Notes under the pieces: model-generated
What the model was told of the DNA's origin: nothing
What the model saw: the letters and a program-made list of their open reading frames with translations, nothing else
Database searches by the model: none
Translations under genes and position numbers: made by a program
Virus record (IMG/VR): IMGVR_UViG_3300049001_000044
Span: 1-64,000 of that record
Length of the DNA: 64,000 nt
Direction: 5' to 3' (one strand)
Part shown: positions 1-64,000 of the stretch, piece by piece
How the letters are laid out: each line of letters starts with the position of its first letter
Numbering within the stretch: position 1 is the first letter of the stretch

Positions 1-2
1 AG

Positions 3-188
3 ATCCTTCGCGATTGGATGGAGTTAAAGAAAGCTGACTTCCATTTCACTGCAGCGAAAGACGAACCTTCCCGCGTAAAGTTGTACGATAGAATGGTAAA
101 GCGGCTGAAGTTGGTTGATGGTTGGAACGTGGAAAGAGTAGTTGGGGTCGTAGACATCATCTACCACTTCACTAAAACCAATAAGTAG
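3..188 (+). CDS. 3' end of hypothetical protein (truncated by window start), paralog of 23289..23774
   Basis: Frame 3 reads ILRDWMELKKADFHFTAAKDEPSRVKLYDRMVKRL...TKTNK*; shares FxFxAxxxEPSRVKLY with the 23289..23774 product. Confidence 0.7.
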   Translation: MLRDWMELKKADFHFTAAKDEPSRVKLYDRMVKRLKLVDGWNVERVVGVVDIIYHFTKTNK

Positions 189-274
189 AAGTATGCAACT
201 CAACCTGAGCCAATTGCCATTGCCCCAATAACGATAACAGCGACCTCTCACACAGCGACACTCGTGACGTACGG

Positions 275-400
275 GTCCCGGAGGCCCCCAGAACTAACCT
301 CTGCAGAATAGGCCTCCGGAGGCACTGTTCCATATCTATTGCAGAATAGGTGCTTCCTGGAAGCACTCCAGAGGCACCTGCCCAGAGGTGCTTCCAGACA
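275..400. repeat. Degenerate copy of the dispersed GAGG..CAGAG..ACCTC inverted-repeat module
   Basis: GGAGGCCCCCAGA, CCAGAGGCACC and CCCAGAGGTGCT resemble the module arms seen at six other loci. Confidence 0.5.
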
Positions 401-448
401 CCTATTCTAACAAACTAATTCTAACCTTCCTACTAAGGAGATATTCAT

Positions 449-1303
449 ATGGGTGGAATATACAAAATCTCTTGTGCAGCAAACAGGCACCTCTACATTG
501 GGTCGGCAAAGGACTTCAACAAGAGGTGGGCTGAGCATCGCCAACTCCTTACCAAGAATAAGCACTATAACAGCGCCATGCAAACGGCATGGAATAGGTT
601 TGGTGATAGGCAGTTTGCCTTTGCCATTGTAGAGAATATAGGTGATGAGGATGTTGAGTATTACCTAGCGAGGGAAGCAAGCTACATCCACTCCTTTCGA
701 AGTAAGGGTGTGCAACTCTTTAATACCAAAGCGATGGGACCTGGTGGTAGGGTGTTTAGCCAAGATAAGATTAGCGCAAAGATCAGCAACACGCTAAAGT
801 ATAAAGCCCTCGACATGAGTAGCGAGGAAAGGAAAGCGGTATGGGGTAAGGGTAGATTAGGAAAGAAGTTGAGTGAAGAGCATAAGAGAAAAATGTCAAC
901 GCAACTTTGTGGTCAGCGAAGAAGTGTGGAGGTGAGGAGAAGGATGTCAGTTGGACAGAAGGAATCTTTCGCGAATAACTTGGAAAGGAAGGAAGCAATT
1001 AGGGTGATGGGTAAGCGGAATGCGGGTAGGATTCCAGCCAATGCGATTAGGTATGTGGTTGATGGAGTGGAGTACCCATCAGGGTCGAGTGCGATGAAGG
1101 CGTTGGGTATTACGTCTCAGGAATTATTCAGGATGGTTAGGTTTGGCAGGGCGAGTAGGAAGTTGAAAGTCGAGGTTGCCTCGTGCGTGAGGAATCCTCC
1201 TAAAGATAATCCTAAGGGAGACCCCTCGTGTGTGCAAGTACAACCTCCTCTCTATAATAGGGAGGATGGGGTGTGTGAGGATGGATTTGGCTTCTATATA
1301 TAG
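449..1303 (+). CDS. GIY-YIG homing endonuclease with NUMOD3-like basic repeats
   Basis: GIYKI...LYIGSAKDFNKRWAEHR motif; GKKLSEEHKRKMS and RSVEVRRRMS repeats; RBS AAGGAG. Confidence 0.9.
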   Translation: MGGIYKISCAANRHLYIGSAKDFNKRWAEHRQLLTKNKHYNSAMQTAWNRFGDRQFAFAIVENIGDEDVEYYLAREASYIHSFRSKGVQLFNTKAMGPGGRVFSQDKISAKISNTLKYKALDMSSEERKAVWGKGRLGKKLSEEHKRKMSTQLCGQRRSVEVRRRMSVGQKESFANNLERKEAIRVMGKRNAGRIPANAIRYVVDGVEYPSGSSAMKALGITSQELFRMVRFGRASRKLKVEVASCVRNPPKDNPKGDPSCVQVQPPLYNREDGVCEDGFGFYI

Positions 1304-1347
1304 CGCAAGTTCCGTGTAGGTATGTTTCCCACCAGAACTATCCCATC

Positions 1348-1410
1348 GTTACAACTGGTTACACTTTAACCTGTGTACTTTTTCCCAGCCCATGGTATTA
1401 TAACAACATC
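1348..1410 (+). promoter_or_regulatory. Early promoter cassette (GTTACA boxes, TGTGTAC -35 region, TGG-TATTAT extended -10)
   Basis: GTTACAACTGGTTACAC...TGTGTAC...CATGGTATTAT; matches six minus-strand copies. Confidence 0.7.
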
Positions 1411-1466
1411 GGCAGAACAACTACCGAAAAAACGAAAACTGAAAAACTTCTTAAAGGAGAAACACC

Positions 1467-1907
1467 ATGGCTAAGAACCCTACCATCGCTCAACTGATCG
1501 CTAAAGCAATCGAACTGAACGCCAACCTGACCGAAGACCAGGCCAAGGAAATCATCAAGGCCGCTGGTGCAAAATCCTACAAGAAAGTTGCCGAGGCGGT
1601 CGAAGCTGCAGCCAAGGCCTCCAAGAAGAAGCCCGCCACCCCCAAGGAAAACAAAGAAGTGAAGATCGTCGAACCTGGTCCTCGCGGCTTCCAGTTCGGT
1701 GCAACCTACGTCCAGTCCGTAATCGAGGCCAGCCGGATCGCGATGAAGGAAGCCAACAAGATGAAGCTGGTCGCCTTCGCAACTACCCTCGGCCTGGAAG
1801 GAATCACGATGAAGTCGGACATCGCTGAAGCGATCAAGTCGATGAAGGCAGCAGCCAAGAAATACCTGAAGGAAAACTTCGAAGTCGCTGAAGAAGCCGC
1901 AGCCTAA
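1467..1907 (+). CDS. Early protein of the GxRGFxFG paralog family
   Basis: Strong RBS; GPRGFQFGATYVQSV...EANKMKLVAFA domain shared with 57146..57436, 4387..4962 and 2360..2887. Confidence 0.9.
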   Translation: MAKNPTIAQLIAKAIELNANLTEDQAKEIIKAAGAKSYKKVAEAVEAAAKASKKKPATPKENKEVKIVEPGPRGFQFGATYVQSVIEASRIAMKEANKMKLVAFATTLGLEGITMKSDIAEAIKSMKAAAKKYLKENFEVAEEAAA

Positions 1908-1958
1908 ATCAAGCTGGGAGGATCTTCGGATCCTCCCCCTCCCCAAGCAAAAGGATTA

Positions 1959-2168
1959 ATGATGAGCAGCAATGAACCCCAAGTTGGCGATGAGTGCAAG
2001 GCGGACTTCGAGGAAGAAGGGAAGTTCGAATTTGGCAAGATCACCAAGATCGAAGATGGACTCGCCTACACGGACATGGACCTTGGCCTGTCCTCCCGCT
2101 TCGAAGCATTCGTGGGTGACACGCCTACCCGCAAGGAAGACGGAGTCTGGGTGTTCGACGCCTTTTAA
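1959..2168 (+). CDS. Hypothetical protein
   Basis: RBS AAGGA; follows the previous gene; acidic 69 aa. Confidence 0.75.
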   Translation: MMSSNEPQVGDECKADFEEEGKFEFGKITKIEDGLAYTDMDLGLSSRFEAFVGDTPTRKEDGVWVFDAF

Positions 2169-2271
2169 ATCCCGCCTGTAGTACGCAGAAGCCGCCTCGT
2201 GCGGCTTTCGTGTGCGTAGCAATCGGGTAGATACAAGAAAGGGAACCAATTGGTTCCCTTTGACATACGAA

Positions 2272-2353
2272 CTTACCAGAGGTGCTCAGTGGTGTTCGAA
2301 CTTTTGCAATGTAGTTGCTAGCATCGCGTATCGTCGAGGTCTCTGAGCACCTC
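2272..2353. repeat. Dispersed inverted-repeat module
   Basis: CTTACCAGAGGTGCTCAG ... GAGGTCTCTGAGCACCTC; GAGGTGCTCAG and CTGAGCACCTC are perfect inverted arms. Confidence 0.8.
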
Positions 2354-2359
2354 CTACTT

Positions 2360-2887
2360 TTACTCGCCGCCTTCCTCGTTCGACTCTTCCGCCGCTGCGT
2401 CTTCGTCCATTTTCACGACGATTGCTGCAGCCAACTCCTTTGCCGTCATCTCTTCAGGGTTGGCAACTCCCATGTGGGTACCGTGCATGTTCAATTTCTC
2501 GCGATTGTTCACATTCACTGCGATGCCCTTGCCGTTGCGGACCGACAGGCACCAAACTTCGCCGAAGGAGAACCTCACTCCACTCGCGGAGATGGCTTCG
2601 ATGCGTTTGCCTTTCATCACCGGCTTGATCTTGTAAACGCGCTCTTTTGGCTGTTGGGCTTCGACGAAGCCAGCAAAGAGTTGGTTGAAGGCGGTGCGGC
2701 CGATGACACTGATCTCTTCCTCGGCTTGCTCGACTTGCGTGAGGAAATCCACATCGCCCGGATTCGCCTGCACTTTTTGCGAGATGCGTTGGGCACGTTC
2801 GATCATGATGTGATTGTCTGCGTCCATGCCCAGCTGGTTGATGATCGCGTTGACTTTCAGGGAGAGCGAGGTGTTCATGTTCAGCAT
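2360..2887 (-). CDS. GxRGFxFG-family paralog (GVRFSFGEVWCLSVRN)
   Basis: C-terminal domain aligns with the 4387..4962 product (GFRFGEVWCNSVRNAEG...KLxxHxxxxGVA); start moved to an ATG with an RBS. Confidence 0.85.
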   Translation of the reverse strand: MLNMNTSLSLKVNAIINQLGMDADNHIMIERAQRISQKVQANPGDVDFLTQVEQAEEEISVIGRTAFNQLFAGFVEAQQPKERVYKIKPVMKGKRIEAISASGVRFSFGEVWCLSVRNGKGIAVNVNNREKLNMHGTHMGVANPEEMTAKELAAAIVVKMDEDAAAEESNEEGGE

Positions 2888-3411
2888 TTCATTTTCCTTC
2901 AACAAGGTTAAACAAATTTTGGGCGTGTTCTAAACGCGCCCGGGTTCAGGGCAAAAAGAGGCCTATGGAGGGCCGAGTCCGGAGCATAAGCTAACGCTCT
3001 CAGTCCGACGCGGACTTACACGACTGCTCTAAATTGTCTGCTTTGGGGGAATACGGATCCCTAAGCCAATCATCCGACCGCCAGTTAAGCGGTAAAGCTT
3101 ACTACTTTTTCCAGTACCGTTGGAATGTTCTCCAACTTTTTGTTCGTGTTCTTAACTGTGGGTGGATGTCGCGCTTGTGAATCCTTTAAACGGAAATGTC
3201 TCTTAACCAAATCGACGCAGGAATGCCCACGTGAAATGCCCTAGTATCCCTCGCGCATCATAGTATGCGAGGTATTCACGCTCATCGTTATGTGTGCGTG
3301 TTTGTATTTGAATAGCATCATATCCTATAGGAAATCTTGTGTACAATATTTTTTTCATACATGACATTTTTGTTACTCTGAAGATACAGTTCCATATCAA
3401 CAAGCCCTGAG

Positions 3412-3500
3412 CTTACCAGAGGACCCCAGAGGTGTTCGTACTGCTCGATGATAATACTCACATCTACAGTTTATAAACACTACTGAGCACCTCTGGTAAG
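3412..3500. repeat. Dispersed inverted-repeat module
   Basis: CTTACCAGAGG..CCAGAGGTGTTC ... CTGAGCACCTCTGGTAAG. Confidence 0.75.
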
Positions 3501-3532
3501 TCCCAGAATTTATTCAAAGTGAATAATGTTTG

Positions 3533-3576
3533 CTGTGTAGTCCTAGGACTACACAGGTTCGTAATCCTAGGATTAC
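3533..3576. repeat. Two perfect CCTAGG-centred palindromes (24 bp and 16 bp)
   Basis: CTGTGTAGTCCTAGGACTACACAG and GTAATCCTAGGATTAC. Confidence 0.85.
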
Positions 3577-3695
3577 AAAGTGACAATTTGAACTGTTGTC
3601 AGAGTGACAACAAATTTGGTAGAAGAAAGGCCCGTCAAGGGCGCGCACGAAAGCCCCTAAAGGGCTTCGGATAGGTAGGGTGCTGCAGGTGGGGA

Positions 3696-4310
3696 TTAGG
3701 GGGTCTTCCCCTCGAGTTGCGCAATGCGAAGCTGCAGTTGGGCGATCTCTTCGCGGTCAACTTCCTTCATCCGCATTTCGGCGGCCACACGGAGAATCGC
3801 GAGGGCTTCGTCCTCCTCCTTCGCCCAGTACTTCATGATGACTTGCCCATCCTCGTACCGCTTCATCACCCGCTTCTGCTCGAAGTCCACGACGATCCCG
3901 CACCGCTTGATGAGGAGGTAGCGGTCGCCATCGTTCGAGATCGCGTCGTACACACTCCCATCGTGCTTGCGATAGTAGACGATTTCGGGGGCGGTATCAC
4001 TCAGCTGCTCGCCATGGTATTCCTCACCGATTTTGGCCGCGAGGCAGGCGAGGCGAAGGACATCCCGCATCTGCATCTCCTCCACAGTCTCGCGAGGACC
4101 TGAATTGAAGACCAGGTTGGTCAACTTCTCCATCGCCAGCACTTTGTTGCGGTGTACGCCGCGTTCGGATTCCTCGGTCACGGTGAGGCCGGTGGGGATG
4201 TGCGTGATGCGCACTGCCGTATCTGGCGCGTTCACCCAGCCACTGCCACCAGAAGGGCGGTAGGTGTCCATGCGCAGGTCTTTCGGGTCCAGGTGCTGCT
4301 CCATTCTCAT
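3696..4310 (-). CDS. Class I release-factor (RF-1/ArfB-like) domain with degenerate GGQ, fused to an unknown domain
   Basis: DLRMDTYRPSGGSGWVNAPDTAVRITHIPTGLTVTEESERGVHRNK aligns with the RF GGQ domain; GGQ is replaced. Confidence 0.8.
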   Translation of the reverse strand: MRMEQHLDPKDLRMDTYRPSGGSGWVNAPDTAVRITHIPTGLTVTEESERGVHRNKVLAMEKLTNLVFNSGPRETVEEMQMRDVLRLACLAAKIGEEYHGEQLSDTAPEIVYYRKHDGSVYDAISNDGDRYLLIKRCGIVVDFEQKRVMKRYEDGQVIMKYWAKEEDEALAILRVAAEMRMKEVDREEIAQLQLRIAQLEGKTP

Positions 4311-4386
4311 TTTCTCCCAGGTTTTGTTGAGGAGGATGAGCCGCTTTCGCGGCCCATCTCTCGAGGAGTTCATGCTACCGCCAGCA

Positions 4387-4962
4387 TTATGCCTGGGCGG
4401 ATTCAGCAGCTTCCTGCTTGTCCAGCTTCAGGGTCAGGGACTTGGCGATCTTGACCGGGTCGTTCGACTCGATGACGCTGGCCGCAACACCGAGGGTTTG
4501 TGCGTGCTTGATCAGTTTCGGGCGGTTCGACTCGAGCATTGCCACACCTTCGGCATTGCGGACCGAGTTGCACCAGACTTCGCCGAAGCGGAAGCCGCGG
4601 GTACCTTCGGTCACGATCTTCACTTCACGGGGTTCCTTGCCTTTGCGTTCGAACTTCTTCTCGGCGGGCTTCTTGCCGTCGGTGTTCTTGGCCGCAGGTT
4701 TCTGCTTCGGTGCCGGCTTTTCCTTGGCGACTTCGGCGACCTTGGCGTTCGGCTTGCGGGGTGCGCCTTCCGGTGCCTTGCAGATTTCCGCGATTTCTTC
4801 GGCGGTCTTGCCGGTCAGGTGCTCGGCCAGGAGGGTCTCGAGCTTGGAGTTGGAGCGGATGTTGTGCATGCGGATGAAGCTGCGGGCGGTTTCGTTGTTG
4901 AGCAGATCGTTGATCTGCATTGCTTTGTGGGCCAGGTCTGCGACGGTCGGTTGGGTGGACAT
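4387..4962 (-). CDS. GxRGFxFG-family paralog with Lys/Ala/Pro linker
   Basis: RBS AAGGAG before MSTQPTV; GTRGFRFGEVWCNSVRN. Confidence 0.88.
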   Translation of the reverse strand: MSTQPTVADLAHKAMQINDLLNNETARSFIRMHNIRSNSKLETLLAEHLTGKTAEEIAEICKAPEGAPRKPNAKVAEVAKEKPAPKQKPAAKNTDGKKPAEKKFERKGKEPREVKIVTEGTRGFRFGEVWCNSVRNAEGVAMLESNRPKLIKHAQTLGVAASVIESNDPVKIAKSLTLKLDKQEAAESAQA

Positions 4963-5030
4963 CGTATTTCTCCTTAGAGGTTTATCATCGGGTTTAACTT
5001 CCAGCTTTTCGTTTGTTTCTGTTTGATCAG

Positions 5031-5115
5031 CTGATAAGGCTATATTACCATGGTCTTGGAATATGTACACAACTTTTGCAGGCTAAATTGTAACAGGTTT
5101 GGAATCCTGTTACAA
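5031..5115 (-). promoter_or_regulatory. Early promoter cassette
   Basis: Plus strand GATAAGGCTATATTACCATGG...TGTACAC...TTGTAACAGG-N8-CCTGTTACAA (10-bp inverted repeat). Confidence 0.75.
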
Positions 5116-5147
5116 ATTGAGTTCAAGGGGAACTACTCTATTATAGA

Positions 5148-5222
5148 GTGAGGCCCAGAGGTGTTCTAATATGTAGCATGTGGTAGCATATACATGCGTA
5201 TGCTTGAGGTCTCTGAGCATCA
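5148..5222. repeat. Dispersed inverted-repeat module
   Basis: GTGAGGCCCAGAGGTGTTC ... GAGGTCTCTGAGCATC. Confidence 0.75.
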
Positions 5223-5274
5223 CTAGACCCCTCACAGAGGAAAAGGGAGCTAAGGCTCCCTGACGTTCCTACTA

Positions 5275-5847
5275 CTATTTGTGTCCCACACTTGCCACGT
5301 ATTCCTCCCAACTTTGCAAGTGCATCTCGGCATCGATGTTGTTAACCTCGGAAGCGTGTACGATCAGTTCCCTCTGGTACGTGTGTATGTCCAGCTGTTT
5401 GGCCATTTCCTCGATCGTGTGCAAGGCCTCGCTGATCTCCTCACCTGCTTCCCCATCCAAGGACATCACTTGCTTGTCCTGTCCTTCCACCCACTGATCT
5501 TGGTAAGCCAACACGATTGTTTGGACTGCATGATGAAGGTTCTCGGCGATTTGATCGTCGTCGAAGTGGAGGTGGGCAAGCCTGCGGCCGAACATGACGC
5601 GTGAATACATTAAGGACATGTCGTCTTCGTCGCCCGCATGGATCCTCAGCCTAGTCAGTGAGACGGCCATCTTGTTGAGGGCGTTGGGATTTTCCTGGTT
5701 CTGCCCGAAGGAACGAGCCAAGATGGATGGGTGGATCGAAGGCTGCCCTACTGGCATGATCACCTTGACCCCTTGCATCCGCTTGGCCTGTTTGGCCACG
5801 TCCTTAGCCTCCCTCTTCAGTTTGCCCTTGTTGCGTTTTTCCTGCAT
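5275..5847 (-). CDS. Hypothetical protein
   Basis: ORF in a co-oriented overlapping run; 190 aa. Confidence 0.8.
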   Translation of the reverse strand: MQEKRNKGKLKREAKDVAKQAKRMQGVKVIMPVGQPSIHPSILARSFGQNQENPNALNKMAVSLTRLRIHAGDEDDMSLMYSRVMFGRRLAHLHFDDDQIAENLHHAVQTIVLAYQDQWVEGQDKQVMSLDGEAGEEISEALHTIEEMAKQLDIHTYQRELIVHASEVNNIDAEMHLQSWEEYVASVGHK

Positions 5848-6313
5848 GTGTTCCTCCCTTGAGTACTACTTCAGCGATTTGGGCAGGAGTCCAGGCAGTC
5901 CTACGATACCTACTGATTTTGATATCGCACTGCTTACAGATCAAAACGTGCTCCTCATCTGCAGGAATGCCTTTCAACTCTGTGCCGAAGTCCATCTGTG
6001 TCTTGCAGAATGGACAAGGTATCTCGTCGTTGGGTTCCTTCAAGAACGATTCCAACAACTCTTGTTCTTCAGGCGTGGCATGGATCGGTAACCAAAATTG
6101 CCGATGATTGCCATACTTCAACACATAGCCATCCCCACGCCAACCATCAGCGCGCAGTGCATGAGGGTCCCAATGGCATATCTTGAGATAGGCAATGAGT
6201 CCTGTAACGGTGGGTGGCTGCACCTCAGGCATGTGTTCCCATGGGTGGACCATCGCATCGTTCACCACCTTGCGGAAGTTCACAATTTGGGGGTCGCGCT
6301 GTCCTGGTTTCAT
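5804..6313 (-). CDS. Hypothetical protein with CPFC...CKQC zinc ribbon
   Basis: Two CxxC pairs; RBS GGAGGAG. Confidence 0.8.
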   Translation of the reverse strand: MKPGQRDPQIVNFRKVVNDAMVHPWEHMPEVQPPTVTGLIAYLKICHWDPHALRADGWRGDGYVLKYGNHRQFWLPIHATPEEQELLESFLKEPNDEIPCPFCKTQMDFGTELKGIPADEEHVLICKQCDIKISRYRRTAWTPAQIAEVVLKGGTHAGKTQQGQTEEGG

Positions 6314-6807
6314 TTCTCCTCCTTCAGTCCGAATTGAGGGATATGGTAGATGTGCAGCATTTGTTCCACGGACTCGTAGCTGGAGTCGTCGTCTGCGAGC
6401 GGCTTAGCACGCAGCATTTCCACGCGCTCGTCTTTTGAATATTCCACAACGTTGAATTCGATCTGCCTCAGCTGCTCATTGGCGATGCGTATTGCCTCTG
6501 TGATATGGTCACGCAGCCGGTCCGCCATCAACTTCTTTTCGATAGTGAGGGGTCCGCGCAGCTCCAAGATCTTCAGTACGCGGTCGAGCTCGCCAAAGTT
6601 GGCAGTAACTGGGTTGTCCTCAGGCAACTCCTCACCGTCCATGGGCGTCAACCTGTTGCACCATCCGTAGATGAAGCCGCCCTGCATCACGGACTGCTTG
6701 CAGGCGAAATCGTAGTGGAGCTTTCCCATCTCGGTCAGAAGGCGCACCTCTTCCAAGGTGACGTTCAGGTAAAAGCGTGGGTCGCAGCGGATCGTGATCT
6801 TGTTCAT
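6310..6807 (-). CDS. Hypothetical protein
   Basis: ATGA-type overlap with neighbours. Confidence 0.8.
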   Translation of the reverse strand: MNKITIRCDPRFYLNVTLEEVRLLTEMGKLHYDFACKQSVMQGGFIYGWCNRLTPMDGEELPEDNPVTANFGELDRVLKILELRGPLTIEKKLMADRLRDHITEAIRIANEQLRQIEFNVVEYSKDERVEMLRAKPLADDDSSYESVEQMLHIYHIPQFGLKEEK

Positions 6808-7223
6808 TTGAGTTGTCCCCTTGCCTCGTCAATGTGCCTACATGGTTTCCTGTGCTGCCCCGCAGGGCAATTGCAGATCCACATCTTCCCATCGAAGGTC
6901 ACCGAGTACTGGGCTCCCTTGGACCCTTCGATGGTAAAGGTCTGCTTGGTAAACACCTTGCCTTGTTTGAGGGCCACTCCATCAATGGCCAACACGTTGC
7001 GAATGTCAATGACGCGCAGCGGAACCATACTGCCCATTACCAACACTGAGAAGTTATTGGGGTCACGATCCGTCCTTGGCTTAGCAGCTATCTTACCCAC
7101 CACGTCGAAGGTGTCTGGGGTGACCACTGCCAACGGCCCCGTCTTCATGGGACTCTTCATGTTGCTGAGGGTGATGATGACGTCCTCACCCGCTTGAGGA
7201 AGTTTGTTGATGTTGGAGTTCAT
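6804..7223 (-). CDS. SWIM zinc-finger protein
   Basis: YSVTFDGKMWICNCPAGQHRKPCRHI (CxC-x-CxH). Confidence 0.85.
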   Translation of the reverse strand: MNSNINKLPQAGEDVIITLSNMKSPMKTGPLAVVTPDTFDVVGKIAAKPRTDRDPNNFSVLVMGSMVPLRVIDIRNVLAIDGVALKQGKVFTKQTFTIEGSKGAQYSVTFDGKMWICNCPAGQHRKPCRHIDEARGQLK

Positions 7224-7528
7224 TTCTTTACCCAGGAAAGTTGATCTCGAAGGGATGGCAAGCTCACCGTCACGCTGTCAAACCCCTCACGCTTCGTGCC
7301 CACTATCACGGCCTTACCCATGAACAAGTGCCCAAAGAGATAGAACCCTACCTCACTCTCAGGCTGTTCCGCGAACAGTAGCACATGCCGGGAATCGCAC
7401 TGCAGGTGCTCAACATAGTCCGCCTTGACCAACTGGTAGACGTGCTCGAGACTTCCATTCGACTCCACCACCGCTGCGACTCGCGTGTCTGGATCGATGA
7501 GGATAATCTCGATCGTGGGTTTACTCAT
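7220..7528 (-). CDS. Hypothetical protein (DUF3846-like)
   Basis: IILIDP...LEHVYQLVKADYVE...GKAVIVG pattern; family call tentative. Confidence 0.65.
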   Translation of the reverse strand: MSKPTIEIILIDPDTRVAAVVESNGSLEHVYQLVKADYVEHLQCDSRHVLLFAEQPESEVGFYLFGHLFMGKAVIVGTKREGFDSVTVSLPSLRDQLSWVKK

Positions 7529-7537
7529 GTGCCTCCC

Positions 7538-8164
7538 TCAAAAACTGTAGTTGCGATGGGGGATCCGGACCTTGACCTGCCATGCATTGTTGCTGGTCTG
7601 CTTCAGGCAGGGGTCGAGCTTGGCATTCATCTGCTTGAAGACCAATCCCTCGTCCTCAGGTTTTAGCTTTTTCCAAAGCTCCCGGAACCCGCTAGTGAAG
7701 ACCTTGGCCACGCTCACGTACTTGTGTACCCTAATCTGGTCTCCCTCATCCACGCCGCCTTTCCAAAGTCCGTGCAAAATTGCCTGACGTTCTTCGAAAG
7801 TTTTACCGACTAGCTGTACACCCTCGTGGACGATGATGTCGAAGATGTAGAGCTGGTCCTTGATGTGCGGGGTCTTGGAGTGCACGAGCTCGGCCACGTA
7901 CACGTTCCATTCCTTGCCCTTCGTCTCGAAGAACTTCTTGTGCTCTGGTTTCGGTACCCAGGACCGGTGGTTGCCCTCGTTGATGTCCAGGTGCCGCGTT
8001 TTGAAAATGACTTCCTTACTGCGAGCGAAGATCACCGTGCAAGTTCCGTTTTTCTTGATCTGTGCACCGAATTTCTTGGTGCCTTCCAAGAAGGTGATCG
8101 CGCTTTCCGGCATTGCCTTTTCCGGGCGTGGAGGCCAGAGGTAAGTAAATTCCGAGTAGTTCAT
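7538..8164 (-). CDS. Minimal ATP-dependent ligase-type nucleotidyltransferase domain
   Basis: Motif I QIKKNGT, III VAEL, IIIa YIFDI, IV EGLVFK, V WQVKVR; no OB domain. Confidence 0.8.
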   Translation of the reverse strand: MNYSEFTYLWPPRPEKAMPESAITFLEGTKKFGAQIKKNGTCTVIFARSKEVIFKTRHLDINEGNHRSWVPKPEHKKFFETKGKEWNVYVAELVHSKTPHIKDQLYIFDIIVHEGVQLVGKTFEERQAILHGLWKGGVDEGDQIRVHKYVSVAKVFTSGFRELWKKLKPEDEGLVFKQMNAKLDPCLKQTSNNAWQVKVRIPHRNYSF

Positions 8165-8345
8165 TTAGAAGTCCCATGCTCCGCAAATAAATCCCATCAT
8201 CAAACCAGTATCGGGAGTAAAGATGAAATTCCCGAAGTCGTCCATGAACCAGCACCTACTCGTTGCTTCGGCGAAATGTTCTCTCGAGTAAAATTCCATG
8301 CATTCTCCTAGGAGAGGTGTTTAGCCTCTCCGTCCGGTATCGTGA

Positions 8346-9077
8346 TTAGGCTTTCTTGGCTGCAGCTTTGCGTGCCGGCTTCTTCACTTCCTTGACTTCG
8401 GCCGGAGCTTCCGGTGCCGGGGCTTCTTCTTCCTGGGCGGTACCGAGGATTTCTTCCATCGTCTTGGCGAGATCGCCAGGTACCACCTTCTCAAGGGTAG
8501 GCTTGAAGGCCAGGGTGGTGGAGAGGCGGATGACGTCCTTGTCTTGGGAGCGGAGCGCCTTGTCCAGGGTTTCGTCGTCAACCACGTACTTGACCTTTTC
8601 TTCCTGCATCACGATGAAGTCGGCCGGCAATCCCAACTTCGCGAGAGCTTTCTCCACCTGTCCCAGCATCTGCTCGTTCTCGGCATATTCCGGGTTGATC
8701 GCGAAGAGTTGCGGGGTGATCACCTCTTTCTTGAACTTGATCCCCTTGGTTTCGAAGATCGCGCGTTCCTCTTCGTTGAGGGCCGAGTTGGCACCGCGTT
8801 TGCGGAGTTGGCAGTTGATCACTGCTTCACCCTCACGGGCATCGAAGCTTTCCGGCTTCATCCCGCCGGTGCGTTCGATTTCCTTCTCGAACTCTTCCCG
8901 GACCTCGTCCTGCACGAGGCTCTCCATCACTGCTTTCGCGGAGGTTGCTGCCTTGATGATTGCATCGAGGTGGGCCAACTTGCGAACTCCGCTGAGCAAG
9001 ATTGAGCGGCGTTCTTTCTTTTTGCCCTTGGTTTCAGCTTTGGCTTCGATTGCTTTTGCGTTCTTAAACATACTCAT
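8346..9077 (-). CDS. Hypothetical early protein
   Basis: 243 aa directly behind an early promoter cassette; RBS GGAG. Confidence 0.85.
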   Translation of the reverse strand: MSMFKNAKAIEAKAETKGKKKERRSILLSGVRKLAHLDAIIKAATSAKAVMESLVQDEVREEFEKEIERTGGMKPESFDAREGEAVINCQLRKRGANSALNEEERAIFETKGIKFKKEVITPQLFAINPEYAENEQMLGQVEKALAKLGLPADFIVMQEEKVKYVVDDETLDKALRSQDKDVIRLSTTLAFKPTLEKVVPGDLAKTMEEILGTAQEEEAPAPEAPAEVKEVKKPARKAAAKKA

Positions 9078-9106
9078 CGTTTTCTCCAGCAGGTTGTTTT
9101 GTTGTT

Positions 9107-9179
9107 GATAAGGCTATATTACCATGGAACCAGGACATGTACACAGTTTTTGCAGGCGAAATTGTAACCAACGTTACAA
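9107..9179 (-). promoter_or_regulatory. Early promoter cassette
   Basis: GATAAGGCTATATTACCATGG...TGTACAC...TTGTAAC-CAAC-GTTACAA. Confidence 0.75.
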
Positions 9180-9410
9180 GTTCTTCAAGGAAATTTATTT
9201 CCTGAAAGAAACAACGAAGGACCCGAAGGCCCTTATATTAGAGTAGTTCGCGAGGTTTTTTCCCCTTGTATTGTTTAGTGTATTTTCCTCGGGGTAAAAC
9301 GAATGGCATTCGGGCGAGGAAGCTGGATGGTTTCTCTTTTCGCACCCTCTGTCGACGATGATAACCAAATCCCTTACCAACGTACCACCCTTCTTCTATA
9401 TTTCGGCTCA

Positions 9411-9956
9411 TCATTTTCCTCCCCTCAGTTTCTTTGCGTTTTTAAAGGACTTGAATTTTGGAGTGGTGTCGAGTTGCTCAACCACCTCTTTCAATTGGGA
9501 TTTCCAAGCGGGTACCTCGTCCTTCGGCTGCAATCCCCTCTTGATGGCGTCCAACGCTGCAACGCAATCCTCCATCTCGAACATCCCAAAGTGGCATGAG
9601 GAGACGTGGATGTTCATCGCAGCTGCCAAGGACTGATAGGCCAAAGTCCTGCTCATCTTCCCGCTTTGCCAGATCGGATTGAAGAGGTTCTTCACTTCCA
9701 TCCGCAACTTCCTGAGCTTGTTGTTCGCGAGGATTCCCAGAGGGATATTGGTTTCGGGATGCATCCCGATGCAGGCACTGCACTTGAGGCAGACGAAGAT
9801 CCATGGGTACCCACCGTACGAGGTGCCGTTATAGATGAAGGAGTTGTTAGCCATGATGACTTCACCTTCACAATACCTGCACTTCGTCGGCGCGGGCAGC
9901 TTGTCCTTCACCTTCTCAATTGCCTTGGGGTTGGGGTGCCATGGATCGTACGTCAT
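9411..9956 (-). CDS. DUF3268-like zinc-finger protein
   Basis: PTKCRYCEGEV...WIFVCLKCSACIGMHPETNIPLGILAN...LFNPIW. Confidence 0.8.
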   Translation of the reverse strand: MTYDPWHPNPKAIEKVKDKLPAPTKCRYCEGEVIMANNSFIYNGTSYGGYPWIFVCLKCSACIGMHPETNIPLGILANNKLRKLRMEVKNLFNPIWQSGKMSRTLAYQSLAAAMNIHVSSCHFGMFEMEDCVAALDAIKRGLQPKDEVPAWKSQLKEVVEQLDTTPKFKSFKNAKKLRGGK

Positions 9957-9961
9957 ATCTC

Positions 9962-10393
9962 TTAACCTTCCGTTTTCGGAGTACCGTAGTTGTGAGGGGC
10001 GTTCTGCGGGTTAAGCCTATCCAATACCTTGTCCATATCTGCCATGAAGGCGATCCCCACGTCCATGTTCCCTCGACCTTTGCTCATGTCCACGGCTGTG
10101 TTCAAGAGGTTGTTCAGATCAAGGTCGTAGATCGTGTACTCAGGGGTTCGTTTGACGTTGGGATTCTCGAAGCCGTGGCGTTCGAGATATTGGACGAAGT
10201 GTTTGCCACTTGCCATGCCCGTGTTCGGGAACCCAGTGCCGATCGTGATGTCGCGGAATTGCTCGCACAGCTCGTAGGACCGGCGTTTCTCGGCACGGAG
10301 TTTGTCGAAGATCATGATGATCGCCAGTGCCATGAAGATGATCGTGATCGTGAACAGCATCACCCACGAAAGCCAATGAGAGTTGAGTTGCAT
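9962..10393 (-). CDS. Membrane-anchored hypothetical protein
   Basis: N-terminal hydrophobic helix. Confidence 0.75.
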   Translation of the reverse strand: MQLNSHWLSWVMLFTITIIFMALAIIMIFDKLRAEKRRSYELCEQFRDITIGTGFPNTGMASGKHFVQYLERHGFENPNVKRTPEYTIYDLDLNNLLNTAVDMSKGRGNMDVGIAFMADMDKVLDRLNPQNAPHNYGTPKTEG

Positions 10394-10416
10394 GTTTGCA
10401 CCTTTCTGGTCATCTC

Positions 10417-10492
10417 AGTGAGGCCCAGAGACCTCACTGCTTGTTGTATGTAAGCTGCATCACACTGCAGTGTGGAGGTCTCTGAGCACCTC
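10417..10492. repeat. Dispersed inverted-repeat module
   Basis: GTGAGGCCCAGAGACCTCAC ... GTGGAGGTCTCTGAGCACCTCA. Confidence 0.8.
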
Positions 10493-10808
10493 AGGTTTTA
10501 GGCACCCACTGTTTCTTCTGGAACATTCCCAAAGTCGTGACCATCCAGACCAGGGCTTGCGCGCGATTCATGTCAGGATTCACCTTCAGGATTTCCTCGA
10601 CCGCGAGTTTCTCAAGGCGTTTCGCTTCCTCGTCCTGGTCATTGACCCACGCGTGAAGGGTTTGGGTGACAAGGTTGAGGAGGTTGGTATTGATCTCCTT
10701 CTTCAGCACCTTGTCCGCGTTCACGTGGTGGACCGTGATCCGCATGTTCTCGAAGTCCTTGATGTCCTTCAACTTGCCGGTGCCACTGCCTTTTTTGGTT
10801 GCCATCAC
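10491..10808 (-). CDS. Hypothetical protein
   Basis: RBS GAAGGAGAAGAG; overlap with upstream gene. Confidence 0.75.
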   Translation of the reverse strand: MMATKKGSGTGKLKDIKDFENMRITVHHVNADKVLKKEINTNLLNLVTQTLHAWVNDQDEEAKRLEKLAVEEILKVNPDMNRAQALVWMVTTLGMFQKKQWVPKT

Positions 10809-11110
10809 TCTTCTCCTTCCATGTATTCACCCTTGACCCACGATTTCGCGAACTCGAGAGCAGTGTTCGGATCTTCGAAGGGCTTGGTCAGGGCAGGTTT
10901 TTCGTCCATGCACTCGATCGACTGGAACTCGTAGCAGATGGCGTTCCACGGCGATTGGCTCTCGAGGGTGGAGGTGATCAGCACTTGCTTCAACTCGCAG
11001 GTGACGAGGAAACCACCCTCGATCTTGTGCGCGGTAACCACCTTCACATCGTCGACTTCCGGCCTGTCCACTCGAATGCGGACGGTGTAGTCCTCAGGCT
11101 TGATTCCCAT
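10805..11110 (-). CDS. Hypothetical protein
   Basis: Start reassigned to MGIKPED after RBS AAGGGAG. Confidence 0.75.
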   Translation of the reverse strand: MGIKPEDYTVRIRVDRPEVDDVKVVTAHKIEGGFLVTCELKQVLITSTLESQSPWNAICYEFQSIECMDEKPALTKPFEDPNTALEFAKSWVKGEYMEGEE

Positions 11111-11121
11111 TTTTGCTCCCT

Positions 11122-11409
11122 TTATTCCGCGTTGATGGTGCCAGTGGAGACGTAGCGTTCGGCCATCTCGAGGGCGAGTTCCTTGCTCGAGGCCGGCTGC
11201 ACTTGATCGTTGTCTTCGTTTGCGGGGCCGTAGATGACGTTCCACGGTGCACCAACCTCGCTCATGTCCGGGGTAACCAGGGCCGCGCGGTAGTGGTTGA
11301 AGACGTACACTCCGCCGTATTCGCGGTCCTCCTTCGAGATCGTGTTTCGTGCGGCTTCGAGAGCCTTGCGGTGATTTTCATCGCCGTCAACGAGTACAAA
11401 TCCGATCAT
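11122..11409 (-). CDS. Hypothetical protein
   Basis: RBS AAGGAG; 95 aa. Confidence 0.75.
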   Translation of the reverse strand: MIGFVLVDGDENHRKALEAARNTISKEDREYGGVYVFNHYRAALVTPDMSEVGAPWNVIYGPANEDNDQVQPASSKELALEMAERYVSTGTINAE

Positions 11410-11462
11410 GATGTTCTCCTTTGAGAGGAGAGCTAGGGTTTCCCCTAGCTCGTGGATTTGGA

Positions 11463-12461
11463 TTAGTTCGAGGAAGTCAGCAGGTATTCTGCAGGGCGCT
11501 TCCAGTCATCGCCTTCAGCAACCACCTTTGTGACCGAGATCAGGGTGCGGAAGGAGAGTTCCCTTGCGACATCCTTCATTTCGCCGAGGAACTCGAGAGC
11601 TGCTTTCTTGTGCTCCATCTCGTACTCAGGCAGGAATTTCTCGCTCTTGATGATTTCGCCCATCCGCTCGATCTTCTGCGAGGCGTTCATCGAGAGGTCC
11701 ACGGGGATGGAGCGGCTGCGAACTGCTTGGTCGACCTTGTGCATCGGCAGGTTCGAGATGAAGATCACTCCGCCCTTGAACTCGAAGCTGCGAGGGAGAT
11801 CGTCGTCGCCGAAGGATTCAGCATTCCACGAGATGATCCGGCGTTCGTAGGAATCCAACGCTCCCTTGAGGAGGTTGAGAGAGACAGGATCGCGGAGGAC
11901 CGAGTCGCAGTCATCGAAGACGATAATGCGGTTGCGGTTTTCGTAGAGGGTCCGGTAGAGGCCCTTGGCAGTGGAGTAACCCTTGACCACGGTGTAGAGC
12001 TTCCGCGATTCCGAGGGGGAGAGAACCGAGTCGCTGCCCGTTCCCACTTCCACGCTCCCCATGTAATCGGTGGTGTTGATCAAGCCAGCCGCCCCGAGTG
12101 CTTCCGTGACCGTGAAGGTTTTACCCAGACCACCTTCGCCGGTAACCACGAGGGAAGGAGCAGTCCGCCTGGCAACCATCGTCACGAACTTGGTGAGGAA
12201 GTCGAAGCGCTCGTTAATCGTGAAGCGTTCTTCCGGCATTTCCATCACCACTCCCGAGGAATTCTCCCCCACCGTCATCGTGCCTTCCGGCTCGTACACT
12301 TGGGAAACCCCAGCGTCGTTTGCTTTGTTGCAGCGGCCGGAGGTGATCATCTCGATCACGTAGGCTTTCGAACGGGAGGCCGCGAGAATTTGACCGTTGT
12401 ACTTGGCTTCCCACTTGCCGGTGCGTTCATTCAGTTTCAGTTCAGCGATTTTGTTGCTCAT
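11463..12461 (-). CDS. AAA+ ATPase
   Basis: Walker A GEGGLGKT, Walker B IIVFDDCD, sensor IFISN. Confidence 0.9.
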   Translation of the reverse strand: MSNKIAELKLNERTGKWEAKYNGQILAASRSKAYVIEMITSGRCNKANDAGVSQVYEPEGTMTVGENSSGVVMEMPEERFTINERFDFLTKFVTMVARRTAPSLVVTGEGGLGKTFTVTEALGAAGLINTTDYMGSVEVGTGSDSVLSPSESRKLYTVVKGYSTAKGLYRTLYENRNRIIVFDDCDSVLRDPVSLNLLKGALDSYERRIISWNAESFGDDDLPRSFEFKGGVIFISNLPMHKVDQAVRSRSIPVDLSMNASQKIERMGEIIKSEKFLPEYEMEHKKAALEFLGEMKDVARELSFRTLISVTKVVAEGDDWKRPAEYLLTSSN

Positions 12462-12510
12462 CGTGGTTTCCTTCAGCTAGTTAAAGTTGTTGTTGCGTTG
12501 TTGTTTTGTC

Positions 12511-12582
12511 GATAAGGCTATAGTACCATGGTCTGGAGAAATGTACACACTTCTGGAGAAGAAAAGTGTAACAAATGTAACC
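12511..12582 (-). promoter_or_regulatory. Early promoter cassette
   Basis: GATAAGGCTATAGTACCATGG...TGTACAC...GTGTAACAAATGTAAC. Confidence 0.75.
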
Positions 12583-12657
12583 GCGCACCCCCAAAAGGCG
12601 CTATATATAGCGCCTGTTCTAGGATGTTACTAGTAGGAAACTGTTACTAGCAGGAAA

Positions 12658-13218
12658 TTACTGCAGGGAAACTCCCAAGTCTCGATACTCCTTCCTCACC
12701 ATCCCCACTATTTCCCGGAGATTCGCTTTGCCTTTGGGCAACTCCTTGTAGATTTGGATGGGATTTTGGGTTGCAACCCACACCATCTCCGCCATCGTCA
12801 TGTCGTTGCCTCGCTTCTCGTTGCACTTGGAACACGCGCATCGCCCGTTGATGGGGTTGTTCGAACCATCGTAGGACTTAGGGAGGATGTGGTCCCACGT
12901 AAGCATGCGATTGTTGGCGTAGAGGTTCAGTTGGAAGGGCATCACCCTGTCGTTGCGATGCTTCTCAACTTGGAAGTGAGTGGCCTCAACACCGCAGCGA
13001 AAGCACTTCAACTGGACGGAGGTCAGCACCGCAAATCGATCGAAGTCGCGCTTGACGATTTGCTCCATAATCCGCAGCTTCTCTACACCGCGACCGTGGT
13101 TGAGGACGTGGTTGAGAAGATCCAAACCCTCTTGCACTTCCATCTGCGCCAAGTACATCATTTGGACTTTGCTCTTCTTCCCCTTGCGTTCGCGATTGGT
13201 GAGAGGACGTGGGTACAT
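12658..13218 (-). CDS. HNH endonuclease family protein (start uncertain)
   Basis: CFRCG...TWDHILPKSYDGSNNPINGRCACSKCNEKRG. Confidence 0.85.
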   Translation of the reverse strand: MYPRPLTNRERKGKKSKVQMMYLAQMEVQEGLDLLNHVLNHGRGVEKLRIMEQIVKRDFDRFAVLTSVQLKCFRCGVEATHFQVEKHRNDRVMPFQLNLYANNRMLTWDHILPKSYDGSNNPINGRCACSKCNEKRGNDMTMAEMVWVATQNPIQIYKELPKGKANLREIVGMVRKEYRDLGVSLQ

Positions 13219-13225
13219 CGAGTAA

Positions 13226-13408
13226 TCAGTAGTCGTCATCGTGCAGTGCTCCATAATCCGGGTCATGCAAGGCTTCAAAGCTGTCGTCGTACACAGGGCC
13301 GTCAGGGTCGAAGGGTGCGCCTTCAGCGTTGGTGGGTTCGCAGTCGCTGAGGGCGCCGATGTAGGCGGCAGTAATTGCGAGTCCTGCGAGGGCAATAACC
13401 CAAATCAT
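13226..13408 (-). CDS. Small membrane or exported protein
   Basis: Hydrophobic N-terminus, acidic tail; overlaps the NUDIX gene stop. Confidence 0.65.
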   Translation of the reverse strand: MIWVIALAGLAITAAYIGALSDCEPTNAEGAPFDPDGPVYDDSFEALHDPDYGALHDDDY

Positions 13409-13992
13409 AGCAGCACCTTCAACAGATGGGGGATGAGGTCGATGTTGAATTCGCCGAAGGTCTTCACCATCACTTCACGGTAGGGAACCAGCGTTACCAA
13501 AATGCCTGGCTCGATCTCACGAGGATCGCAGCGGAATTCGTCACAGATCATTTTGGCTTCCACGCGATCGGTTACGATGTAGACGTGGATATCCCAGTCC
13601 TCTTCATCCTTGAAGCAACCTACGTAGTCAGGGACAGCAATGAGAGCACGGCCCGTCTCTTCCTGGAACTCGCGGAGTGCAGCATCGAGTGGAGCTTCGC
13701 CATCAGTCTTGCCACCGATAAAGCCCCAATCATCAGTGGTACCGCGACGAGTGGCTGCGAGAACATGACCAGTGACGGGGTCGAACACGACGATCACCAC
13801 CGCAATCTTGATCATCTCTCCGTTGCCGGTCTTCAGGTACTGCTGGATGCAGTCACGAACGCCAGCCGAGTAGCTGTCCTTCAAGTCTGCGTGATGACGA
13901 TAGATGCTGTTTGGATCTTCCCCTTTGTCGAGGAGGTCCTTCGTTACTGCCCAACCCTTGTTGTATTTGATTGCGTGATCGACTGCGCTCAT
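13405..13992 (-). CDS. NUDIX hydrolase with N-terminal extension
   Basis: Nudix box GGKTDGEAPLDAALREFQEETG. Confidence 0.9.
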   Translation of the reverse strand: MSAVDHAIKYNKGWAVTKDLLDKGEDPNSIYRHHADLKDSYSAGVRDCIQQYLKTGNGEMIKIAVVIVVFDPVTGHVLAATRRGTTDDWGFIGGKTDGEAPLDAALREFQEETGRALIAVPDYVGCFKDEEDWDIHVYIVTDRVEAKMICDEFRCDPREIEPGILVTLVPYREVMVKTFGEFNIDLIPHLLKVLL

Positions 13993-14195
13993 ACTTTCTC
14001 CAGTGCTTTGCGTGCGCCTTCATCGAATGGGTTGCGCCCATCAAAGAATTCGCCATTCTCGATTTGTGCTTCGATTACTTCTACACGAGTTCCCCTGCGT
14101 AGCTCTCCTTGCGCCCATGCATAGCCGCGTTCTTCATCTCGCTTAGCTTGCAACTCTTTCCGAGCAGCAATCCATCCCTTAATGAGGGCGATCAT
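13989..14195 (-). CDS. Hypothetical protein
   Basis: Overlap-coupled 68-aa ORF. Confidence 0.7.
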   Translation of the reverse strand: MIALIKGWIAARKELQAKRDEERGYAWAQGELRRGTRVEVIEAQIENGEFFDGRNPFDEGARKALEKV

Positions 14196-14197
14196 GA

Positions 14198-14539
14198 TTA
14201 GCCTCGCAGAATGAGTTCGTCGGTGGAGGGATCGTAGCCGAAGATTTGCATCGCTGGCCCCTTGATACGCCCGATGTAGCTACGCATTACCCAGCAGCCT
14301 TCACGGAACCAGCGCACGCAGCTCTTCTTGTTCCAAATACCTGCGCGAGGCATGCGAGTCCTTCGTTGCTCACGGATTTTCCAATCGAGGTAAGCGAGGT
14401 AAGGGGTGTTGCCATAGCCAAAGATGTAGAGGTCGTCGTGGCAGCGCCAACCTCCGCCATGGGTCTTCTGAATCGTCGGTTTGGCTGGGAGCCTGCGTTG
14501 AGTGTAGTGCATCGTGTTCCTTTCATCTGATAGGTACAT
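14198..14539 (-). CDS. Hypothetical protein
   Basis: ORF behind a TACAAT promoter; Trp/Arg-rich. Confidence 0.65.
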   Translation of the reverse strand: MYLSDERNTMHYTQRRLPAKPTIQKTHGGGWRCHDDLYIFGYGNTPYLAYLDWKIREQRRTRMPRAGIWNKKSCVRWFREGCWVMRSYIGRIKGPAMQIFGYDPSTDELILRG

Positions 14540-14618
14540 TGTACTCTACAATCTGTGACTCAAAAACTAGCGCGCACTAAAAAGGAGCCCGAAGGCTCCT
14601 GAGAAGAGGGAGAGGAGG

Positions 14619-14846
14619 TTACTTGATGCGAGTAACTTTGAATGTGTGGTTGGGTTGACCCATGGTAGGTTCTTCACTTACACCCGGACCACGAGTGTAG
14701 GAGTGCTTGCCCAACGTAAGTTTGGAAATCATCTCCCGATCGAAGTCGTTGAAGCCATTCTCGGGGGAGAAGTATTCAATCCCAACATTTTCTTGGGTCT
14801 CGTTTTTGCCCTTGAACTGTTTGAAGGTGATGGTGAATTTGGCCAT
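14619..14846 (-). CDS. Hypothetical protein
   Basis: RBS GGAG; TGTGTAC...TACAAT promoter upstream. Confidence 0.7.
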   Translation of the reverse strand: MAKFTITFKQFKGKNETQENVGIEYFSPENGFNDFDREMISKLTLGKHSYTRGPGVSEEPTMGQPNHTFKVTRIK

Positions 14847-14908
14847 GGGATCTCCACGTAGTTATGGTATTTCTGATTGTACCATAAAACGCAGAGAATG
14901 TACACATG

Positions 14909-15502
14909 TTAGCAGCTACAAGAGAAGAACGAGCCTCGATGATTCTCGTCCACTTTTTCTCCCATGACGATCTCATACTGGTTCCAGAATTCGTCTGAGA
15001 CGTATTCACCTTCCAGGAGACCGCCAAGAACCAGGTAGTCACCCCACTGGCCGTTGCGTTGCGAGCGAACCCAATCTTCAGCGTATTCCATCAGCATGTC
15101 AACGCTGAGAGGGAAGCTCATTGCATACTCGTGGATCCACTGCTTGGCCTTCTCCACTTCAGTCAGTACCTTCGCATCCTCAGCGACTTCCGCAACAACA
15201 GGAAAATCAGGGTGGGTCCAGACGTGGCGAAGGCTGGTGATCATTCGAGGGTAGACGACGAGCCAGAACTTCTCTCCCTTCTTAACCTTGCCTTTCAGGA
15301 ACGGATCAACGATGCCAACCGGGTTCTTGCACTTGCCAACACCACCTTCGACGAAGCCAACATCTTCGCCAGGGAGCAGGCTTTGAGCAGCGATGACAGG
15401 CTCAACAGCCAGGTGGATTGCATCGCGACGTTCGTTATCACCGATGATGGTGCCCAGGGTATCCAGTGCGTCGGTGTGAGGGGTACGTTTATCAGCGCTC
15501 AT
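14909..15502 (-). CDS. Conserved phage hypothetical protein (C-terminal FFSCSC)
   Basis: RDAIHLAVEPV...GIVDPFL...WLVVYPRMITSLRHVWTHPDF. Confidence 0.85.
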   Translation of the reverse strand: MSADKRTPHTDALDTLGTIIGDNERRDAIHLAVEPVIAAQSLLPGEDVGFVEGGVGKCKNPVGIVDPFLKGKVKKGEKFWLVVYPRMITSLRHVWTHPDFPVVAEVAEDAKVLTEVEKAKQWIHEYAMSFPLSVDMLMEYAEDWVRSQRNGQWGDYLVLGGLLEGEYVSDEFWNQYEIVMGEKVDENHRGSFFSCSC

Positions 15503-15565
15503 TCAAATTCCTTTCGTTCAAAAAGAAAGGAGCCCGAAGGCTCCCTTGTACTGCATTGGTTGGTA

Positions 15566-16192
15566 TTACAGCTTGGCGAATTTCTCGTTCGACATCTTCT
15601 GGAAGTAGCCGCCGACTGCGTTATAGATCGCGGTGCCGATGTCCTTGCAGATGTCTGCGATCAGGTACCATACCAGGTAAACCGGCCAGTAACCGATCCA
15701 CATGACGATCGATGCTTTGTTGTCGCTGGCTTTCGGTGCGATTGCAGCGTTGATGCCTGCCACGCTCATCACCTTCGGATACACGCCGCGGCCTGTCTTG
15801 TTACCCAGATATTCGGCGTAGTCAGCCAGGATTTTCTCGTCGGGGGTTTCGTTCGACTTGAAGTAATCGTTCGGCAGCTTGCGCGAGATCAGGAAGCCGT
15901 CACGGATGTTCGACAGACGTTCGAACTGCGTGCCCAGGAATCGCGACCATTTGAAGCGACCGACGAACAGACCGCCGATGACGTAGGCCAGAGCGATGCC
16001 GATCAGGAAGGTGGGGTTAGTCGCCAGCTCAGGATTTTGCGAGCCGACCAGGTAAACTGCAGCTGCGGTTGCGATGAAGGACAGGAAGCCTTTCTCCAGC
16101 ACAGCGCAGATGAACAGAATCAGGCCAATGACGCTGAGCACGATGTAGAATGCCAGCGGTGCAGCCAGGAAAGTTGCGATTTCAGTGATCAT
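15566..16192 (-). CDS. Multi-pass membrane protein
   Basis: Several hydrophobic segments. Confidence 0.85.
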   Translation of the reverse strand: MITEIATFLAAPLAFYIVLSVIGLILFICAVLEKGFLSFIATAAAVYLVGSQNPELATNPTFLIGIALAYVIGGLFVGRFKWSRFLGTQFERLSNIRDGFLISRKLPNDYFKSNETPDEKILADYAEYLGNKTGRGVYPKVMSVAGINAAIAPKASDNKASIVMWIGYWPVYLVWYLIADICKDIGTAIYNAVGGYFQKMSNEKFAKL

Positions 16193-16220
16193 GAAGTTTT
16201 TCTTTCTATGTAGGGTTGAA

Positions 16221-16655
16221 TTACTTGGCCAGTTCTGCTTGCAGTTGGCGCAGCAGTTGGACGATGCGCTGATCGCCCTCCGTCAGTTGAGCGTTCGGTT
16301 CCACTGCCTTCTTCTCGATGACATCGATGCTGGTCAGGAAGTGGTTGCCTGAATCCGACCGGCACAGAGTTGCGAACTCCGAGCTGTACGTGATCTTGAC
16401 TTCCTTCTGACCTTCCATGGCTTCCTTAACCTTCTTCGCCATGTCTTCGCTTTCTACAGTGAAGTGGAAGGAAGCACCATTCACGCCTGAGCCACCATTC
16501 AGGCCGCCGCGAACGATTTCGCCTTCGTAAGTGGGGCACATGACACCTTGCTTTGCGAGCTTGGTGACCATGCCGATCTTTTCGCCATCACCAGTTTTGA
16601 GGCAGCCAGTCAGCGTGGTTGCTGCAACGATGGCTGCCAGAATCATCTTCTTCAT
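16221..16655 (-). CDS. Lipoprotein
   Basis: Signal peptide with LTGC lipobox. Confidence 0.85.
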   Translation of the reverse strand: MKKMILAAIVAATTLTGCLKTGDGEKIGMVTKLAKQGVMCPTYEGEIVRGGLNGGSGVNGASFHFTVESEDMAKKVKEAMEGQKEVKITYSSEFATLCRSDSGNHFLTSIDVIEKKAVEPNAQLTEGDQRIVQLLRQLQAELAK

Positions 16656-16715
16656 ATTGAAGTCTTTCGTTGTTGAGGTATATGCATTTTATGCTGTGTG
16701 CCTCATAATAAAAAC

Positions 16716-16958
16716 TCACTTCACGCATTGCTTTGAATCTACTTGCTCGCCCTCATCCATGCAGACGTTGTAACCGGTATCACAGACATCCACAGTCGTG
16801 GGCATCATGTACATCATCGTACCTCCACTTCCATTTGGCATGGTCATCGGAATGAATCCACTCTCCAGATGGGAGGAGGTACAGACGAATTCTACATGAG
16901 GACCTTTAGGGGCGCACGAACCTATTAGCAAGGCTAGGGGTAGGATGCACCACTTCAT
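16716..16958 (-). CDS. Small Cys-containing lipoprotein
   Basis: LLIGSC lipobox-like motif; RBS AAGGAG. Confidence 0.7.
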   Translation of the reverse strand: MKWCILPLALLIGSCAPKGPHVEFVCTSSHLESGFIPMTMPNGSGGTMMYMMPTTVDVCDTGYNVCMDEGEQVDSKQCVK

Positions 16959-16967
16959 GTTCTCTCC

Positions 16968-17615
16968 TTACGCTGCTCTTCGTAGCTTGTCAACATTGTG
17001 AAGGATCGCCTTGAGGTTCTCAGATGGATGCGCATCGCCATTCAGCACCACATCCCAATGACACAGTTGGAACCAGTTCTTCTCCACAGTCAACATCGTC
17101 TCCAGCCTACTCAGTGATGCGAACTGCGCTTTGAACGTTGCTGCCTTCAATGCAGCGTAGTCCTCATGGTTTTGGATCACTGCCTTTTCCAAATCTTTTG
17201 CAGCGCGATCCTTGAAGCGTTGCAGACGAAGAGCGGGATCGACGCTCACATACGTCTTCAGATGCAATGCACCCACCTCAATGGCTGGAGCGGCGTAGTG
17301 TTCGATGCCGGACGGCTCAACAATGAGGAAGGCCACACCTTGTGCGAGCTTAGTGTGGAACTCCTGCTTGGTCACGCCATACCTCGCACCGTTAAATTTG
17401 GCCAGCTCAGCGAATTCACCTGCCTCTTCCAGTCGCAGAGACTCTTCCTCGCTGATGAAGAAGTAATCCACACCATCAACTTCACCGGCGCGAGGTGCAC
17501 GGGTGGTAGTACTGATCAGGCAAGGTAGTTTGGCCTCGTCACGAATGAAGTTGAAGAGGTAGGATTTACCGGCGCAGCTCGGCGCGGTCAGAGTTACGAG
17601 GACTTGCTTTTCCAT
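16968..17615 (-). CDS. Guanylate kinase-like NMP kinase
   Basis: P-loop APSCAGKS; STTTRAPRAGEVDGVDYFF signature; start reassigned to MEKQV. Confidence 0.9.
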   Translation of the reverse strand: MEKQVLVTLTAPSCAGKSYLFNFIRDEAKLPCLISTTTRAPRAGEVDGVDYFFISEEESLRLEEAGEFAELAKFNGARYGVTKQEFHTKLAQGVAFLIVEPSGIEHYAAPAIEVGALHLKTYVSVDPALRLQRFKDRAAKDLEKAVIQNHEDYAALKAATFKAQFASLSRLETMLTVEKNWFQLCHWDVVLNGDAHPSENLKAILHNVDKLRRAA

Positions 17616-18367
17616 TTGTCGTTGATTTCCTGTTGAATTTCTTTGACCTCTTCCACGGTGTTGAATGAAAGAGTTGGGTAATTGGTCTCGTACACAGTTG
17701 CTGGTCGACGCCTGTTGTAGAGATAGTGGAAGGCAAAGAGTAGAGATAGCTCTCCGCCAGGGGTGATGTAGCGACCATTTTTCCACAGTGCATGGTGCAG
17801 ATCCCAAAGAGCATCACCTAGAGTGTAGCGATGGAACCTAAACACCGACTGATCGTGGAAACCGGTTGGGTGGCTCTCACCATACTTCGAGAAGTCCGCC
17901 GAGATGATGCGAAGCTTGTCGTCAGAAAGTAGCGTGACGTAGGGATTATCCTTCATCACTGCTGGGATAATGCCTACTCCATTCTGAGGTTGAGCAAGCA
18001 GCTCATCGATGATCTCGCCGTGTGGGAAGAAGACGTCGCCCCATGCAATAACGATCTCGTGATGGATATAGTCTCTGGTGGCCATGAGAGCCTGCAGTAC
18101 GGCATGGCCATCACCCAACCCACTTTCAATTGGGACGTTCACGACGTTCTTGCTCAGCTCTGGATCAAGTTGATCGAAGTACGTAGTCCATTGGTCTTGG
18201 ATGTTGACGTTGGTGACGACGAAGACAGTGCTGAATTTGCTACCCACTTGCTTCAACGTCGTCGTGAGGTTTGGTTCGTCAGTGATGGGGACAAGTGCTT
18301 TTGGCACGTTGCCACCCATCCTTGAACCTTTACCTGCTGCAATGATGTAAAGGTCTGCTTTTGACAT
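17594..18367 (-). CDS. Sugar-phosphate nucleotidyltransferase (GlmU/MobA-like)
   Basis: IIAAGKGSRMGGNVPKAL; LGDGHAV; AWGD. Confidence 0.9.
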   Translation of the reverse strand: MSKADLYIIAAGKGSRMGGNVPKALVPITDEPNLTTTLKQVGSKFSTVFVVTNVNIQDQWTTYFDQLDPELSKNVVNVPIESGLGDGHAVLQALMATRDYIHHEIVIAWGDVFFPHGEIIDELLAQPQNGVGIIPAVMKDNPYVTLLSDDKLRIISADFSKYGESHPTGFHDQSVFRFHRYTLGDALWDLHHALWKNGRYITPGGELSLLFAFHYLYNRRRPATVYETNYPTLSFNTVEEVKEIQQEINDKWKSKSS

Positions 18368-20244
18368 TAGATTGAGAAACTAGGATTGGAGAAAGAGAAG
18401 AGAGCCAGAAGCAGTAGAGCGGTGTCTGCAGGATTCTTGACTTCATGGCAGACGATACGAGGGTTCTGTTTTGCCAGCTCTGCGACTGGTGCATCGTTGC
18501 CACTCTTGAGTTCATCACCAATATACACCACTTTGGCAATTGGCGAAACTCGCTTCAGCACTTCCATCACTGCTACATCTTTGCTGACTTCCTTCTTGTT
18601 GATCTCAATCGTGGTGCGACCAGTAGCTTTCACTTCAAAGGCAGAACCGCAAACATGCTTGACGAGGTTGGTGATAGCAAGCCGATATTCCGGATCGATC
18701 GGCTTGATCGACACCATCACATCTCCGCGGTTTTCGAACTTTGCGGCGGGGATGCCAGCAGCGCACAGACTCGTGGTAACGTTCTCGATTGAGTACGGGC
18801 CTTTTGAATCGAAGCGCGCTGCTTCGTCAAGGCATCGGACAAAGTGGAAGCGGCGCTGGTCTTCAGCAGCAGTGCCGAGAGGGTCGTACGAGTATTCATT
18901 AATGCCTCCATCTGCAAATACAGTGATTGGTAAAGTATCTTCGCCCGTCAGCCAGCTATCAACTTGTGGAAGATGAATAGCCTTGATGGTGTTGCCGGTG
19001 CAAATCATGAATTTCTTGTTCTTCAGACCGTGCGCGATCCTCGATACATTGAAGTTCGACGCGTCCTTGAACGTGTTGCCACGACCAACGAGAGTATCGT
19101 CGTAATCGAAAACGTACGCTTCAGCGTCGAGGACGTCCTTGTAGATCGTCTTCAGCACTGCTGCTGCGAGGTTCTCGGGGATGTGCTTGCTGTCCAGCTT
19201 CTCGCCCGTCAGAGGAGTGCGACCCAGACGGAAGTAGTTGACGGACTGCAGCAGCGGTTCCGCTTTCTCATCGATCGTCTTCATCATGTCGTGACCAGTG
19301 TAGTCCACGATTACGTTGACACGCTTCTCTGGGAAGTATTTTGGAACGATAGTTTGAACAATGTCGCTTGCGGTTTGGTTTGGTGCGTCCTTGTCTGGAA
19401 CTCGATTCATCACCATCAGCACCTTCGCCTTCGATGCTTCGATTGCTTCACGGAAACCAACCGATGCGTAGGTAGGAATGAGCGAAGACCATTGAGTACC
19501 GCTCGACATGATCACCACATCAGCTTCTTCGATTGCCTTCTTGCTTTCTTGGTTGAGATGAGGAACTGCTTCTACACCGTTGGCATCGACGAAGAAGACA
19601 TCGATGATTGGATCATCTGGGTTGTTCCAGGAAACGATGTCGCCTTCGTCTGTGATGCGCTTACCACTCTTCGTGATCGCACCCAGGAACAGAGACTTGT
19701 CATCGTTCACCAGCACGTTGTCAGGGATGCCAAGGAAGTCTGCCATCACCGACGCTGCAATACGTAGTGAGTTATTGTACTTTGCAGCAAGCCCAGCGTA
19801 AACGACGTTCGCAATGCTGAAGTCATCGTAGTCGATCAATTGGGAGCCAGGAGAAGCGAAGAAGAAGTTGATGCCGTCTTGGATGATGTCCATGCGACGG
19901 TCGGCTCGAGGAGAGCAAACCTTCCACATCTCATTCATCTTTTCCCAGCAGTATTGACGGGCTTTGTTGGCCTCAACAGTGAAGCGGTGATCGAGGAAGT
20001 TGTTGATGCAACTCTCTGCTCCACCCGCCAGCTTGTAGAGAGTGGTTTGGTTTTTGCGGACGTCGGATGGACCGAGGATTTTTCCACCCAGCGCTTTGCG
20101 AACGGCACCAGTCGAGAGACCATTGTCGTATGCGTTGACGATGACCTTCACGTCCACACCGCGAAATTCCTTGGTGATCAGAGTGTTGAGGCCGGTTTGC
20201 AGTGCGATAGAGCCGGTGCCACCGGCCAGAATAACGATGTTCAT
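18367..20244 (-). CDS. YvcK/CofD-like domain fused to a HAD IIB (Cof/PMM-type) domain
   Basis: N-terminal VILAGGTGS, IVNAYDNGLSTG, PSDVRK; C-terminal FDYDDTL, TGRTTIEI..SK, YIGD...ND. Confidence 0.85.
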   Translation of the reverse strand: MNIVILAGGTGSIALQTGLNTLITKEFRGVDVKVIVNAYDNGLSTGAVRKALGGKILGPSDVRKNQTTLYKLAGGAESCINNFLDHRFTVEANKARQYCWEKMNEMWKVCSPRADRRMDIIQDGINFFFASPGSQLIDYDDFSIANVVYAGLAAKYNNSLRIAASVMADFLGIPDNVLVNDDKSLFLGAITKSGKRITDEGDIVSWNNPDDPIIDVFFVDANGVEAVPHLNQESKKAIEEADVVIMSSGTQWSSLIPTYASVGFREAIEASKAKVLMVMNRVPDKDAPNQTASDIVQTIVPKYFPEKRVNVIVDYTGHDMMKTIDEKAEPLLQSVNYFRLGRTPLTGEKLDSKHIPENLAAAVLKTIYKDVLDAEAYVFDYDDTLVGRGNTFKDASNFNVSRIAHGLKNKKFMICTGNTIKAIHLPQVDSWLTGEDTLPITVFADGGINEYSYDPLGTAAEDQRRFHFVRCLDEAARFDSKGPYSIENVTTSLCAAGIPAAKFENRGDVMVSIKPIDPEYRLAITNLVKHVCGSAFEVKATGRTTIEINKKEVSKDVAVMEVLKRVSPIAKVVYIGDELKSGNDAPVAELAKQNPRIVCHEVKNPADTALLLLALFSFSNPSFSI

Positions 20245-20312
20245 GTTTGCTCCTTTAAAGTGGTTGGCCCATCAGCTTAGCTTCCGGGCCCGTGCACTTA
20301 TTTACGCCAAGT

Positions 20313-20927
20313 TCAATCTGCTTTTTTCTGATCGAAGTCGAATTCAGTCGCCACGAAGTTGAAGTAGGCACACAGCTCGCAGCTTACTGGATCAGCAAGG
20401 TTCTTACCCGCGTTGACGCGAACTTGGGCGCCTTGCAGAGTGTTGAGGACTGCTGCGGCAACTGGGTTCTCACTGATGAGATCGGTGATTTGACCAACAC
20501 GGTGAGGGAAGTACGCGTCGAATTCCAGCTCGTGCTTCGATCCAAACGCAGCGTAATCCAGCTTGGCGTGCCCAAAGGACAGCAGTTTGGTACCTTGCAG
20601 ATAGGTAGTGCGAAGGATGGTGTCCGCTCCATCCAAGATGTCGATCGCAACGATGAACGACTCCATCTCCTGCAGTTTAAGCAGACCTTTGAAGGCCACG
20701 TTGGTGACATCATCTTGGAAGTCGATGATAGTGCTATTCAACATGCCCATGTCCACCCTACGTTGTTCAAGTCCATCAACGCGGATGGCCTGTGCGGACA
20801 GTTGATCGCTCACGTCCAGCTTCTGCTTCTCCTCGTTGAGGAAGCGAACACGAAAACGATTCTTCAGATTGGGAGCACGAATGCCAACACCACCTATTCC
20901 TGGGATTGGATTACCGATTGACGCCAT
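20313..20927 (-). CDS. Tail-tube (gp19)-like protein, tentative
   Basis: LKNRFRVRF...QAIRVD...TIIDFQDD...LQG..L..F...LDY pattern resembles tube-like proteins of large myoviruses; start uncertain. Confidence 0.5.
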   Translation of the reverse strand: MASIGNPIPGIGGVGIRAPNLKNRFRVRFLNEEKQKLDVSDQLSAQAIRVDGLEQRRVDMGMLNSTIIDFQDDVTNVAFKGLLKLQEMESFIVAIDILDGADTILRTTYLQGTKLLSFGHAKLDYAAFGSKHELEFDAYFPHRVGQITDLISENPVAAAVLNTLQGAQVRVNAGKNLADPVSCELCAYFNFVATEFDFDQKKAD

Positions 20928-22050
20928 AGTTGACAGTGTCCTTGATGAGGTTAACAAATTGCGAGCAGTAAGTGTTGGCATCGAAGTTAATGGCCTTCAG
21001 CTGCGCAGAGAGAATTTCGTTGCGTAGGTTTGGATCAGTCTTCAAGAGCATGATCTTCTCGCTGACTTCTTTCCGCTCGCCCACGTACAGGAAGTCAGCG
21101 AGTTCTTTGTCCACGCCATACACGCGGCGTAGCTGGTCCAGATCCTTATCGATGAAGGTGACGACGTTCGACCAAATCGACTCATACGCTCGTTGGGCCA
21201 TGTCGTTGATTTGCTCGTAGTAGGGGTCACCAATCACGATGTGAGCCATTGCCTTGTTCATCTTTGGCAGCATCTCATCGTACTTGATGGGGCCTGTGAA
21301 GGTTGGAGTACGAGTCACGCCAAGCAAATGCTTCTCTTCGAAGTCTTCCAACTTGATCTTGCCGAACATCTCCACCGAGATTTCTTCTGGATGGTTGAAG
21401 TAGAACTTCACCATCTTCTTCGAGCGCTTGCCACCACGCATGGTTCCACCATACGAGAGATCGACTTCAGGGGTCGGATTGATGGGCAGCTGTTCATTAA
21501 GGCAGGGGAACTGCTCGAACGGGAAGTGGATCGCAGTCGATGGGGTGACTTCGTTCTTGCTCAGTTTCTCCAGCACCTTGTTCACGTCGTAGGGCTGGCT
21601 GAGATAGATGATGTCGTTACGGGTAATGTTCAAATCTTTCTCTGACCAATTACCAGCCCATGGCTTCCTACTTACTGACGGCCACACTTGCTTGAGAGTC
21701 AGGGATGGATCACAGTAGACGTAGAAGACTGGTCCTTTGAACTCGTTGATGATGACATAGTTCAGGAGCTGCTCAGGGTCTTCTGCTCCACCGAAGAAGT
21801 TGACGTTGCCGTTCAGCACAATAAGGGCCTGAGCACGAAGACCATCTGCGAGAGTAGCCGGATCGCTAAGATCGAACCACTCGTATTCAGGGAGTAGGTT
21901 ATCCTTCTTCAGGATTTTGGTGTAGATTTGGACTTTCGCTCCACCGCCCTGCAGCATTTTGATGATGCTTCGCGCTTCACCATTGCCGCCTGACGTATCG
22001 TTCGCATTGAACGAGATGCGCGAGCCCAGTTTAATTACTGCTACCTGCAT
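20911..22050 (-). CDS. bgt: T4 DNA beta-glucosyltransferase-like glycosyltransferase
   Basis: LIVLNGNVNFFGG, QVWPSVSRKPW, YGGTMRGGKRSKKM, PTFTG and IVIGD match remembered T4 BGT motifs (NFFGG, WPNVKNRPW, YGGSFRSGQR). Confidence 0.85.
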   Translation of the reverse strand: MQVAVIKLGSRISFNANDTSGGNGEARSIIKMLQGGGAKVQIYTKILKKDNLLPEYEWFDLSDPATLADGLRAQALIVLNGNVNFFGGAEDPEQLLNYVIINEFKGPVFYVYCDPSLTLKQVWPSVSRKPWAGNWSEKDLNITRNDIIYLSQPYDVNKVLEKLSKNEVTPSTAIHFPFEQFPCLNEQLPINPTPEVDLSYGGTMRGGKRSKKMVKFYFNHPEEISVEMFGKIKLEDFEEKHLLGVTRTPTFTGPIKYDEMLPKMNKAMAHIVIGDPYYEQINDMAQRAYESIWSNVVTFIDKDLDQLRRVYGVDKELADFLYVGERKEVSEKIMLLKTDPNLRNEILSAQLKAINFDANTYCSQFVNLIKDTVNYGVNR

Positions 22051-22258
22051 AGTTGTTCCTTATGATGAGGGTGAGCATCAGGATGATCGTCACCAAGTGA
22101 AGGAATGGAACACTTAGCAAGATGATCAAACTGATCATGATTGGGTTTTTGAAGTTGTACCCGAATTTTGGGTGATGAGGTCCGCGTAAGTCCTCCTTAA
22201 CGGCCAACATTGTCAGGCCAAGAAAGATTGTACCACAAATGAAGAGATAAGCAACCAT
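22031..22258 (-). CDS. Small membrane protein
   Basis: Two hydrophobic helices. Confidence 0.7.
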   Translation of the reverse strand: MVAYLFICGTIFLGLTMLAVKEDLRGPHHPKFGYNFKNPIMISLIILLSVPFLHLVTIILMLTLIIRNNYAGSSN

Positions 22259-22263
22259 AAATA
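22256..22263 (+). promoter_or_regulatory. T4-type late promoter-like CATAAATA
   Basis: TAAATA core 26 nt upstream of the 22289 gene; same core at 32483, 49566 (+) and 32446, 56979, 60712, 62807 (-). Confidence 0.55.
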
Positions 22264-22288
22264 TGGGATCAATATCCTGGAGATCATC

Positions 22289-22675
22289 ATGAAACTTTCC
22301 GAACTACTTGAATCAGACGACGATAACCTGCGCAAATTCCACAAGAGCCTAGGTGACGAGATCAGAGCAGGGGCCGCAGCCAGAAAGGCGACGCACGATG
22401 CGATGTTCAAAGACCACAAATGGAGATACGACGAAGGCGACATGATCATGTCGAACAAGACGGGTAAGGTCTACAAAATCACAGCACGGATTTCGCAATA
22501 CTATACGCCTAGGGACGAGAAGTTTAAACCCACCGGTCCCAAGCAGCTTGTTCCTGCCTACCGCTACAAAGCTGGTGAAGAGGAAGGCACGCTGCTTGAG
22601 CCAAAAATTACCGATGGGATGTTCACCCTTATGACTAAGGGTAAGAACGTCAAGACATCTCCTGACGAGGATTAA
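22289..22675 (+). CDS. Hypothetical protein with capsid-targeting-like N-terminus (MKLSELLES)
   Basis: Late promoter, RBS GGAG, L-x-E site. Confidence 0.8.
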   Translation: MKLSELLESDDDNLRKFHKSLGDEIRAGAAARKATHDAMFKDHKWRYDEGDMIMSNKTGKVYKITARISQYYTPRDEKFKPTGPKQLVPAYRYKAGEEEGTLLEPKITDGMFTLMTKGKNVKTSPDED

Positions 22676-23247
22676 TCCGCTGTTGCCTCCGCGAGGATGT
22701 CTTCTTTCGAACGGAAGCTGCCGTCCTCAGCAGTGACGCAGATGATCTTCTTGTCGGGGAATGCGGAGCGGTTGAATGCATCGATGAAGAGCAGTTGTTC
22801 TTGAGCTCGCTTCTCAACACTGCCCAGGCTCAGGCCATCATCGACGAAGTGCTTGCTCTTGGAGAAATCTTCGACTAGGAGAATCAGGCGGGTGTCGATG
22901 TCTTCTTCCACCCCATAGATTTCTTCAAGACCGAAGACATAGCTGCCGTCATAGCCGCGGTACATGGGAGCGTACACGCATTCACCAAGGTGAGCGCGAT
23001 CAAAGATTAATGGGGTCTCCATCCCAGCACCAAGCAGTTCGAACATGGCGACAAAGCCATCATACTGGTACAGGAATTCTGGTGACTGCTCCAGGCCGTC
23101 TTCTTCCTTGATTTGCACATAGGAATCCAAACGCTTTGGCTTGGAGTAGTGGATGACGGTGTGGAAACCTTCCTTGTGTTGGATGCCCTCGATGAGGGAG
23201 GACTTGCCAAGGCGATCAAGTCCTTCGATGATGTAGTTAAATGGCAT
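22672..23247 (-). CDS. dNMP (thymidylate-type) kinase
   Basis: IIEGLDRLGKSS P-loop; IFDRAHLGECVY. Confidence 0.88.
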   Translation of the reverse strand: MPFNYIIEGLDRLGKSSLIEGIQHKEGFHTVIHYSKPKRLDSYVQIKEEDGLEQSPEFLYQYDGFVAMFELLGAGMETPLIFDRAHLGECVYAPMYRGYDGSYVFGLEEIYGVEEDIDTRLILLVEDFSKSKHFVDDGLSLGSVEKRAQEQLLFIDAFNRSAFPDKKIICVTAEDGSFRSKEDILAEATAD

Positions 23248-23288
23248 ATGAGTATTATATACGGGCGAGACGTAAAAGTAATCTCAAA

Positions 23289-23774
23289 TCAGTCAAAGCT
23301 GTCTTTGACACCGAAGATGCTCTTTGACAGCTCAGATGGCTCAGGGGTATCCTTGTTAAGGAATGTCCACCTTGTCGCTGTTCCATAGGGGTGCGTCAGC
23401 TGGCCACGGTAGTGTTCACCATATTTTGACAGCATTGCCTTCGCAATGCGCTTGTAGAGCTTGACACGAGACGGCTCCTGGTTAACCGCAAGGAACGTGA
23501 ACGATGGCCAATCACCTTTAGCAGTGACTAGATGATTGATGATAGCGACGACAGTAGAGAACACTTCGATTGAATCACCAGTACCAAGAATCTCTTCGCT
23601 CTTACCACCCCAACCTTGGGCAAATCGAATATCAAAGGGGTCTCTCTTCGAGTCACGATCGGCCTTGAACCGATACTGTTTTCCATTGATTTCGAAATTA
23701 GCAGCAAATTCGAAATCCGAATAGTAGCTAACGTCAAAGTGGGAAGGCTTGTCAAAAATTTCGTCTATTCGCAT
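23289..23774 (-). CDS. Hypothetical protein (EPSRVKLY family)
   Basis: Paralog of the partial ORF at 3..188. Confidence 0.8.
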   Translation of the reverse strand: MRIDEIFDKPSHFDVSYYSDFEFAANFEINGKQYRFKADRDSKRDPFDIRFAQGWGGKSEEILGTGDSIEVFSTVVAIINHLVTAKGDWPSFTFLAVNQEPSRVKLYKRIAKAMLSKYGEHYRGQLTHPYGTATRWTFLNKDTPEPSELSKSIFGVKDSFD

Positions 23775-23792
23775 GTTTAAAAAGTACCTTGC

Positions 23793-24041
23793 TTAAAAAT
23801 CCTGCTCCATCCAATCGAAAGCATCCATTGGGATAATCGCTGGGTGGTCAGTGGGTGGCTCACGTAGCGCTCGGCTTTTCGCCTGAATTTCTGCGAGCTT
23901 AGACCGCGTTGCGGTCGATGGAGTATGACACTCGACGTGCTCGACAACCCATGCGTTGCCCACCTTCTCGCACACTCCTTCGTAGGCTGGCACTGTCACG
24001 TTACACTTCGCGCACTGCTTTGCGTACTTATTCTGCATCAT
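23793..24041 (-). CDS. Hypothetical zinc-binding protein
   Basis: NKYAKQCAKC...WVVEHVEC; RBS AAGGAG. Confidence 0.75.
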   Translation of the reverse strand: MMQNKYAKQCAKCNVTVPAYEGVCEKVGNAWVVEHVECHTPSTATRSKLAEIQAKSRALREPPTDHPAIIPMDAFDWMEQDF

Positions 24042-24047
24042 CTCTCC

Positions 24048-24392
24048 TTAAAATGGAATGTCATTGTCGATCAAATCAGAGATGTCCACTCCATTATCCA
24101 CACATCTCTTTTCTAACTTCTCCACCCTACTCTCCAAACTTTCAATCACGTTGTGAAGGTGGTGCCGGTAGTTCTTGCCATCGTCTGCCGGATTGAAGAC
24201 CTTCTCCCAGAGATTGGCGCGATCATAGAAGATCTTTGCGAACTTCGAATCATTAGTGATGAGGTCAGCGGCGTGGCGAAGATCATAGGCGCATCTCCTG
24301 CCCGCCTTTACTAACAGTTCGACCTGTTCTCTCTGCGCCGCCTCAGGTGAGTAGTCCTCCGGCTTAAAAACTCTGTTGACGTACCAGTTCAT
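24048..24392 (-). CDS. Hypothetical protein
   Basis: Overlap-coupled; ends DIPF. Confidence 0.75.
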   Translation of the reverse strand: MNWYVNRVFKPEDYSPEAAQREQVELLVKAGRRCAYDLRHAADLITNDSKFAKIFYDRANLWEKVFNPADDGKNYRHHLHNVIESLESRVEKLEKRCVDNGVDISDLIDNDIPF

Positions 24393-24820
24393 TTCACCAG
24401 CAGTTGCAGTTGGTTGCTATACTTCTTCACACGATAGGCGGAGTCGGCCATAATCGATTCGGTCAAGTTACAGAGGGTGTCATGGATCTTCACCTCCTTT
24501 GAGTAGTGATACTCCTTGACACGGTAGATGTAGGCGTCGTAGGCTTCGCCTTCCACCTTTGTCAGAGCCACCACAAACTTCGTGATGTCCTTACCCACTG
24601 CCGCCTTCAGTTCTTCTTCGGTCAGATCGGTGTCTTCCAAGATGTCATGAAGGATTGCGACAGCGAGGAGGGCTCGGTTGCCATCACCCCACTTTCGACG
24701 AATGGAATCAACCACTGCGCTGAGGTGGTACATGTAGGGATGGTCGCCATACATCTGGCCGGCGTGCCACTTCTCTGCTAGCGCATAGGCGATGTCAAAT
24801 ACATCACGAGGTTTGGACAT
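24389..24820 (-). CDS. Small HD-domain hydrolase (Mesh1/SpoT-hydrolase-like)
   Basis: AYALAEKWHAGQ..PYMYHL..V; AILHDILEDT; VKIHDTLCN. Confidence 0.88.
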   Translation of the reverse strand: MSKPRDVFDIAYALAEKWHAGQMYGDHPYMYHLSAVVDSIRRKWGDGNRALLAVAILHDILEDTDLTEEELKAAVGKDITKFVVALTKVEGEAYDAYIYRVKEYHYSKEVKIHDTLCNLTESIMADSAYRVKKYSNQLQLLVK

Positions 24821-24836
24821 GGTATGACTCCTTAGG

Positions 24837-26573
24837 TTAGAGGAACTTGGTGAAGCGCAGATTGAACTCGTCTTTCCAAATGTTGGTGTTGGAGTTGAAG
24901 ATGCGTTGAGCATTCAAATCCAGCACGTAGGTGGTGGCGAAGTCTTCAGCCGATCGGACACTTCGCCCAGCGCCCTGAACCATCTTCATACAGGTGATGG
25001 TGTTGTACAGGTCTGGGTGGTGATCGAGGATGAACTTCATTCGCTTATCGCCAAGCGATGGGAACGGAGCCTTCACCAGAATTTGGAAGCGGGACAGATC
25101 ACCTGGTAAGTCGACACCTTCAAACATGGCCGGTGAAATCAGAACAGCAGGGCCGCCAGTGTAGGCCTTGAACGCAGTCAGAACGTGCTCCAGCTTCTCA
25201 CCTTGGCGATGGTCGAAGAGACGCATCTTACCAGCCTTGACGAGTGGTTCCAGCTCCTGTACGATTTCTTCCGTCAATTTGAAGGAAGGAGTCAAGATGA
25301 TGCCACGCTCACCGTCTTGGATGTGGTGCTTGACGATCTTGGCCGCATTCTTGCGCAGCTTGGCGACGGTTGCTGGGTCCTTCAATGAGGTGAAGTTCAA
25401 AGAGAGCGGATCGAAGAAGACCACTTCCTTGTTCTCTTTCGGGAAGGTAGGATCCAACTTGATGAACTTGGTCCGCTTAGGATCCAGATTCATAGTCTTG
25501 GTGATGAAGGCTTCGGAGATGGTTGCGGACATGAACAGATTGTGGGCTGCGCATTCCAACGCTTCCATCATAGTACCCACGAAGACAGGCTTCACAGTCA
25601 CCGCCTTGTCCTCTTCCTTGTACTCAAAGACGTGAGCATAGCCGTACTTCTCGAAGTCATCGATCTTGCAACCCAAGCCTTCGTACTTCTTCGTGAAGCG
25701 GGACAGCTTGGTGAACTGACCATGATTGCCACTGCGCAGAGCTTTCTCCTGCATCACAGAGCCGCGGGTCTTGGCGTAGGTGTAGACCGAATGCAACGCT
25801 TTCAGGTACGCCTGGTAGTTGGTGTCGTTGATCTTGCCCTTCACACCAACATCAGTCGACAGCTGCTTCAACGTCTTGATAATGGACATGTCGGTGATTT
25901 GGACCATGTCAGCAATCTCTTGCGCCATCTTCTGGATTCCCTTTTGGGAGAAGTGGATGGCGTTGTGCTCGCTAAACAGATCATTGACGAGGTGTGCTTC
26001 GTCCCACACGATCAGATCACGGTCTTCAAACTTGCCCGTGTACATGCGATCGATGAAGTAGTAGGAGTAGTTCGTCGCGAGGTGACGAGCCGCGTTGCGC
26101 TTATCCTTGATGTGCTTGTACTCGCACTTGGCGCACTCGCTATCCAGAATGGATTGGAACTCGGATGCGTGCTGGACCATGGTGTACCAGGCACAGGCAT
26201 CGGCAGTCTCGGTCTGTTCTTCAGTGCTAAGAGCGGAACACTCGTAGTTGTTCGCACCCTTGATCATGATGAAGTCGTTCTTCAACCCACCGAAAGTTCC
26301 CTCATACTGCTTGGCGAGGACGTTCGTTGCAGTGAGGGAGATGCTGGACTTGGACTGCTCCAGATTGTTCTTCAGGGCAGATAGGGTGTCTGCTGTGACC
26401 GCACCGATGATCGACTTACCAGTACCAGTCGATGCGTTCAAGATGACATTCACCATCTTTTCGTCGATGAAAGCAACCAACACTTCGTTCACTGCTTCGA
26501 CTTGGCCAGCGCGAGGAGTGAATTTCAATCGCTCGAATGCCGCCAAAATTTGCTTTTCGTATTTCATTGCCAC
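24837..26573 (-). CDS. DinG/YoaA-like SF2 helicase
   Basis: ASTGTGKS, DEAH, FEGVDLPGDLSRFQILVKAPFP, QGAGRSVRS. Confidence 0.92.
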   Translation of the reverse strand: MAMKYEKQILAAFERLKFTPRAGQVEAVNEVLVAFIDEKMVNVILNASTGTGKSIIGAVTADTLSALKNNLEQSKSSISLTATNVLAKQYEGTFGGLKNDFIMIKGANNYECSALSTEEQTETADACAWYTMVQHASEFQSILDSECAKCEYKHIKDKRNAARHLATNYSYYFIDRMYTGKFEDRDLIVWDEAHLVNDLFSEHNAIHFSQKGIQKMAQEIADMVQITDMSIIKTLKQLSTDVGVKGKINDTNYQAYLKALHSVYTYAKTRGSVMQEKALRSGNHGQFTKLSRFTKKYEGLGCKIDDFEKYGYAHVFEYKEEDKAVTVKPVFVGTMMEALECAAHNLFMSATISEAFITKTMNLDPKRTKFIKLDPTFPKENKEVVFFDPLSLNFTSLKDPATVAKLRKNAAKIVKHHIQDGERGIILTPSFKLTEEIVQELEPLVKAGKMRLFDHRQGEKLEHVLTAFKAYTGGPAVLISPAMFEGVDLPGDLSRFQILVKAPFPSLGDKRMKFILDHHPDLYNTITCMKMVQGAGRSVRSAEDFATTYVLDLNAQRIFNSNTNIWKDEFNLRFTKFL

Positions 26574-27205
26574 CTTAGGAAGTATGCGTCAACGTCTTCG
26601 AGATGGTCATGCATCTCTTTGGCCTTTCGCTCGGCCTCTGCTGAAGTTTCAGCGATGACTTCGATCTCTTGGCTGAAGAGGGCAGCTAAGAATTCTTCTT
26701 CGCTCACGTCAATCAACTCTTCAACACCCCTAGACCAGCCATCGACTTTGACGATTGCAGTGCGTTCGATTTTAGGGAGGGTTTGTAAGTCTATTGTACT
26801 ACCAAAGTGCTTCGCAACAAAACTGCGCATCGCCGCTTCAGGACCTGTGTTACCATCGCACTCATGCAGAACATCGTCCCCATCATCGTCAGGGTAGTAG
26901 GCCCACGAATAGGGTTCTTCGCCATTCGACTTGTCGCTGTACATGACACAGATCCGTTCCTTCTCGATGATAGGTCCAGCAAGTTCCCAATCCTTGGTAG
27001 GTTGGTAAAAGCGGAACATGCAGCTATGATCAGATGGGAAGACGTTCGCTGGACCTTCAGGGGAGAAGGGCAAGCGCTGAGCGACGAACTCTTGCCCATC
27101 CCTACTCTTGTAAATCTCCACCTCAACGCCCTCCAGCTTTGCAACCAGAAGATCGATGTTTTGGTTTGTGAGTCGCTGAGTTTGCGCTTTCAATTCGGCT
27201 CCCAT
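26564..27205 (-). CDS. Phage protein with NinX/DUF2591 (ABA-sandwich)-like domain
   Basis: YQPTKDWELAGPIIEKERI...GNTGPEAAMRSFVA. Confidence 0.75.
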   Translation of the reverse strand: MGAELKAQTQRLTNQNIDLLVAKLEGVEVEIYKSRDGQEFVAQRLPFSPEGPANVFPSDHSCMFRFYQPTKDWELAGPIIEKERICVMYSDKSNGEEPYSWAYYPDDDGDDVLHECDGNTGPEAAMRSFVAKHFGSTIDLQTLPKIERTAIVKVDGWSRGVEELIDVSEEEFLAALFSQEIEVIAETSAEAERKAKEMHDHLEDVDAYFLRWQ

Positions 27206-27402
27206 CCTCTTTCGTCGTAGTCGTAGGTCACTAGCTTCGAGTGACGTGTTAGTCGCCAATCATAAGTAAGCAACATTTGGACGGCCTCTTCTACATCTCC
27301 CTTGCTGATGTAGAGGGCCTTCTTGCATTCCATCATGGGAGCATCGGTCCTTTCGCGGACTTGCTTCACCACTTCTGGTGTTACGAAAGGACCCTTCTCC
27401 AT
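27190..27402 (-). CDS. Stand-alone EF-Ts N-terminal (UBA-like) domain protein
   Basis: VKQVRERTDAPMMECKKALYISKGDVEEAVQML versus EF-Ts VKELRERTGAGMMDCKKAL...GD.E.A. Confidence 0.85.
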   Translation of the reverse strand: MEKGPFVTPEVVKQVRERTDAPMMECKKALYISKGDVEEAVQMLLTYDWRLTRHSKLVTYDYDERGWEPN

Positions 27403-27602
27403 TAGACGAGTTCCTCGACGACGTTCAGGTACTGCATGATCTGTTCGTAGCCCGCTTCTGGGTCTTCCAGATTGTCGAGCACGTGAATGACATCGTCAGT
27501 GACGACATTGAGATAGCCCTTGTTATCGATGTAGACTTGGGTGATCGCATCGATGCGAACAAGTTGGGTAGGGCCGAGCTTGATGAAGTCTGGTTGTTCC
27601 AT
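27402..27602 (-). CDS. Hypothetical protein
   Basis: Start reassigned to MEQPDF. Confidence 0.7.
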   Translation of the reverse strand: MEQPDFIKLGPTQLVRIDAITQVYIDNKGYLNVVTDDVIHVLDNLEDPEAGYEQIMQYLNVVEELV

Positions 27603-27722
27603 TTTATGCCTTTGATTTGGGAATGTAGTAGATGACGAAGCCATGAGGATGAACGCATTTGCGAAAGTCGTCCAGGTTCGCTGGCTCTTTTCGTAGTTCT
27701 TCTGCAGGAGGAATCTTGATGT

Positions 27723-28475
27723 TCACTTTGCGTGGCCCACGGGATCAACGAGGTGGTAGTGACGAGCGTAAACGTGGAGAGAACCGACTTGCCAGATCAG
27801 ATCACCAACCTCGACGTTCAGTTCTGCTGCGAGCTTCTCTTGCACGTGGCGTTGCCATGCACGATCGTTCTTGTAGCCGAAGACTGCGTCATTCGAGCGC
27901 ATGTTCACGATCGATATCAGCTTACCACCACGAATGAGGTACTGAACTGTGTTGGTGCACATGAAGTCAGAGCGGCCGTTCAGGTTGTAGTCCAGCCACA
28001 TCGAAGGACGAGTGTAGATGGCGATGGCACGGCGTGACTCTGGATTTTTCTTCAGCTCTTGAACGACTTGTTCATACTGCGAAGGGGCCAGAGACAGGAG
28101 ACGAGTGGAAGCGCTGGTCTCACGTGCTTCATACTCATTCATCATGAAGCCGTTCTCATGCGAGTAGAGGGTCCAGCCGTAGTTGGAGTTGATGAAGCCA
28201 TCTTTGTCAGCGACGGCTTTCCAAATCTGTGGAGCACCACCAGGGATGTCATTGACGTTCAGCGACATGGAGTTGTACCACGCCTCTTCACGTGCGACAT
28301 AGTCCCAGTTCACTTCACCGAAGATCGCTTCCTCATCAGCGAGAAACGTTGCACCGACAATTTCGATGGTGGTGTTGCCAGTCAGGGAAGTCATGCTACC
28401 TTCTCTGTTGACAGATGTGAACTGACCTGCTGCGAGCAGGTCTTCAAATTGCTTGCGGATATCTTTGGTTTGCAT
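27723..28475 (-). CDS. dCMP hydroxymethylase (T4 gp42-like; thymidylate synthase fold)
   Basis: SNYG, SRRA, DFMCT, MRSNDAVFGYKND; final Asp indicates dCMP specificity as in gp42. Confidence 0.85.
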   Translation of the reverse strand: MQTKDIRKQFEDLLAAGQFTSVNREGSMTSLTGNTTIEIVGATFLADEEAIFGEVNWDYVAREEAWYNSMSLNVNDIPGGAPQIWKAVADKDGFINSNYGWTLYSHENGFMMNEYEARETSASTRLLSLAPSQYEQVVQELKKNPESRRAIAIYTRPSMWLDYNLNGRSDFMCTNTVQYLIRGGKLISIVNMRSNDAVFGYKNDRAWQRHVQEKLAAELNVEVGDLIWQVGSLHVYARHYHLVDPVGHAK

Positions 28476-28548
28476 TTTTGAGAATGGAATTGAAAGAGAT
28501 ACTTATGAAGCGTTCCATTCATCGTGGTGGCCCAGGACGGGCCAGTCA

Positions 28549-28767
28549 TCAGAGACGTTTGAGTTCGTCGGAGTGAACGCACCCCTGCACAATGACGGAG
28601 GGGTCAGTAGTGCATTTTAACTCGATGTGATCGTAGTGGTAAACTCCTACCACTTCAAAGTGATGACCCTTGTAGGCGTCGTAGTATGGAGTGTAGGGTG
28701 CTTCGAACACTTTGGATCGGAAGCACACATTCATCCCCACACCAATGTGTGGAGTAGCGGAGTTCAT
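28549..28767 (-). CDS. Hypothetical protein
   Basis: Overlap-coupled run. Confidence 0.65.
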   Translation of the reverse strand: MNSATPHIGVGMNVCFRSKVFEAPYTPYYDAYKGHHFEVVGVYHYDHIELKCTTDPSVIVQGCVHSDELKRL

Positions 28768-29003
28768 GAGTCTGGAGTTGTGTAGAAAGGAGGGACGAAG
28801 CGGGCGTTGAATGCTACGATTGCTGCATCAGCGACTTGGGTTGCGACATAGCTGTCCCGGCCGTGGTTGACCGCCGCGGTGAATGTGTTCGCCCACAAAT
28901 CCTGTTGCGTCTTCTGTAGCTCACTCATCGAGCGGGTCTGGCCATTGAAGTTGGGATGGCTGAGAAATTTTGCTTGATCAATCATCTTGTAATCCCATCC
29001 CAA
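28764..29003 (-). CDS. Hypothetical protein
   Basis: Overlap-coupled run. Confidence 0.65.
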   Translation of the reverse strand: MGWDYKMIDQAKFLSHPNFNGQTRSMSELQKTQQDLWANTFTAAVNHGRDSYVATQVADAAIVAFNARFVPPFYTTPDS

Positions 29004-29176
29004 TCATCGCCGTTCGGCGCGCGGCAAAGACTGTTGAAAACCCCATACATCACGAAGATAATCAGGGCGAGCAGGAGACCAACAGCGATGAACTTAATGG
29101 CCGTGAACCCAACCCAAGCAATGCAGATCAGGGCGAAGACGATCACGAGGGAAGCGATGATGGACTTTAGCCGCAC
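28982..29176 (-). CDS. Small membrane protein
   Basis: Two hydrophobic helices. Confidence 0.7.
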   Translation of the reverse strand: MRLKSIIASLVIVFALICIAWVGFTAIKFIAVGLLLALIIFVMYGVFNSLCRAPNGDDWDGITR

Positions 29177-29463
29177 TTCTTCACCTCTTTAACCTTCGTC
29201 ACCGACTTCTTCGTCGGATTGAAGCTGCCTTGGTAGAAGCGCGTGTTGGATTCCAGCACTTTGCCTTCTACCGCATCTTCCTTGGCGAGGATCTGGGTGG
29301 AGCAGGTTTCTCCCAGCTTGTCCTTGATATGGGACCACGGCGAGAGCGACCAGCGGGAGAGCTTGTTGCAGACCTTCACTTCGCAATAGCCAGGTGGCGG
29401 AGTTGCAGCGAAGGTCTGAGTGGAGATGAGAGTTGCGATCAGCAGCAGAATGGTCTTCTTCAT
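29167..29463 (-). CDS. Secreted Cys-containing protein
   Basis: Signal peptide MKKTILLLIATLISTQTFA; four Cys. Confidence 0.8.
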   Translation of the reverse strand: MKKTILLLIATLISTQTFAATPPPGYCEVKVCNKLSRWSLSPWSHIKDKLGETCSTQILAKEDAVEGKVLESNTRFYQGSFNPTKKSVTKVKEVKKCG

Positions 29464-29518
29464 AAGCACCTCAAGTTAGAGTAAGTATATTCTAACTTGA
29501 GGTGCATCTCAGTAAAAC

Positions 29519-30535
29519 TTAGACCTCTACTTTCTTGCTTAGCTCGTGGTCCTTCTGCACTTTGTCACGGAGGATGGTGAGGAACTTGACAAGCTTGTCC
29601 TCATTGAAGTCGAGAAGATCATAGCGCTTGATTGCGATGTATGGGCCTTCGAACCAAATTTCGTTGTTGCTATCTGCATCAGGATCAACGGGTAGGTTCT
29701 GAAGTGTATGAGCAGATGCTTCGAAGTCTGCAGGTTTGATGTCGTCGAGGAACTCTCCAACTAGTGAATAGCCTTGGCTTTCCACTTCCTCATAGAGTCG
29801 ATCAAACATCTGATGAACTGGCCAGCCGATATCACCAGCCTTCATGCCAATCTTATTCATTCGCTTTGCGAATGTGTCAGAAAAGCGGACAGCCATCTCG
29901 AAGGACCCACCATTCAATCTGTCCGTCACTGGCTCTTTGAGTAGAGCGAGCGTGTTGGTTTGAGTTGCGACTTCGATGAAAGTGTTGCGCAATTTACTGC
30001 TCTCGTTCCCATCTTGGTAGTGCTCGCGAGCATTCGAAATCGACGCATAAAGTAAGGTACCAACAGAGCGAAGATTCTGTTCGGTTCTAAATGCTTTCGA
30101 GCCAATGTCTGCTTCATTCACGTCGTAGGGCATGTAACCGAAAAGGTTAGGATGATCAGCCGGAATAATCAGAGCGGAGTCACTGCCGAATTTTCCAATG
30201 TGATTTCTACTTTGAGTGGCGAAGTAGCTTCGCTTGCGATTTGGGAAACCTTTCCACTTCGAGATGACATTCAGAATAGTGCTATCCCCCGTTACTGATT
30301 CACGGTCAGAAGTACGGCCAGCGAAATGATATAAGCCGACGTCATAGCGATCAGCGATGGTGAAGTCGTCCTCGTCGCTCTCAAATTCGACGAATGAATT
30401 TCCAAGCTTCTTGCCGTCTTGGAAGTACATGCCTCTCCACAGGAATAGCTTACGCTCAATCATAGTGTTTAAACTGTGGAGAAAACCGTCGAAGGTGATG
30501 CCGTTGTTCTCCATCAGGTATTGTTTAAATCTCAT
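29519..30535 (-). CDS. Putative internal virion protein, paralog of 30532..31536
   Basis: MRFKQYLME; LWRGM, FPNRKRSYFATQ, IIPAD, EIWFEG shared with the neighbour. Confidence 0.8.
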   Translation of the reverse strand: MRFKQYLMENNGITFDGFLHSLNTMIERKLFLWRGMYFQDGKKLGNSFVEFESDEDDFTIADRYDVGLYHFAGRTSDRESVTGDSTILNVISKWKGFPNRKRSYFATQSRNHIGKFGSDSALIIPADHPNLFGYMPYDVNEADIGSKAFRTEQNLRSVGTLLYASISNAREHYQDGNESSKLRNTFIEVATQTNTLALLKEPVTDRLNGGSFEMAVRFSDTFAKRMNKIGMKAGDIGWPVHQMFDRLYEEVESQGYSLVGEFLDDIKPADFEASAHTLQNLPVDPDADSNNEIWFEGPYIAIKRYDLLDFNEDKLVKFLTILRDKVQKDHELSKKVEV

Positions 30536-31536
30536 GCTTTGTTTCTCAATTCTTTCAATACCGTGACGACGTCTGCTCTATCAAAGTGACGACCGCTTAA
30601 AGGCATTTCCACGAAGAGGAAGTCGCCAACAAACCAAATCTCAGACGCAGTATCTTTCACAGGGATTTGTTCAAGCGAGGTGAAGGCCTTTGCCTTGTAC
30701 TTTTCAGGTGACACACTCTTGAAGACGTCTACGATACTGGCCAAACCTTCTGCCTCCATGTGCTCCTTCAGTGCTGCAATGCTATCAAGTAGTCGGTCAG
30801 AATAGATGGTATCTCTTTCCATCTTTTTCAGCTTGTCGTAATAGCGTATGGCCCAATCAACAAGTTCGGCCACGTTCATTACCTTCTTACCGAAGTTCAT
30901 TCGATAGACTGCAAGACTGTCAATCTCTTCTACACCATAATCCGTTTTGGCGTCGAGAAGGCGAAGCCTAAACTCATTGCTCTTCTCCATGTTAGCGATT
31001 GCCATTGTGAAGTCAGACAGAAGGTTCTGTACGCCTGCCATGACCTTTTCTACTTTGGCGCGATGCTGAGCGGGTGCGCTTTTTGCTTTGCTCTCGTTGA
31101 AGTCAGTGGGTGAGTAGCCGTACAAGTCTACATTGTCGGCGGGAATGACGGCACCGAACTTACCAAACATATCTGTATGGGCGGTCTTTTGGGTAGTAAA
31201 GGTTGACAGTCGTCTGTTTGGGAATCCCTCCCACATTGATCCCAAGTCCAAGAAGACGTTCGAACCGATCTTCGACATGCGAGGTTCTTTACGAGCAGGA
31301 TAATCAAAGACCGACACATCAAACGTCCAGCCCTTTTGTTCGATAGGGTTTCCAGTGGTGATATCGACTGGCCCGCCTGTAGTAGGGATGGTGACGCGAT
31401 AATCGCCAACCTTAAATTTGTCTTCTGTTCGCATACCCCTAAACAGGGCAAGATTGCGCTCGATCATAAGGTCGAGATTCTTGCGGTACTTGGCAAGAGG
31501 GTTGCTTGATTCCGTCAGATAGGTTTTGAATCTCAT
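30532..31536 (-). CDS. Putative internal virion protein, paralog of 29519..30535
   Basis: MRFKTYLTE; LFRGM, FPNRRLSTFTTQ, VIPAD, EIWFVG. Confidence 0.8.
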   Translation of the reverse strand: MRFKTYLTESSNPLAKYRKNLDLMIERNLALFRGMRTEDKFKVGDYRVTIPTTGGPVDITTGNPIEQKGWTFDVSVFDYPARKEPRMSKIGSNVFLDLGSMWEGFPNRRLSTFTTQKTAHTDMFGKFGAVIPADNVDLYGYSPTDFNESKAKSAPAQHRAKVEKVMAGVQNLLSDFTMAIANMEKSNEFRLRLLDAKTDYGVEEIDSLAVYRMNFGKKVMNVAELVDWAIRYYDKLKKMERDTIYSDRLLDSIAALKEHMEAEGLASIVDVFKSVSPEKYKAKAFTSLEQIPVKDTASEIWFVGDFLFVEMPLSGRHFDRADVVTVLKELRNKA

Positions 31537-32420
31537 AGCTCTGTTGGGATAGGAAGGTTGGAATTAGCGAGGTCTTCCTTCGCTGCCTTGATTACCTCAG
31601 CGGCGTTGGGTAGCTTCTTGATCTTTGCCGCGACTTGTTCGGCTGTCATGAGGTCGCTTGCTTTCGTACCTTTACCAAAGATGAAGCTTGCCACTTGATC
31701 AGGGTCGGAAATGATCTCTGCGTCGTGGGAGAACTGGACAGGTTTACCAACCAACTTATTAACTTCCTTTTGAAGGTGAGTGGGTGAAACTTTGTTGCTG
31801 GCTGTTCTACTCCATTCACCAGTCCTCTTGCTCTTACCAGCCATTTTGAAGAGACGTTCAAGTCCAACATCCAGCTTTAGTGCGCGAGATGCACGGGCGA
31901 TTACCTTGTCGCCATCTTTGACGATGAGGTCTTTACCTGCTTCCTGCTTGTAGCGAACTGCAGCCATCAGCATGATGTTACGAACAGCGCCAGGATATTT
32001 GCTACCCACACCTTGCGCAGAGTGGTAGATGAACTTGGCCCATTGCTTGTCTTGTACAAACATCAGGTCGACTTGGACCTTCTTACCGCCTACGTCCACC
32101 GCGTAGGAACCAATCTTCGTTCCCTTGTTCATGCTGCCCTCATTGTTGCAGAGAGCGAGCATCCGCTTGTCAGCTTCGTCAGGATCAATCTGCTCGGTAG
32201 ACATGGCAATGTCTATGTCGCCAGAATCTTTCTTCTTGCCAGCCAGCGTGACTTCGGTGGAGCCAAGAAGAGATGCTTGAATGGTTTGCTTGTCAATGCC
32301 GAGAGCTTTGGATACCAGCTCGATCGCTTTGACGATGTCTTGCTTCGTGGCTCTCTGCACGTTGTACTTTGCCGTTGCAGCACCACCTTCCATGAGGAGG
32401 AATGTTTTGAAATTTATCAT
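31533..32420 (-). CDS. Pol-beta-superfamily nucleotidyltransferase with capsid-targeting-like N-terminus
   Basis: LLGS...DSGDIDIA...VQVDLM catalytic pattern; MINFKTFLLME; late promoter upstream. Confidence 0.8.
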   Translation of the reverse strand: MINFKTFLLMEGGAATAKYNVQRATKQDIVKAIELVSKALGIDKQTIQASLLGSTEVTLAGKKKDSGDIDIAMSTEQIDPDEADKRMLALCNNEGSMNKGTKIGSYAVDVGGKKVQVDLMFVQDKQWAKFIYHSAQGVGSKYPGAVRNIMLMAAVRYKQEAGKDLIVKDGDKVIARASRALKLDVGLERLFKMAGKSKRTGEWSRTASNKVSPTHLQKEVNKLVGKPVQFSHDAEIISDPDQVASFIFGKGTKASDLMTAEQVAAKIKKLPNAAEVIKAAKEDLANSNLPIPTEL

Positions 32421-32482
32421 GATGCGATCATGTAGTAGGATCCACTATTTATGAATGTCAGTTCGATCATTCAGGAGAAGAG

Positions 32483-32490
32483 GATAAATA
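32483..32490 (+). promoter_or_regulatory. Late promoter-like GATAAATA, divergent from CATAAATA at 32446-32453 (-)
   Basis: Directly upstream of the tail-fibre gene. Confidence 0.6.
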
Positions 32491-32516
32491 TGGAGATCAC
32501 TTAAGGAGATTCCCAC

Positions 32517-35363
32517 ATGCTATTCCAAGGCATAACACTTGTTGAAGGTTCAGAGCGTCAAAACCTGACGGTAGACGCCGGCGCGACTCTGCCTTCTACA
32601 GCAATCAAAGGTCAGCTGTTCTATATGGTGAATGGCACGAGCACCGGTCTGTACTTCTACAGTGGTAGCGCGTGGATTCTTATCAAGGATCAGAACAACG
32701 ACCTAAAATATACCCCAGTGAACAAGGCCGGCGACACCATGTCCGGTAAGCTCACTCTTGCAGTCGACCCTGGCGCACCAATGGACGCAGTAACGAAGCG
32801 CTACGTCGACAACTATCAATTCACGTGGGACAACGTAGGGATGAAACCTACGACCATCGCAGGATTTGGCATCAAGGATGCTCAGCCACTGAATGGTAAT
32901 CTCACATCCATTTCTGCGGTGACTGGAACCGGCTTCCTCACTCGCACAGGTCTGAATACGTACGCTGTCCGTTCATTGACCGGAACAGCAAGTCGAATCA
33001 ACGTCACGAATGCAGATGGTTTGAATGGTGCACCTACGATCGACTTGGCACCGACCGGTCTGCCATCTGGCACCTATGTACGAGTAACCACCGATGAATT
33101 CGGTAGAGTGCTAAATGGCGTCAACACTCTTCCATGGGATTCGATCTCGTCTACCCCAACAACTCTCGCTGGTTATGGCATTGCTGATGCGCAGGCCAAG
33201 AGCATTGACTTGAATGCCATCGCTGCTCTTTCGTCAGGTTATGGTCTGTTGAAAAGAAACAGCGACGGTACATGGGCTCTTGACAGCACCAGCTACGCGC
33301 TGCTTAACTCGCCAGATTTCTTTGGAGTTCCTAAGGCTCCTACTGCACCTAATGGAACCAGCACGACTCAGATCGCAACCACTGCGTTCGTAATGAACAC
33401 AGCATCTGCTCTGCAATCTTCGGTGCAGGGCGGTTCAGTGGCGTCGGCAAACAAGTGGACAACCGCTAGAACCCTGTCACTGGGCGGTGATGGTACTATG
33501 TCGATGGTTGTGGATGGTTCAGGTGATGTCAACGCCACCCTCACCTTTGCGAACGTCAACGCTAACGTAGGTTCCTACGGCACTGCGTCAAGTGTTGCGA
33601 GCTTTACAGTTAATGCGAAAGGTCTTGTCACTGCAGCAAGCAACACTCCAATCGCAATCGCTACCTCACAAGTTACGTCGGGTACTTTAGCTGACGCACG
33701 CATTGCCCAAAGCAACGTTACCCAATATCAAGCAGCCCTGTCGATTGCTGAAAGCCAGATCCCTGATGCAGGCATTCTTGCTCGTGTTGCAAGCGCCGAG
33801 ACTGTTACTGGTGCATGGACCTTCACCACTCCTATCGTTGGTGTTGATCCTACCCTCGCAACGCATCTCGTTACGAAGCAGTATGTGGATAACATCACGA
33901 CTGGTCTGGATTTTAAAGCATCGGTAAAAGCAGCGACGACTGCGAATATTGCGGCTCTGTCCGGTGAGCAGACGATTGACGGCGTGGCGTTGGTTGCTGG
34001 TGACCGTGTCCTCGTCAAAGATCAATCCACTGCTTCCCAAAACGGTATCTACGTCGTGGCCGTTGGCGTATGGAGCAGATCGTCTGATGCTGACAATACT
34101 CCTGGTATTGAGATCACCGCAGGCATGTACTGCTTCGTGGAGCAGGGTACGACGAACGCTGATAGTGGATGGGTGCTCACTACTGACGGCCCAATCACGC
34201 TCGGTACTACCTCACTAGCCTTTGCGCAATTCACCGGTCTCGGTCAAGTAACTGCTGGCAGTGGCCTCACGAAGAATGGCTCAACCATCTCCGTAGCCAC
34301 TGCAGCAGCTTCACGCATTGCTGTTAGTTCTGGTGGTGTTGATTTGGCAACAGTCAGTGACAATGGTTCAGGCGCGTTCAAGAAGGTAAGCGTTGATGCG
34401 TACGGTAGAGTTGTCGGTACGACCCCAGTAGTGACATCTGATCTCTCCTCGCTTCTCACCTCTACGAACATCGCTGAAGGAACGAACCTCTACTACACTG
34501 ATACCCGTGCTCGCACCGCGCTCAGCGTCAGTGGTACCGGTCTTTCATACAACGCATCAACCGGTGTCATTTCATCAAATGCAACTAACGCGAATACCGC
34601 TTCAACACCGGTTGCGCGCGATGCATCTGGTAACTTTAGTGCCGGTACAATCACCGCAACTTTGTCAGGTAGCTTAACCGTTCAACAAACAAATGAAATG
34701 GACCTAGCTAATGGTTTTGCTGGTGGTACTTTGTGGTTGAACTATCGTGGCACCAGCGCGGCGATTACTCAGGTGAATATCGCCAACGGTTTGTCCACTG
34801 GTGCTCTTGCCGCAATCAACGCATCAAACATTAGCGCCGGTGGTAATGTAACTGGTACAGCGACTAACGTCACCGGTACTGTTGCCATTGCTAATGGCGG
34901 TACTGGCGCAACCACTGCCGCCCAAGCAGTTAAAAACCTTGGTGCTGTCGCTGTTGATGGTAGCACCGAAATGAGCGGCAAGCTAGCAATCCAAAAGAAC
35001 AACGCTGCCATTAGTAGCAACTCGTATTCCGGCGGTCATATCGAATTGCGTACCGTGGATGGTTCATACCCAGTGTTGGGCTTCCATCGTGCTGGCTCCA
35101 GCGCGGTAGCTTTGTACCACGATAGCATTAGTTCACTACGCTTGAAAGATGTAAATGGCGGCGATTTTCAAATGTTCCATAGCGGAAATTTGACAAATCT
35201 AAACCAGCTATCGAATGGTCCAGGATATGCAACAGCGGCAAGCGTCCCCGCAGTTAATCCAAGTACTCCAAAAGACGGCGACGTTCAAGTGGCGGCGGGC
35301 CCAACCATTTCAATCTACGCAGCAGGTGCGTGGAGGCAGATCTTCCCAGCGGTGTACTCGTAA
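32517..35363 (+). CDS. Long tail-fibre protein
   Basis: Thr/Ser/Ala/Gly-rich 948 aa; YTPVNKAGDTMSG, PTTLAGYGIAD, PKAPT...STTQIATTAFV repeats. Confidence 0.88.
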   Translation: MLFQGITLVEGSERQNLTVDAGATLPSTAIKGQLFYMVNGTSTGLYFYSGSAWILIKDQNNDLKYTPVNKAGDTMSGKLTLAVDPGAPMDAVTKRYVDNYQFTWDNVGMKPTTIAGFGIKDAQPLNGNLTSISAVTGTGFLTRTGLNTYAVRSLTGTASRINVTNADGLNGAPTIDLAPTGLPSGTYVRVTTDEFGRVLNGVNTLPWDSISSTPTTLAGYGIADAQAKSIDLNAIAALSSGYGLLKRNSDGTWALDSTSYALLNSPDFFGVPKAPTAPNGTSTTQIATTAFVMNTASALQSSVQGGSVASANKWTTARTLSLGGDGTMSMVVDGSGDVNATLTFANVNANVGSYGTASSVASFTVNAKGLVTAASNTPIAIATSQVTSGTLADARIAQSNVTQYQAALSIAESQIPDAGILARVASAETVTGAWTFTTPIVGVDPTLATHLVTKQYVDNITTGLDFKASVKAATTANIAALSGEQTIDGVALVAGDRVLVKDQSTASQNGIYVVAVGVWSRSSDADNTPGIEITAGMYCFVEQGTTNADSGWVLTTDGPITLGTTSLAFAQFTGLGQVTAGSGLTKNGSTISVATAAASRIAVSSGGVDLATVSDNGSGAFKKVSVDAYGRVVGTTPVVTSDLSSLLTSTNIAEGTNLYYTDTRARTALSVSGTGLSYNASTGVISSNATNANTASTPVARDASGNFSAGTITATLSGSLTVQQTNEMDLANGFAGGTLWLNYRGTSAAITQVNIANGLSTGALAAINASNISAGGNVTGTATNVTGTVAIANGGTGATTAAQAVKNLGAVAVDGSTEMSGKLAIQKNNAAISSNSYSGGHIELRTVDGSYPVLGFHRAGSSAVALYHDSISSLRLKDVNGGDFQMFHSGNLTNLNQLSNGPGYATAASVPAVNPSTPKDGDVQVAAGPTISIYAAGAWRQIFPAVYS

Positions 35364-35378
35364 TAGGAAACAATAATA

Positions 35379-37022
35379 ATGACATACGCAAAAGGCAACA
35401 GTATCCTAGCGACGGACTTTAACTCTCTTGCTGGTACGATTAATGCTTTCACGCCGTATGCTTCATCCGCTGCTGCGACTCAAAAGGTCGCAGCACTTTG
35501 GGGTGTAGGATATGGAGATCGAGGCTACGGGCAAACTTCACCTGCTTTGACTAAGAAGACAGTAGGGCGCACTAACGAACTACTGTGGCTGTGCTCTCCA
35601 TCTGGAGACGGTGATGGAGATGGCGGTTGGAACACGAACGCATTCCCAATTGATCGCACGAAGAAGTACCGTTCAACGGTATGGATCAAAGTACTGAATG
35701 GAAGTGGTAGTGCGTATCACGGTCCTGGTCCTTTCGGTGATACGCAGGTGTGCAACTTGGATGGATCCACCAATACGAACCCGTATTGGTTTTCTAATAG
35801 CGCAAGCATCATGCAACCGGGACAATGGTATCTGAGCGTGGGTATTCTTCATGAGTCCTCCTATGCTGGCGGCTACTCAGGAATCTCAGGACTGTACGAC
35901 ATTCATGGCAACAAGATTTTCCAGTACGTTGAGTACAAGAGTTCGCCGACTGCCACATACTGTGTTCATCGTGCATATCACTACTACGATAGTGACTCTA
36001 CCCAACGTCAGTGGTTTGCAAGACCTCGTTTTGAGGCAATCACCGGCTCTGAGCCTTCAGTTGCATCCCTAATTGCGGCAAGCGTCGATGCGTACCCTCT
36101 TGACACCCTCATTACTCCAAGCGCATGGACTGTTGGTAATGTTGGTTCTCAGGGTGGCATTGGAACGTTTGGCTTGAACCAAACCAACACCAATGAGAAC
36201 AGCATCGTGCTTGCGAATGGCGACGGCCCAACCGGATCGATGGTGAAAGCCCAAGACTTTCTGGACTTGAGAAGCGCCATCGCCAGCATTGCATCGTATC
36301 AAGGAACGGCAACCACGCTGCTTCCTCCAACGACGGAGTTTGCTGCAGGTGGATTGATTAAGGCGGAAGTTCCTGCTACGACCACCTACGATTTTCCTAC
36401 GATGATCGCTAACATCGACAACAACCGTCTAATTGCAGCTCCTGCGAATATGTCGGTTGTGGTTAACTCGTTGAACGTAACCAGATCGACTACATGGGGC
36501 GGTGCTAGTACGGGTATCGTTTGCGAAGTCACTGCTGCATTTGCCTCAGAAGATGCGGCTAGATACTTCTTCAATTCAGGTGGAACGATTAACTTGACGT
36601 TGTCTCACTCGACAACTACCACTCCACAGAACTCGAACTGGAACTCTATCCTCAGCGCGTTGGGTGTTATCAAGGTGGGTGCACGAGCAACGACAAGAAC
36701 CGGTTCAGGTGGAACTCCCGCAGCAATCGGTTACTACAACTTAACCACCGCATATCAGGCTGTCTTTAATGGAACGAACATCGGTGCTGGCGCGTATGTA
36801 GCGAATGACGTGCTAGTTGAAGCGATGGCAGTGTCGGTTGCTGGGGTGAATGGTGGTAATGGAACTACTGTCAAGATACGAATCACTCTATCTGACCAAC
36901 ACACCAACTCGTTCTCAGATATCGTGGCGGCTGGAACTGTTGCATCGTTCGGCTACACTAAGGCCGCACTAGTCCTAGCGGGAATTCCTTCACCCACATT
37001 CACAACGATCACCAACTTCTAA
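35379..37022 (+). CDS. Tail or fibre-associated structural protein with an inserted beta-sandwich domain
   Basis: Co-transcribed with the fibre gene; FASEDAARYFFNSGG motif; aromatic-rich internal domain. Confidence 0.75.
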   Translation: MTYAKGNSILATDFNSLAGTINAFTPYASSAAATQKVAALWGVGYGDRGYGQTSPALTKKTVGRTNELLWLCSPSGDGDGDGGWNTNAFPIDRTKKYRSTVWIKVLNGSGSAYHGPGPFGDTQVCNLDGSTNTNPYWFSNSASIMQPGQWYLSVGILHESSYAGGYSGISGLYDIHGNKIFQYVEYKSSPTATYCVHRAYHYYDSDSTQRQWFARPRFEAITGSEPSVASLIAASVDAYPLDTLITPSAWTVGNVGSQGGIGTFGLNQTNTNENSIVLANGDGPTGSMVKAQDFLDLRSAIASIASYQGTATTLLPPTTEFAAGGLIKAEVPATTTYDFPTMIANIDNNRLIAAPANMSVVVNSLNVTRSTTWGGASTGIVCEVTAAFASEDAARYFFNSGGTINLTLSHSTTTTPQNSNWNSILSALGVIKVGARATTRTGSGGTPAAIGYYNLTTAYQAVFNGTNIGAGAYVANDVLVEAMAVSVAGVNGGNGTTVKIRITLSDQHTNSFSDIVAAGTVASFGYTKAALVLAGIPSPTFTTITNF

Positions 37023-37030
37023 GCAAAAGA

Positions 37031-37052
37031 AAAGGGAGCCTAGGCTCCCTTT
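37031..37052. terminator. Bidirectional intrinsic terminator
   Basis: AAAGGGAGCC-TA-GGCTCCCTTT between convergent genes. Confidence 0.75.
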
Positions 37053-37068
37053 GTTATGTGCGGTCAAC

Positions 37069-37656
37069 TTACTTACCCGCTAATCCCTCTTCCACCACTT
37101 TCATCATCGCCTTGTAGCCGCGAAGGTTCGCTTTAGCATCGCTCAGTGCGTGATGTTGGATTTCACCGGTATCCTTGAAGTACTGGTAGAATTCTTCATC
37201 ATACATAAACTTTGCACGAGTTGCGATCTCACTGTAGATGACATCAGGTGGGTCGATGCGAAGTGCGGCCAGTCGCTGGTGATTTTGCAACAACAGAGCA
37301 GGCGGGGTTTCGATGTGGACTGGATGCTTCTCGATTTTGGGATGCTTCTCGTGGCCGAACAATTCACCCAGTAGTTCCCAGTCGCCGCGATAGTCGATAA
37401 TGATTTCAATCTTCTCATCGCCAGCAACTTCATTCAGCCATTCCCAAACATTCGCACCCAGCGCAGCTCGGGTGTACCCATGCTTGGCGAAGTTGCAAAG
37501 TGGTAGCACGACTTCCTTCACGAACTGTGAACAGGCTTTCTTGTCGTATTCGTAATTCTCGCCGTAAAACTCCCTGCCATCTTCAGTCACCAGACCGATG
37601 GAGATGAGATCACGGTCGCGAAAGTCGGTAAATTCAGTGTCAATGAATACTTTCAA
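37069..37656 (-). CDS. DEDDh 3'-5' exonuclease
   Basis: FIDTEFT (Exo I), HHALSDA (Exo III). Confidence 0.9.
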   Translation of the reverse strand: MKVFIDTEFTDFRDRDLISIGLVTEDGREFYGENYEYDKKACSQFVKEVVLPLCNFAKHGYTRAALGANVWEWLNEVAGDEKIEIIIDYRGDWELLGELFGHEKHPKIEKHPVHIETPPALLLQNHQRLAALRIDPPDVIYSEIATRAKFMYDEEFYQYFKDTGEIQHHALSDAKANLRGYKAMMKVVEEGLAGK

Positions 37657-37949
37657 TCGTTTCCTTTCTTGGCCATCGCAACGGCCAGTTTGAGTGTTTC
37701 AATACGCTGCGGATCGCCCTTTGGCCACCACTCCTGCAGGTTCTTCAGGTTCTCGCTGACATGACTGGGCTTGAACGTCATCCATACTTTCATGGCCTTG
37801 CTGACGACATTGTTCGCACCAGTATCCCAGCGGATTTGGGTCTCCACGTCTTGGATTGCAGCGCAGGCAAACTTCTGCTCGCCGCTCTCAATTAAGGCAA
37901 GTGCCTTGGTGAGAACTTCAGACGACTTTACCTTTAGCGTTCCGCTCAT
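37653..37949 (-). CDS. Hypothetical protein
   Basis: Overlap-coupled run. Confidence 0.7.
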   Translation of the reverse strand: MSGTLKVKSSEVLTKALALIESGEQKFACAAIQDVETQIRWDTGANNVVSKAMKVWMTFKPSHVSENLKNLQEWWPKGDPQRIETLKLAVAMAKKGND

Positions 37950-38238
37950 TATCAATCCTTTCATCTTCGGCTGTTCTACGCCATTTTTCGCTGTATTCCG
38001 CCTGCAACACCTTCATCGGTTTGGCCTTGGGATTTTTGCTCCCACCTGCCTTAACCCAGTGCGGCTCGAGGTCATTGGAGTAGGCCACGTACGCCTCGTC
38101 AATTAGCTCGCAATACTCAGAGTGCGTGATTTCTCCAGCGCAATACCGCTTCCAGTGTGGAGCCCTCGCCTCAGCATACACCTTAGAAAGGGCTTCCTTC
38201 GCGGCGAGATATTCAGGCGTTTGTTTGGGAAAAGTCAT
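37918..38238 (-). CDS. Hypothetical protein
   Basis: Overlap-coupled run. Confidence 0.7.
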   Translation of the reverse strand: MTFPKQTPEYLAAKEALSKVYAEARAPHWKRYCAGEITHSEYCELIDEAYVAYSNDLEPHWVKAGGSKNPKAKPMKVLQAEYSEKWRRTAEDERIDNERNAKGKVV

Positions 38239-38420
38239 TCAAACCTTTCATCGATTTTCGTGCTTATGAAGTTGTAGACATGCCACACGCAGTAGAGGCC
38301 GATGGCAGCCAACACATCATCGCCCAGACTGGGATGTGCAATGCGATTATAAGACGCTTCGATGATGGTGATTGGCAGGATGGCAAACATGAACATCATA
38401 AACTTTATCAGCGTTTTCAT
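38235..38420 (-). CDS. Small membrane protein
   Basis: Two hydrophobic segments. Confidence 0.65.
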   Translation of the reverse strand: MKTLIKFMMFMFAILPITIIEASYNRIAHPSLGDDVLAAIGLYCVWHVYNFISTKIDERFE

Positions 38421-38421
38421 C

Positions 38422-38946
38422 TCACGTCCTCACGAAGGTTTTCATGGTGGCTGAGTAGCCGTTTTCTTCCATCGAAGTTGCGTTGGTTGCGATGTAGGGG
38501 TGACCCTCGACGGAGATGACGTCGCTGTAGAGCATGTCTTCACCAGAGATTGGGAAGTGCACATCACCTTTCGGGTTGGTTTCGACGATGGTGATGTAGA
38601 GATGCTTGGGACGGAACGCCAGGCAGTCTTCGTAGATTTGCCCGCCACCGATCACCATCACATTGTCTTCCTTGCGAAGGGCTTCAATGAGGCTAGCGTA
38701 TTGGGCGTCAGCACCCATGAAGCCAGTCTCTTGGCGCGAGATGACGACGTTCCTTCGGCCTTTCAGGGGATGGACAGGTAGGGATGCCCAGGTACGGGAA
38801 CCCATGACGATGGTCTTGCCCAAGGTCATCTGCTTGAAGTGCTGCAGATCACGGGGGAGATACCAGGGAATGGAATTGTCGACGGAGTTACCGATGATGC
38901 CGTTCAAGCCCACGGCAACGATCAGATCGAAGTCTTTGTCGTGCAT
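38422..38946 (-). CDS. frd: Dihydrofolate reductase
   Basis: NGIIG...IPWYLPRDLQHFKQMTLGKTIVMGSRTW...PLKGRRNVVISR; VIGGGQIY. Confidence 0.95.
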   Translation of the reverse strand: MHDKDFDLIVAVGLNGIIGNSVDNSIPWYLPRDLQHFKQMTLGKTIVMGSRTWASLPVHPLKGRRNVVISRQETGFMGADAQYASLIEALRKEDNVMVIGGGQIYEDCLAFRPKHLYITIVETNPKGDVHFPISGEDMLYSDVISVEGHPYIATNATSMEENGYSATMKTFVRT

Positions 38947-39016
38947 AGAATCCTCTCATGTAAGGATTCTATTGTACTTTTTATTGCTTCGAAGTAAAAC
39001 TAAGCATATCCTGGAG

Positions 39017-39098
39017 CTTACCAGAGAGGCCCAGAGCACCTCAGCTTAGCATGACATAGACTTTTACATACAAACGATAGGAGGTCTCTGAGCACCTC
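39017..39098. repeat. Dispersed inverted-repeat module
   Basis: CTTACCAGAGAGGCCCAGAGCACCTCAG ... GAGGTCTCTGAGCACCTC. Confidence 0.8.
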
Positions 39099-39174
39099 TA
39101 AAGAAAAAGGAGGTCCAAAGACCTCCTCCTGTTATACAAGCACGCAACCTTTACAAGGTTGCGTGCTTACTGCA

Positions 39175-39519
39175 TTACCCGTACTTCTCCTCGAGTTCCT
39201 TGGCAAGTTTGCTGGCCTTTTCGAGCATGGGTTCGATGGCCGCATCGTTGTCGTGGATTACGGTCCAGCCTTCGTTGCCGTACGTGAATTCGACGATGCC
39301 CACGTACTTGCCGTTCTCGTCATAGACCTCAAAGCCGTCCATGTCCGTACTGCCCACGCCCTCGAGCAGCTTGGCTTTGTCCCGGGATTTCTTGATGGGC
39401 CTTGCTTCACCGTCGTTCAGGGTGATCGTGTAGCCCCCGCGCTCAAGGATGCCATCAATCACCGCGCCGATGATCTGCTTCTCCATGTCCTCGCGTTGTT
39501 CTTGTGTTGTTGCTGCCAT
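39175..39519 (-). CDS. Hypothetical protein
   Basis: RBS AGGAG. Confidence 0.8.
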   Translation of the reverse strand: MAATTQEQREDMEKQIIGAVIDGILERGGYTITLNDGEARPIKKSRDKAKLLEGVGSTDMDGFEVYDENGKYVGIVEFTYGNEGWTVIHDNDAAIEPMLEKASKLAKELEEKYG

Positions 39520-39520
39520 G

Positions 39521-39703
39521 TCAGTCTCCTATAGGTTGGTCTTTTTGGTCCTTGTAATACCCACGCATGCCGCCCTTGATCCGACGTTTCAACTTGCCGA
39601 TCTTCTTGCTAGGGCGCTCACGCATGGTCTTCTTGGTGGGGAACTTTCCTACCCATTGCTCGGGAATCTCCACCACCTTCCCACGTCGAACACGTGTAGC
39701 CAT
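39521..39703 (-). CDS. Small basic protein
   Basis: MATRVRRGKVVEIPEQW...; the longer ORF call overlaps other genes. Confidence 0.65.
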   Translation of the reverse strand: MATRVRRGKVVEIPEQWVGKFPTKKTMRERPSKKIGKLKRRIKGGMRGYYKDQKDQPIGD

Positions 39704-39813
39704 CAGTGGAAGAACTTCCAGATCAGGTGGATGTTCGGGATACCCCAGACCGCCAGCACGCAGACGGAGAGGAATGCGATGGTCGTGCCAACTTTTTGTG
39801 CGAGAGTTTCCAT
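39703..39813 (-). CDS. 36-aa membrane peptide
   Basis: METLAQKVGTTIAFLSVCVLAVWGIPNIHLIWKFFH*, coupled to both neighbours. Confidence 0.55.
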   Translation of the reverse strand: METLAQKVGTTIAFLSVCVLAVWGIPNIHLIWKFFH

Positions 39814-40184
39814 TAGTCGAAGAGCCTTCCCAGTTCGTATTGATCATAGTCCGGCAGGACAGTCGCCCACGCCGGGTTAACCACCCACTTGCCCGACCGT
39901 TTAATGGACGTGCACATGAGGAGGGTGGTAAAGGTTTCCGCGCCCACGAACTTGATGAAGGCCGGGGTTTCCAACATGATCCGCTGGCACACGGCCACGG
40001 CTTCGGGGATTTGGTAGATGCGGCGGGGATCGTCGTTGTACCCGTCGAACATGAGTTGATGACGGGGTTGCCCACCAGCCTGGATGATCAGCTCGATGCT
40101 CTTGAAAACATCCTGCATTTTCTCCTTGTTCCCCAGGTCCTGCTTGGGCAGGATGAGGAACACTGCGTCGTTGGGTTGAATCAT
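39813..40184 (-). CDS. Hypothetical protein
   Basis: Start MIQPND after GGAG; FDGYNDDPRRIYQIPE motif. Confidence 0.75.
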   Translation of the reverse strand: MIQPNDAVFLILPKQDLGNKEKMQDVFKSIELIIQAGGQPRHQLMFDGYNDDPRRIYQIPEAVAVCQRIMLETPAFIKFVGAETFTTLLMCTSIKRSGKWVVNPAWATVLPDYDQYELGRLFD

Positions 40185-40185
40185 G

Positions 40186-40683
40186 TTACGCTCCAATCGT
40201 GAGGTAGTAGCCGTTGGCCTTGACGTGGACTTTTCCTTCGCCGGCCTTCGTAATGGTGGGAACGCTGCCCGTGAAGTAGATGACCGCTTCACGCAAGCAC
40301 ACGAGATTTTCTGCGCCCGGATCGTCGATGATCTTGTCGATTGGGTTCTTCCAGTCGGTGGCGTCTTGCACGTTCTCGAACGCAACCTTCAGCTGTTCGT
40401 GGGTGAATTTGCCGAGTGCCATAAGTTTTTGCTCCACAATCTTCAGCATTCCCTGGTACTTGTCCCGCTGCTTGCAGGCATGCGCGTACGCCCAGGGGGT
40501 GGGCCGAGTCCAAACATTTTCCTTCTCATCCTTCCACGTCTCGGTGAGGACCTCGTGGTTGGTGCGAAGGGCCTTGATGATTCTGACAATTCCTTGTTCT
40601 GAGGGATCCTTCTCCAGGCGCTTCAGGAACCGCCCGAGTTCCTTGAGCTCGCTCTCCTCGATGTGGTGCTGAATTGCTGCCAT
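40186..40683 (-). CDS. Hypothetical protein
   Basis: RBS AAGGAG; 165 aa. Confidence 0.8.
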   Translation of the reverse strand: MAAIQHHIEESELKELGRFLKRLEKDPSEQGIVRIIKALRTNHEVLTETWKDEKENVWTRPTPWAYAHACKQRDKYQGMLKIVEQKLMALGKFTHEQLKVAFENVQDATDWKNPIDKIIDDPGAENLVCLREAVIYFTGSVPTITKAGEGKVHVKANGYYLTIGA

Positions 40684-40695
40684 GAAGATTCTCCT

Positions 40696-41004
40696 TTAGA
40701 TTTTTTCAAACCCCATCATCGCGACGACGTACAGCTCGCCGTCCTTTTCCATGATGTCGCCCATGGATGTGCTGCGGGCACCTTTGACCCCCTTGACCTC
40801 GACCAGGTTGAAGGTCTCCAGGATCATGGCATTTTTCACCCACAGATCTTCGATGTTGTTCGTCTGCTCGTAGGCGACGTTGAGGTCGTCAGTATTCACG
40901 ACCGCGATTTTCTGGTACGCACCGCCGGCATTCCACAGCTGGCGGGCCTTCACTGCATTCCCACTGAAGGTGGGATCGATTGCGTGGTGGACGATGATCG
41001 TCAT
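40696..41004 (-). CDS. Hypothetical protein
   Basis: RSTSMGDIM...YVVAMMGFEKI; RBS AAGGAG. Confidence 0.8.
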   Translation of the reverse strand: MTIIVHHAIDPTFSGNAVKARQLWNAGGAYQKIAVVNTDDLNVAYEQTNNIEDLWVKNAMILETFNLVEVKGVKGARSTSMGDIMEKDGELYVVAMMGFEKI

Positions 41005-41049
41005 TGCCTTCTCCTTTTCCAGTAAGGGAGGGGAAACCCTCCCATCCGA

Positions 41050-42642
41050 TTACTTCTTGTCTGCGTTGTAAGGTACGTCGATCATTTCCTCGATTGCGCG
41101 GGTGATTGCGACGTATTCAAGGTTGCGTTCCTGCTCCAGCTGCCAGTCTTTCTTGGCGTAGGGAGAAGGCATGAAGCGTTGGCGACCGAGGATGTAGACG
41201 CGCTTCCATTCGCGGCCTTTCGACTTATGGACTGTGGAGAGTACCAGCACTTCCGGCGGGGTACCTTCCTTCGTGTTACCGAACATCACGTTGATGTCGT
41301 TGACCATCTCGTCGATCGTGTACTTCTTCAGGGTGAGCTGGCGGTTGATGATAACCCGCAAGCATTCCACCTGATCAACCAGCTTGTCGACGAGGTCCTG
41401 CCGATTCTTGGACATGTGCTTCGCGGTTTCCCGCTCTTCGTAGTCCTGCAGTTTGTCCAGGAGGTCGCTCAACTGGGTCAACTTCCAGCGCCGAGCCAGC
41501 TTGATTAGCCCTTGGCCGATCTCACGACCTTCAACCCGGCATGGTACCCCTTTCGCCAACAGCATGTAGGCGGTTTGAACCAGGGGTGCAGTGTTCCGGC
41601 AGAGGATTGCATCCGTCTTGGTGAGTTTCTCCAGGTGCAGATTCTCGTATTCGAGGGTACGAACCTTGCCTTCGGGGTTGTCCTTGTATGCGACGAAGTC
41701 CGGTACCAGTTTCTTGGCTTCCTCGACCACCGCTTTCGGGCAGCGCCTGGTCACGTTCAGCACCAAGGTCTTCGCGTTCGTCTGCTTCTTGATCTGCTCC
41801 ATCGCGTCGTTGTCGGCACCTGCGAATCCGTTGATCGCCTGCTTGTCGTCGCCGACGAAGATGAGGCGGCCAGTGCGGGGCTTCAGCATCGCGAGGGCGA
41901 GAGCCCGGCGGGCGGGGTTGGTATCCTGCGATTCGTCGATGAGGATCCAATCCTTCGGCCAGAACTTCGCCCGGAAGTAGAGAGGAGCGAGGATCATGTC
42001 GTCGAAGTCGATCGTTTCCCGGCACTGATCGAGGGAGATTTTGTACACCTTCTTGGCGCACTGGATGATCTCGTCCGGGGAGTAATTCTCCGTGGTGTCG
42101 TTGTCGAGATCATGGTGGTCCCAGATGTCCATCCAGACGTTGGGATCCTCGAGGTGGCAGAGGTGGCCGATGGCACGTTGTTTCCCAAGGGAAACCAGCC
42201 GGTCAATTACACCCATGCAATCGACCCAGATGTTCGGGGATTTGTGGTGGGTATCTGCGAAGGAGCGGATAATCCGGATCACCTTGTCGTCCACCAGCTT
42301 CGCGTTGGGGGCGGCCTTGCGCCAGACGTTGAAGCCGAAGGAGTGAGAGGTTCCCGCCTGGGCGATCCGCCAGTCGTATTTCGCGGCCTCGAGTTTCGCC
42401 TTGATCTCACCGGCGATCGATTTGTTGAAGGCCATCAACGCGACATCACCGAGGTTGAATTCGACGATCGCCTCCACCACCTGCATGAGGGTGAACGTTT
42501 TTCCGCAACCTGCCCGAGCCATCAGCTCGAGGTTACCGGTATCGTCGAGAACCCACTTGATCACCGCTTGTTGCTGATCCGAGAGTTTCGACCAACGCTT
42601 CTTCGAGAAGCGGGATTTTGCTGCTGCGGGACGTTCTACCAT
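41050..42642 (-). CDS. UvrD/Rep-like SF1 helicase
   Basis: ARAGCGKT, IDESQD, VGDDKQAI, STVHKSKGREW, YVAITRA. Confidence 0.93.
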   Translation of the reverse strand: MVERPAAAKSRFSKKRWSKLSDQQQAVIKWVLDDTGNLELMARAGCGKTFTLMQVVEAIVEFNLGDVALMAFNKSIAGEIKAKLEAAKYDWRIAQAGTSHSFGFNVWRKAAPNAKLVDDKVIRIIRSFADTHHKSPNIWVDCMGVIDRLVSLGKQRAIGHLCHLEDPNVWMDIWDHHDLDNDTTENYSPDEIIQCAKKVYKISLDQCRETIDFDDMILAPLYFRAKFWPKDWILIDESQDTNPARRALALAMLKPRTGRLIFVGDDKQAINGFAGADNDAMEQIKKQTNAKTLVLNVTRRCPKAVVEEAKKLVPDFVAYKDNPEGKVRTLEYENLHLEKLTKTDAILCRNTAPLVQTAYMLLAKGVPCRVEGREIGQGLIKLARRWKLTQLSDLLDKLQDYEERETAKHMSKNRQDLVDKLVDQVECLRVIINRQLTLKKYTIDEMVNDINVMFGNTKEGTPPEVLVLSTVHKSKGREWKRVYILGRQRFMPSPYAKKDWQLEQERNLEYVAITRAIEEMIDVPYNADKK

Positions 42643-42669
42643 TTTTGCTACCTCCGCTGTTTTTCTGTT

Positions 42670-42744
42670 GATAAGGCTATAATATCATGATCCTGAAAAA
42701 AGTACACAGGCAAAATTGTAACAAGCCTACAGAAATTGTAACAG
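42670..42744 (-). promoter_or_regulatory. Early promoter cassette
   Basis: GATAAGGCTATAATATCATG...AGTACAC...TTGTAACA twice. Confidence 0.75.
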
Positions 42745-42807
42745 GGCCATGTTTCCTGAAAGAAACAATGGCCCCTGGGAGGCGCTATATAATAGCGCTA
42801 ACCCTGA

Positions 42808-43305
42808 TTACGAAGGTTGACCTTCCGAGGTACCAGGTTGGGCAGCGGCCGCGTCGGCTTCCATCTTGGCGAGGAGCTCGTCCTTCAGCTGCTGGGTGAT
42901 CGACTCAATCGTTGCCTGGACGGCGCCGATGCCGTGGACGTTGAAGGCCTTCTCTTCCTCCTTGCGGCTGTCCTTGACCACCAGGGTGAAGTCCTGGTCG
43001 CCCTCTTCTTCAGTGCCATAGGCGGAGAAGTTGATGAAGATGGGTTCACCCTTGTACATCATGATGCAGGAGTGGAGCTCGACCAACTGCTTGCCATCGC
43101 GGGTCGGGTTTTCCAGCAGCTTGATGCTCTGGTCCAGGGCGGTGCGTTCTGCGTAGGCCGTCTTCAGTGCCAGTGCGGTGGCATCTGCGAGGCTGGGCTT
43201 TTCGCCGTCAAGGCAGTGGCCGCAGAAGCATTCACCTGCACGACGTTGGCCGAGTGCGCCCATGAACAGAGCTGCGAGAGCTGCGACGGATGGATTGCGA
43301 ATCAT
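42808..43305 (-). CDS. Hypothetical protein
   Basis: Start MIRNP after GAAAGGA; CFCGHC. Confidence 0.75.
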   Translation of the reverse strand: MIRNPSVAALAALFMGALGQRRAGECFCGHCLDGEKPSLADATALALKTAYAERTALDQSIKLLENPTRDGKQLVELHSCIMMYKGEPIFINFSAYGTEEEGDQDFTLVVKDSRKEEEKAFNVHGIGAVQATIESITQQLKDELLAKMEADAAAAQPGTSEGQPS

Positions 43306-43364
43306 GGTGTTTCCTTTCATCTCTATATCATCGTAAAAGCCGGGTTTGCCCCTCGGCGATGGGC

Positions 43365-43790
43365 TCAAGTGGAGCTGCTCGCCCCATTGATCATTGCGGA
43401 CAGGCTGGATACTTTCAATCCACCCTGCACCTTTGCATCCTTGACGCGGACCACCGCACCTTCCTCGTGCTTGGCCTTCATGTGGGCTTTCAGGCCGGTG
43501 GTCTCACCTACTTTCTTGCCACACACCGGACACGGCACCTTGTTCTCCATGTTCTTGTAGTACCAGAACGTGGCCGGCTGGGGCGGCGGCTTCGGGTTGA
43601 AGGTCTCGTAAATCTCATCGAAGCGAGCACGATCCTTCTCAGTGCATTCCCGTTCCCAGGCATCGCCTTGGCAGTAGGACATCACACCGCTCGCGACCTC
43701 CAAACCTTCCTTCGCCAGCGCCAACTGTTCTTCCAAGTCGGCAACTTTCTTCTTCAACTCTTCCACTTCATCCATGGACTTTCTCCCCAT
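43365..43790 (-). CDS. C2H2 zinc-finger protein
   Basis: CPVCGKKVGETTGLKAHMKAKH. Confidence 0.8.
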   Translation of the reverse strand: MGRKSMDEVEELKKKVADLEEQLALAKEGLEVASGVMSYCQGDAWERECTEKDRARFDEIYETFNPKPPPQPATFWYYKNMENKVPCPVCGKKVGETTGLKAHMKAKHEEGAVVRVKDAKVQGGLKVSSLSAMINGASSST

Positions 43791-44286
43791 GCAATTGCGT
43801 GAACATCTTTTCCAGGTCTTTCGGCGAGGGGATGCGGAGGGTGGGCATGCTCACGAAGCGGTACTGCACGCCATCCTCGTCCTCGACAATCCGCTCCCCA
43901 TACCGTACTGGATTCAGGGTAGGCTCCCTTCCATTCTTGGCCCGCAGGTAATCATGAAGAGCGCCTGCAGTGCACGACTTGATCTCGTAGATCGGTTCCC
44001 ACTCGGAGTGGAGGGTCGGACTCAGCGAAATCCTGTTCTCCACATAATGCGTGGGAGTGGTTTGCTCTTCTCGCGGCCAACCACGGCAGATGGGAATCTG
44101 CGCCGTGTCGTGGATGAACCACGCCTTAGTCCACACCTCGATCGGGAGGAATCTGGAGAGCTTAGCCGACTCACGCTCTTTCCTATCTTCCAGCGCCATG
44201 CGCAGGGCGTGGGCACGTGCGATTGCTTGACGCGAGGCCTCGACATTCAAGACTGCTTCCAGGTATTCGAGCGGGTAGCGGATCAT
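43768..44286 (-). CDS. Hypothetical protein
   Basis: Co-oriented run. Confidence 0.75.
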   Translation of the reverse strand: MIRYPLEYLEAVLNVEASRQAIARAHALRMALEDRKERESAKLSRFLPIEVWTKAWFIHDTAQIPICRGWPREEQTTPTHYVENRISLSPTLHSEWEPIYEIKSCTAGALHDYLRAKNGREPTLNPVRYGERIVEDEDGVQYRFVSMPTLRIPSPKDLEKMFTQLHGEKVHG

Positions 44287-44289
44287 TTC

Positions 44290-44682
44290 TTATCCCTCGA
44301 TCTTGCCTTCGGTTTCGGCCCACGAGCCGAATTCGGTATTGCCGCACTCAGTGCACGCACCCTCAGGGGTCTGCGTGTGAGCATGGCACTTTGTGCAGTG
44401 GGGCAACCCCGTGGTATCGTAGGGATCGTAGGGATCGTACTTGCCCAGGAAGATGAACGGGTTCTTCAAACCGATGTTCACGATCTCCGCGATCCCCAAC
44501 TTCACCAGCTGCTCAGCAGTTCGAGGGTCGATCCCCGAGATGATGCGACTCACTTCGATGCCGCGATCGTCCCTGCTAAGCCGCTCGCCCTTGTCGTGGC
44601 GGGTTCTCCACCAGCGATCCACCTCGATGAGGCGCTTGAGAAGTTCCAACGCTTTCGGGGTCATATCATGTTCTCCCTGCAA
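44290..44682 (-). CDS. Hypothetical protein with C-terminal zinc ribbon
   Basis: CTKC...CTECG. Confidence 0.75.
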   Translation of the reverse strand: MQGEHDMTPKALELLKRLIEVDRWWRTRHDKGERLSRDDRGIEVSRIISGIDPRTAEQLVKLGIAEIVNIGLKNPFIFLGKYDPYDPYDTTGLPHCTKCHAHTQTPEGACTECGNTEFGSWAETEGKIEG

Positions 44683-44983
44683 AATAATCCAACATGAAGC
44701 GGATTATGGTCTGTGGTTTCTCGGAGTAGTGGAAGGTCTTCACCTCGTCACCACCCTCGTCTTTCAACGTCATGAACTCCTTGCTCCGTCCGTTGTGGTG
44801 GACGTAAGCCTTGAGCATCTTCCCCTGCGAGCGGATGTAGATCACTGACCTACCAACCTCGATGGTGCACGTCCGCTTGATCTCGCGATCGTCGAAGACC
44901 GTCTTGGCAGTCTCGAAGAACAGGTGGGAAGACCACCCTCTCGCCTCGAGATACTCGTCGATGGATTTCGTCAGCCTGCTCAC
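44666..44983 (-). CDS. Hypothetical protein
   Basis: GTG start after GGAGGTGA, overlapping the upstream stop. Confidence 0.7.
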   Translation of the reverse strand: MSRLTKSIDEYLEARGWSSHLFFETAKTVFDDREIKRTCTIEVGRSVIYIRSQGKMLKAYVHHNGRSKEFMTLKDEGGDEVKTFHYSEKPQTIIRFMLDYFAGRT

Positions 44984-45267
44984 AGCTTCACCTCCTTGGG
45001 GGTCCTGCTCGCGCCACCGGCTTTCACCCACGCCTCGATGACCACGTCTTTCACAAGCATGCCCGCTGCATTAGTTTCCGGCAGCGCCACATAGGTTTTG
45101 GCCTTCGTGGGATGAACGTAGAATCGGACGAAAGCACCGCTCTCCTTGTCCTCGTAGGAGTAGGCAACCACGTGTTTCAGGTTCTTGCCCCTGCCAACCG
45201 TGATATTTGCCTGCCCCTTCAATTTGAAGGTTGCATCGGTGATCAAATCTTTCATCTTGCTCATCAT
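44980..45267 (-). CDS. Hypothetical early protein
   Basis: First gene after a promoter cassette; RBS AGGAG. Confidence 0.8.
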   Translation of the reverse strand: MMSKMKDLITDATFKLKGQANITVGRGKNLKHVVAYSYEDKESGAFVRFYVHPTKAKTYVALPETNAAGMLVKDVVIEAWVKAGGASRTPKEVKL

Positions 45268-45291
45268 CTACTCCTGTGTGTTACTGCATTC

Positions 45292-45366
45292 GATAAGGCT
45301 ATATTAACACTGACTGGCCGAAAGTACACAGGCAAAATTGTAACGAACACACCTTTGCTGTTACAA
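45292..45366 (-). promoter_or_regulatory. Early promoter cassette
   Basis: GATAAGGCTATATTAACAC...AGTACAC...TTGTAAC...GTTACAA. Confidence 0.75.
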
Positions 45367-45427
45367 TTACTCCGAGGAAATAAAAAGGGACCCGAAGGCC
45401 CCTTTATATAGAGGAGGAAATTTCTCC

Positions 45428-46021
45428 TCAATCCTGCCGTATGAAAGTGATGTCGATATCGTTCCTGCACACGCGATCATTTTCCGGACGAACTGCGCCG
45501 CAAATAGGGGCAGTGAAGTCGTACTTACCTTCTGCTTCAATGTGCTTCACGATTTCCTTCGGCATATCCGCGCGACACCAGAAAGTCAACGCCACTTCCA
45601 CCTCGTACAATCCGTACTTGTCGTCGTAGAAGTCCTTCACCTCGTCAAACGCGTACACATCGAGGGAGATGAATTTCGACTTTAGGAAAGGCGTGTTCTC
45701 GAAGATGTAATTGAGCATTGCGTTGCCAATCCACTCTTTATTTTCTTCATCGATTTCGAAGTCGATGAATCCCACTTGCCGTTCCGGCCATGCGTTGAAG
45801 GAAAGGACGAGGGTTTCTTCCCGATATCCCATCAACTCCAAGATGACCAAGTCCAATTCGTCAGGCGTTACCTTCTCAATGTAAGTGGTACCGTTCTTGA
45901 GATGGACTTCCAACTCTTTATCGTTGAGTTGGCGGACCAGCTGTACTGGGTCTGTGTCCTTCACCGCGCTGATGATGAAGCGGTTACGGGACTTGCGTGC
46001 AACAATCGGTTCTTTCAGCAT
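45428..46021 (-). CDS. Hypothetical protein
   Basis: 197 aa; RBS GAGG. Confidence 0.8.
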   Translation of the reverse strand: MLKEPIVARKSRNRFIISAVKDTDPVQLVRQLNDKELEVHLKNGTTYIEKVTPDELDLVILELMGYREETLVLSFNAWPERQVGFIDFEIDEENKEWIGNAMLNYIFENTPFLKSKFISLDVYAFDEVKDFYDDKYGLYEVEVALTFWCRADMPKEIVKHIEAEGKYDFTAPICGAVRPENDRVCRNDIDITFIRQD

Positions 46022-46040
46022 GTTCCTCTTTCAGAAAAGA

Positions 46041-46061
46041 AAAGGGAGTCCGAAGACTCCC
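46041..46061 (-). terminator. Intrinsic terminator after the Ro60 gene
   Basis: GGGAGTC-TTCG-GACTCCC followed by TTTTCTTTT on the minus strand. Confidence 0.8.
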
Positions 46062-46069
46062 AAGTTCGA

Positions 46070-47680
46070 TTAGAACTCTTGGATCAGCTGCGGAGCCGAG
46101 CTGTCGAAGCCAACAATGTCCAGCATACCCGGATCTTTCGGATCCGCGATGGTGAAGTTGGTGACCGAAGTACCGCACACGATCAGCTTGGACTGACGGT
46201 TGTACTGCTGACGGTAGTCGCGCAGTGCCTGGACGGGCTGCTGACGACCAGCGTAGGTTTCGTTGTCAGTGATGACCACGAACTTGTCTACACCCGACAT
46301 CTTGTGCTCGATTGCGTGGCGCATCGGCAGGGAGCAGTCGGTGGAACCCCAGCTAAAGCGCTGCATGACAGCGAGGACTTGGTCCAGGCGCATGGACGGG
46401 GAAATCTTCAGTTCACCCATGCGGGAGTTGAAGCCACCGATCCAGTAGTTGGGCTCACGCTTTGCAACTGCCAAAGCCATGACTGCTGCAACTTCAGCAG
46501 CGGTGAGGTTAGGTGCGCCGGTGACGCGAGATCCCCACATCGAACCCGAGCAGTCAACGCCGATCAGGTGGCCCTGGCCGGTGGTGTCGACGTAGTTGAA
46601 CGATTCGTAGAACGCGTCGTTCAGTGCATCGAGGATTCGCTGGTCCGGACGCCAGCTCAGGCTACCTTTGTCGCCATGACCTTGCTTGTACTGGTTGAAG
46701 GCGTTGAGGATCGTGATCGGGTGAACACGTCCACGCTTGATCGCTTCCACGTCCGTCAGCTTGGCGATTGCCAGCTTCGAACCTTCCGACAGATTGCCGA
46801 TCACACCGACGTTGGTCAGTTGACCCAGCTTTCGGATCAGAGCGGTCATGCCCATGTTCGGAAGCAGAGCATTCCAAACGTCGACATCACGCTGCAGTTC
46901 GGTTGGGATCATCTCCCACGACAGATCACGGTTGGACTCGATCAGCTGGATGGCCAGCTTCTTGTCCGCGCCGGCACGCTTCAGGGTTTCGAAGTCGACC
47001 AGCAGTTGTGGTACTTGCGCACCAGCTGCGATCGCCTCTGCACCTTTCGTTGCGTAGCGGAACATTGCGTTCTGCAGCTCGTTCTGCGGCTTAGCGTGAG
47101 CCAGACGGAGAACGTCGCGGTGAGACCAGCCATCACGCTGTTGGTACTTCAGCATCTGCAGGGCCAGCTTGTCTTCACGGCGGTTGGTGTACCACGCAGA
47201 GATACCGCGCTTTGCAGCAGCGTTCCACTTGCCCATCGAGTCGATGGCGGAGACGAACTGGAACAGCATGGTGCCAGTACGAGCGACTTTCGGCAGAGCT
47301 GCGTAAGCAGCCGAGACAGTGTCAGGGTTGCCGTTGATAGCGGCGAGAGCCAGAGCGAAGACCGCAGGGTCATTCTTCGGCGCACGGCCTGCTTCGGAGA
47401 TTTCGACGATGCGATTGACGGTACGGATACCATCGTTCTTGATGCAGTCGATGACGTTCTTAGCCGCCTTAATGGTCAGCTCTTTCTTGCCCGCGTAGTA
47501 CGAAGGCGTGTCAGAACCCAGGATCAGAAAGCGATCGAGGTAGCCCCACATGTCCAGTTGGAACGTGAAGCCGCCTGCGCTGTTACGCACCATCTCACTC
47601 TCACGACCAGGGATCGGAGCAGTTTGTGGGGTTGCGCGGGTGTTAACCTTCGGTGCGAGGATATCAGTGTAAGACGACAT
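46070..47680 (-). CDS. rsr: Ro60 / TROVE-domain RNA-binding protein (Rsr ortholog)
   Basis: RNSAGGFTF...RFLILGS...YYA; KYQQRDGWSHRDVLRLAH; LPNMGMTALIRKLG; vWA MIDAS VDCSGSM; ITDNET; LDIVGFDS. Confidence 0.95.
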   Translation of the reverse strand: MSSYTDILAPKVNTRATPQTAPIPGRESEMVRNSAGGFTFQLDMWGYLDRFLILGSDTPSYYAGKKELTIKAAKNVIDCIKNDGIRTVNRIVEISEAGRAPKNDPAVFALALAAINGNPDTVSAAYAALPKVARTGTMLFQFVSAIDSMGKWNAAAKRGISAWYTNRREDKLALQMLKYQQRDGWSHRDVLRLAHAKPQNELQNAMFRYATKGAEAIAAGAQVPQLLVDFETLKRAGADKKLAIQLIESNRDLSWEMIPTELQRDVDVWNALLPNMGMTALIRKLGQLTNVGVIGNLSEGSKLAIAKLTDVEAIKRGRVHPITILNAFNQYKQGHGDKGSLSWRPDQRILDALNDAFYESFNYVDTTGQGHLIGVDCSGSMWGSRVTGAPNLTAAEVAAVMALAVAKREPNYWIGGFNSRMGELKISPSMRLDQVLAVMQRFSWGSTDCSLPMRHAIEHKMSGVDKFVVITDNETYAGRQQPVQALRDYRQQYNRQSKLIVCGTSVTNFTIADPKDPGMLDIVGFDSSAPQLIQEF

Positions 47681-47736
47681 TAGTAATTCTCCTTAAAAAG
47701 CGGCTGCGTCCGCAGCAAATGGCAACGAAAAAGAAA

Positions 47737-48089
47737 TTCAGTGAGGCTAGCAAAGGGTGTTGTCGGAGATTTCAGCTGCTCTTCATCTCTTTCGAGTCTT
47801 GCGAAGGGCAACCTACACTTCAAAATTCCGTTAAGATAGAGTTGAAGTTCTCACGGCCTGTTTCATGGCTTATTCAGTTTGACGACGCTGACAAACGCTC
47901 ATGGATAACGTTCACATGAGAGGACGACCACCGATTGGGCGAGGACAACGATGATAGCCTCCGACCATGCCTAACTTAGTGAGCTCGAACGGTGATAAGC
48001 ACCTTGCTCCTAAGGTTTACACAATCGAAACCGCTTACAGTTCACTTGGCTATTTTAGGTAACCAACAACTACGGCTAGCTCGACTGAA
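47737..48089 (-). ncRNA. ~350-nt Y-RNA-like element directly upstream of Ro60
   Basis: Ends pair as GCUAG[C]CGU-A-GUUGUUGG-UUACCU with CCGACAAC-ACCCU-UUG-CUAGC, extended by UUCAGU-GAG/CUC-ACUGAA; TACAAT -10 just upstream; U-rich 3' flank. Confidence 0.75.
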
Positions 48090-48177
48090 ATTAAATTGTA
48101 CAACAGGGGGAGTATTGAAAAAACTGCAACCAGAACAGTTGCAGTTTCAGAAGTAGAAAAGTATATATTGGTGGGCG

Positions 48178-48750
48178 TTAACCTGCCGCGTTCTCTTCTT
48201 TGACTTCCTCGTCTTCTGGGAACTCCAGACGGAAGAGGATGCCAGGCGGGATCAGCATGTGACCATCAGGAATTGCGTAGGTGGCCATCTGCTTGGGGTT
48301 GATCGTGTCTTCAAAGTAGGCAGTGACCAAGTTGCCTTGAGGACTGCGTACTTTGATCCATTCGTAAATCTCCGCATCGTAGTAATGGCCGATGGGAGCA
48401 GGTGGGAGTTCCTCGATAGTGAACTCCATCTGCATTGCGGGATTTTCAGTTGGCTCTGGCTCTTCGACTTTCGCCATCCTCTTCTGTTGCTGTGCGATGA
48501 CGTTTTGAGCATCATCGTACATGAGTTGCGGATTGAAGCCGTAGACGACCCAAACAATTGCAACCTCTAGCAACTTGAAGAGGAAGAAGACACCAAGAGC
48601 TGACACCACGGCGAGGATAATCCATTCAAAAGCGGTACCATGCGGAAGCCAGTTGTACACTCCGAAAGGAACACCGAAAAGAGTGAGAAGGGCTGCAAGT
48701 CTACGCAGTGCAACTACCTTCTTCAGGCGTGGAGTCAGTTCATATTCCAT
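48178..48750 (-). CDS. Membrane protein
   Basis: Two N-terminal hydrophobic helices. Confidence 0.8.
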   Translation of the reverse strand: MEYELTPRLKKVVALRRLAALLTLFGVPFGVYNWLPHGTAFEWIILAVVSALGVFFLFKLLEVAIVWVVYGFNPQLMYDDAQNVIAQQQKRMAKVEEPEPTENPAMQMEFTIEELPPAPIGHYYDAEIYEWIKVRSPQGNLVTAYFEDTINPKQMATYAIPDGHMLIPPGILFRLEFPEDEEVKEENAAG

Positions 48751-49322
48751 TAAGTGAGATCCTTTTTGATGCGGCTGTTGTCAGGGAGGAAGTCGATTAA
48801 GAAGTCCATCTGGTCTTTCAAGATGTTTCTGTTTGCCAAGATCAAGTGCTCTGCACGGGTAGGAACGTATGGCACGTAAAGCAGTTCCATCCGAGCTTCC
48901 TTCAAGGACTTGTCGTCCTTGTACTGGTTGCAACGACGGCAGCAGGTCACCACGTTCATCCAAGTATCCTTACCACCCTTCGATCTTGGAACGATGTGGT
49001 CACGGGTAAGGTTCGTATCGGTGAAGACACCACCGCAGTAACCACACAGATGGCGGTCACGACGGAACAACTCGCGGTTGCTCAGTGATGGTGGACGATT
49101 GCGACGCTTACCGGCTGCTCCCTTCAGAGCAATGATCGACGAAGTCTTGATGATCGACGTACGACCCGTGACCGCATTTTCGCCACCACGGAATTCGAAT
49201 TCAACTTCACCAAGTGACCATGCAATCAGATCCTTCGCCTGGTAGACGACGGCATCTTGCCATGTGATCCATTTGTTTGGTTGACCTTGTGAGTCAAGCT
49301 GCAGAATTTGTGGGTAGCTCAT
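48750..49322 (-). CDS. HNH endonuclease
   Basis: LFRRDRHLCGYCG...TRDHIVPRSKGGKDTWMNVVTCCRRCN. Confidence 0.92.
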   Translation of the reverse strand: MSYPQILQLDSQGQPNKWITWQDAVVYQAKDLIAWSLGEVEFEFRGGENAVTGRTSIIKTSSIIALKGAAGKRRNRPPSLSNRELFRRDRHLCGYCGGVFTDTNLTRDHIVPRSKGGKDTWMNVVTCCRRCNQYKDDKSLKEARMELLYVPYVPTRAEHLILANRNILKDQMDFLIDFLPDNSRIKKDLT

Positions 49323-49596
49323 TTTGTTTTCTCTTTATGGTAGGTTCGGTTGACCTCTAGAAGTGCACGACGAAGCGTAAGAATGCGAAGTCAACAACAA
49401 GGGCACGAGGGATATCCTCGTCGGGGAAAGGATGGATGTACTCCACCCCAAATGACAAACCTAGGATTAGATCGATTTCGAAGTCCATTGCGGTCCCAGA
49501 ATATTTGCGATCTACGTTTATTGTAAGTGTTGTAACACCTCACGAAAACTTCGACCACGAAAGTTGTAAATAGACAGACAACATACAAGGATCACC

Positions 49597-50283
49597 ATGA
49601 AGAAAATCATCCTAGGCTCTGCCGTCTTTCTATTTACTGCCTCATCGTTCGCAAAAAGTGGATGTGAGGACTTCACTTACAACGGGGTGTTTCCAACCAC
49701 TAGGGACAAGGTCACCATCCTTTGCAAGAACGGCTTCGCTGTTGGTTACTCCACCGAGAAGAAGACTCTGTTGTGGGTAGTAGAGAGGATTGACCCTAAC
49801 GCCAAGTACACCATCAAGCATCGCCCATCCTTCCACAAAGACGACGCGCTTCCTCATGACGTTCAATCCAGTAATCAGGACTTCGTCGGTACAGGTTACG
49901 ACAAGGGCCACATGGTTCCATTTGAGGACATGTCCTACAGCAGGGAGTCCGCTTACGATAGCATGAGCCTAACCAATATCGTGCCACAGAACTTTGCGAA
50001 CAATAGAGGCGGATGGAAATCGCTGGAAATGTACGCGCGAAAAAGTGCGAGCTATGGAGTTGTGTACGTGGTGAGTGGCCCTATCTTCGAAGGCAAAATG
50101 GACTATCTCAACAAGCGCGTCCCTATCCCTACCTCGCTCTTTAAGGTCATCATCAATCCCAAGACAAAAAAGACCGAGGCATGGGTCCTACCTAATACGC
50201 CAATCTCCAGCTACGAGGTAGACCACTTCAAAACTACCCCTCAAGCAATTGGGAAGCTAGGAGTGCAAATCACCACCCCATGA
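49597..50283 (+). CDS. Secreted DNA/RNA non-specific endonuclease (NucA family)
   Basis: Signal peptide; GYDKGHM, TNIVPQ...NNRGGW; late promoter GTAAATA upstream. Confidence 0.9.
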   Translation: MKKIILGSAVFLFTASSFAKSGCEDFTYNGVFPTTRDKVTILCKNGFAVGYSTEKKTLLWVVERIDPNAKYTIKHRPSFHKDDALPHDVQSSNQDFVGTGYDKGHMVPFEDMSYSRESAYDSMSLTNIVPQNFANNRGGWKSLEMYARKSASYGVVYVVSGPIFEGKMDYLNKRVPIPTSLFKVIINPKTKKTEAWVLPNTPISSYEVDHFKTTPQAIGKLGVQITTP

Positions 50284-50322
50284 GTTGACGCCCGTCATAG
50301 TTGACAGGTTTCAATGCTGCAG

Positions 50323-50351
50323 AAAAAGGGCTCCACGAGGGAGCCCTTTTT
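50323..50351. terminator. Bidirectional intrinsic terminator
   Basis: AAAAAGGGCTCC-ACGA-GGGAGCCCTTTTT. Confidence 0.75.
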
Positions 50352-50368
50352 CTTTCGAGTTACAGAGG

Positions 50369-51184
50369 TTACGGTGTTACCGGCAATGCACGCTTGTGGA
50401 TTGTCTTCGAGAACTGGTCGATGATGCGCTGCTCTGAGGTCGAGCTGATCTCCTTGCCCTCTAGGTAATCGTCGATCTCGTCGTATGTCACCCCATAGGC
50501 CACTTCGTCTGGCTTGCCTGGGTCCAGATTCTCTAGGTCAGCAGTTGGGGTCTTGTTCACCAACTTATCTGGTGCGCCCAGCGCTTTTCCAATGGCCTTC
50601 ACCTGTCGTTTCGTCAGGCCAGCCAGAGGCATGATGTCAGCAAACCCATCACCGCCTTTCGTGAAGAAGCCCATCACTGCTTCGGCCGCATGGTCAGTAC
50701 CAATCACCAAGCCACCAGTTGCCCCAGCGATTGCATACTGCATGATCATCCGCTGTCGAGCCTTGATATTGCCCATCACGAAGTCTTCATGCTCAATGCT
50801 GTTGAACTTGACTTCGTTGTGGACTTCAAACAGGACAGCTTCGCTTGCACGTCCGATGTTGCAGGTCAACGTGATATCTGGCTGGATGAAGTTGAGAGCT
50901 GCCTGCGCATCCGCTTCGTCACGTTGAGTATGGTAAGGCAGACGGACAGCGATGAACTCTGCATCGTAGCCTTCCGACTTTAGTTTATAGATGGCAAGTT
51001 GTGCGAGCTTACCAGCAGTTGTCGAGTCGACACCACCAGAAATGCCCAGCGTGTAGGTGCGCTGGCCAGATTTCCGCAGATAGTCGGCGAGGAAGTCAAC
51101 ACGACGGTTGATCTCTTGGTCAACATCAATAACTGGTTTAACGTTCAACTCACGAATGATTGCGTCTTGGACTACTTTAAACAT
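50369..51184 (-). CDS. nadE: NH3-dependent NAD+ synthetase
   Basis: LGISGGVDST, GNIKARQRM, IGTDHAAE, GFFTKGGDG, KTPTADLE. Confidence 0.95.
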   Translation of the reverse strand: MFKVVQDAIIRELNVKPVIDVDQEINRRVDFLADYLRKSGQRTYTLGISGGVDSTTAGKLAQLAIYKLKSEGYDAEFIAVRLPYHTQRDEADAQAALNFIQPDITLTCNIGRASEAVLFEVHNEVKFNSIEHEDFVMGNIKARQRMIMQYAIAGATGGLVIGTDHAAEAVMGFFTKGGDGFADIMPLAGLTKRQVKAIGKALGAPDKLVNKTPTADLENLDPGKPDEVAYGVTYDEIDDYLEGKEISSTSEQRIIDQFSKTIHKRALPVTP

Positions 51185-51470
51185 TCTCTTGTTCCTTTTC
51201 AATTTGATTGGCGCATTGACGCATCAGATAGATGGCGTCGACAAAATCCCATTTGTTCCTGGGTAGTCTTGGGAGGGTGAAGCGAACACTCAATGCCCAG
51301 CGGTCGAAGTCAGCGATTTTGGCACCGACTTGGAACTCGCCGTACATGTTCACTCTCCACCTTCGCCCTTTACCAACGAGGTAGAACCAACGGGACTGGC
51401 GCTGTCCACTGCTCTCAGGCTTGAGGCCCGCCTTCTTGCACCAATCTGCCCATTGCTTAGGTAGCTTCAT
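51177..51470 (-). CDS. Hypothetical protein
   Basis: Overlap-coupled to nadE. Confidence 0.7.
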   Translation of the reverse strand: MKLPKQWADWCKKAGLKPESSGQRQSRWFYLVGKGRRWRVNMYGEFQVGAKIADFDRWALSVRFTLPRLPRNKWDFVDAIYLMRQCANQIEKEQENV

Positions 51471-51633
51471 CTCGAATCAGCTCTTTCAGAAGATCCATCC
51501 CACTGTCGTAGTCGCCTTCGTTGAATTCGATGACTGCAGCGCGGATGATGTTGGTGGTTTGGGTGAGGGACATCGTCAGCAACTTCACCTGCTCTTCCAG
51601 TTGCTGGATTTTGAGTTGGTCACCGATGCTCAT
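51457..51633 (-). CDS. Small hypothetical protein (58 aa)
   Basis: MSIGDQLKIQQLEEQVKLL...; fills the gap and overlaps both neighbours. Confidence 0.55.
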   Translation of the reverse strand: MSIGDQLKIQQLEEQVKLLTMSLTQTTNIIRAAVIEFNEGDYDSGMDLLKELIRDEAT

Positions 51634-51800
51634 CGCTTTAGCTTCTCGTATGCTGCCATCGCTGCTTGGGCTTCTTCAACGATGTTCTTAGTCAGGGACG
51701 CCAGGCCCCATCCACCACTTCGTGAGATGTTGCCAGTGAGAGAGGCAGCAATGAACTGCGCAATCTTCTCATTGTACTCGCTAATTGGAATGTGGCTCAC
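51630..51800 (-). CDS. Small hypothetical protein (56 aa)
   Basis: GTG start overlapping the upstream stop. Confidence 0.5.
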   Translation of the reverse strand: MSHIPISEYNEKIAQFIAASLTGNISRSGGWGLASLTKNIVEEAQAAMAAYEKLKR

Positions 51801-52342
51801 GAAGTAAGTTCCTTCAGAATGCGGATGGTGCGTTCACCATCGTTCGTGTCGTGTAAGATGCCGATACCACCCGCAGCAATCCATTCCTGGATATTGTCGT
51901 GGCGGTCATCGATGAGGATGTCACCCTTGTTCTTCACGTGCTTCCACTTGTCACGAGAGTAGGGACCAATCACGACAGGAATTTCGATGTGTGGGAAGCG
52001 GTCTGCCATCCAGTCGATCTTGTCTTTCTCTGCTGAGGGGACAGACGCACGACGAGGAATTGCAGTCAGCATCCTACGTGCTTTAGCTGGGGTCGCCATC
52101 ACCGCCTGCAGCAAGTCTTCTGCATACGGGGTGGTTGGCAGTTCGAAATACAGGCGATCCCACTTTGACAGGAACGACCACATTTCTGCGTCAGCGCCTG
52201 GACCGGCTTGGTGGGAGAAGGTTCGACCCATGTGAATGAAGACGAACGCGTCGAAGTCGGCAACGACGCCGTCCATATCGACGTTGATCTCATTTACGTT
52301 GGGATCAAACGTGGTGATTACTTGGGTTAGTAGATGTTCCAT
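51797..52342 (-). CDS. 5'(3')-deoxyribonucleotidase-like HAD phosphatase
   Basis: VDMDGVVADF, LTA, K, ILIDD. Confidence 0.9.
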   Translation of the reverse strand: MEHLLTQVITTFDPNVNEINVDMDGVVADFDAFVFIHMGRTFSHQAGPGADAEMWSFLSKWDRLYFELPTTPYAEDLLQAVMATPAKARRMLTAIPRRASVPSAEKDKIDWMADRFPHIEIPVVIGPYSRDKWKHVKNKGDILIDDRHDNIQEWIAAGGIGILHDTNDGERTIRILKELTS

Positions 52343-52443
52343 AGGCTCCTCTTGTTATGAGTTATTGTACGTCGCCATCACTCAATAAAAATCTGCGACC
52401 AGATCCGGAGCAAAAGAAAGCCCGACGAATCGGGCTTGTGTCT

Positions 52444-52519
52444 TGGTGCTGTAGAAGGGAATCGAACCCATGACCTCTTCCTTACCAAGAAAGTGCTCTA
52501 CCGACTGAGCTACTACAGC
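52444..52519 (-). tRNA. tRNA-Thr(GGT)
   Basis: Canonical cloverleaf, CCA. Confidence 0.95.
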
Positions 52520-52525
52520 ATGAGA

Positions 52526-52906
52526 TTATTTATGGGCTTCCATCCGTTCCCGGATATCAGCAAACGCTACCTCGAATTCATGCTCCGCTTTGAAGTATTC
52601 ATCTGCATAGTCCGCATATCCCACGGCGATATTGCTCGTACTACTTAATACACCAAATCGGTTCTTCACGATGCGAGCGAGTTGGCAGAGACGGTCGAGG
52701 TCCTCCACCGTCACCTTTGTCAGGACACGCGGTGGTTGCTCATTGCTCAAGAAGGCGTGCTCGTATTTCCAAGTAGCACGCGGCCACGCCTTCGCCTGGT
52801 TAGGATGCAGGATCTTGGGACCGAACTCCACGTGCCCATCCTCGATGTGGTTGTGCTCGAAGACGCCCTTGTCGTTCTTGCGAGTCCAAATGGTAATGGG
52901 CGTCAT
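52526..52906 (-). CDS. Hypothetical protein
   Basis: Overlap-coupled. Confidence 0.75.
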   Translation of the reverse strand: MTPITIWTRKNDKGVFEHNHIEDGHVEFGPKILHPNQAKAWPRATWKYEHAFLSNEQPPRVLTKVTVEDLDRLCQLARIVKNRFGVLSSTSNIAVGYADYADEYFKAEHEFEVAFADIRERMEAHK

Positions 52907-53637
52907 TCCTCCACCTCTTGAAAATCGGAGAGGTCCACATCTACTGACTTCTCTTTGTAGCCCAGCACCTTCGCGATTTGGATGAAGGCCTGCTTCACCA
53001 GCTCTTTGTGCGCCTCACGGCCACCATTCATGAACTGCTCAGCAGTCATCCAAACCACAGCACCGGTTTCGAAGTGCGGTTGGTTGAAGTCGAACTCATC
53101 CTTCACCTCGACAGCATAAAGAGCGAAGGTGTATTCCTTCTCGTCTTGAATCGTACCCTTCAGCACGTTGTAGACGGATTGTTCCTGGTATGTGGTGTTG
53201 TCCAGCTTCAGACCCAGCTCTTCTTCACCCTCACGAATTGCTGCGTGCTTTGAGGATTTGTCGGTAGGATCAACATACCCCTTGCTGATTTGCGGAAGAG
53301 GACCACCATATTTCGGGTCAGACGAAATCATGAACATCATACGCAGCTCCCTGCCATCGTGACGGTAAGGGATGATGCCTGCCTTCTCGACAGGTGGATG
53401 CCAAGTCCAGCAGCCACAGTACTTGCAACCCACTGGGTCCCAGTTCTCGTATCCATCGAAGTGACGGTAGTATGCGTGACCACAGTCGCATTTCGCATCG
53501 TCAGGGAAGTCAGGATTCATGCGCAGCTCGGTGCGCTCTACCATCACCTTCGTGCGAAGATATGGACCCGTGGTGTCAGCATCCGGCTCGGACGACAACA
53601 CCTTGTCTTGGTTTATGCAGTTGAAAATTCTTGCCAT
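52903..53637 (-). CDS. NUDIX hydrolase with N-terminal Cys/His zinc-binding domain
   Basis: CDCGHAYYRHF...CKYCGC, then KAGIIPY...KGYVD...AAIREGEEELGL. Confidence 0.88.
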   Translation of the reverse strand: MARIFNCINQDKVLSSEPDADTTGPYLRTKVMVERTELRMNPDFPDDAKCDCGHAYYRHFDGYENWDPVGCKYCGCWTWHPPVEKAGIIPYRHDGRELRMMFMISSDPKYGGPLPQISKGYVDPTDKSSKHAAIREGEEELGLKLDNTTYQEQSVYNVLKGTIQDEKEYTFALYAVEVKDEFDFNQPHFETGAVVWMTAEQFMNGGREAHKELVKQAFIQIAKVLGYKEKSVDVDLSDFQEVEE

Positions 53638-53687
53638 CGTTCCTCCTTTGTACTTGTTATTGTACAACGATGGCGATCGTGTTGAAA

Positions 53688-54608
53688 CTAAGTCCTGGTC
53701 TCCAACACTTTGGGATGTAAGCTGATTACGTTATCGACGTATTTCACTTGTCTTGTAAATCGATATCGATGCAAGATGTCGAATACCCTCTTGCTGGGGT
53801 ATTTGCCAAACTCAAGTCTGTCTCTTTGCGTTACGAGCTCAGACTTCTCATCGTATATTTCCTTCACTCGTTCGAAGCCGGTCATCTTGAACTTTTGTGG
53901 GATGACGTCGAACCCCGCTCTAGAGTACAAGTCGCATTTATTGGCGTACCCAGTCGAGGAACATCGTGCCGTCCTGAAGAATCTACGGAATGAACCGACT
54001 AACTCAGGATCATGTATGAAGAAGAATGGGATGATACTTCTTTGGGTATTTGTCGCGTAGCGAAGTAAACCCAAAATCGTGTAATTGACATTTGGACCTT
54101 CTGAGTAACAGTTACCGCTAAAGATGACGGTACCCTCAGTTACCAGCTCACTCATCTTCATGTGCGTGCAGATTTGCGGACTAGTACAGCTATGCGTTAA
54201 GACGTAGGACTCAAGCTCCCGTTCTATGAAGTCAATGATCTTGAAGTCTTTGAACTCAACCGCCAATCCATTCATGTCTACGAAAGTCTTCAGCGTTTCC
54301 AAGTCTTCAACATTGAGTACCTCACCGTCATCAGTCACATACTGCACCGACATTAGCTTGAATGGAACACCTGACTTCATCCAAGCGCAAACCATCGCTT
54401 GACTATCGACCCCTCCTGATACCATTAGAGTGAATGGTGCGGGATACTTATCAGCGATCCTTCTTACAGAATTAACGGCAGCCGTCAGTGGTGGTAGATC
54501 ATTCTCATCTACCACACTAAAGTCCATCACGTATGGGATAGATCGACTGGGCGTCTGAGATAACTTAAGGCCCCATCCCTTTTTCACCCAATCCAAAATC
54601 ACCCCCAT
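53688..54608 (-). CDS. PP-loop (adenine-nucleotide alpha-hydrolase) protein, start uncertain
   Basis: LMVSGGVDSQ PP-loop. Confidence 0.75.
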   Translation of the reverse strand: MGVILDWVKKGWGLKLSQTPSRSIPYVMDFSVVDENDLPPLTAAVNSVRRIADKYPAPFTLMVSGGVDSQAMVCAWMKSGVPFKLMSVQYVTDDGEVLNVEDLETLKTFVDMNGLAVEFKDFKIIDFIERELESYVLTHSCTSPQICTHMKMSELVTEGTVIFSGNCYSEGPNVNYTILGLLRYATNTQRSIIPFFFIHDPELVGSFRRFFRTARCSSTGYANKCDLYSRAGFDVIPQKFKMTGFERVKEIYDEKSELVTQRDRLEFGKYPSKRVFDILHRYRFTRQVKYVDNVISLHPKVLETRT

Positions 54609-54612
54609 ATCG

Positions 54613-56208
54613 TTACATGCACGCAACACCGGTGCAATAGCAGTCCATCTGTTTTGCGCTACCACAGTTGTGGCAAGCGGTACAGCCGTTCGTTGCGCAT
54701 GTTGTGACATTACAAGTACCGCCGGTCGCGTAAGGCGTGATCTTCAACTGTGGATCAACAGTTGGGTCGCTCTCGTCTAGCGTATCAGCAACAACCCACA
54801 TTCTAACTTGGTAGGGGACTTCTCCGCCTTCACGAAGGGAGAGAGTGAAATTGATGTCGAAGTATTTCCAAGTCGAACCATCTGTGATGTCGATCTTACC
54901 AAGTAGCAGGCCGTTGTCAAATGTCATGCCTTCAGGCAAGCCGTCGCAAGTTGCACTTGACACCGTTAGTCTGTTGAAGAGGTCGAAGCCCCACTCTTGC
55001 CCACTCTTGACCTTTAGCTCAGCCAGGGCGCCAACACCGACATCATATGGCTTGGTCTTGAATGTAGTGACTAGGTTAACGGACGAGGAGTATTTTGGAT
55101 CATCCAGATGAATCAAATTTCTGCGGTAGAAGCCCACTGTGCCAACGAAGGTTTGCACAAACGTATCTTCACTGATCGATTTGATAGCAATTTGCCCGTC
55201 GCTAGTAACAGCAGTGGCGAGATTATACGCAGTTGCTGCAGTATGGATCGCAGCTGCGATAGATGTTCCGGATACCAATCCATATCCACCACCAACCAGC
55301 GCGACGTAGATGTCTTCACCTGGTGCCCAGCCATCTAGCTGTCCACCATTCGTAGCGCCAGTAGTCAAGCTGGTCGCTGACGAGTAATTGGAGAAATCTG
55401 ATGGCATGAAATCCTGGCTATAAGAGCCGATCGTGGTCACCATATCCATGCCAGCAGGGGTCACATCGCCGATCTCAACTCCACTGTTACCTGCAGCGGC
55501 GACAGCGTAGACGCCGGCTTCGATAAGCTTGGCGATTTTGGATTCGATGAATGTGTTCTTAGCAATACCCCAGCTCATGTTCACGACAGAGGCGGTCTTT
55601 CCATTTGCCACAAAGTCAGAGATGATGGCATCGAATGCGTCAAGCAAATCACTCTGCAGAGTCTCGACGGAATTGTCGAACACCTTAACCACCTTGACAC
55701 TTGCAGACGTCATGCCGCATGTCTTACCAGCGATGACGCTTGCGAGAGATGTGCCGTGACCAGTGGTGTCAGTGAAGTCACTCGTGAACGAGTGCATGGT
55801 TTGAATCTTCGCATCCGCAAATTCAGGGTGTGTCAAGTCAATACCACTGTCCATGATATAGATGGTGACATTATTACCCAAGATAGGGTAGGTCTCTACA
55901 TCGGTGGAAAAGTCTGGGGTCATGATACTAGCGACCTTCCACCAATCCTTCGAGTCGGTATTTGAGAACTGTCCGTATTGGAAATCTGTACCTAGATCGA
56001 AACTTACACCCATCAGATTGATTGGGTTCGATTCGTTCTTAATAGCTGTCTCCACGATGTCAGTGACAGGCGGCTCAATGTCGGTGTCTACCAGATAAAC
56101 TTCTTCATAGTTCTGGTACTGCTTCACCACATTGCAGTTGTTTGCCTGGAGGTAAGCTTGGATATCTGCAAGGGTAGCGTCTTGCTTAAAGTCGACTAGG
56201 AATTTCAT
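54613..56208 (-). CDS. Subtilisin-family (S8) protease with Cys-rich C-terminal tail
   Basis: IYIMDSGID, GHGT, AAGNSG, SGTSIAA; C-terminal segment with 8 Cys. Confidence 0.92.
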   Translation of the reverse strand: MKFLVDFKQDATLADIQAYLQANNCNVVKQYQNYEEVYLVDTDIEPPVTDIVETAIKNESNPINLMGVSFDLGTDFQYGQFSNTDSKDWWKVASIMTPDFSTDVETYPILGNNVTIYIMDSGIDLTHPEFADAKIQTMHSFTSDFTDTTGHGTSLASVIAGKTCGMTSASVKVVKVFDNSVETLQSDLLDAFDAIISDFVANGKTASVVNMSWGIAKNTFIESKIAKLIEAGVYAVAAAGNSGVEIGDVTPAGMDMVTTIGSYSQDFMPSDFSNYSSATSLTTGATNGGQLDGWAPGEDIYVALVGGGYGLVSGTSIAAAIHTAATAYNLATAVTSDGQIAIKSISEDTFVQTFVGTVGFYRRNLIHLDDPKYSSSVNLVTTFKTKPYDVGVGALAELKVKSGQEWGFDLFNRLTVSSATCDGLPEGMTFDNGLLLGKIDITDGSTWKYFDINFTLSLREGGEVPYQVRMWVVADTLDESDPTVDPQLKITPYATGGTCNVTTCATNGCTACHNCGSAKQMDCYCTGVACM

Positions 56209-56225
56209 GGTGTCCTTATTTTGGT

Positions 56226-56453
56226 TTACCACTTGTTAAGTGGGCACTCAACGTTCAATAGCTTTGTCTTTGCCGTCATAAAGCACCCGCACTCCTTGCA
56301 AGTCTTCGTGAGCTTGATAAGTGAGGGGCACTCGACACAAATCTCGATGCGCTTCTTCGCGACATCTGTTGGTGCAAGCTGGCCTTGGACGCGTTCAGCA
56401 ACTTCTTCAGCAACTTCCTGCACTCTAGCCTTTAGTTTGTCTGCGAATGACAT
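56226..56453 (-). CDS. Small Cys-rich protein (DUF6171-like)
   Basis: RIEICVEC...CKECGCFMTAKT...CPLNKW. Confidence 0.85.
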   Translation of the reverse strand: MSFADKLKARVQEVAEEVAERVQGQLAPTDVAKKRIEICVECPSLIKLTKTCKECGCFMTAKTKLLNVECPLNKW

Positions 56454-56481
56454 GTTAAGCCTTCTATGGTTGATGGGATAT

Positions 56482-56949
56482 TTATTGGGCTAGCTTTCGA
56501 ATCTTCTCCGCACACGCGGACACGATGTGACGTTGGGAACGTCGACCCTTCTTGTTGAATTCCGCTTCAGTGAACCAAACAACTTCCTTGGTCTCATAGT
56601 GCGGTTTGCCGAAGTCGCGAACGTCATCGACCCGGCAGATCATGACAGTAAAAGGATACTTGGCGTCTAGCCCTTCCAACTCGCCCGTCCATCCCGTGGT
56701 TAGGGTACCATCCACGATGTTCGAACGACGAAGTCCAAGTTCTTCTTCGGCTTCCCTAACACCTGCAACTTCCTCAGTCTCTCCTGGGTCAATGCCACCC
56801 TTAGCAATCATGGGGTCTGGACCACCATAGGCCGCGTCGGACGAGATCATGAAAGCCATGCGAGGTTCGCCATTGGCTTCCAATACGTAGGGAATGCATC
56901 CTGCTTTCCCACGCTTCTTGGGTGCTTCGAAAAGTTGATGTAGTTTCAT
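56482..56949 (-). CDS. NUDIX hydrolase with capsid-targeting-like N-terminus
   Basis: MKLHQLFEA; KGGIDPGETEEVAGVREAEEELGL; late promoter at 56979. Confidence 0.9.
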   Translation of the reverse strand: MKLHQLFEAPKKRGKAGCIPYVLEANGEPRMAFMISSDAAYGGPDPMIAKGGIDPGETEEVAGVREAEEELGLRRSNIVDGTLTTGWTGELEGLDAKYPFTVMICRVDDVRDFGKPHYETKEVVWFTEAEFNKKGRRSQRHIVSACAEKIRKLAQ

Positions 56950-57003
56950 GTTGGGATGAGTGTAAGTGATAGTGAAGCTATTTATCCAGCGCATAGCTCA
57001 GGA

Positions 57004-57083
57004 CTTACCAGTGAGGCCCAGAGACCTCCACCACGTCACGATGTAGAAGCCCATAGACAACGAAGGGACCTCTCTGGGCCCCT
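57004..57083. repeat. Dispersed inverted-repeat module
   Basis: CTTACCAGTGAGGCCCAGAGACCTCC ... GGACCTCTCTGGGCCCC. Confidence 0.7.
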
Positions 57084-57145
57084 TGGAAAATGCGAACGCA
57101 AAAAGGCCCCTCCTCGAGAGGGGCCGGCTGGAGAAGGCCGCCGGA

Positions 57146-57436
57146 TTAGTGGACGGTCGGGGCTTCCCAGTGGGTGTTGCGGAACTTCGTGGCCGCCTTC
57201 TTCATCGACTTCAGGGCCGTCTCGATGTCCGTTTTCATGGTGACACCCTCAACGCCGATTTCTTTTGCGAAGGCAACCAGCTTGGCCTTGTTCGCTTCCT
57301 TCGAGGCGATCGGGCCGGCGTCGATGACGGACTGAACGTAGGTGTAACCGAAGCGGAAACCGCGGGGACCCGGTTGGACGTGGTTCGCGGCGGCGTTTTT
57401 CTTGGTGTTCTTCGATGCGGTAGCTGCGTTTGCCAT
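57146..57436 (-). CDS. GxRGFxFG-family paralog (domain only)
   Basis: GPRGFRFGYTYVQSVIDAG...EANKAKLVAFA, close to the 1467..1907 C-terminus. Confidence 0.9.
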   Translation of the reverse strand: MANAATASKNTKKNAAANHVQPGPRGFRFGYTYVQSVIDAGPIASKEANKAKLVAFAKEIGVEGVTMKTDIETALKSMKKAATKFRNTHWEAPTVH

Positions 57437-57495
57437 GGTCGTTCTCCTTTGAAAATTTCAGTTTACTTTCGGGTTTTACTTCGTTTGTTTCTGTT

Positions 57496-57571
57496 GATGA
57501 GGCTATAGTACCACAACCTGGGTGGATGTACACAGTAATTTGTGTAAAAGTTGTAACAGGTAGTTGTTACC
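57496..57571 (-). promoter_or_regulatory. Early promoter cassette
   Basis: GATGAGGCTATAGTACCAC...TGTACAC...TTGTAACAGGTAGTTGTTAC. Confidence 0.75.
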
Positions 57572-57689
57572 GCTAGGAAACATACGAACCGAAACGACCT
57601 CTATTATAGAAGGGACCTCCTCTATATAAGGAGCGCAGAAACGACAAGAGGAACCCGAAGGTTCCTCTCATTGATATGAATCACAAAAC

Positions 57690-58022
57690 TTACGCAGCTT
57701 TGTCGGGATACTGAGCGTCCAGCATCTCGATATAGCCATGGGGAGAAGTTCCTGGCTCAAGGTTGTGGACCTTGTTGAAGCCATTCTCCAGAGAGATCAT
57801 GCTTTCTGCTGGGGTTATTCCACCGGTATACTTACCGTCCCCTTTCTTGTGCATGAGCTCCTTTTCGCCAGGGTTGATGGAACCCCAGTTACCGTCGCGA
57901 GGGGTTCCACGTTCCATCACTGGCTCAACGAAGTATCGTTTGCCAGTGCGAAGGGAGCTCACGATGAATCTGCCTGTCTCATCAGTATTGGTGAGGAACT
58001 TCTTGGTGAAGTCAGCGTCCAT
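57690..58022 (-). CDS. Hypothetical protein
   Basis: RBS AAGGAG; 110 aa. Confidence 0.8.
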   Translation of the reverse strand: MDADFTKKFLTNTDETGRFIVSSLRTGKRYFVEPVMERGTPRDGNWGSINPGEKELMHKKGDGKYTGGITPAESMISLENGFNKVHNLEPGTSPHGYIEMLDAQYPDKAA

Positions 58023-58038
58023 GTGGTGCTCCTTGTGT

Positions 58039-58112
58039 TGGTACTCCCTAGTGGAATCGAACCACTGTGTCTGTCGAGTCAGGACAGTGCTCTACCATTG
58101 AGCTAAGGGAGT
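58039..58112 (-). tRNA. tRNA-Val(GAC)-like, atypical (A1-U72, U37)
   Basis: Cloverleaf; anticodon loop CUGACUC. Confidence 0.75.
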
Positions 58113-58125
58113 AGGGTTGAGAAAA

Positions 58126-58323
58126 TTATTTGGACTTCCTTACGTGCTTCTTACAGGAAGTGCGGTCAACGCATTCTAACTTTGACGCGTTGTGATGAAT
58201 TACTGCTTCGATGTTGAGAACGCTTTCGCTGGGAGTGCGACCACATCGTACACACGATCTGTTTTTCCAGAGAGGTGATTTGCCGTTGTGGACATTCCAC
58301 GAAGTGTCGGTGTCATTGATCAT
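58126..58323 (-). CDS. Small Cys-containing hypothetical protein
   Basis: CVRC...C....C. Confidence 0.6.
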   Translation of the reverse strand: MINDTDTSWNVHNGKSPLWKNRSCVRCGRTPSESVLNIEAVIHHNASKLECVDRTSCKKHVRKSK

Positions 58324-58400
58324 GGTAGGCCAAGTCGGATTCGAACCGACGATCTCGCGATTATGAGTCGCTTGCTTTAGGCCATCTAAGCTATTGGCCC
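58323..58400 (-). tRNA. tRNA-Ile2(CAT)
   Basis: GCGACUCAUAAUCGC anticodon arm as in bacterial Ile2. Confidence 0.85.
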
Positions 58401-58407
58401 CGTTGTT

Positions 58408-58590
58408 TGGTGTCTCCTGTGGGAATTGAACCCACTCTATTCATTCTTAGTAAATGACAGTGCCCTAAACCATCTCCACTCCACCCTCGCGGATGAGTAT
58501 CGGCCGATTCCAACAACCGAAATGATGAAGCTTTGAAAGGTTTAGTCCCGCTCTGCTCTAGAATCAGAGCAAGCCTTACACTAAGGAGAC
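58408..58590 (-). ncRNA. tRNA-like RNA with a 114-nt structured D-loop
   Basis: GUCUCCU/AGGAGAC acceptor plus ACCA, GUGU/GCAC D stem, UUCAAUU T loop; insertion 58464-58577. Confidence 0.75.
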
Positions 58591-58598
58591 GATGTTCT

Positions 58599-58728
58599 TG
58601 GCGCCGATGGATAGGATTCGAACCTACCGACCACCCTCGAGATAGGAGATAACCATCCACGGGCGGTTGCAATACAACAAAGATTGCGGACGATGTTTTA
58701 GGTGCTCTAACCACTGAGCTACATCGGC
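58599..58728 (-). ncRNA. tRNA-Y RNA chimera: tRNA acceptor, D and T arms with a permuted Y module replacing the anticodon arm
   Basis: GCCGAUG/CAUCGGC-G-CCA; insert AUCGUCCGC-AAUCU-UUG-UUGU-AUU-GCAA[C]CGC-CC-GUGGAUGGU-UAUCU. Confidence 0.75.
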
Positions 58729-58779
58729 ATTTTGGAAGTGATGAGTAATTATACTCTGTAGTGCATGCTACTAAAACTG

Positions 58780-58855
58780 TGGTGGTGAGAGTGGGAATCG
58801 AACCCACCTGTTCTTCCTTATGAGGGAAGTGCATAAACCTCTCTGCCATCTCACC
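58780..58855 (-). tRNA. tRNA-Met(CAT)
   Basis: Cloverleaf, loop CUCAUAA; Met versus Ile2 not certain. Confidence 0.8.
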
Positions 58856-58860
58856 ATGCT

Positions 58861-58935
58861 TGGACCCTCCGATTGGATTCGAACCAACGTCTGTCGCTTT
58901 AGAAGAGCGATGCATTTCCGCTATGCTACAGAGGG
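58861..58935 (-). tRNA. tRNA-Arg(TCT)
   Basis: Cloverleaf, loop CUUCUAA. Confidence 0.9.
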
Positions 58936-58941
58936 ATTGTT

Positions 58942-59013
58942 TGGAGCCTCGAACTGGAGTCGAACCAGTCATTTGACCTTCGGACGGTCAATGCTAAGTC
59001 CCTTAGTCGAGAC
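58942..59013 (-). tRNA. Compact atypical tRNA, anticodon CCG (Arg)
   Basis: 7-bp acceptor, no 8/9 linker, 4-bp D stem with 5-nt loop, 6-bp anticodon stem, 3-nt variable loop. Confidence 0.6.
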
Positions 59014-59173
59014 AAACTTCTTCGAACTTACCTGCCTCGATGGCGTCAAGCGCGCGGTTAATCGCGGCGGCTATCTGTTCAGGGGTTGCGTTTGGATTGG
59101 TGCCAGGAAAGATGTTGAATTTCCTAACGTCCATCTCAACCAAACGCGCATGCAGTTTAGTAAGTTCGGTCAT
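59003..59173 (-). CDS. Small hypothetical protein (56 aa)
   Basis: MTELTKLHARLVEMDVRKFNIFPG...; stop lies inside the 5' end of the compact tRNA. Confidence 0.55.
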   Translation of the reverse strand: MTELTKLHARLVEMDVRKFNIFPGTNPNATPEQIAAAINRALDAIEAGKFEEVCLD

Positions 59174-59199
59174 TTAAAGTTCCAAAGTAAGAAAGGAGA

Positions 59200-59272
59200 G
59201 CCAACAAAAGAGTGGTAGACGGGATTGGGTTTGAGTAAAAGTCAAAGATAACCATCGTACCTGTCGGTTGGC
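59200..59272 (-). ncRNA. Minimal 73-nt Y RNA
   Basis: GCCAA[C]CGA-CA-GGUA-C-GAUGG-UUAUCU, pyrimidine-rich loop, then CCGUC-UACC-ACUCUU-UUG-UUGGC. Confidence 0.78.
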
Positions 59273-59277
59273 AAACT

Positions 59278-59351
59278 TGGTGCCCAATGTAGGAATCGAA
59301 CCTACGCCTGTTGATTACGAAACAACTAGACTACCACTATCCTAAGTGGGC
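59278..59351 (-). tRNA. tRNA-Thr(CGT)
   Basis: Cloverleaf, loop UUCGUAA. Confidence 0.85.
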
Positions 59352-59356
59352 AAATC

Positions 59357-59429
59357 TGGTACCGCGTGAAGGAGTCGAACCTTCTTAATCGGGCTTCGTA
59401 GACCCAACACCGGTTCCGCCGGCCGCGGT
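59357..59429 (-). tRNA. Compact atypical tRNA, anticodon ACG (Arg)
   Basis: Same architecture as 58942..59013: CCGG/CCGG D stem with 5-nt loop, 6-bp anticodon stem. Confidence 0.6.
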
Positions 59430-59612
59430 ATTGTCTTGTGTATCCAGTTCATCCACACCGTTAAAGAGCCACTCACTGCAGTCTTCGCTTAAGTGCATGC
59501 CTGGGATTTCTACTGCTGTTCTGTTGTCGTCATCATCTACGTGAATGATGACGATTGGTCCTGCAATTCCTACGATACCTAGTTCGAACATTCTAGTCAT
59601 GCCACTCACCAT
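59385..59612 (-). CDS. Hypothetical protein (3' end overlaps the compact tRNA)
   Basis: Acidic ORF filling the gap; start uncertain. Confidence 0.45.
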   Translation of the reverse strand: MVSGMTRMFELGIVGIAGPIVIIHVDDDDNRTAVEIPGMHLSEDCSEWLFNGVDELDTQDNTAAGGTGVGSTKPD

Positions 59613-59904
59613 AACGGCAGTGCCACAGTTCGTGACCTATAATCGAAAGGCGTTGTTCATCGTACATGAAGCGTTGTGGCATAACGTAGATAACGCACTT
59701 CTTCTCAACTGGATAGAAGGCGTTGCAGCCATTTGCTTCGTACTGTACACCAAGCTTGTTGCATGTCTCGGTGATTTTGTTGTCAGGAACGATCACGATC
59801 TCAGTCGTGAAGTTAGGATCATCCCTCGTATGCATCAGTGGCTTTGGCGAATTGTCGCAAGCGGACAGTGCTAGGAAGGAGAGAAGAATTGCAAGTCGTT
59901 TCAT
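59593..59904 (-). CDS. Lipoprotein
   Basis: LSAC lipobox; HELWHC motif. Confidence 0.85.
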   Translation of the reverse strand: MKRLAILLSFLALSACDNSPKPLMHTRDDPNFTTEIVIVPDNKITETCNKLGVQYEANGCNAFYPVEKKCVIYVMPQRFMYDEQRLSIIGHELWHCRYGEWHD

Positions 59905-59949
59905 GATGACCTCCAGGTTTGTGAAGGTATTTATCAGGCCGACTGATTG

Positions 59950-60023
59950 TGGAGTCCCAGGCAGGAATCGAACCCGCGTCTGTGAGGTTGCAGCTCACCG
60001 TCTTACCATTGGACCACTGGGAC
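59950..60023 (-). tRNA. tRNA-Cys(GCA)
   Basis: Cloverleaf, U73. Confidence 0.92.
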
Positions 60024-60029
60024 ATTGTT

Positions 60030-60105
60030 TGGTACACGAGGTCGGACTCGAACCGACGATAGCCCACTTGTAAGGAGGGTGATTTAGCCGCTAATCTACT
60101 CGTGC
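60030..60105 (-). tRNA. tRNA-Val(TAC)
   Basis: Cloverleaf, loop CUUACAA. Confidence 0.9.
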
Positions 60106-60113
60106 ATTGTGAT

Positions 60114-60189
60114 TGGACCCGCGGAGAGGGTTCGAACCTCCGACCTCTACGTTCGTAGCGTAGTGCTCTTCCAACTGAGCTACCGCGAG
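60114..60189 (-). tRNA. tRNA-Arg(ACG), canonical
   Basis: Cloverleaf, loop CUACGAA. Confidence 0.92.
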
Positions 60190-60195
60190 TTAGTT

Positions 60196-60268
60196 TGGCA
60201 ACGGTGTAGAGAGTCGAACTCTATCCGATCTGGGTCAGAGCCAGACGTGCATTCCAATGCTCACCGCA
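60196..60268 (-). tRNA. tRNA-Gln(CTG)
   Basis: Cloverleaf, loop CUCUGAC. Confidence 0.88.
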
Positions 60269-60275
60269 ATTGTTC

Positions 60276-60686
60276 TTAAATTATCTTTTTCCATTCATCA
60301 TCGAAATCTCCGACTTCGATAATTCGTGGATTTGGAAATGATTTATCAAATTGACGCGCTGTAAAGTCCACAACATACATGCCAACTTGAACAGCTGTAT
60401 GGCCATCACCTTCGCCATACTCTTTAGGAATGTCATTCCATTTTCTATTTGTTGCTGCTTCACCAGTGATAAACGTCGAGTGAATGCCTCTGTCATTTAA
60501 CCAATCAATGAAAGTATTCGACACCATCGAGCATGTTCCATTTTCATCTTCTAGCTCTCTTAAAGGAGCGCCCCATTCTTTACGGCCTTTCTCACCATCA
60601 AATTCTTTTTTGAATTCATTGGCAAGTTTTACTAACTCTTGGTAAGTCGGACTATGAGAAGATTCAAAGAGCTCTCTAATTTTCAT
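60276..60686 (-). CDS. AT-rich hypothetical protein with capsid-targeting-like N-terminus
   Basis: MKIRELFES; GTCSMVS...GDGHTAV...VVDFTARQF; late promoter at 60712. Confidence 0.85.
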   Translation of the reverse strand: MKIRELFESSHSPTYQELVKLANEFKKEFDGEKGRKEWGAPLRELEDENGTCSMVSNTFIDWLNDRGIHSTFITGEAATNRKWNDIPKEYGEGDGHTAVQVGMYVVDFTARQFDKSFPNPRIIEVGDFDDEWKKII

Positions 60687-60720
60687 GCTTATACTCCTAA
60701 TTTTGATGGAGTATTTATGT

Positions 60721-60793
60721 TGGCAACGGTGTAGAGAATCGAACTCTATCCAGTCTGGTTCAAAGCCAGATGTACCTACCTAGGTTCACCGCA
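60721..60793 (-). tRNA. tRNA-Gln(TTG)
   Basis: Near-duplicate of 60196..60268; loop CUUUGAA. Confidence 0.88.
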
Positions 60794-60922
60794 ATTGTTC
60801 TTTTAAGAAATTTACTTTCAGAAACTGTATTGAATGCTGTCAAGCCGCGGGTTCCTATTAACGAGGATCAAACGACGTGAATTTTTTAAGCATACAATTG
60901 AACTTATCTACAGGACGATGCT

Positions 60923-61084
60923 ATGAACAAACCCTTGACCGATGAGCTTCTAGATGAGCTGGAAAGCAAACTCACCGAGCTTCTTACGGCGGAACTCGAT
61001 CATTTTGAGCTGATACCCATCGATGAATTCTCAAACGAGTTCATCATGTCACATGACACCGATTATAGATGTAAGGAGGAGTAA
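60923..61084 (+). CDS. Small acidic protein antisense to the tRNA array
   Basis: MNKPLTDELLDELESKL...; AGGA RBS and TACAAT upstream. Confidence 0.5.
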   Translation: MNKPLTDELLDELESKLTELLTAELDHFELIPIDEFSNEFIMSHDTDYRCKEE

Positions 61085-61085
61085 A

Positions 61086-61161
61086 TGGTGGATCCTCAGG
61101 GAATCGAACCCTGCAATGTCTGGTTAAAAGCCAGGTGCCTAAACCGATCGGCCTAAGATCC
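61086..61161 (-). tRNA. tRNA-Lys(TTT)
   Basis: Cloverleaf, loop CUUUUAA. Confidence 0.9.
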
Positions 61162-61166
61162 ATGTT

Positions 61167-61245
61167 TGGTAGAGGGTCTCGGAATCGAACCGAGTTCTTA
61201 TGCTCTTCAGGCATACGCTGGAATGACCACACTAGCTCACCCTCC
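61167..61245 (-). tRNA. tRNA-Phe(GAA)
   Basis: Cloverleaf, loop CUGAAGA. Confidence 0.85.
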
Positions 61246-61254
61246 ATTGAATTT

Positions 61255-61330
61255 TGGTGCCGCCAACTGGTAACGATCCAGTCTCTCCTGTTTTTCAGAC
61301 AAGCGCTTTCACCTGATTAGCTTTAGCGGC
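61255..61330 (-). tRNA. tRNA-Phe(GAA), second copy with atypical T loop
   Basis: Loop CUGAAAA; T loop AUCGUUA. Confidence 0.85.
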
Positions 61331-61332
61331 AT

Positions 61333-61415
61333 TGGTCCTTGAGGTAGGAATTGAACCTACGTTGTCTTTCGACCCGCCTTATCAAGACGGTGCCTAACCA
61401 TTCGGCCACCCAAGG
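61333..61415 (-). tRNA. Long-variable-arm tRNA with anticodon GAT
   Basis: 3-bp D stem, GUC-GAAA-GAC variable hairpin, loop UUGAUAA. Confidence 0.8.
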
Positions 61416-61424
61416 AATGAAATC

Positions 61425-61500
61425 TGGCGGAACTGACGGGTTTCGATCCCGCTTCCTCACCCGTGACAGGGGTGCGCTCTCCCGATTGAGCTACAGCTCC
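61425..61500 (-). tRNA. tRNA-Asp(GTC)
   Basis: Cloverleaf, G73. Confidence 0.92.
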
Positions 61501-61501
61501 A

Positions 61502-61577
61502 TGGTCCCTGCAGCTGGATTCGAACCAACGACCTAAGCGTTATCAACACTTTGCTCTACCGACTGAGCTATGCAGGG
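61502..61577 (-). tRNA. tRNA-Ile(GAT), canonical
   Basis: Cloverleaf, loop UUGAUAA. Confidence 0.92.
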
Positions 61578-61584
61578 AATGTTT

Positions 61585-61659
61585 TGGCGATCCATACGAG
61601 AATCGAACTCGTTTCTCCGGTTAGACAGACCAGAATAATAACCAATATAAGAATGGACC
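61585..61659 (-). tRNA. tRNA-Asp(GTC)-like, atypical (U37, AU-rich D arm)
   Basis: Loop CUGUCUA; G73. Confidence 0.75.
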
Positions 61660-61665
61660 AATGTT

Positions 61666-61740
61666 TGGCATCGCGTACGGGAGTCGAACCCGTCTGAACT
61701 GGTTGAAAGCCAGGTGACCTCACCCGAAGTCGAACGCGAT
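61666..61740 (-). tRNA. tRNA-Glu(TTC)
   Basis: Loop CUUUCAA. Confidence 0.88.
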
Positions 61741-61746
61741 AATGTT

Positions 61747-61822
61747 TGGCGGTGCCGTGAAGGAATCGAACCCTCGATTTGAAGTTTGGAGCTTCATGTG
61801 TTACCAACTACACTAACGACCC
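61747..61822 (-). tRNA. tRNA-Trp(CCA)
   Basis: Loop CUCCAAA; one bulged A in the acceptor stem. Confidence 0.85.
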
Positions 61823-61829
61823 GTTGATT

Positions 61830-61905
61830 TGGTGCTGACGACAGGATTCGAACCTGCAACCTATTCCATACCAAGGAATTGCACAGCCAGTTGTGCTACG
61901 TCAGC
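61830..61905 (-). tRNA. tRNA-Thr(GGT), second copy
   Basis: Loop UUGGUAU. Confidence 0.88.
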
Positions 61906-61912
61906 AATGTTT

Positions 61913-61988
61913 TGGCTCCCCAGGCTGGACTCGAACCAACGACCATCTGATTAACAGTCAGACACTCTACCAACTGAGCTACTGGGGA
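61913..61988 (-). tRNA. tRNA-Asn(GTT)
   Basis: Canonical cloverleaf. Confidence 0.93.
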
Positions 61989-61995
61989 ATTGTTT

Positions 61996-62073
61996 TGGCT
62001 CCGTACCCTGGAGTCGAACCAGGCTCTATACTGATTAACAGTCAGTCGCATACACCACGCTTGCTCGTACGGA
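61996..62073 (-). tRNA. tRNA-Asn(GTT), second divergent copy
   Basis: Loop CUGUUAA. Confidence 0.88.
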
Positions 62074-62080
62074 ATTGATT

Positions 62081-62155
62081 TGGTGGGGGCAGTGAGAATC
62101 GAACTCACCTCTCTCCGGTTAAGAGCCGGGACTTCGCCAGCAAAGTTTCACCCCC
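62081..62155 (-). tRNA. tRNA-Lys(CTT)
   Basis: Loop CUCUUAA. Confidence 0.88.
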
Positions 62156-62162
62156 AATGTTT

Positions 62163-62237
62163 TGGCATCGCCGAGGAGAGTCGAACTCCCGTCTCCAGAT
62201 TGAAAGTCTAGCGTCCTAACCATTAGACGACGGCGAT
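62163..62237 (-). tRNA. tRNA-Glu(TTC), second copy
   Basis: Canonical cloverleaf. Confidence 0.9.
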
Positions 62238-62246
62238 ATTGAATTT

Positions 62247-62320
62247 TGGTGTGACGTCGGGTTTCGATCCCTATCTCCAAGTTTCACAGACTTGAGTGCT
62301 CCCATTACACTATCGTCACC
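62247..62320 (-). tRNA. tRNA-His(GTG)
   Basis: Loop CUGUGAA; acceptor/T junction slightly irregular. Confidence 0.82.
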
Positions 62321-62324
62321 ACTG

Positions 62325-62800
62325 AATTTTTCCATTTGTAAGAGCACTAACGTTTCAACCATTCTTAGAAGACGGGGTATTGCAACCGTTCTCATTAGAA
62401 CTCTAACAAATGGAAGCTGCGCGATTTCTCTAGCAGCATACTTCCATTGCCAAATTCATTTTGCCTTTGTCGCACTCGTCTATCTGAAGGCTACTCGATA
62501 GGTTCATCGCGGTCCGGGTTTGTTAGCTCGGATACCCTGTCCGAGGATCGCTGTTTCCCAACAGCTAAAAACAAAGAAGGGATAATCTTTCGATTATCCC
62601 TTAGTGTTTGCTTGGATTTAGTCTTCGACTTAACAGTCTGGACGTTTATCCCCTACACTAAGGGTGGTGCTAATATTCTCGACGCGTTCAAAGCGCACGG
62701 TATCGCGTTGGCAATCATGCTGCCAATTTTGATTCGTGTGTTTAAACATTGCGTTGATCATATCAAGCTCCAGAATTTTCCAATGCAACAATTTGCATTG
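62325..62800 (-). ncRNA. Candidate structured ncRNA, unidentified
   Basis: No convincing ORF; perfect TATAAATA at 62807-62814; several strong hairpins with GNRA loops. Confidence 0.4.
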
Positions 62801-62897
62801 TGAAGTTATTTATAGGGATGCCGAAAAATTCAGCAACCTGAAGAACGAAGATGTTGTTGCATCGTCGTTGTGAAGTTATTTACGTGGGGTTTTAACC

Positions 62898-63027
62898 TGG
62901 TCGGGAATGATGGAATCGAACCATGGTTTCTTCTGTCCAACCGAAGAGTCCTAACACAAGTCGGTGTGTTACTAACTTGCTGAAAGTATCTTCGGCCAGG
63001 AGCGTTCTGCCATTGAACTAATTCCCG
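62898..63027 (-). tRNA. tRNA-Pro(TGG) with a ~56-nt hairpin insertion in the anticodon loop
   Basis: CGGGAAU/AUUCCCG-A-CCA (C1-G72, A73); insert closed by CCGAAGA/UCUUCGG, followed by U-UGG-AC. Confidence 0.75.
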
Positions 63028-63158
63028 ATAACTCGTAGTAGAGTTGATGGAGTAATTATAGCTTATTTTGTAAGCAACAAAAACTGCATTTTGGTTTGTT
63101 GCAACTGCAAGAGCAGCAGCGACAATGAAATTATAGCTTAAGGGCACGCCAACAAAAA

Positions 63159-63437
63159 CTACTTTTGTGCGCCAACGTATTTGTCGTAGAGTAGATCGAA
63201 CCCTTTCAATCTACCTCGTGGCACGTTCAGCGCCAACTCAAACTGGCTAACAGCACGAGAGCCGTTCCCCGCCATCCTCTTCAATGTCCTACTGTAGCGA
63301 AGGAGCAAGTCACCGCTAGAAATCTTCAGCTCGCCAGCAATGCGAACAATCTCCCGCCTCGCTCTCGCTGCTTCTAGTCCAGGCGTCTCTATCTTCTCAA
63401 CCAAATCCATCTCTTTGAGGTACTCTTTCAGTCTCAT
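63159..63437 (-). CDS. Hypothetical protein with capsid-targeting-like N-terminus
   Basis: MRLKEYLKE. Confidence 0.8.
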   Translation of the reverse strand: MRLKEYLKEMDLVEKIETPGLEAARARREIVRIAGELKISSGDLLLRYSRTLKRMAGNGSRAVSQFELALNVPRGRLKGFDLLYDKYVGAQK

Positions 63438-64000
63438 GATACCACCGCCGGAATTGTCTTGTACCCTGCTTGATCGAGGAGGAAGATGCGGTGGTGACCG
63501 TCCTGTAGATGGTAGGAGTCGTCGGGTAGCTTGATCACTTTCGCAGGATGCTTCTTCATGAAGGCTAGCAGGTTAGCTTGAGCCGACTTATCTCTCTTGA
63601 ACTCATCGACGAGGGTGCGCATATCCGCTTTAGGATCCACGCCCATCTTGCAGACGTTGATAAGAACGCCGGCGACTTGCGTGCTAGATACTCCCTGTGT
63701 TCCAATGGCGCCATTCTTTCTCTTGACGTTAGCGATTGGGAAGTCAACGATACCGGCGTCCTCATCCAACTTTGGCTTGCGGAATTTGTTCAGTACTTGA
63801 CCCGCCGCAGCGTGAGACTTACTAAAATCGCGTGTAGCCTTCTTCGCCCCTTGATGCGTTACCGTGAAGACTGCTTTGCTGTCAAGCATGACGTTGATTT
63901 GGACTTGTCTGAACTTGCAGTCGATAATGTCTTGGTTGTCGTGGATTAGTCCAACGTACTTACCGTTCTCAGCGCGTGAGAAGGTGACTGCGATATTCCT
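63434..64000 (-). CDS. ParB/Srx-like N-terminal-domain protein (5' end outside the window)
   Basis: VIKLPDDSYHLQDGHHRIFLL; frame stays open to the window end. Confidence 0.8.
   Translation of the reverse strand, partial: RNIAVTFSRAENGKYVGLIHDNQDIIDCKFRQVQINVMLDSKAVFTVTHQGAKKATRDFSKSHAAAGQVLNKFRKPKLDEDAGIVDFPIANVKRKNGAIGTQGVSSTQVAGVLINVCKMGVDPKADMRTLVDEFKRDKSAQANLLAFMKKHPAKVIKLPDDSYHLQDGHHRIFLLDQAGYKTIPAVVS

What the first reader, a model, noticed from the sequence alone, without database searches (positions are those of the whole stretch)
47737..48089. Very large Y-RNA-like element in the Ro60 leader
The ends form about 25 bp of interrupted helix with the Ro site, enclosing ~270 nt with several hairpins (GGUUU/AAACC, GGUG/CACC, CUCAUG/CAUGAG, ACUUCAA/UUGAAGU, CUC-GAAA-GAG). 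At ~350 nt it is about three times typical Y RNA length. It starts just after a TACAAT -10 and ends ~55 nt before the Ro60 start, so it could be an effector scaffold or an autoregulatory leader.
Basis: partly seen in the sequence, partly recalled or inferred. Interest (0 to 1): 0.85.

Follow-up and report, generated by a model that had tools for sequence, protein, structure and literature searches.

The report
Giant Y RNA beside phage Ro60
A jumbo phage carries, just upstream of its Ro60 gene, a conserved ~350-nt structured RNA whose paired ends form a Ro60 docking site like that of Y RNAs but whose body is two to three times larger than any described Y RNA, which enlarges the known range of Ro60 partner RNAs.

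Summary
On the minus strand, 48089..47737, the two ends form a 23-bp interrupted helix around ~270 nt of hairpins. The element starts 5 nt after a TACAAT box and ends 56 nt before the Ro60 ATG (47680).

It is not chance. About 28 distinct relatives, all uncultured jumbo-phage contigs, carry a 223-378-nt module at the same place. Their stem sequences differ but always pair: cognate arm duplex -34.9 vs non-cognate -16.1 kcal/mol, and the cognate arm is best in 20 of 21 loci.

The core is invariant:
- 5' strand: outer helix, C-C-G, inner helix ending in GG, then UUAYC.
- 3' strand: YGAAAUCU, CCGA inner helix, UUU(U/C)G, outer helix.

This gives a C:G pair, a bulged C and a G.U pair, the geometry of the human Y RNA Ro60 site. 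The same 5' core occurs three times upstream of Ro in mycobacteriophage Catera, including its YrlA.

The element matches no Rfam family and has no tRNA-like domain. The same core also builds a small Y RNA (59271..59201) and a tRNA-shaped, circularly permuted Y RNA (58728..58599) inside the window's tRNA array.

Best reading: a new, enlarged class of Y RNA that docks Ro60 by its stem and offers a multi-hairpin effector domain. Expression, Ro60 binding and function are untested.

The parts
48118..48144 (-). Intrinsic-terminator-like hairpin (CUGCAAC-loop-GUUGCAG followed by U6) that ends the upstream 190-aa gene. It implies the element starts a new transcription unit.
   Evidence: Read directly from the sequence. 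The consensus scan did not list it, probably because stem extension consumes part of the U run.
48095..48100 (-). -10-like box TACAAT, 5 nt before the first paired base of the element.
   Evidence: Every related locus has a TATAAT/TATAAA/TAGAAT-type box shortly upstream of its first Y module. No full sigma-70 consensus was found, so this is pattern-level evidence only.
47737..48089 (-). Large Y-type RNA, 353 nt: a closing stem carrying the Ro60 site plus a ~270-nt multi-hairpin apical domain.
   Evidence: Fold. Homologous modules of 223-378 nt at the same position in about 28 relatives. Covariation. No coding signal.
48075..48089 (-). Outer helix, 5' strand (UUCAGUCGAGCUAGC). Its last C is the first C of the C-C-G motif (48075..48073).
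   Evidence: Across 21 loci, outer-helix positions are canonical in 17-21 of 21, with 1-9 pair types per position (the innermost C:G is invariant).
48063..48070 (-). Inner helix, 5' strand (GUUGUUGG), followed by the conserved UUACC (48062..48058).
   Evidence: The GG:CC, U.G/U-A and U-A pairs are kept in 21 of 21. The U.G pairs fix the transcribed strand as the Ro60 strand.
47759..47775 (-). Conserved 3'-side junction CUGAAAUCU (47775..47767), then the inner helix 3' strand CCGACAAC (47766..47759).
47737..47758 (-). 3' internal-loop strand ACCCUUU (47758..47752) and outer helix 3' strand GCUAGCCUCACUGAA (47751..47737). The G at 47751 pairs with the first C of C-C-G.
47812..47848 (-). Hairpin ACUUCAA-loop-UUGAAGU followed by GUAGG. 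This is the most widely conserved apical element of the family (consensus ACC-stem-loop-stem-GGU-GUAGG).
   Evidence: four pairs, one of them with 11 of 22 sequences changed on both sides.. It is 100% identical in the 91%-related L002. GUAGG occurs 29 times against 5.9 expected.
47775..47812 (-). Hairpin capped by CUC-GAAA-GAG (47796..47787).
   Evidence: In L002 the loop is GCAA (GNRA kept) and the lower stem changes from CCUUC/GAAG to AGUUUU/AAAAUU, which is compensatory.
47701..47719 (-). Leader hairpin UUU-GCUGC-GGAC-GCAGC-CG, 6 nt before the Shine-Dalgarno AAGGAG (47694..47689). Its flanks copy the Ro-site strands (UUUG ... C-CG), with the outer helix capped by a loop.
   Evidence: Present in 19 loci; 4 of 6 pairs show compensatory changes. 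It stays next to the Ro60 start where an ORF separates the Y module from Ro60 (L008, L009). It occurs once in the window. Most loci lack a following U run, so it is not a terminator.
46070..47680 (-). Ro60 (TROVE ring plus vWA domain), 536 aa.
   Evidence: Pfam. PDB sequence matches: D. radiodurans Rsr 9e-104, human RO60 3e-101, Xenopus Ro60 1e-95.
59201..59271 (-). Small Y RNA (~71 nt) with the same core, directly after tRNA-Thr in the tRNA array.
   Evidence: A covariance model built only from small modules next to Ro60 in seven other phages gives this as its best hit: 34.9 bits, E 8e-7 over 289 kb.
58599..58728 (-). tRNA-shaped RNA with a 7-bp acceptor stem, D arm, T arm and encoded CCA. 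The anticodon-arm position holds a circularly permuted Y core: inner helix 3' strand, UUUG, capped hairpin, C-CG, inner helix 5' strand, GG-UUAUC.
   Evidence: Five members (window, L047, L056, L063, L071) covary in the acceptor stem, inner helix and capped helix. ARAGORN and Rfam do not call it a tRNA.

Best explanation
The element is the gene for a very large member of the Y RNA class, the non-coding partner RNAs of the Ro60 ring protein.

Proposed mechanism:
1. It is transcribed from a promoter just upstream (TACAAT at 48100..48095) in the same unit as Ro60.
2. Its 5' and 3' ends pair into a 23-bp interrupted stem. The stem displays the Ro60 docking site: a C:G pair, a bulged C, a G.U pair, a short inner helix ending in GG, and the UUAYC / GAAAUCU junction.
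3. Ro60 binds this stem. Binding would define and protect the ends of a ~350-nt RNA released from the precursor.
4. The ~270-nt multi-hairpin apical domain takes the place of the effector-binding module of ordinary Y RNAs. That module is a loop in animals, a tRNA-like domain in YrlA, and the PNPase-binding part in Deinococcus Yrn1. Here it would tether Ro60 to, or gate it against, another factor. The most likely factor is a host 3'-5' exoribonuclease or another RNA-handling protein.
5. A separate conserved hairpin next to the Ro60 ribosome-binding site copies the Ro-site flanks. It may let surplus Ro60 repress its own translation.

Shown here: the structure, its conservation and covariation, the strand, the shared core with known Y RNAs, and the linkage to Ro60.
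Inferred: expression as a discrete RNA, Ro60 binding, the effector role, and autoregulation.
For: - Ro60 identity.
- Terminal stem.
- Same-position modules of 223-378 nt in about 28 distinct jumbo-phage contigs.
- Arm duplex energy is -34.9 kcal/mol for cognate pairs and -16.1 (sd 5.3) for non-cognate pairs; the cognate arm is best in 20 of 21 loci.
- Outer-helix positions are canonical in 17-21 of 21 with up to 9 pair types. The C:G pair is invariant. U.G pairs fix the strand.
- RNAalifold finds compensatory changes in the inner helix and in apical hairpins: 10 of 12 pairs and 21 of 33 pairs.
- GAAA changes to GCAA, with a compensating stem change, in the 91%-related contig.
- The C:G pair, cytidine bulge and adjacent G.U are what RO60 needs in human RNY5, which also has UUAU at positions 22-25 (PMC8973356). 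In the phage family UUAY starts 13-14 nt after the first C.
- The 5' core occurs three times upstream of Ro in Catera, once around the Rfam YrlA hit.
- The core motif was found upstream of Ro60 in 24 of 25 Ro60-containing loci, against 2 chance hits in 55 Ro60-lacking loci fetched through the neighbouring HNH gene.
- The same core builds a small Y RNA (CM E 8e-7) and tRNA-shaped Y RNAs.
- Precedent: Y RNAs lie upstream of rsr and are processed from a common precursor in M. smegmatis, and are co-transcribed with a tRNA in D. radiodurans (PMC4201824). Thermus phage phiLo Yrl1/Yrl2 lie upstream of its Ro60, bind it, and form a complex with host PNPase (PMC12135203).
Against: - There are no expression or binding data, and no cultured relative (best isolate Ro60 is 42% identical).
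- No Rfam family matches, including Y_RNA and YrlA, at E up to 10. Relatives give no match either.
- My small-Y covariance model does not reach Catera's modules. The link to published Y RNAs therefore rests on a shared motif and geometry, not on a significant model score.
- No terminator or mapped processing site separates the element from the Ro60 mRNA, so a purely cis role is not excluded.
- The interior of the window's own copy is divergent from the main group. Its only close relative is truncated, so most of its internal hairpins are predictions from one sequence.
- The single-sequence fold z-score is only -2.2.
Confidence: 0.66

Rival explanations
1. It is only a cis-acting 5' leader of the Ro60 mRNA. 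It would be a structured untranslated region that controls Ro60 translation or mRNA stability, for example by binding Ro60 or another protein or by sensing temperature. It would have no life as a separate RNA.
For: The element ends 56 nt before the ATG, and no U-rich terminator is conserved between it and Ro60. A conserved hairpin abuts the Shine-Dalgarno sequence.
Against: - The module can be separated from the Ro60 start. A 108-115-aa ORF (L008, L009) or a 247-aa ORF (L012) lies between them, while the leader hairpin stays with Ro60 in L008 and L009.
- The same core forms free-standing genes in tRNA arrays about 11 kb away.
- Pairing of the extreme 5' and 3' ends is the signature of stable Ro60-bound RNAs. 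Characterised Y RNAs are likewise cut out of precursors that include rsr or tRNAs.
Confidence: 0.14
2. It is a Ro60-binding RNA whose large body is not an effector tether but a multivalent platform or sponge. Several internal hairpins would each bind a further Ro60 (or another abundant protein) to build higher-order particles.
For: CGAA, the motif taken as the bacterial Ro60 contact (PMC4201824) and present in the hairpins of phiLo Yrl1/Yrl2 that give different Ro60 stoichiometries (PMC12135203), is enriched in the interiors of the family: 48 against 26.2 expected, z 4.7, mostly in loops. The number of hairpins varies between loci.
Against: The window's own copy has a single CGAA, and it belongs to a GNRA tetraloop that is GCAA in the nearest relative. 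L009 and L011 have none. The sequences are related, so the z-score overstates independence. The group-A interiors look like one ordered fold with distinct conserved hairpins rather than repeated units.
Confidence: 0.12
3. It is a structured phage RNA of another kind (a ribozyme, a riboswitch, or a scaffold for an unrelated protein). Its position next to Ro60 would be lineage-specific gene order, and its resemblance to the Ro site would be coincidental.
For: No Rfam Y-family match. Gene order is conserved in this lineage for genes with no evident link to Ro60: the HNH gene upstream is syntenic here, but 55 of 80 of its homologues lie in loci without Ro60.
Against: The core motif tracks Ro60, not the HNH gene: 24 of 25 loci against 2 of 55. 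The motif reproduces the C:G pair, bulged C and G.U geometry and the spacing to UUAY seen in human RNY5. It recurs in Catera's YrlA region. No other Rfam family matches either.
Confidence: 0.06
4. There is no function. It is a chance fold in a spacer or a decayed gene.
For: The single-sequence z-score is only -2.2. The mechanical ORFs in the region have no homologues.
Against: Covariation across about 28 loci whose outer-stem sequences have a median identity of only 27%. Invariant core motifs. No ORF is conserved across the loci.
Confidence: 0.02

Closest known systems
Bacterial and mycobacteriophage YrlA/YrlB Y RNAs (Chen et al. 2014, PMC4201824; Rfam RF02553)
   Same: Encoded just upstream of Ro60 on the same strand, often two per locus. 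The 5' and 3' ends pair. The 5' core CCG-N(10-11)-GG-UUAYC and the pairing of the first C with a 3' G are present in all three Catera modules. The design is modular: a Ro60 site plus a second domain.
   Different: - Size: 353 nt (family 223-378) against 88-161 nt in Catera and about 147 nt for M. smegmatis YrlA.
- There is no tRNA-like T/D domain: no YrlA hit, whereas the same search finds Catera's.
- The 3' strand of the site is conserved (UUUUG), as in Deinococcus and metazoa. In YrlA only the 5' strand is recognisable.
- The GNCGAA motif is reduced to NCCGN.
Metazoan Y RNAs (hY1, hY3-hY5; Rfam RF00019) and D. radiodurans Yrn1/Yrn2
   Same: Terminal stem with a C:G pair, a bulged cytidine and an adjacent G.U pair, followed by a second helix ending in G's and then UUAU(C). 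The spacing from the paired C to UUAU is 13-14 nt here and 14 nt in RNY5. Both strands of the site are conserved. The phage Ro60 is about as close to the human and Xenopus proteins as to Deinococcus Rsr.
   Different: Three times longer. The apical part is a set of hairpins with GNRA and UUCG loops, not a pyrimidine-rich loop. It is made as part of a bacterial-type operon, not by Pol III. There is no Rfam Y_RNA match at E up to 10. The human sequences other than the positions quoted in PMC8973356 are from my memory.
Thermus phage phiLo Yrl1/Yrl2 with phiRo60 (PMC12135203)
   Same: Phage-encoded Y-like RNAs upstream of the phage Ro60. They have stem-bulge-stem organisation and were shown to bind the phage Ro60 and to form ternary complexes with host PNPase. 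This is the best experimental model for how the element may work.
   Different: phiLo Ro60 is a distant relative (E 3e-10 against 1e-95 to 1e-104 for canonical Ro60s). Yrl1 and Yrl2 were drawn with one or two CGAA hairpins, whereas here the interior holds 5-8 hairpins. No sequence comparison was possible because their sequences were not at hand.
Large ornate phage-associated RNAs (GOLLD, ROOL)
   Same: They are large structured non-coding RNAs found in phage genomes, often near tRNA genes (from my own knowledge).
   Different: There is no Rfam match to either. The present RNA has a recognisable protein-docking stem and strict linkage to Ro60.

Membership tests
Y RNA (Ro60-associated non-coding RNA, general definition) | Encoded close to the Ro60 gene on the same strand (the criterion used for bacteria and phages: within 4 kb, same strand) | tested here: met
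   The element ends 56 nt upstream of the Ro60 ATG on the same strand. The same holds in about 28 relatives.
Y RNA (Ro60-associated non-coding RNA, general definition) | Long stem formed by pairing of the 5' and 3' ends | tested here: met
   23 bp in the MFE fold. Cognate arms pair far better than non-cognate arms. Covariation at 11 of 12 outer-helix positions.
Y RNA (Ro60-associated non-coding RNA, general definition) | Conserved Ro60 site in that stem: a C:G pair, a bulged C and a G.U pair within a CCG motif on the 5' strand | tested here: met
   C:G in 21 of 21 loci. C-C-G and UUU(U/C)G are conserved. The requirement in RNY5 is quoted in PMC8973356. This is a match of sequence and geometry, not a binding test.
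Y RNA (Ro60-associated non-coding RNA, general definition) | Size of roughly 70-150 nt | tested here: not met
   353 nt here; family 223-378 nt. Catera modules are 88-161 nt by the same script. M. smegmatis YrlA is about 147 nt.
Y RNA (Ro60-associated non-coding RNA, general definition) | Bound by Ro60 in vivo and dependent on Ro60 for accumulation | not testable with these tools
   This needs immunoprecipitation or gel shift, and there is no cultured phage or host.
Rfam Y_RNA (RF00019) | Covariance-model match | tested here: not met
   No hit at E up to 10 in 47500-48400, nor for the small Y region.
YrlA (Rfam RF02553) | tRNA-like effector domain (T arm, D arm, capped acceptor stem) | tested here: not met
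   No YrlA or tRNA hit in the element or in seven relatives in the permissive mode. The same mode finds Catera's YrlA at 36 bits, E 7.6e-5.
YrlA (Rfam RF02553) | GNCGAAN0-1G motif near the 5' end | tested here: inconclusive
   The window has GCCGUAG. The family consensus is RNCCGN, so the C-G of the motif is kept and the AA is not. Catera's modules, which fit GNCGAA, share the rest of the 5' core.
Cis-regulatory leader or riboswitch | Fixed position relative to the regulated start codon, with an expression platform (terminator or SD-sequestering helix) | tested here: not met
   ORFs are inserted between the module and Ro60 in L008, L009 and L012. There is no conserved terminator or anti-SD pairing. 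The separate leader hairpin, not the large element, keeps a fixed distance to the SD.

The most novel reading that the evidence does not exclude
These Ro60-encoding jumbo phages may carry a whole toolkit of partner RNAs built on one Ro60-docking core:
- a minimal Y RNA;
- a 220-380-nt 'giant' Y RNA with an ordered multi-hairpin domain that assembles a so far unknown Ro60 machine;
- tRNA-shaped, circularly permuted Y RNAs with a genomically encoded CCA end. tRNA enzymes could process these, and possibly charge them, and they would bring Ro60 to the tRNA or translation apparatus or decoy host anti-tRNA defences.

In addition, Ro60 may measure the supply of these RNAs through a Ro-site mimic in its own mRNA leader.
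Probability: 0.25. Interest if true: 0.85.

Novelty: new variant of a known kind. Interest (0 to 1): 0.64.

Why it matters
Y RNAs are understood as small two-module adaptors, with one module docking Ro60 and the other choosing the effector. What the second module binds is unknown for most bacterial and all phage Y RNAs.

A conserved family whose second module is about 270 nt of ordered hairpins gives a much larger and more specific handle for finding the partner, by pull-down or cryo-EM. It also shows that the Ro60 docking core of animals (both strands, bulged C) exists in phages.

The companion RNAs in the same genome use the same core in three architectures. One of them is a tRNA with a CCA end, the mirror image of YrlA. 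Together they make the long-standing question of why bacterial Y RNAs mimic tRNA directly testable in one system.

The leader hairpin offers a simple hypothesis for Ro60/Y RNA stoichiometry control that has not been described.

Tried and rejected
- Rfam, gathering and permissive modes, on the window and on relatives: nothing but tRNAs.
- DNA similarity to 50,697 phage records: none.
- Exact-pattern search for closer relatives of the window's interior: only the window's own contig and the already known truncated contig, whose two ends are inverted copies.
- MAFFT plus RNAalifold on full-length modules. The outer helix is not recovered because its sequence is not conserved and MAFFT puts it out of register. 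I replaced this with anchored pair tables and a cognate versus non-cognate duplex test in Python. The heuristic mis-anchored L003 and L019, so its counts are slightly conservative.
- Covariance model of the whole large module: not attempted, because it is over the size limit for calibration.
- The small-Y model R1 does not hit Catera, so there is no formal score linking the two families.
- HNH nuclease as the effector. It is strongly syntenic (alignment A3), but 55 of 80 homologous loci lack Ro60, so I dropped it as a specific partner. Its AlphaFold model was too poor to use (pLDDT 47.6), and no fold search was run.
- The upstream 190-aa protein has no Pfam, PHROG or PDB match.
- Coding potential of the element: none.
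- Anti-SD pairing by the conserved UCUCC: rejected, because CUCC is not conserved across loci.
- The CGAA-hairpin idea fits many relatives but not the window's copy.
- Two reviews (PMC10870794, PMC6542706) were not available.

Full report
**What is there.** The window is part of IMG/VR contig UViG_3300049001_000044, a 343-kb jumbo-phage genome. The gene at 46070..47680 on the minus strand encodes a full-length Ro60. Pfam gives TROVE 1e-34 and vWA_Ro60 5.6e-55. PDB sequence matches are D. radiodurans Rsr 9e-104, human RO60 3e-101 and Xenopus Ro60 1e-95. The finding lies on the same strand, immediately upstream.

Reading 5' to 3' on the minus strand:
- a terminator-like hairpin with a U6 tail that closes the preceding gene (48144..48118);
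- TACAAT (48100..48095);
- the element (48089..47737);
- a 17-nt spacer;
- a short hairpin (47719..47701);
- AAGGAG (47694..47689);
- the ATG (47680).

**The observation.** As RNA, the 353 nt fold to -106.5 kcal/mol. The z-score is -2.2, and 2 of 100 shuffles do as well. Taken alone this is only suggestive. The mechanical ORFs in the region have no Pfam or PHROG match. No similar DNA exists in 50,697 phage records.

**Relatives.** I fetched loci through Ro60 from IMG/VR and from metagenomes, and later through the neighbouring HNH gene. Ro60 in these loci is 54-91% identical to the window's. Nearly all have an ORF-free gap of 300-800 nt before Ro60.

In each gap a module with the same ends is found. 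The 5' strand is an outer helix, C-C-G, an inner helix ending in UUGG, then UUAYC. The 3' strand is YGAAAUCU, CCGA-inner helix, a few nt, UUU(U/C)G, and the outer helix. Module lengths are 223-378 nt in 22 aligned members plus six more. The great length is therefore a property of the family, not an oddity of this phage.

**More than chance.**
- The 22 nt before C-C-G are unrelated between loci (median identity 27%), yet each pairs with its own 3' arm. Cognate duplexes average -34.9 kcal/mol, against -16.1 (sd 5.3) for all non-cognate combinations. The cognate arm is the best of 21 in 20 loci; the exception is a near-identical relative.
- In tables anchored on the invariant C:G pair, 17-21 of 21 sequences are canonical at each of 12 outer-helix positions, with up to nine pair types. 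The first five inner-helix pairs are kept in 21 of 21.
- U.G pairs (14 of 21 at one inner position) would be A.C on the other strand, so the functional strand is the Ro60 strand.
- RNAalifold on a MAFFT alignment recovers the inner helix and two apical hairpins, with compensatory changes in 10 of 12 pairs. On the better-aligned subgroup it gives 33 pairs, 21 with compensatory changes.
- The 91%-related contig L002 is truncated and covers only the 3' third. It shows a GAAA-to-GCAA tetraloop exchange and a compensating stem replacement.

**Why this is a Ro60 site.** The first C of C-C-G pairs with the G of UUUG, the second C has no partner, and the G faces a U. Saturation mutagenesis of human RNY5 showed that the G:C pair at position 8, the cytidine bulge and the adjacent wobble are required for RO60 binding. 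The same paper places UUAU at positions 22-25 (PMC8973356). In the phage family UUAY begins 13-14 nt after the paired C.

Chen et al. 2014 describe the bacterial version as GNCGAAN0-1G. They note that Deinococcus, like metazoa, keeps both strands of the helix, whereas YrlA keeps only the 5' strand (PMC4201824). As a positive control I scanned mycobacteriophage Catera. The permissive Rfam search finds its YrlA upstream of Ro (36 bits, E 7.6e-5). My motif finds three modules there, of 95, 161 and 88 nt. Each has GG-C-CG-A-N-CGG-UUAYC and the same C:G pairing, and the 161-nt one encloses the YrlA hit. The core therefore belongs to the published Y RNA docking module.

The core also tracks Ro60. 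Among 80 loci fetched through the HNH gene, the 25 with Ro60 carry it just upstream (24 of 25). The 55 without Ro60 give two stray matches.

**What it is not.** No Rfam family, including Y_RNA and YrlA, matches the element at E up to 10. None matches seven relatives in the permissive mode. There is no tRNA-like domain. The size criterion of Y RNAs fails by a factor of two to three. I therefore file it as a new variant of the Y RNA kind, not as a member of YrlA or of Rfam Y_RNA.

**The apical domain.** In the main subgroup it holds at least five conserved hairpins. These include GC-AA-GUU-GAAA-GAC-AA-GC, a stem with a (G/A)YCGAAYA loop, and ACC-stem-GGU followed by GUAGG. GUAGG is strongly over-represented (29 against 5.9 expected) and CGAA moderately (48 against 26). 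In several loci GUAGG can pair with a CCUAC-type stretch near the 5' side, with covariation in L019. I saw this by eye only.

The window's copy keeps the GUAGG hairpin and the GNRA-capped hairpin but is otherwise divergent. It has a single CGAA. A platform of repeated CGAA hairpins, as suggested by phiLo Yrl1/Yrl2 (PMC12135203), does not fit this copy well.

**How it probably works.** By analogy with characterised systems, the stem docks on Ro60 and the second module tethers or gates it. The analogies are PNPase in Deinococcus, an unknown factor at the tRNA elbow for YrlA (bioRxiv 10.1101/312249), and host PNPase for phage phiLo.

Y RNAs upstream of rsr that are cut from a common precursor are known in M. 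smegmatis. Co-transcription with a tRNA is known in D. radiodurans. The absence of a terminator before Ro60 therefore fits a processed, Ro60-protected RNA.

I considered the strongly syntenic HNH protein (52-70% identical in nearly all loci) as the effector. Most of its homologues sit in phages without Ro60, so I do not propose it.

**The leader hairpin.** Nineteen loci have UU(U/C)-GCUGY-loop-RCAGC-CG at 6-14 nt before the Shine-Dalgarno sequence. Compensatory changes occur in four of six pairs. The hairpin stays with the Ro60 start when an ORF is inserted after the Y module (L008, L009). Most loci have no U run after it, so it is not a terminator. It occurs once in the window.

Its flanks are the two strands of the Ro site, with the outer helix closed by a loop. 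The same capped arrangement occurs, followed by the inner helix and UUAUC, in the tRNA-shaped RNAs described below. I read it as a candidate operator for Ro60 autoregulation. This is an inference, which I put at about 0.4.

**Companion RNAs.** The core motif recurs twice more on the minus strand of the window, inside the array of 25 tRNA genes.
- At 59271..59201, directly after tRNA-Thr, lies a ~71-nt small Y RNA. A covariance model built only from the small modules next to Ro60 in seven other phages gives it as the top hit (34.9 bits, E 8e-7 over 289 kb). The model also finds further copies in the tRNA arrays of other jumbo phages. In most relatives this small module sits just upstream of the large one. 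In the window it has moved to the tRNA array.
- At 58728..58599 lies a tRNA-shaped RNA with a 7-bp acceptor stem, D and T arms and an encoded CCA. Its anticodon arm is replaced by a circularly permuted Y core. Five members (window, L047, L056, L063, L071) covary in the acceptor stem, the inner helix and the capped helix. YrlA is a tRNA-like domain with a closed acceptor stem and open Ro stem. This RNA is the reverse topology. It recalls the RNase P-cleaved, CCA-tailed form of M. smegmatis YrlA.

**Limits.**
- Nothing here shows expression, end positions, Ro60 binding or function.
- The promoter is a -10-like box only.
- The interior of the window's copy rests on one sequence.
- The link to published Y RNAs is by motif and geometry, not by a significant model score.
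- Statistics on related sequences overstate independence.

Noticed in passing
window 59201-59271 (-): Small Y RNA (~71 nt) directly after tRNA-Thr in the tRNA array. It has the same docking core as the large element. In most relatives the equivalent small module lies just upstream of the large one, next to Ro60.
   Followed up: yes
window 58599-58728 (-); also L047:5293-5420, L056:3866-3992, L063:4212-4336, L071:~2503-2630: tRNA-shaped RNA with acceptor stem, D arm, T arm and encoded CCA. Its anticodon-arm position holds a circularly permuted Y core with a capped Ro-site helix. Five members covary. ARAGORN and Rfam do not call it a tRNA. It appears to be the reverse topology of YrlA.
   Followed up: partly
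window 47701-47719 (-): Conserved hairpin UUU-GCUGC...GCAGC-CG, 6 nt before the Ro60 Shine-Dalgarno sequence, present in 19 loci with covariation. Its flanks mimic the two strands of the Ro site. Candidate Ro60 autoregulatory operator.
   Followed up: partly
window 62901-63027 (-): A 127-nt tRNA-like gene (Rfam tRNA 36 bits; not called by ARAGORN) with an insertion of about 55 nt in the anticodon region. The insertion begins with GGCCGAAG, a match to the YrlA-type GNCGAAN0-1G motif. It could be an intron-containing tRNA or another Ro60-related tRNA mimic.
   Followed up: no
window 48750-49322 (-): A 190-aa HNH-domain protein with intact catalytic motif, 52-70% identical and syntenic upstream of Ro60 in nearly all relatives. 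The family is widespread (229 viral loci), and 55 of the 80 best lack Ro60 nearby, so the synteny is probably lineage gene order. The AlphaFold model was poor (pLDDT 47.6).
   Followed up: partly
L008:3590-3937 and L009:3562-3888; L012:3247-3990: In two relatives a conserved 108-115-aa ORF of unknown function, and in another a 247-aa ORF, lie between the large Y module and Ro60. This shows that the module and the Ro60 start can be separated.
   Followed up: no
L064 (IMGVR_UViG_3300012212_000692, 8764 bp; same contig as L002): The only close relative of the window (Ro60 91% identical) is a contig whose two ends are inverted copies of each other. This is probably an assembly artefact, and it cuts off the 5' two thirds of its large Y module.
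   Followed up: no
window 49597-57000: The neighbourhood between Ro60 and the tRNA array encodes a DNA/RNA non-specific endonuclease, NAD synthase, a 5'-nucleotidase, two NUDIX proteins and a subtilase-like protein (Pfam). No RNA ligase, RtcB or PNPase was seen among the ORFs searched in the window.
   Followed up: partly

What the first reader, a model, noticed from the sequence alone, without database searches (positions are those of the whole stretch)
53688..56453. Subtilase with a Cys-rich tail, PP-loop enzyme and Cys-rich small protein: RiPP-like operon
Three adjacent genes: a small CxxC-rich protein, an S8 protease ending in GGTCNVTTCATNGCTACHNCGSAKQMDCYCTGVACM (8 Cys), and a PP-loop ATPase. 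The tail looks like a core peptide fused to its own protease, with the PP-loop enzyme as a possible modifier (adenylation-based cyclisation or sulfur insertion). A metal-binding or virion-maturation role is an alternative.
Basis: inference. Interest (0 to 1): 0.6.

Follow-up and report, generated by a model that had tools for sequence, protein, structure and literature searches.

The report
Phage subtilase paired with PP-loop enzyme
Three co-transcribed late genes of a 343-kb T4-like phage encode a subtilisin-type protease ending in a small cysteine knot, an asparagine-synthetase-like ATP enzyme and a zinc-ribbon protein; the protease/ATP-enzyme pair recurs in dozens of uncultured phages, has no described function, and the evidence does not favour a peptide-antibiotic (RiPP) factory.

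Summary
In detail: three genes lie on the minus strand. They are a 75-aa DUF6171 zinc-ribbon protein, a 531-aa S8 subtilase with an 8-Cys tail, and a 306-aa PP-loop ATPase.

The genes co-occur widely. All 47 unique close relatives of the subtilase in IMG/VR have the PP-loop gene beside it, in three gene orders.

The RiPP interpretation is only partly supported:
- The PP-loop enzyme is an AsnB/beta-lactam-synthetase-type amide synthetase that lacks the glutaminase domain.
- It pairs equally with 19 tail-less subtilases, one of them in this same genome.
- Other Cys-tailed subtilases pair with a short QueC-like PP-loop enzyme instead.
- All 46 unique tails have an even Cys number and a fixed C..C..C..C..CxC framework. 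Ser/Thr are not enriched.
- The tail is never a free-standing ORF. It can be internal or followed by self-cleaving S74 or Hint domains.

So the tail reads as a disulfide-knotted mini-domain. The conserved unit is protease plus PP-loop enzyme, transcribed from T4-type late promoters.

The most likely mechanism, by inference only, is that the PP-loop enzyme covalently modifies its partner protease, as Cap9 and QatC modify their partner proteins. The function is untested, and the module appears undescribed.

The parts
56479..56486 (-). AATAAATA, a T4-type late-promoter-like word 25 nt upstream of the small gene's ATG
   Evidence: all 9 ATAAATA sites in the window lie upstream of a gene or tRNA start, mostly 20-30 nt away; the genome has 62 sites, against 4-24 for permuted words, and 46 of the 62 have an ORF start 8-49 nt downstream; the word lies 5-60 nt upstream of a module gene in 43/48 related loci, against 2-16/48 for nine control words.
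56226..56453 (-). Small DUF6171-family zinc-ribbon protein (75 aa): an N-terminal helix followed by six invariant Cys
   Evidence: The family is very broad: 14,668 cluster representatives.
54613..56208 (-). S8 subtilase of proteinase-K type, 531 aa plus stop
   Evidence: The AF2 model has mean pLDDT 82.8 and is confident for residues 1-480.
55954..56208 (-). N-terminal alpha/beta domain of the subtilase (residues 1 to about 85), in the position of a subtilase propeptide
   Evidence: pLDDT 86-95 over most of it, with secondary structure E-H-E-E-E; it is conserved in 33 relatives and followed by an invariant WWK. Its identity as an I9 propeptide was not tested.
55219..55878 (-). S8 catalytic domain; catalytic D120, H151, S316 and oxyanion-hole N241 (531-aa numbering)
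54790..55026 (-). Beta-sandwich domain (residues 395-473) carrying an LPxG...G motif
   Evidence: (strands 395-473, pLDDT 85-90). Its likeness to Ig-like or He_PIG domains rests on my own knowledge and was not confirmed by Pfam.
54715..54789 (-). Low-confidence linker holding the conserved D-P-x-[LIV] motif (DESDPTVDPQLKITPYATGGT)
   Evidence: the motif 'DDPxLxIxL' is conserved in most class A relatives; pLDDT falls below 50 from residue 484.
54616..54714 (-). C-terminal 33-residue tail with 8 Cys (the cysteine knot)
   Evidence: Even Cys count in 46/46 unique tails. Framework C..C..C..C..CxC. Of 29 class A tails, 28 end 0-3 residues after the last Cys.
53688..54608 (-). AsnB-type PP-loop ATP pyrophosphatase (306 aa plus stop) with no glutaminase domain; its start lies 4 nt after the subtilase stop
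54402..54419 (-). PP-loop motif SGGVDS
   Evidence: S, G, G, D and S are invariant in 25 relatives.

Best explanation
**What it is.** The three genes are one late-transcribed operon of a T4-like jumbo phage. They are one version ("class A") of a phage-only module whose conserved core is a gene pair: a proteinase-K-type subtilase and a PP-loop enzyme that activates carboxylates.

- *The subtilase* is a multi-domain protein with no obvious signal peptide (by inspection). In order it has a propeptide-like N-domain, an intact catalytic domain, a beta-sandwich, a conserved linker and a terminal knot of 6-14 Cys.
- *The knot* is most likely a disulfide-bonded mini-domain that stabilises the protease or helps it bind once it is outside the reducing cytoplasm, either on the virion or after lysis. 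It is most likely not a RiPP core.
- *The PP-loop protein* has the synthetase domain of asparagine synthetase B and beta-lactam synthetase. It therefore most likely adenylates a carboxylate and forms an amide bond.

**Most likely mechanism.** Because this enzyme stays with and co-diverges with its subtilase whether or not a knot is present, its most likely substrate is the partner subtilase itself, at a terminus or an acidic side chain, or a product of that subtilase. This parallels the QueC-like PP-loop enzymes Cap9 and QatC: Cap9 is shown, and QatC proposed, to modify the protein encoded beside it.

**The small protein.** The DUF6171 zinc-ribbon protein goes with the knot rather than with the PP-loop enzyme. 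It may help the knot fold or pair its thiols.

**Shown versus inferred.**
- Shown: gene structure, folds, co-occurrence, co-divergence, Cys parity, promoter words.
- Inferred: disulfides, extracellular or virion location, the substrate of the PP-loop enzyme, the role of the small protein.
For: **Pairing of subtilase and PP-loop gene**
- 62 loci were found from the PP-loop side and 69 from the S8 side.
- All 47 unique class A subtilases have the long PP-loop gene adjacent. 50 of 52 pairs are on the same strand, and in 34 of 52 pairs the gap is 250 nt or less.
- Divergence of the two genes is correlated: Spearman 0.85, with 0 of 999 Mantel permutations as high.
- Two genomes carry both a class A and a class B pair, and each PP-loop gene sits beside the subtilase of its own class.
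- Tandem duplications copy the pair as a unit.
- A third subtilase class is paired with a short QueC-like PP-loop gene 11-41 nt upstream in all 8 loci that have upstream sequence. The same short family directly follows the class B subtilase in this genome.

**Fold of the PP-loop protein**
- AF2 model: mean pLDDT 90.5.
- VIA-align Z-scores: 15.0 to AsnB (274 residues aligned), 14.6 to human ASNS, 12.7 to beta-lactam synthetase, 11.9 to carbapenam synthetase. Other PP-loop enzymes score 10.3 or less and match only the ~150-180-residue core.

**The knot as a domain**
- The Cys count is even in 46/46 unique tails: 4 (1), 6 (23), 8 (19), 10 (2), 14 (1).
- Gly is about twice as frequent as in the rest of the protein, Leu/Ile/Val are depleted, and Ser/Thr are not enriched.
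- In L104 the knot is internal. In other relatives it is followed by a Peptidase_S74 domain (28 bits, above the gathering score of 22) or by Hint-like domains.
- No free-standing ORF encodes such a tail.

**Late expression and other roles**
- The word ATAAATA lies 25 nt upstream of the operon's first ATG, and in the same relative position in 43/48 related loci against 2-16/48 for control words.
- The genome has a T4 Gp23 capsid protein and a gp21-type protease, so the subtilase is not the only candidate for the prohead protease.

**The small gene follows the knot**
- It is present in most loci whose subtilase has a knot.
- It is absent from all 3 class A loci without a knot and from all 19 class B loci.

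**Precedent for a PP-loop enzyme acting on its partner protein**
- bioRxiv 10.1101/2025.04.06.647259 and PMC13279940.
Against: - No experiment or model links the PP-loop enzyme physically to the subtilase.
- The one complex prediction gave no answer, so it counts neither way.
- AF2 gives no confident fold for the tail (pLDDT below 50 for residues 484-531). The disulfide knot therefore rests on Cys parity and composition only.
- A protein without an obvious signal peptide, made in a reducing cytoplasm, cannot form disulfides until it is released.
- Co-divergence is partly explained by the shared ancestry of the phages.
- The module sits among tRNA and nucleotide/NAD-metabolism genes, far from the structural genes at about 220-240 kb.
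- Late-promoter words also precede a tRNA gene here, so they do not prove a structural role.
Confidence: 0.45

Rival explanations
1. **RiPP-like or toxin-like peptide.** The subtilase cuts its own linker at the conserved DDPxL motif and releases the Cys-rich tail as a peptide of about 30-45 residues. The peptide is then tailored. Within many tails the only carboxylate available to an AsnB-type enzyme is the C-terminal one, so the PP-loop enzyme would amidate or cyclise the C-terminus. Sulfotransferase, oxygenase and GNAT enzymes would be optional tailoring steps.
For: - There is a conserved linear motif in a low-confidence linker just before the tail.
- The loops vary on a fixed Cys framework.
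- Tandem copies carry different tails.
- In 28/29 class A tails the sequence ends 0-3 residues after the last Cys. The S74 and Hint add-ons, if self-cleaving as in their families (my knowledge), would regenerate a C-terminus at that same point.
- Stf0-like sulfotransferase, GNAT and 2OG-oxygenase genes are recurrent neighbours.
- From my own knowledge, AsnB-like enzymes amidate the C-terminus of some thiopeptides and cyclise lasso peptides.
Against: - The PP-loop family pairs just as strictly with tail-less subtilases (class B, and L023, L111, L115).
- Cys-tailed class C subtilases lack this enzyme.
- Even Cys parity in 46/46 tails points to Cys-Cys pairing, not to thioether or azoline chemistry.
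- Ser/Thr are not enriched.
- Five of 29 tails have no Asp or Glu, which excludes a lasso-type isopeptide.
- The tail is no more variable than the rest of the C-terminal half of the protein.
- The knot is internal in L104.
- No stand-alone precursor ORF exists.
- No known RiPP maturase family turned up in the neighbouring genes that were scanned.
Confidence: 0.15
2. **Metal-binding tail.** The Cys-rich tail is a zinc, copper or metallothionein-like cluster that folds in the cytoplasm, and the DUF6171 zinc ribbon acts as a metal chaperone. The PP-loop enzyme works independently of the tail.
For: - The composition is very high in Cys and Gly, with CxC and CxxC elements. Some tails look like metallothioneins (L020, L029).
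- There is no obvious signal peptide (by inspection), so the protein folds in a reducing cytoplasm.
- The partner small protein is itself Cys-rich.
Against: - Counts of 6, 10 and 14 Cys do not fit sites built from four Cys, and there are no regular CxxC knuckle pairs.
- Loop lengths vary widely between relatives.
- His is rare in the tails (0.9%).
- The strict even parity is what disulfide pairing predicts.
Confidence: 0.15
3. **Common third substrate.** The subtilase and the PP-loop enzyme do not touch each other. They act in sequence on something else, for example a host envelope or cell-wall component around the time of lysis, or a host protein or peptide that is first cut and then amidated.
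For: - Both are under late-type promoter words.
- Class C subtilases sit directly upstream of a secreted SleB-type cell-wall hydrolase.
- From my own knowledge, AsnB-family enzymes amidate peptidoglycan precursors in some bacteria.
- The fold of the PP-loop protein alone does not say what its substrate is.
Against: - Two unrelated PP-loop families (AsnB-like and QueC-like) are found as partners of the subtilase. That is easier to explain if the protease itself is the common element.
- In the window and many other loci the two genes are nearly contiguous, consistent with translational coupling.
- The PP-loop protein lacks a signal peptide and needs ATP, so it cannot act outside the cell.
Confidence: 0.2
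4. **Plain metabolic gene.** The PP-loop protein is an ammonia-dependent asparagine synthetase, and its position next to the protease is only inherited gene order.
For: - The best structural match is asparagine synthetase B.
- There is a weak hit to TIGR01536 (E 0.02).
- The neighbours include NAD synthetase, two NUDIX genes and a nucleotidase.
Against: - No Pfam Asn_synthase hit appears in any of the 25 members scanned.
- In the profile alignment, the AsnB loop T322-T323-I-R325 aligns to the invariant T-S-P-Q, so Arg325 is replaced by Gln. From my own knowledge, Arg325 is needed to form beta-aspartyl-AMP.
- The pair is kept in three gene orders and in many different neighbourhoods.
- The family is essentially absent from 185,579 prokaryote species genomes: two weak hits only.
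Confidence: 0.05

Closest known systems
Asparagine synthetase B, beta-lactam synthetase, carbapenam synthetase (AsnB-type PP-loop synthetase domain)
   Same: The fold matches over nearly the whole protein: Z 15.0, 12.7 and 11.9, with 252-274 residues aligned. The SGGxDS PP-loop is present.
   Different: There is no N-terminal glutaminase domain. No Pfam Asn_synthase hit appears. The substrate loop differs, with AsnB Arg325 replaced by an invariant Gln. The family is found only in phages.
Cap9-CdnD (type IV CBASS) and QatC-QatB: QueC-like PP-loop enzymes that act on the N-terminus of the protein encoded beside them (shown for Cap9, proposed for QatC)
   Same: A PP-loop ATP enzyme is genetically locked to one partner protein. 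Some subtilases of this group are paired with a QueC-like PP-loop protein.
   Different: The window's enzyme is AsnB-like, not QueC-like. The partner is a protease. The genes are in phages, not in bacterial defence islands, and there is no PADLOC hit beyond a generic subtilase model. No modification has been shown.
Lasso-peptide machinery (AsnB-like cyclase C, leader protease B2, small recognition protein B1)
   Same: It has the same three formal parts: an AsnB-like ATP enzyme, a protease and a small protein of about 80 aa.
   Different: The protease here is a serine S8 enzyme, not a transglutaminase-like Cys protease. The small protein is a zinc ribbon, not a PqqD-like domain. The cyclase-like protein is half the usual size. 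No precursor gene was found. Five of 29 tails lack any Asp or Glu to accept an isopeptide bond.
Proteinase K and PCSK9-type subtilases with C-terminal Cys-rich domains
   Same: The catalytic domain is closest to proteinase K and PCSK9 (E down to 2e-19, TM 0.84 by target). The architecture is an N-terminal pro-like domain, a catalytic domain and Cys-rich C-terminal parts.
   Different: There is no obvious signal peptide (by inspection). The tail is only 27-59 residues long and unlike the PCSK9 C-terminal domain. The gene is phage-encoded and paired with a PP-loop enzyme.
Small disulfide-rich mini-proteins (knottins, hevein-like modules, conotoxin-type frameworks)
   Same: The length is about 30-45 residues with 6-8 Cys in even number. 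Gly is enriched, aliphatic residues are few, and the loops vary on a fixed Cys framework.
   Different: No sequence or structural match was obtained. The tail is always fused to a subtilase. The disulfides have not been demonstrated.
Phage tail-spike and fibre proteins with a C-terminal Peptidase_S74 intramolecular chaperone
   Same: Two relatives (L007, L009) carry an S74 domain directly after the knot, beginning at the conserved Ser-Asp.
   Different: The window's protein has no S74 domain, and no fibre-like repeat or beta-helix lies upstream of it. Whether the subtilase is a virion protein is unknown.

Membership tests
Peptidase S8 (subtilase), proteinase-K type | Asp-His-Ser catalytic triad and oxyanion Asn in the S8 order, with a Pfam PF00082 match above threshold | tested here: met
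   PF00082 scores 69.9 bits against a cut-off of 21.8. D120, H151, N241 and S316 are invariant in 33 sequences. Foldseek's top hits are proteinase-K-type enzymes.
Peptidase S8 (subtilase), proteinase-K type | N-terminal I9-type propeptide that is cleaved off autocatalytically | tested here: inconclusive
   A confident alpha/beta N-domain lies in the right place. There is no Pfam Inhibitor_I9 hit, and cleavage cannot be tested here.
PP-loop ATP pyrophosphatase superfamily | SGGxDS motif in a Rossmann-like fold | tested here: met
   SGGVDS lies at 54402-54419 and is invariant in 25 relatives. The fold matches many PP-loop enzymes.
Asparagine synthetase B family (Pfam Asn_synthase, TIGR01536) | Sequence-model match above threshold | tested here: not met
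   No Asn_synthase hit in any of 25 members at E 0.1 or better. TIGR01536 scores 13.8 bits against a cut-off of 267.
Asparagine synthetase B family (Pfam Asn_synthase, TIGR01536) | N-terminal class II glutaminase domain | tested here: not met
   The protein is 306 aa. The structural alignment starts at AsnB residue 119 and covers the synthetase domain.
Asparagine synthetase B family (Pfam Asn_synthase, TIGR01536) | Synthetase-domain fold, including the C-terminal helical part | tested here: met
   Z 15.0 with 274 residues aligned to 1ct9. This stands clear of other PP-loop classes, which score Z 10.3 or less.
Asparagine synthetase B family (Pfam Asn_synthase, TIGR01536) | Aspartate-binding loop Thr322-Thr323-x-Arg325 (role of the residues from my own knowledge) | tested here: not met
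   hhalign places the invariant T-S-P-Q of the family on AsnB T-T-I-R, so Arg is replaced by Gln. The alignment itself is weak (probability 25%, E 7.8e-4).
RiPP biosynthetic cluster | A precursor with a leader or follower part and a core that is released by a protease | not testable with these tools
   There is a conserved linker motif before the tail, but no free-standing precursor ORF. Cleavage needs mass spectrometry.
RiPP biosynthetic cluster | A modifying enzyme that is specific for the core and co-occurs with it | tested here: not met
   The PP-loop family occurs with tail-less subtilases (class B, L023, L111, L115). Tails also occur without it (class C).
Lasso peptide system | An Asp or Glu acceptor at core positions 7-9 for the macrolactam | tested here: not met
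   Five of 29 tails contain no Asp or Glu. The window's tail has a single Asp, at tail position 24.
Lanthipeptide, thiopeptide or sactipeptide-type Cys chemistry | A dehydratase/cyclase, YcaO or radical-SAM maturase in the cluster, and Ser/Thr-rich cores | tested here: not met
   No such family appears among the recurrent neighbours that were scanned. Ser is 7.6% in tails against 9.1% elsewhere, and Thr 8.6% against 8.7%. Cys parity is even in 46/46 tails.
DUF6171 (PF19668) | Pfam match above the gathering score | tested here: inconclusive
   The window's protein scores 24.4 bits, below the cut-off of 27. Relatives found with its family profile pass at up to 60.6 bits. The nearest ESM Atlas clusters carry DUF6171.
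T4-type prohead (head-maturation) protease | Being the phage's capsid-maturation protease | tested here: inconclusive
   The genome encodes a Peptidase_S77 (gp21-type) protease at 224.7-225.1 kb, next to Gp23. The S8 gene lies about 165 kb away. A role in head maturation was not tested directly.

The most novel reading that the evidence does not exclude
T4-like phages may encode a previously unrecognised protein-modification system. In it, a dedicated PP-loop enzyme (AsnB-like or QueC-like) would covalently modify its partner late-expressed subtilase through an ATP-dependent amide bond, for example by capping, cyclising or ligating a terminus. This would be a phage counterpart of Cap9/QatC-type protein modification. 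In class A the target would also carry a diversifying cysteine knot, handled by a DUF6171 zinc-ribbon helper.
Probability: 0.3. Interest if true: 0.8.

Novelty: new variant of a known kind. Interest (0 to 1): 0.6.

Why it matters
If the PP-loop enzyme really modifies its partner protease, this would extend the recently discovered idea that PP-loop enzymes work as protein-modifying enzymes. Until now that idea rests on bacterial defence systems (Cap9, QatC). Here it would apply to phages, and to the AsnB branch of the superfamily.

It would also give a first functional handle on three things:
- a phage-only enzyme family represented by several hundred known sequences;
- the very large DUF6171 family, with at least 14,668 sequence clusters and no literature found;
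- a set of late-expressed phage subtilases whose targets are unknown.

The cysteine-knot tails form a natural library of small, variable, probably disulfide-stabilised modules. Even if the function proves mundane, the analysis shows that the RiPP label should not be applied to these loci on composition alone.

Tried and rejected
**Searches that found nothing useful**
- DNA and protein searches of cultured phage genomes found no near relative of the region. They found no relative of either PP-loop class, only generic S8 hits in Bacillus phages. The Tsamsa S8 gene proved to be a bare catalytic domain in a non-structural region.
- Sequence searches of the PDB with the PP-loop protein and with its profile gave only chance hits.
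- The ESM Atlas search with the tail alone gave no usable hit.
- Longer DUF6171 proteins were scanned for informative domain fusions. Only DUF6171 repeats turned up.
- The sulfotransferase-like accessory gene is absent from the window's genome.
- The exact word TATAAATA occurs only once in the window. The looser T4-like form NATAAATA was the informative one.
- Literature searches for DUF6171, and for AsnB plus subtilisin plus phage, found nothing relevant.

**Complex prediction**
- The complex prediction with the PP-loop protein, subtilase residues 385-531 and the small protein gave no answer (score 0.11, mark 0.32). It is evidence neither for nor against binding.

**An apparent lead that was an artefact**
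- A GNAT gene seemed to be present in the window, but this was a clustering artefact from the ORF antisense to the small gene.

**Ideas considered and rejected**
- The subtilase as prohead protease: unlikely, because a gp21-type protease is present.
- A lasso peptide: there are no acceptor residues.
- A sulfur-transfer PP-loop enzyme: the fold is AsnB-type.
- A known defence or anti-defence family: no specific PADLOC hit.

**Not used**
- The sequencing-read tools, because expression in metagenomes would not separate the hypotheses.

Full report
**1. What is in the window.**

The window is the first 64 kb of a 343,229-bp IMG/VR phage record with direct terminal repeats. The phage is T4-like. 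It encodes a Gp23 major capsid protein (312 bits) and a gp21-type prohead protease (Peptidase_S77, 84.7 bits) at about 220-225 kb.

The finding's three ORFs are real and lie on the minus strand. Two starts need refining:
- The small gene starts at ATG 56453.
- The subtilase most likely starts at ATG 56208, behind an AAGGA ribosome-binding site, giving 531 aa as in database protein P0121.
- The PP-loop gene most likely starts at ATG 54608, four bases after the subtilase stop, giving 306 aa as in P0001.

An AATAAATA word lies 25 nt upstream of the small gene's ATG. A strong terminator-like hairpin lies further upstream, at 57105-57125.

**2. The three proteins.**

*Small protein.* It belongs to the DUF6171 family, with an N-terminal helix and six invariant Cys.

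*Subtilase.*
- It matches Peptidase_S8 at 3e-19, and the catalytic residues are invariant.
- The AF2 model is confident for residues 1-480. These cover a propeptide-like N-domain, a proteinase-K/PCSK9-like catalytic domain and a beta-sandwich at residues 395-473.
- The model has no confidence (pLDDT below 50) for residues 484-531, which include the 8-Cys tail.

*PP-loop protein.*
- It has no Pfam, PHROG or NCBIfam family.
- It folds confidently, with mean pLDDT 90.5.
- It matches the synthetase domains of asparagine synthetase B (Z 15.0, 274 residues), human ASNS (14.6), beta-lactam synthetase (12.7), carbapenam synthetase (11.9) and TsnB9 (10.6).
- Sulfur-transfer, tRNA-modifying, NAD and QueC-type PP-loop enzymes match only the core, at Z 10.3 or less.
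- It lacks the glutaminase domain. In a weak profile alignment, AsnB's T322-T323-I-R325 loop is replaced by an invariant T-S-P-Q.

**3. The module elsewhere.**

The PP-loop family has at least 200 metagenomic relatives, all unnamed. Its nearest ESM Atlas clusters are 95-100% viral, and BFVD hits are uncharacterised phage proteins. Among genomes of 185,579 prokaryote species there are only two weak hits.

IMG/VR was scanned from the PP-loop side (62 loci) and from the subtilase side (69 loci), and the loci were scored with my own HMMs. The results:
- All 47 unique close ("class A") subtilases have the PP-loop gene beside them.
- Three gene orders occur: small-S8-PP as in the window, S8-small-PP, and small-PP-S8.
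- 50 of 52 pairs lie on one strand, most with gaps of a few bases to about 250 nt.
- The surrounding genes differ between loci.
- Some contigs carry two or three tandem copies.

**4. Why the PP-loop enzyme is not a tail-specific modifier.**

- *Class B.* A second class has 19 unique pairs of a ~333-aa PP-loop protein with a 570-620-aa subtilase. These subtilases have no Cys tail and no DUF6171 gene. Instead they share a conserved C-terminus ending in [IL]-K in 15 of 19 sequences, at a median identity of 38%. The window's own genome carries such a pair at about 104.9-107.4 kb.
- *Tail lost, PP-loop kept.* Three class A subtilases (L023, L111, L115) have lost the Cys tail. All three keep the PP-loop gene and lack the small gene.
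- *Class C.* A third class has 9 unique subtilases of about 500 aa with a tail of 4-6 Cys. They lack the AsnB-like enzyme. Instead, a short QueC-like PP-loop gene (29-35 bits, cut-off 22) lies 11-41 nt upstream in all 8 loci that have upstream sequence, and a secreted SleB-type cell-wall hydrolase lies just downstream.
- *The short family recurs.* It also directly follows the class B subtilase in this genome and in L046, and lies within 0.9-4 kb in several class A loci.
- *Co-divergence.* Distances between PP-loop proteins and between their subtilases are correlated: Spearman 0.85, with 0 of 999 permutations as high. In the two genomes that hold both class A and class B, each enzyme sits beside the subtilase of its own class.

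The invariant element is therefore "subtilase plus a PP-loop carboxylate-activating enzyme". The tail and the small gene are add-ons.

**5. What the tail is.**

- All 46 unique terminal Cys clusters have an even Cys number: 4 (1), 6 (23), 8 (19), 10 (2) and 14 (1).
- The framework is C..C..C..C..CxC, with extra Cys added in pairs.
- Gly is doubled, Leu/Ile/Val are depleted, and Ser/Thr are not enriched.
- The closest pair of homologs is about 57% identical in the tail (hand count from the alignment) against 60% overall. The whole C-terminal half also diverges fast. The tail is therefore not specially hypervariable.
- No locus, and nowhere in the genome, has a free-standing small ORF with such a tail.
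- In L104 the 8-Cys knot is internal and followed by a ~165-aa domain.
- In two relatives the knot is followed by a Peptidase_S74 self-cleaving chaperone.
- In four relatives it is followed by a Hint/intein-like domain whose first Cys comes right after the knot.

Even parity is what intradomain disulfide pairing predicts. It is not what thioether, azoline or four-Cys metal-site chemistry predicts. I therefore read the tail as a small disulfide-knotted domain. Because AF2 gives no fold for it, this remains an inference.

**6. Timing of expression.**

- The word ATAAATA occurs 62 times in the genome, against 4-24 times for words of the same composition. In 46 of the 62 cases an ORF starts 8-49 nt downstream.
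- All nine sites in the window precede a gene or a tRNA.
- The word lies 5-60 nt upstream of a module gene in 43 of 48 related loci, against 2-16 of 48 for nine control words.
- By established knowledge of T4 and T4-like cyanophages, (T/N)ATAAATA is the late promoter recognised by gp55.

The module is therefore probably a late transcription unit. That fits a protein meant for the virion or for the time of lysis, but it does not prove either.

**7. The small protein.**

A profile of 26 small proteins finds 14,668 cluster representatives, far more than the module has. Other members sit next to glycosyltransferases with no subtilase nearby. Within this module the small gene tracks the knot:
- It is present in most loci whose subtilase has a knot.
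- It is absent from all three knot-less class A loci and from all class B loci.
- These cases are not phylogenetically independent.

Its role, whether as a helper for thiol pairing or folding or as an adaptor, is a guess.

**8. Mechanism and comparison with known systems.**

AsnB-type enzymes adenylate a carboxylate and pass it to ammonia or to an amine. QueC-type enzymes do the same chemistry. QueC-like Cap9 conjugates a deazaguanine to the N-terminus of its partner protein CdnD. QatC is proposed to modify the N-terminus of its partner QatB in an analogous way (bioRxiv 10.1101/2025.04.06.647259; PMC13279940).

Two different PP-loop families are found locked to subtilases in T4-like phages. 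The most economical reading is that the subtilase is their substrate or an obligatory partner. A survey of the QueC family does not mention proteases, and I found no paper on DUF6171.

Rivals kept open:
- a RiPP-like released knot with C-terminal amidation or cyclisation;
- a metal-binding tail;
- a common third substrate;
- a plain asparagine synthetase.

The module does not meet the tested defining features of lasso, lanthipeptide-type or AsnB families (see the membership table).

**9. Verdict.**

The RiPP interpretation is partly supported as to linkage and not supported as to mechanism.

The module looks undescribed. Its parts have known folds, so I file it as a new variant of known kinds rather than as categorically new. 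The function is untested. The decisive experiment is mass spectrometry of the subtilase expressed with and without its PP-loop partner.

Noticed in passing
window 52444-62320 (minus strand): An array of 26 tRNA genes, including two tRNA-Met(CAT)-type genes and several duplicates. The module is embedded at its edge.
   Followed up: no
window 62813, 60718, 59934, 56985, 56485, 52533, 32452 (minus strand); 22257, 32484 (plus strand): NATAAATA words upstream of gene or tRNA starts, mostly 20-30 nt away. These are probably the phage's T4-type late promoters. There are 62 in the genome, dense in the structural region.
   Followed up: partly
G000:C1 about 104270-107413 (outside the window; locus L074): A second module in the same genome: a class B PP-loop protein (316 aa), a tail-less subtilase (524 aa) and a short QueC-like PP-loop protein (196 aa). 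It is preceded by late-promoter words at 107919 and 107425.
   Followed up: partly
window 50369-51202, 51797-52342, 52903-53667, 56482-56994 (minus strand): NAD synthetase (203.6 bits), an NT5C-type deoxynucleotidase and two NUDIX hydrolases flank the module. This suggests a cluster for NAD or nucleotide metabolism. The NUDIX protein at 52903-53667 has an extra Cys/His-rich N-terminal segment (phrog_24688).
   Followed up: no
window 49597-50283 (plus strand): A DNA/RNA non-specific endonuclease (Endonuclease_NS, 145.7 bits) with an apparent N-terminal signal peptide. It lies on the strand opposite to its neighbours.
   Followed up: no
L134, L137, L139-L141, L143, L144 (IMG/VR): Class C loci with a conserved gene order: short QueC-like PP-loop gene, Cys-tailed subtilase, secreted SleB-type cell-wall hydrolase (Hydrolase_2, 92.7 bits). 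Next to these lie a PhoH-like gene (by sequence motif only, not scanned) and a PD-(D/E)XK nuclease gene.
   Followed up: partly
L036/L129, L094, L132, L133; L007, L009; L104: Some subtilases carry a Hint/intein-like domain (C|CFTPETLI...ANGI[LM]) or a Peptidase_S74 domain directly after the knot. One has a further ~165-aa Cys-free domain there.
   Followed up: partly
L075, L076 (Logan contigs): A DUF6171 small gene sits between Glyco_transf_17 and Glycos_transf_1 genes, near a GTP cyclohydrolase I gene and with no subtilase. This shows the small-protein family serves other enzyme sets too.
   Followed up: no
L003 8662-9501; L006 5107-5967 and 8510-9418; L016, L017, L021, L040, L089: A gene of about 280-330 aa carrying a PRSGS motif gives weak hits to Stf0 sulfotransferase (15.6-16.5 bits, cut-off 22). 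It follows the subtilase in about nine class A loci and is duplicated together with the pair. It is absent from the window's genome.
   Followed up: partly
L072 (Bdellovibrio MAG contig), L073 (Spirochaetaceae MAG): These are the only two hits of the PP-loop family in 185,579 prokaryote species genomes. Both are weak and possibly of phage origin. No subtilase was seen in the 8 kb held for L072.
   Followed up: no
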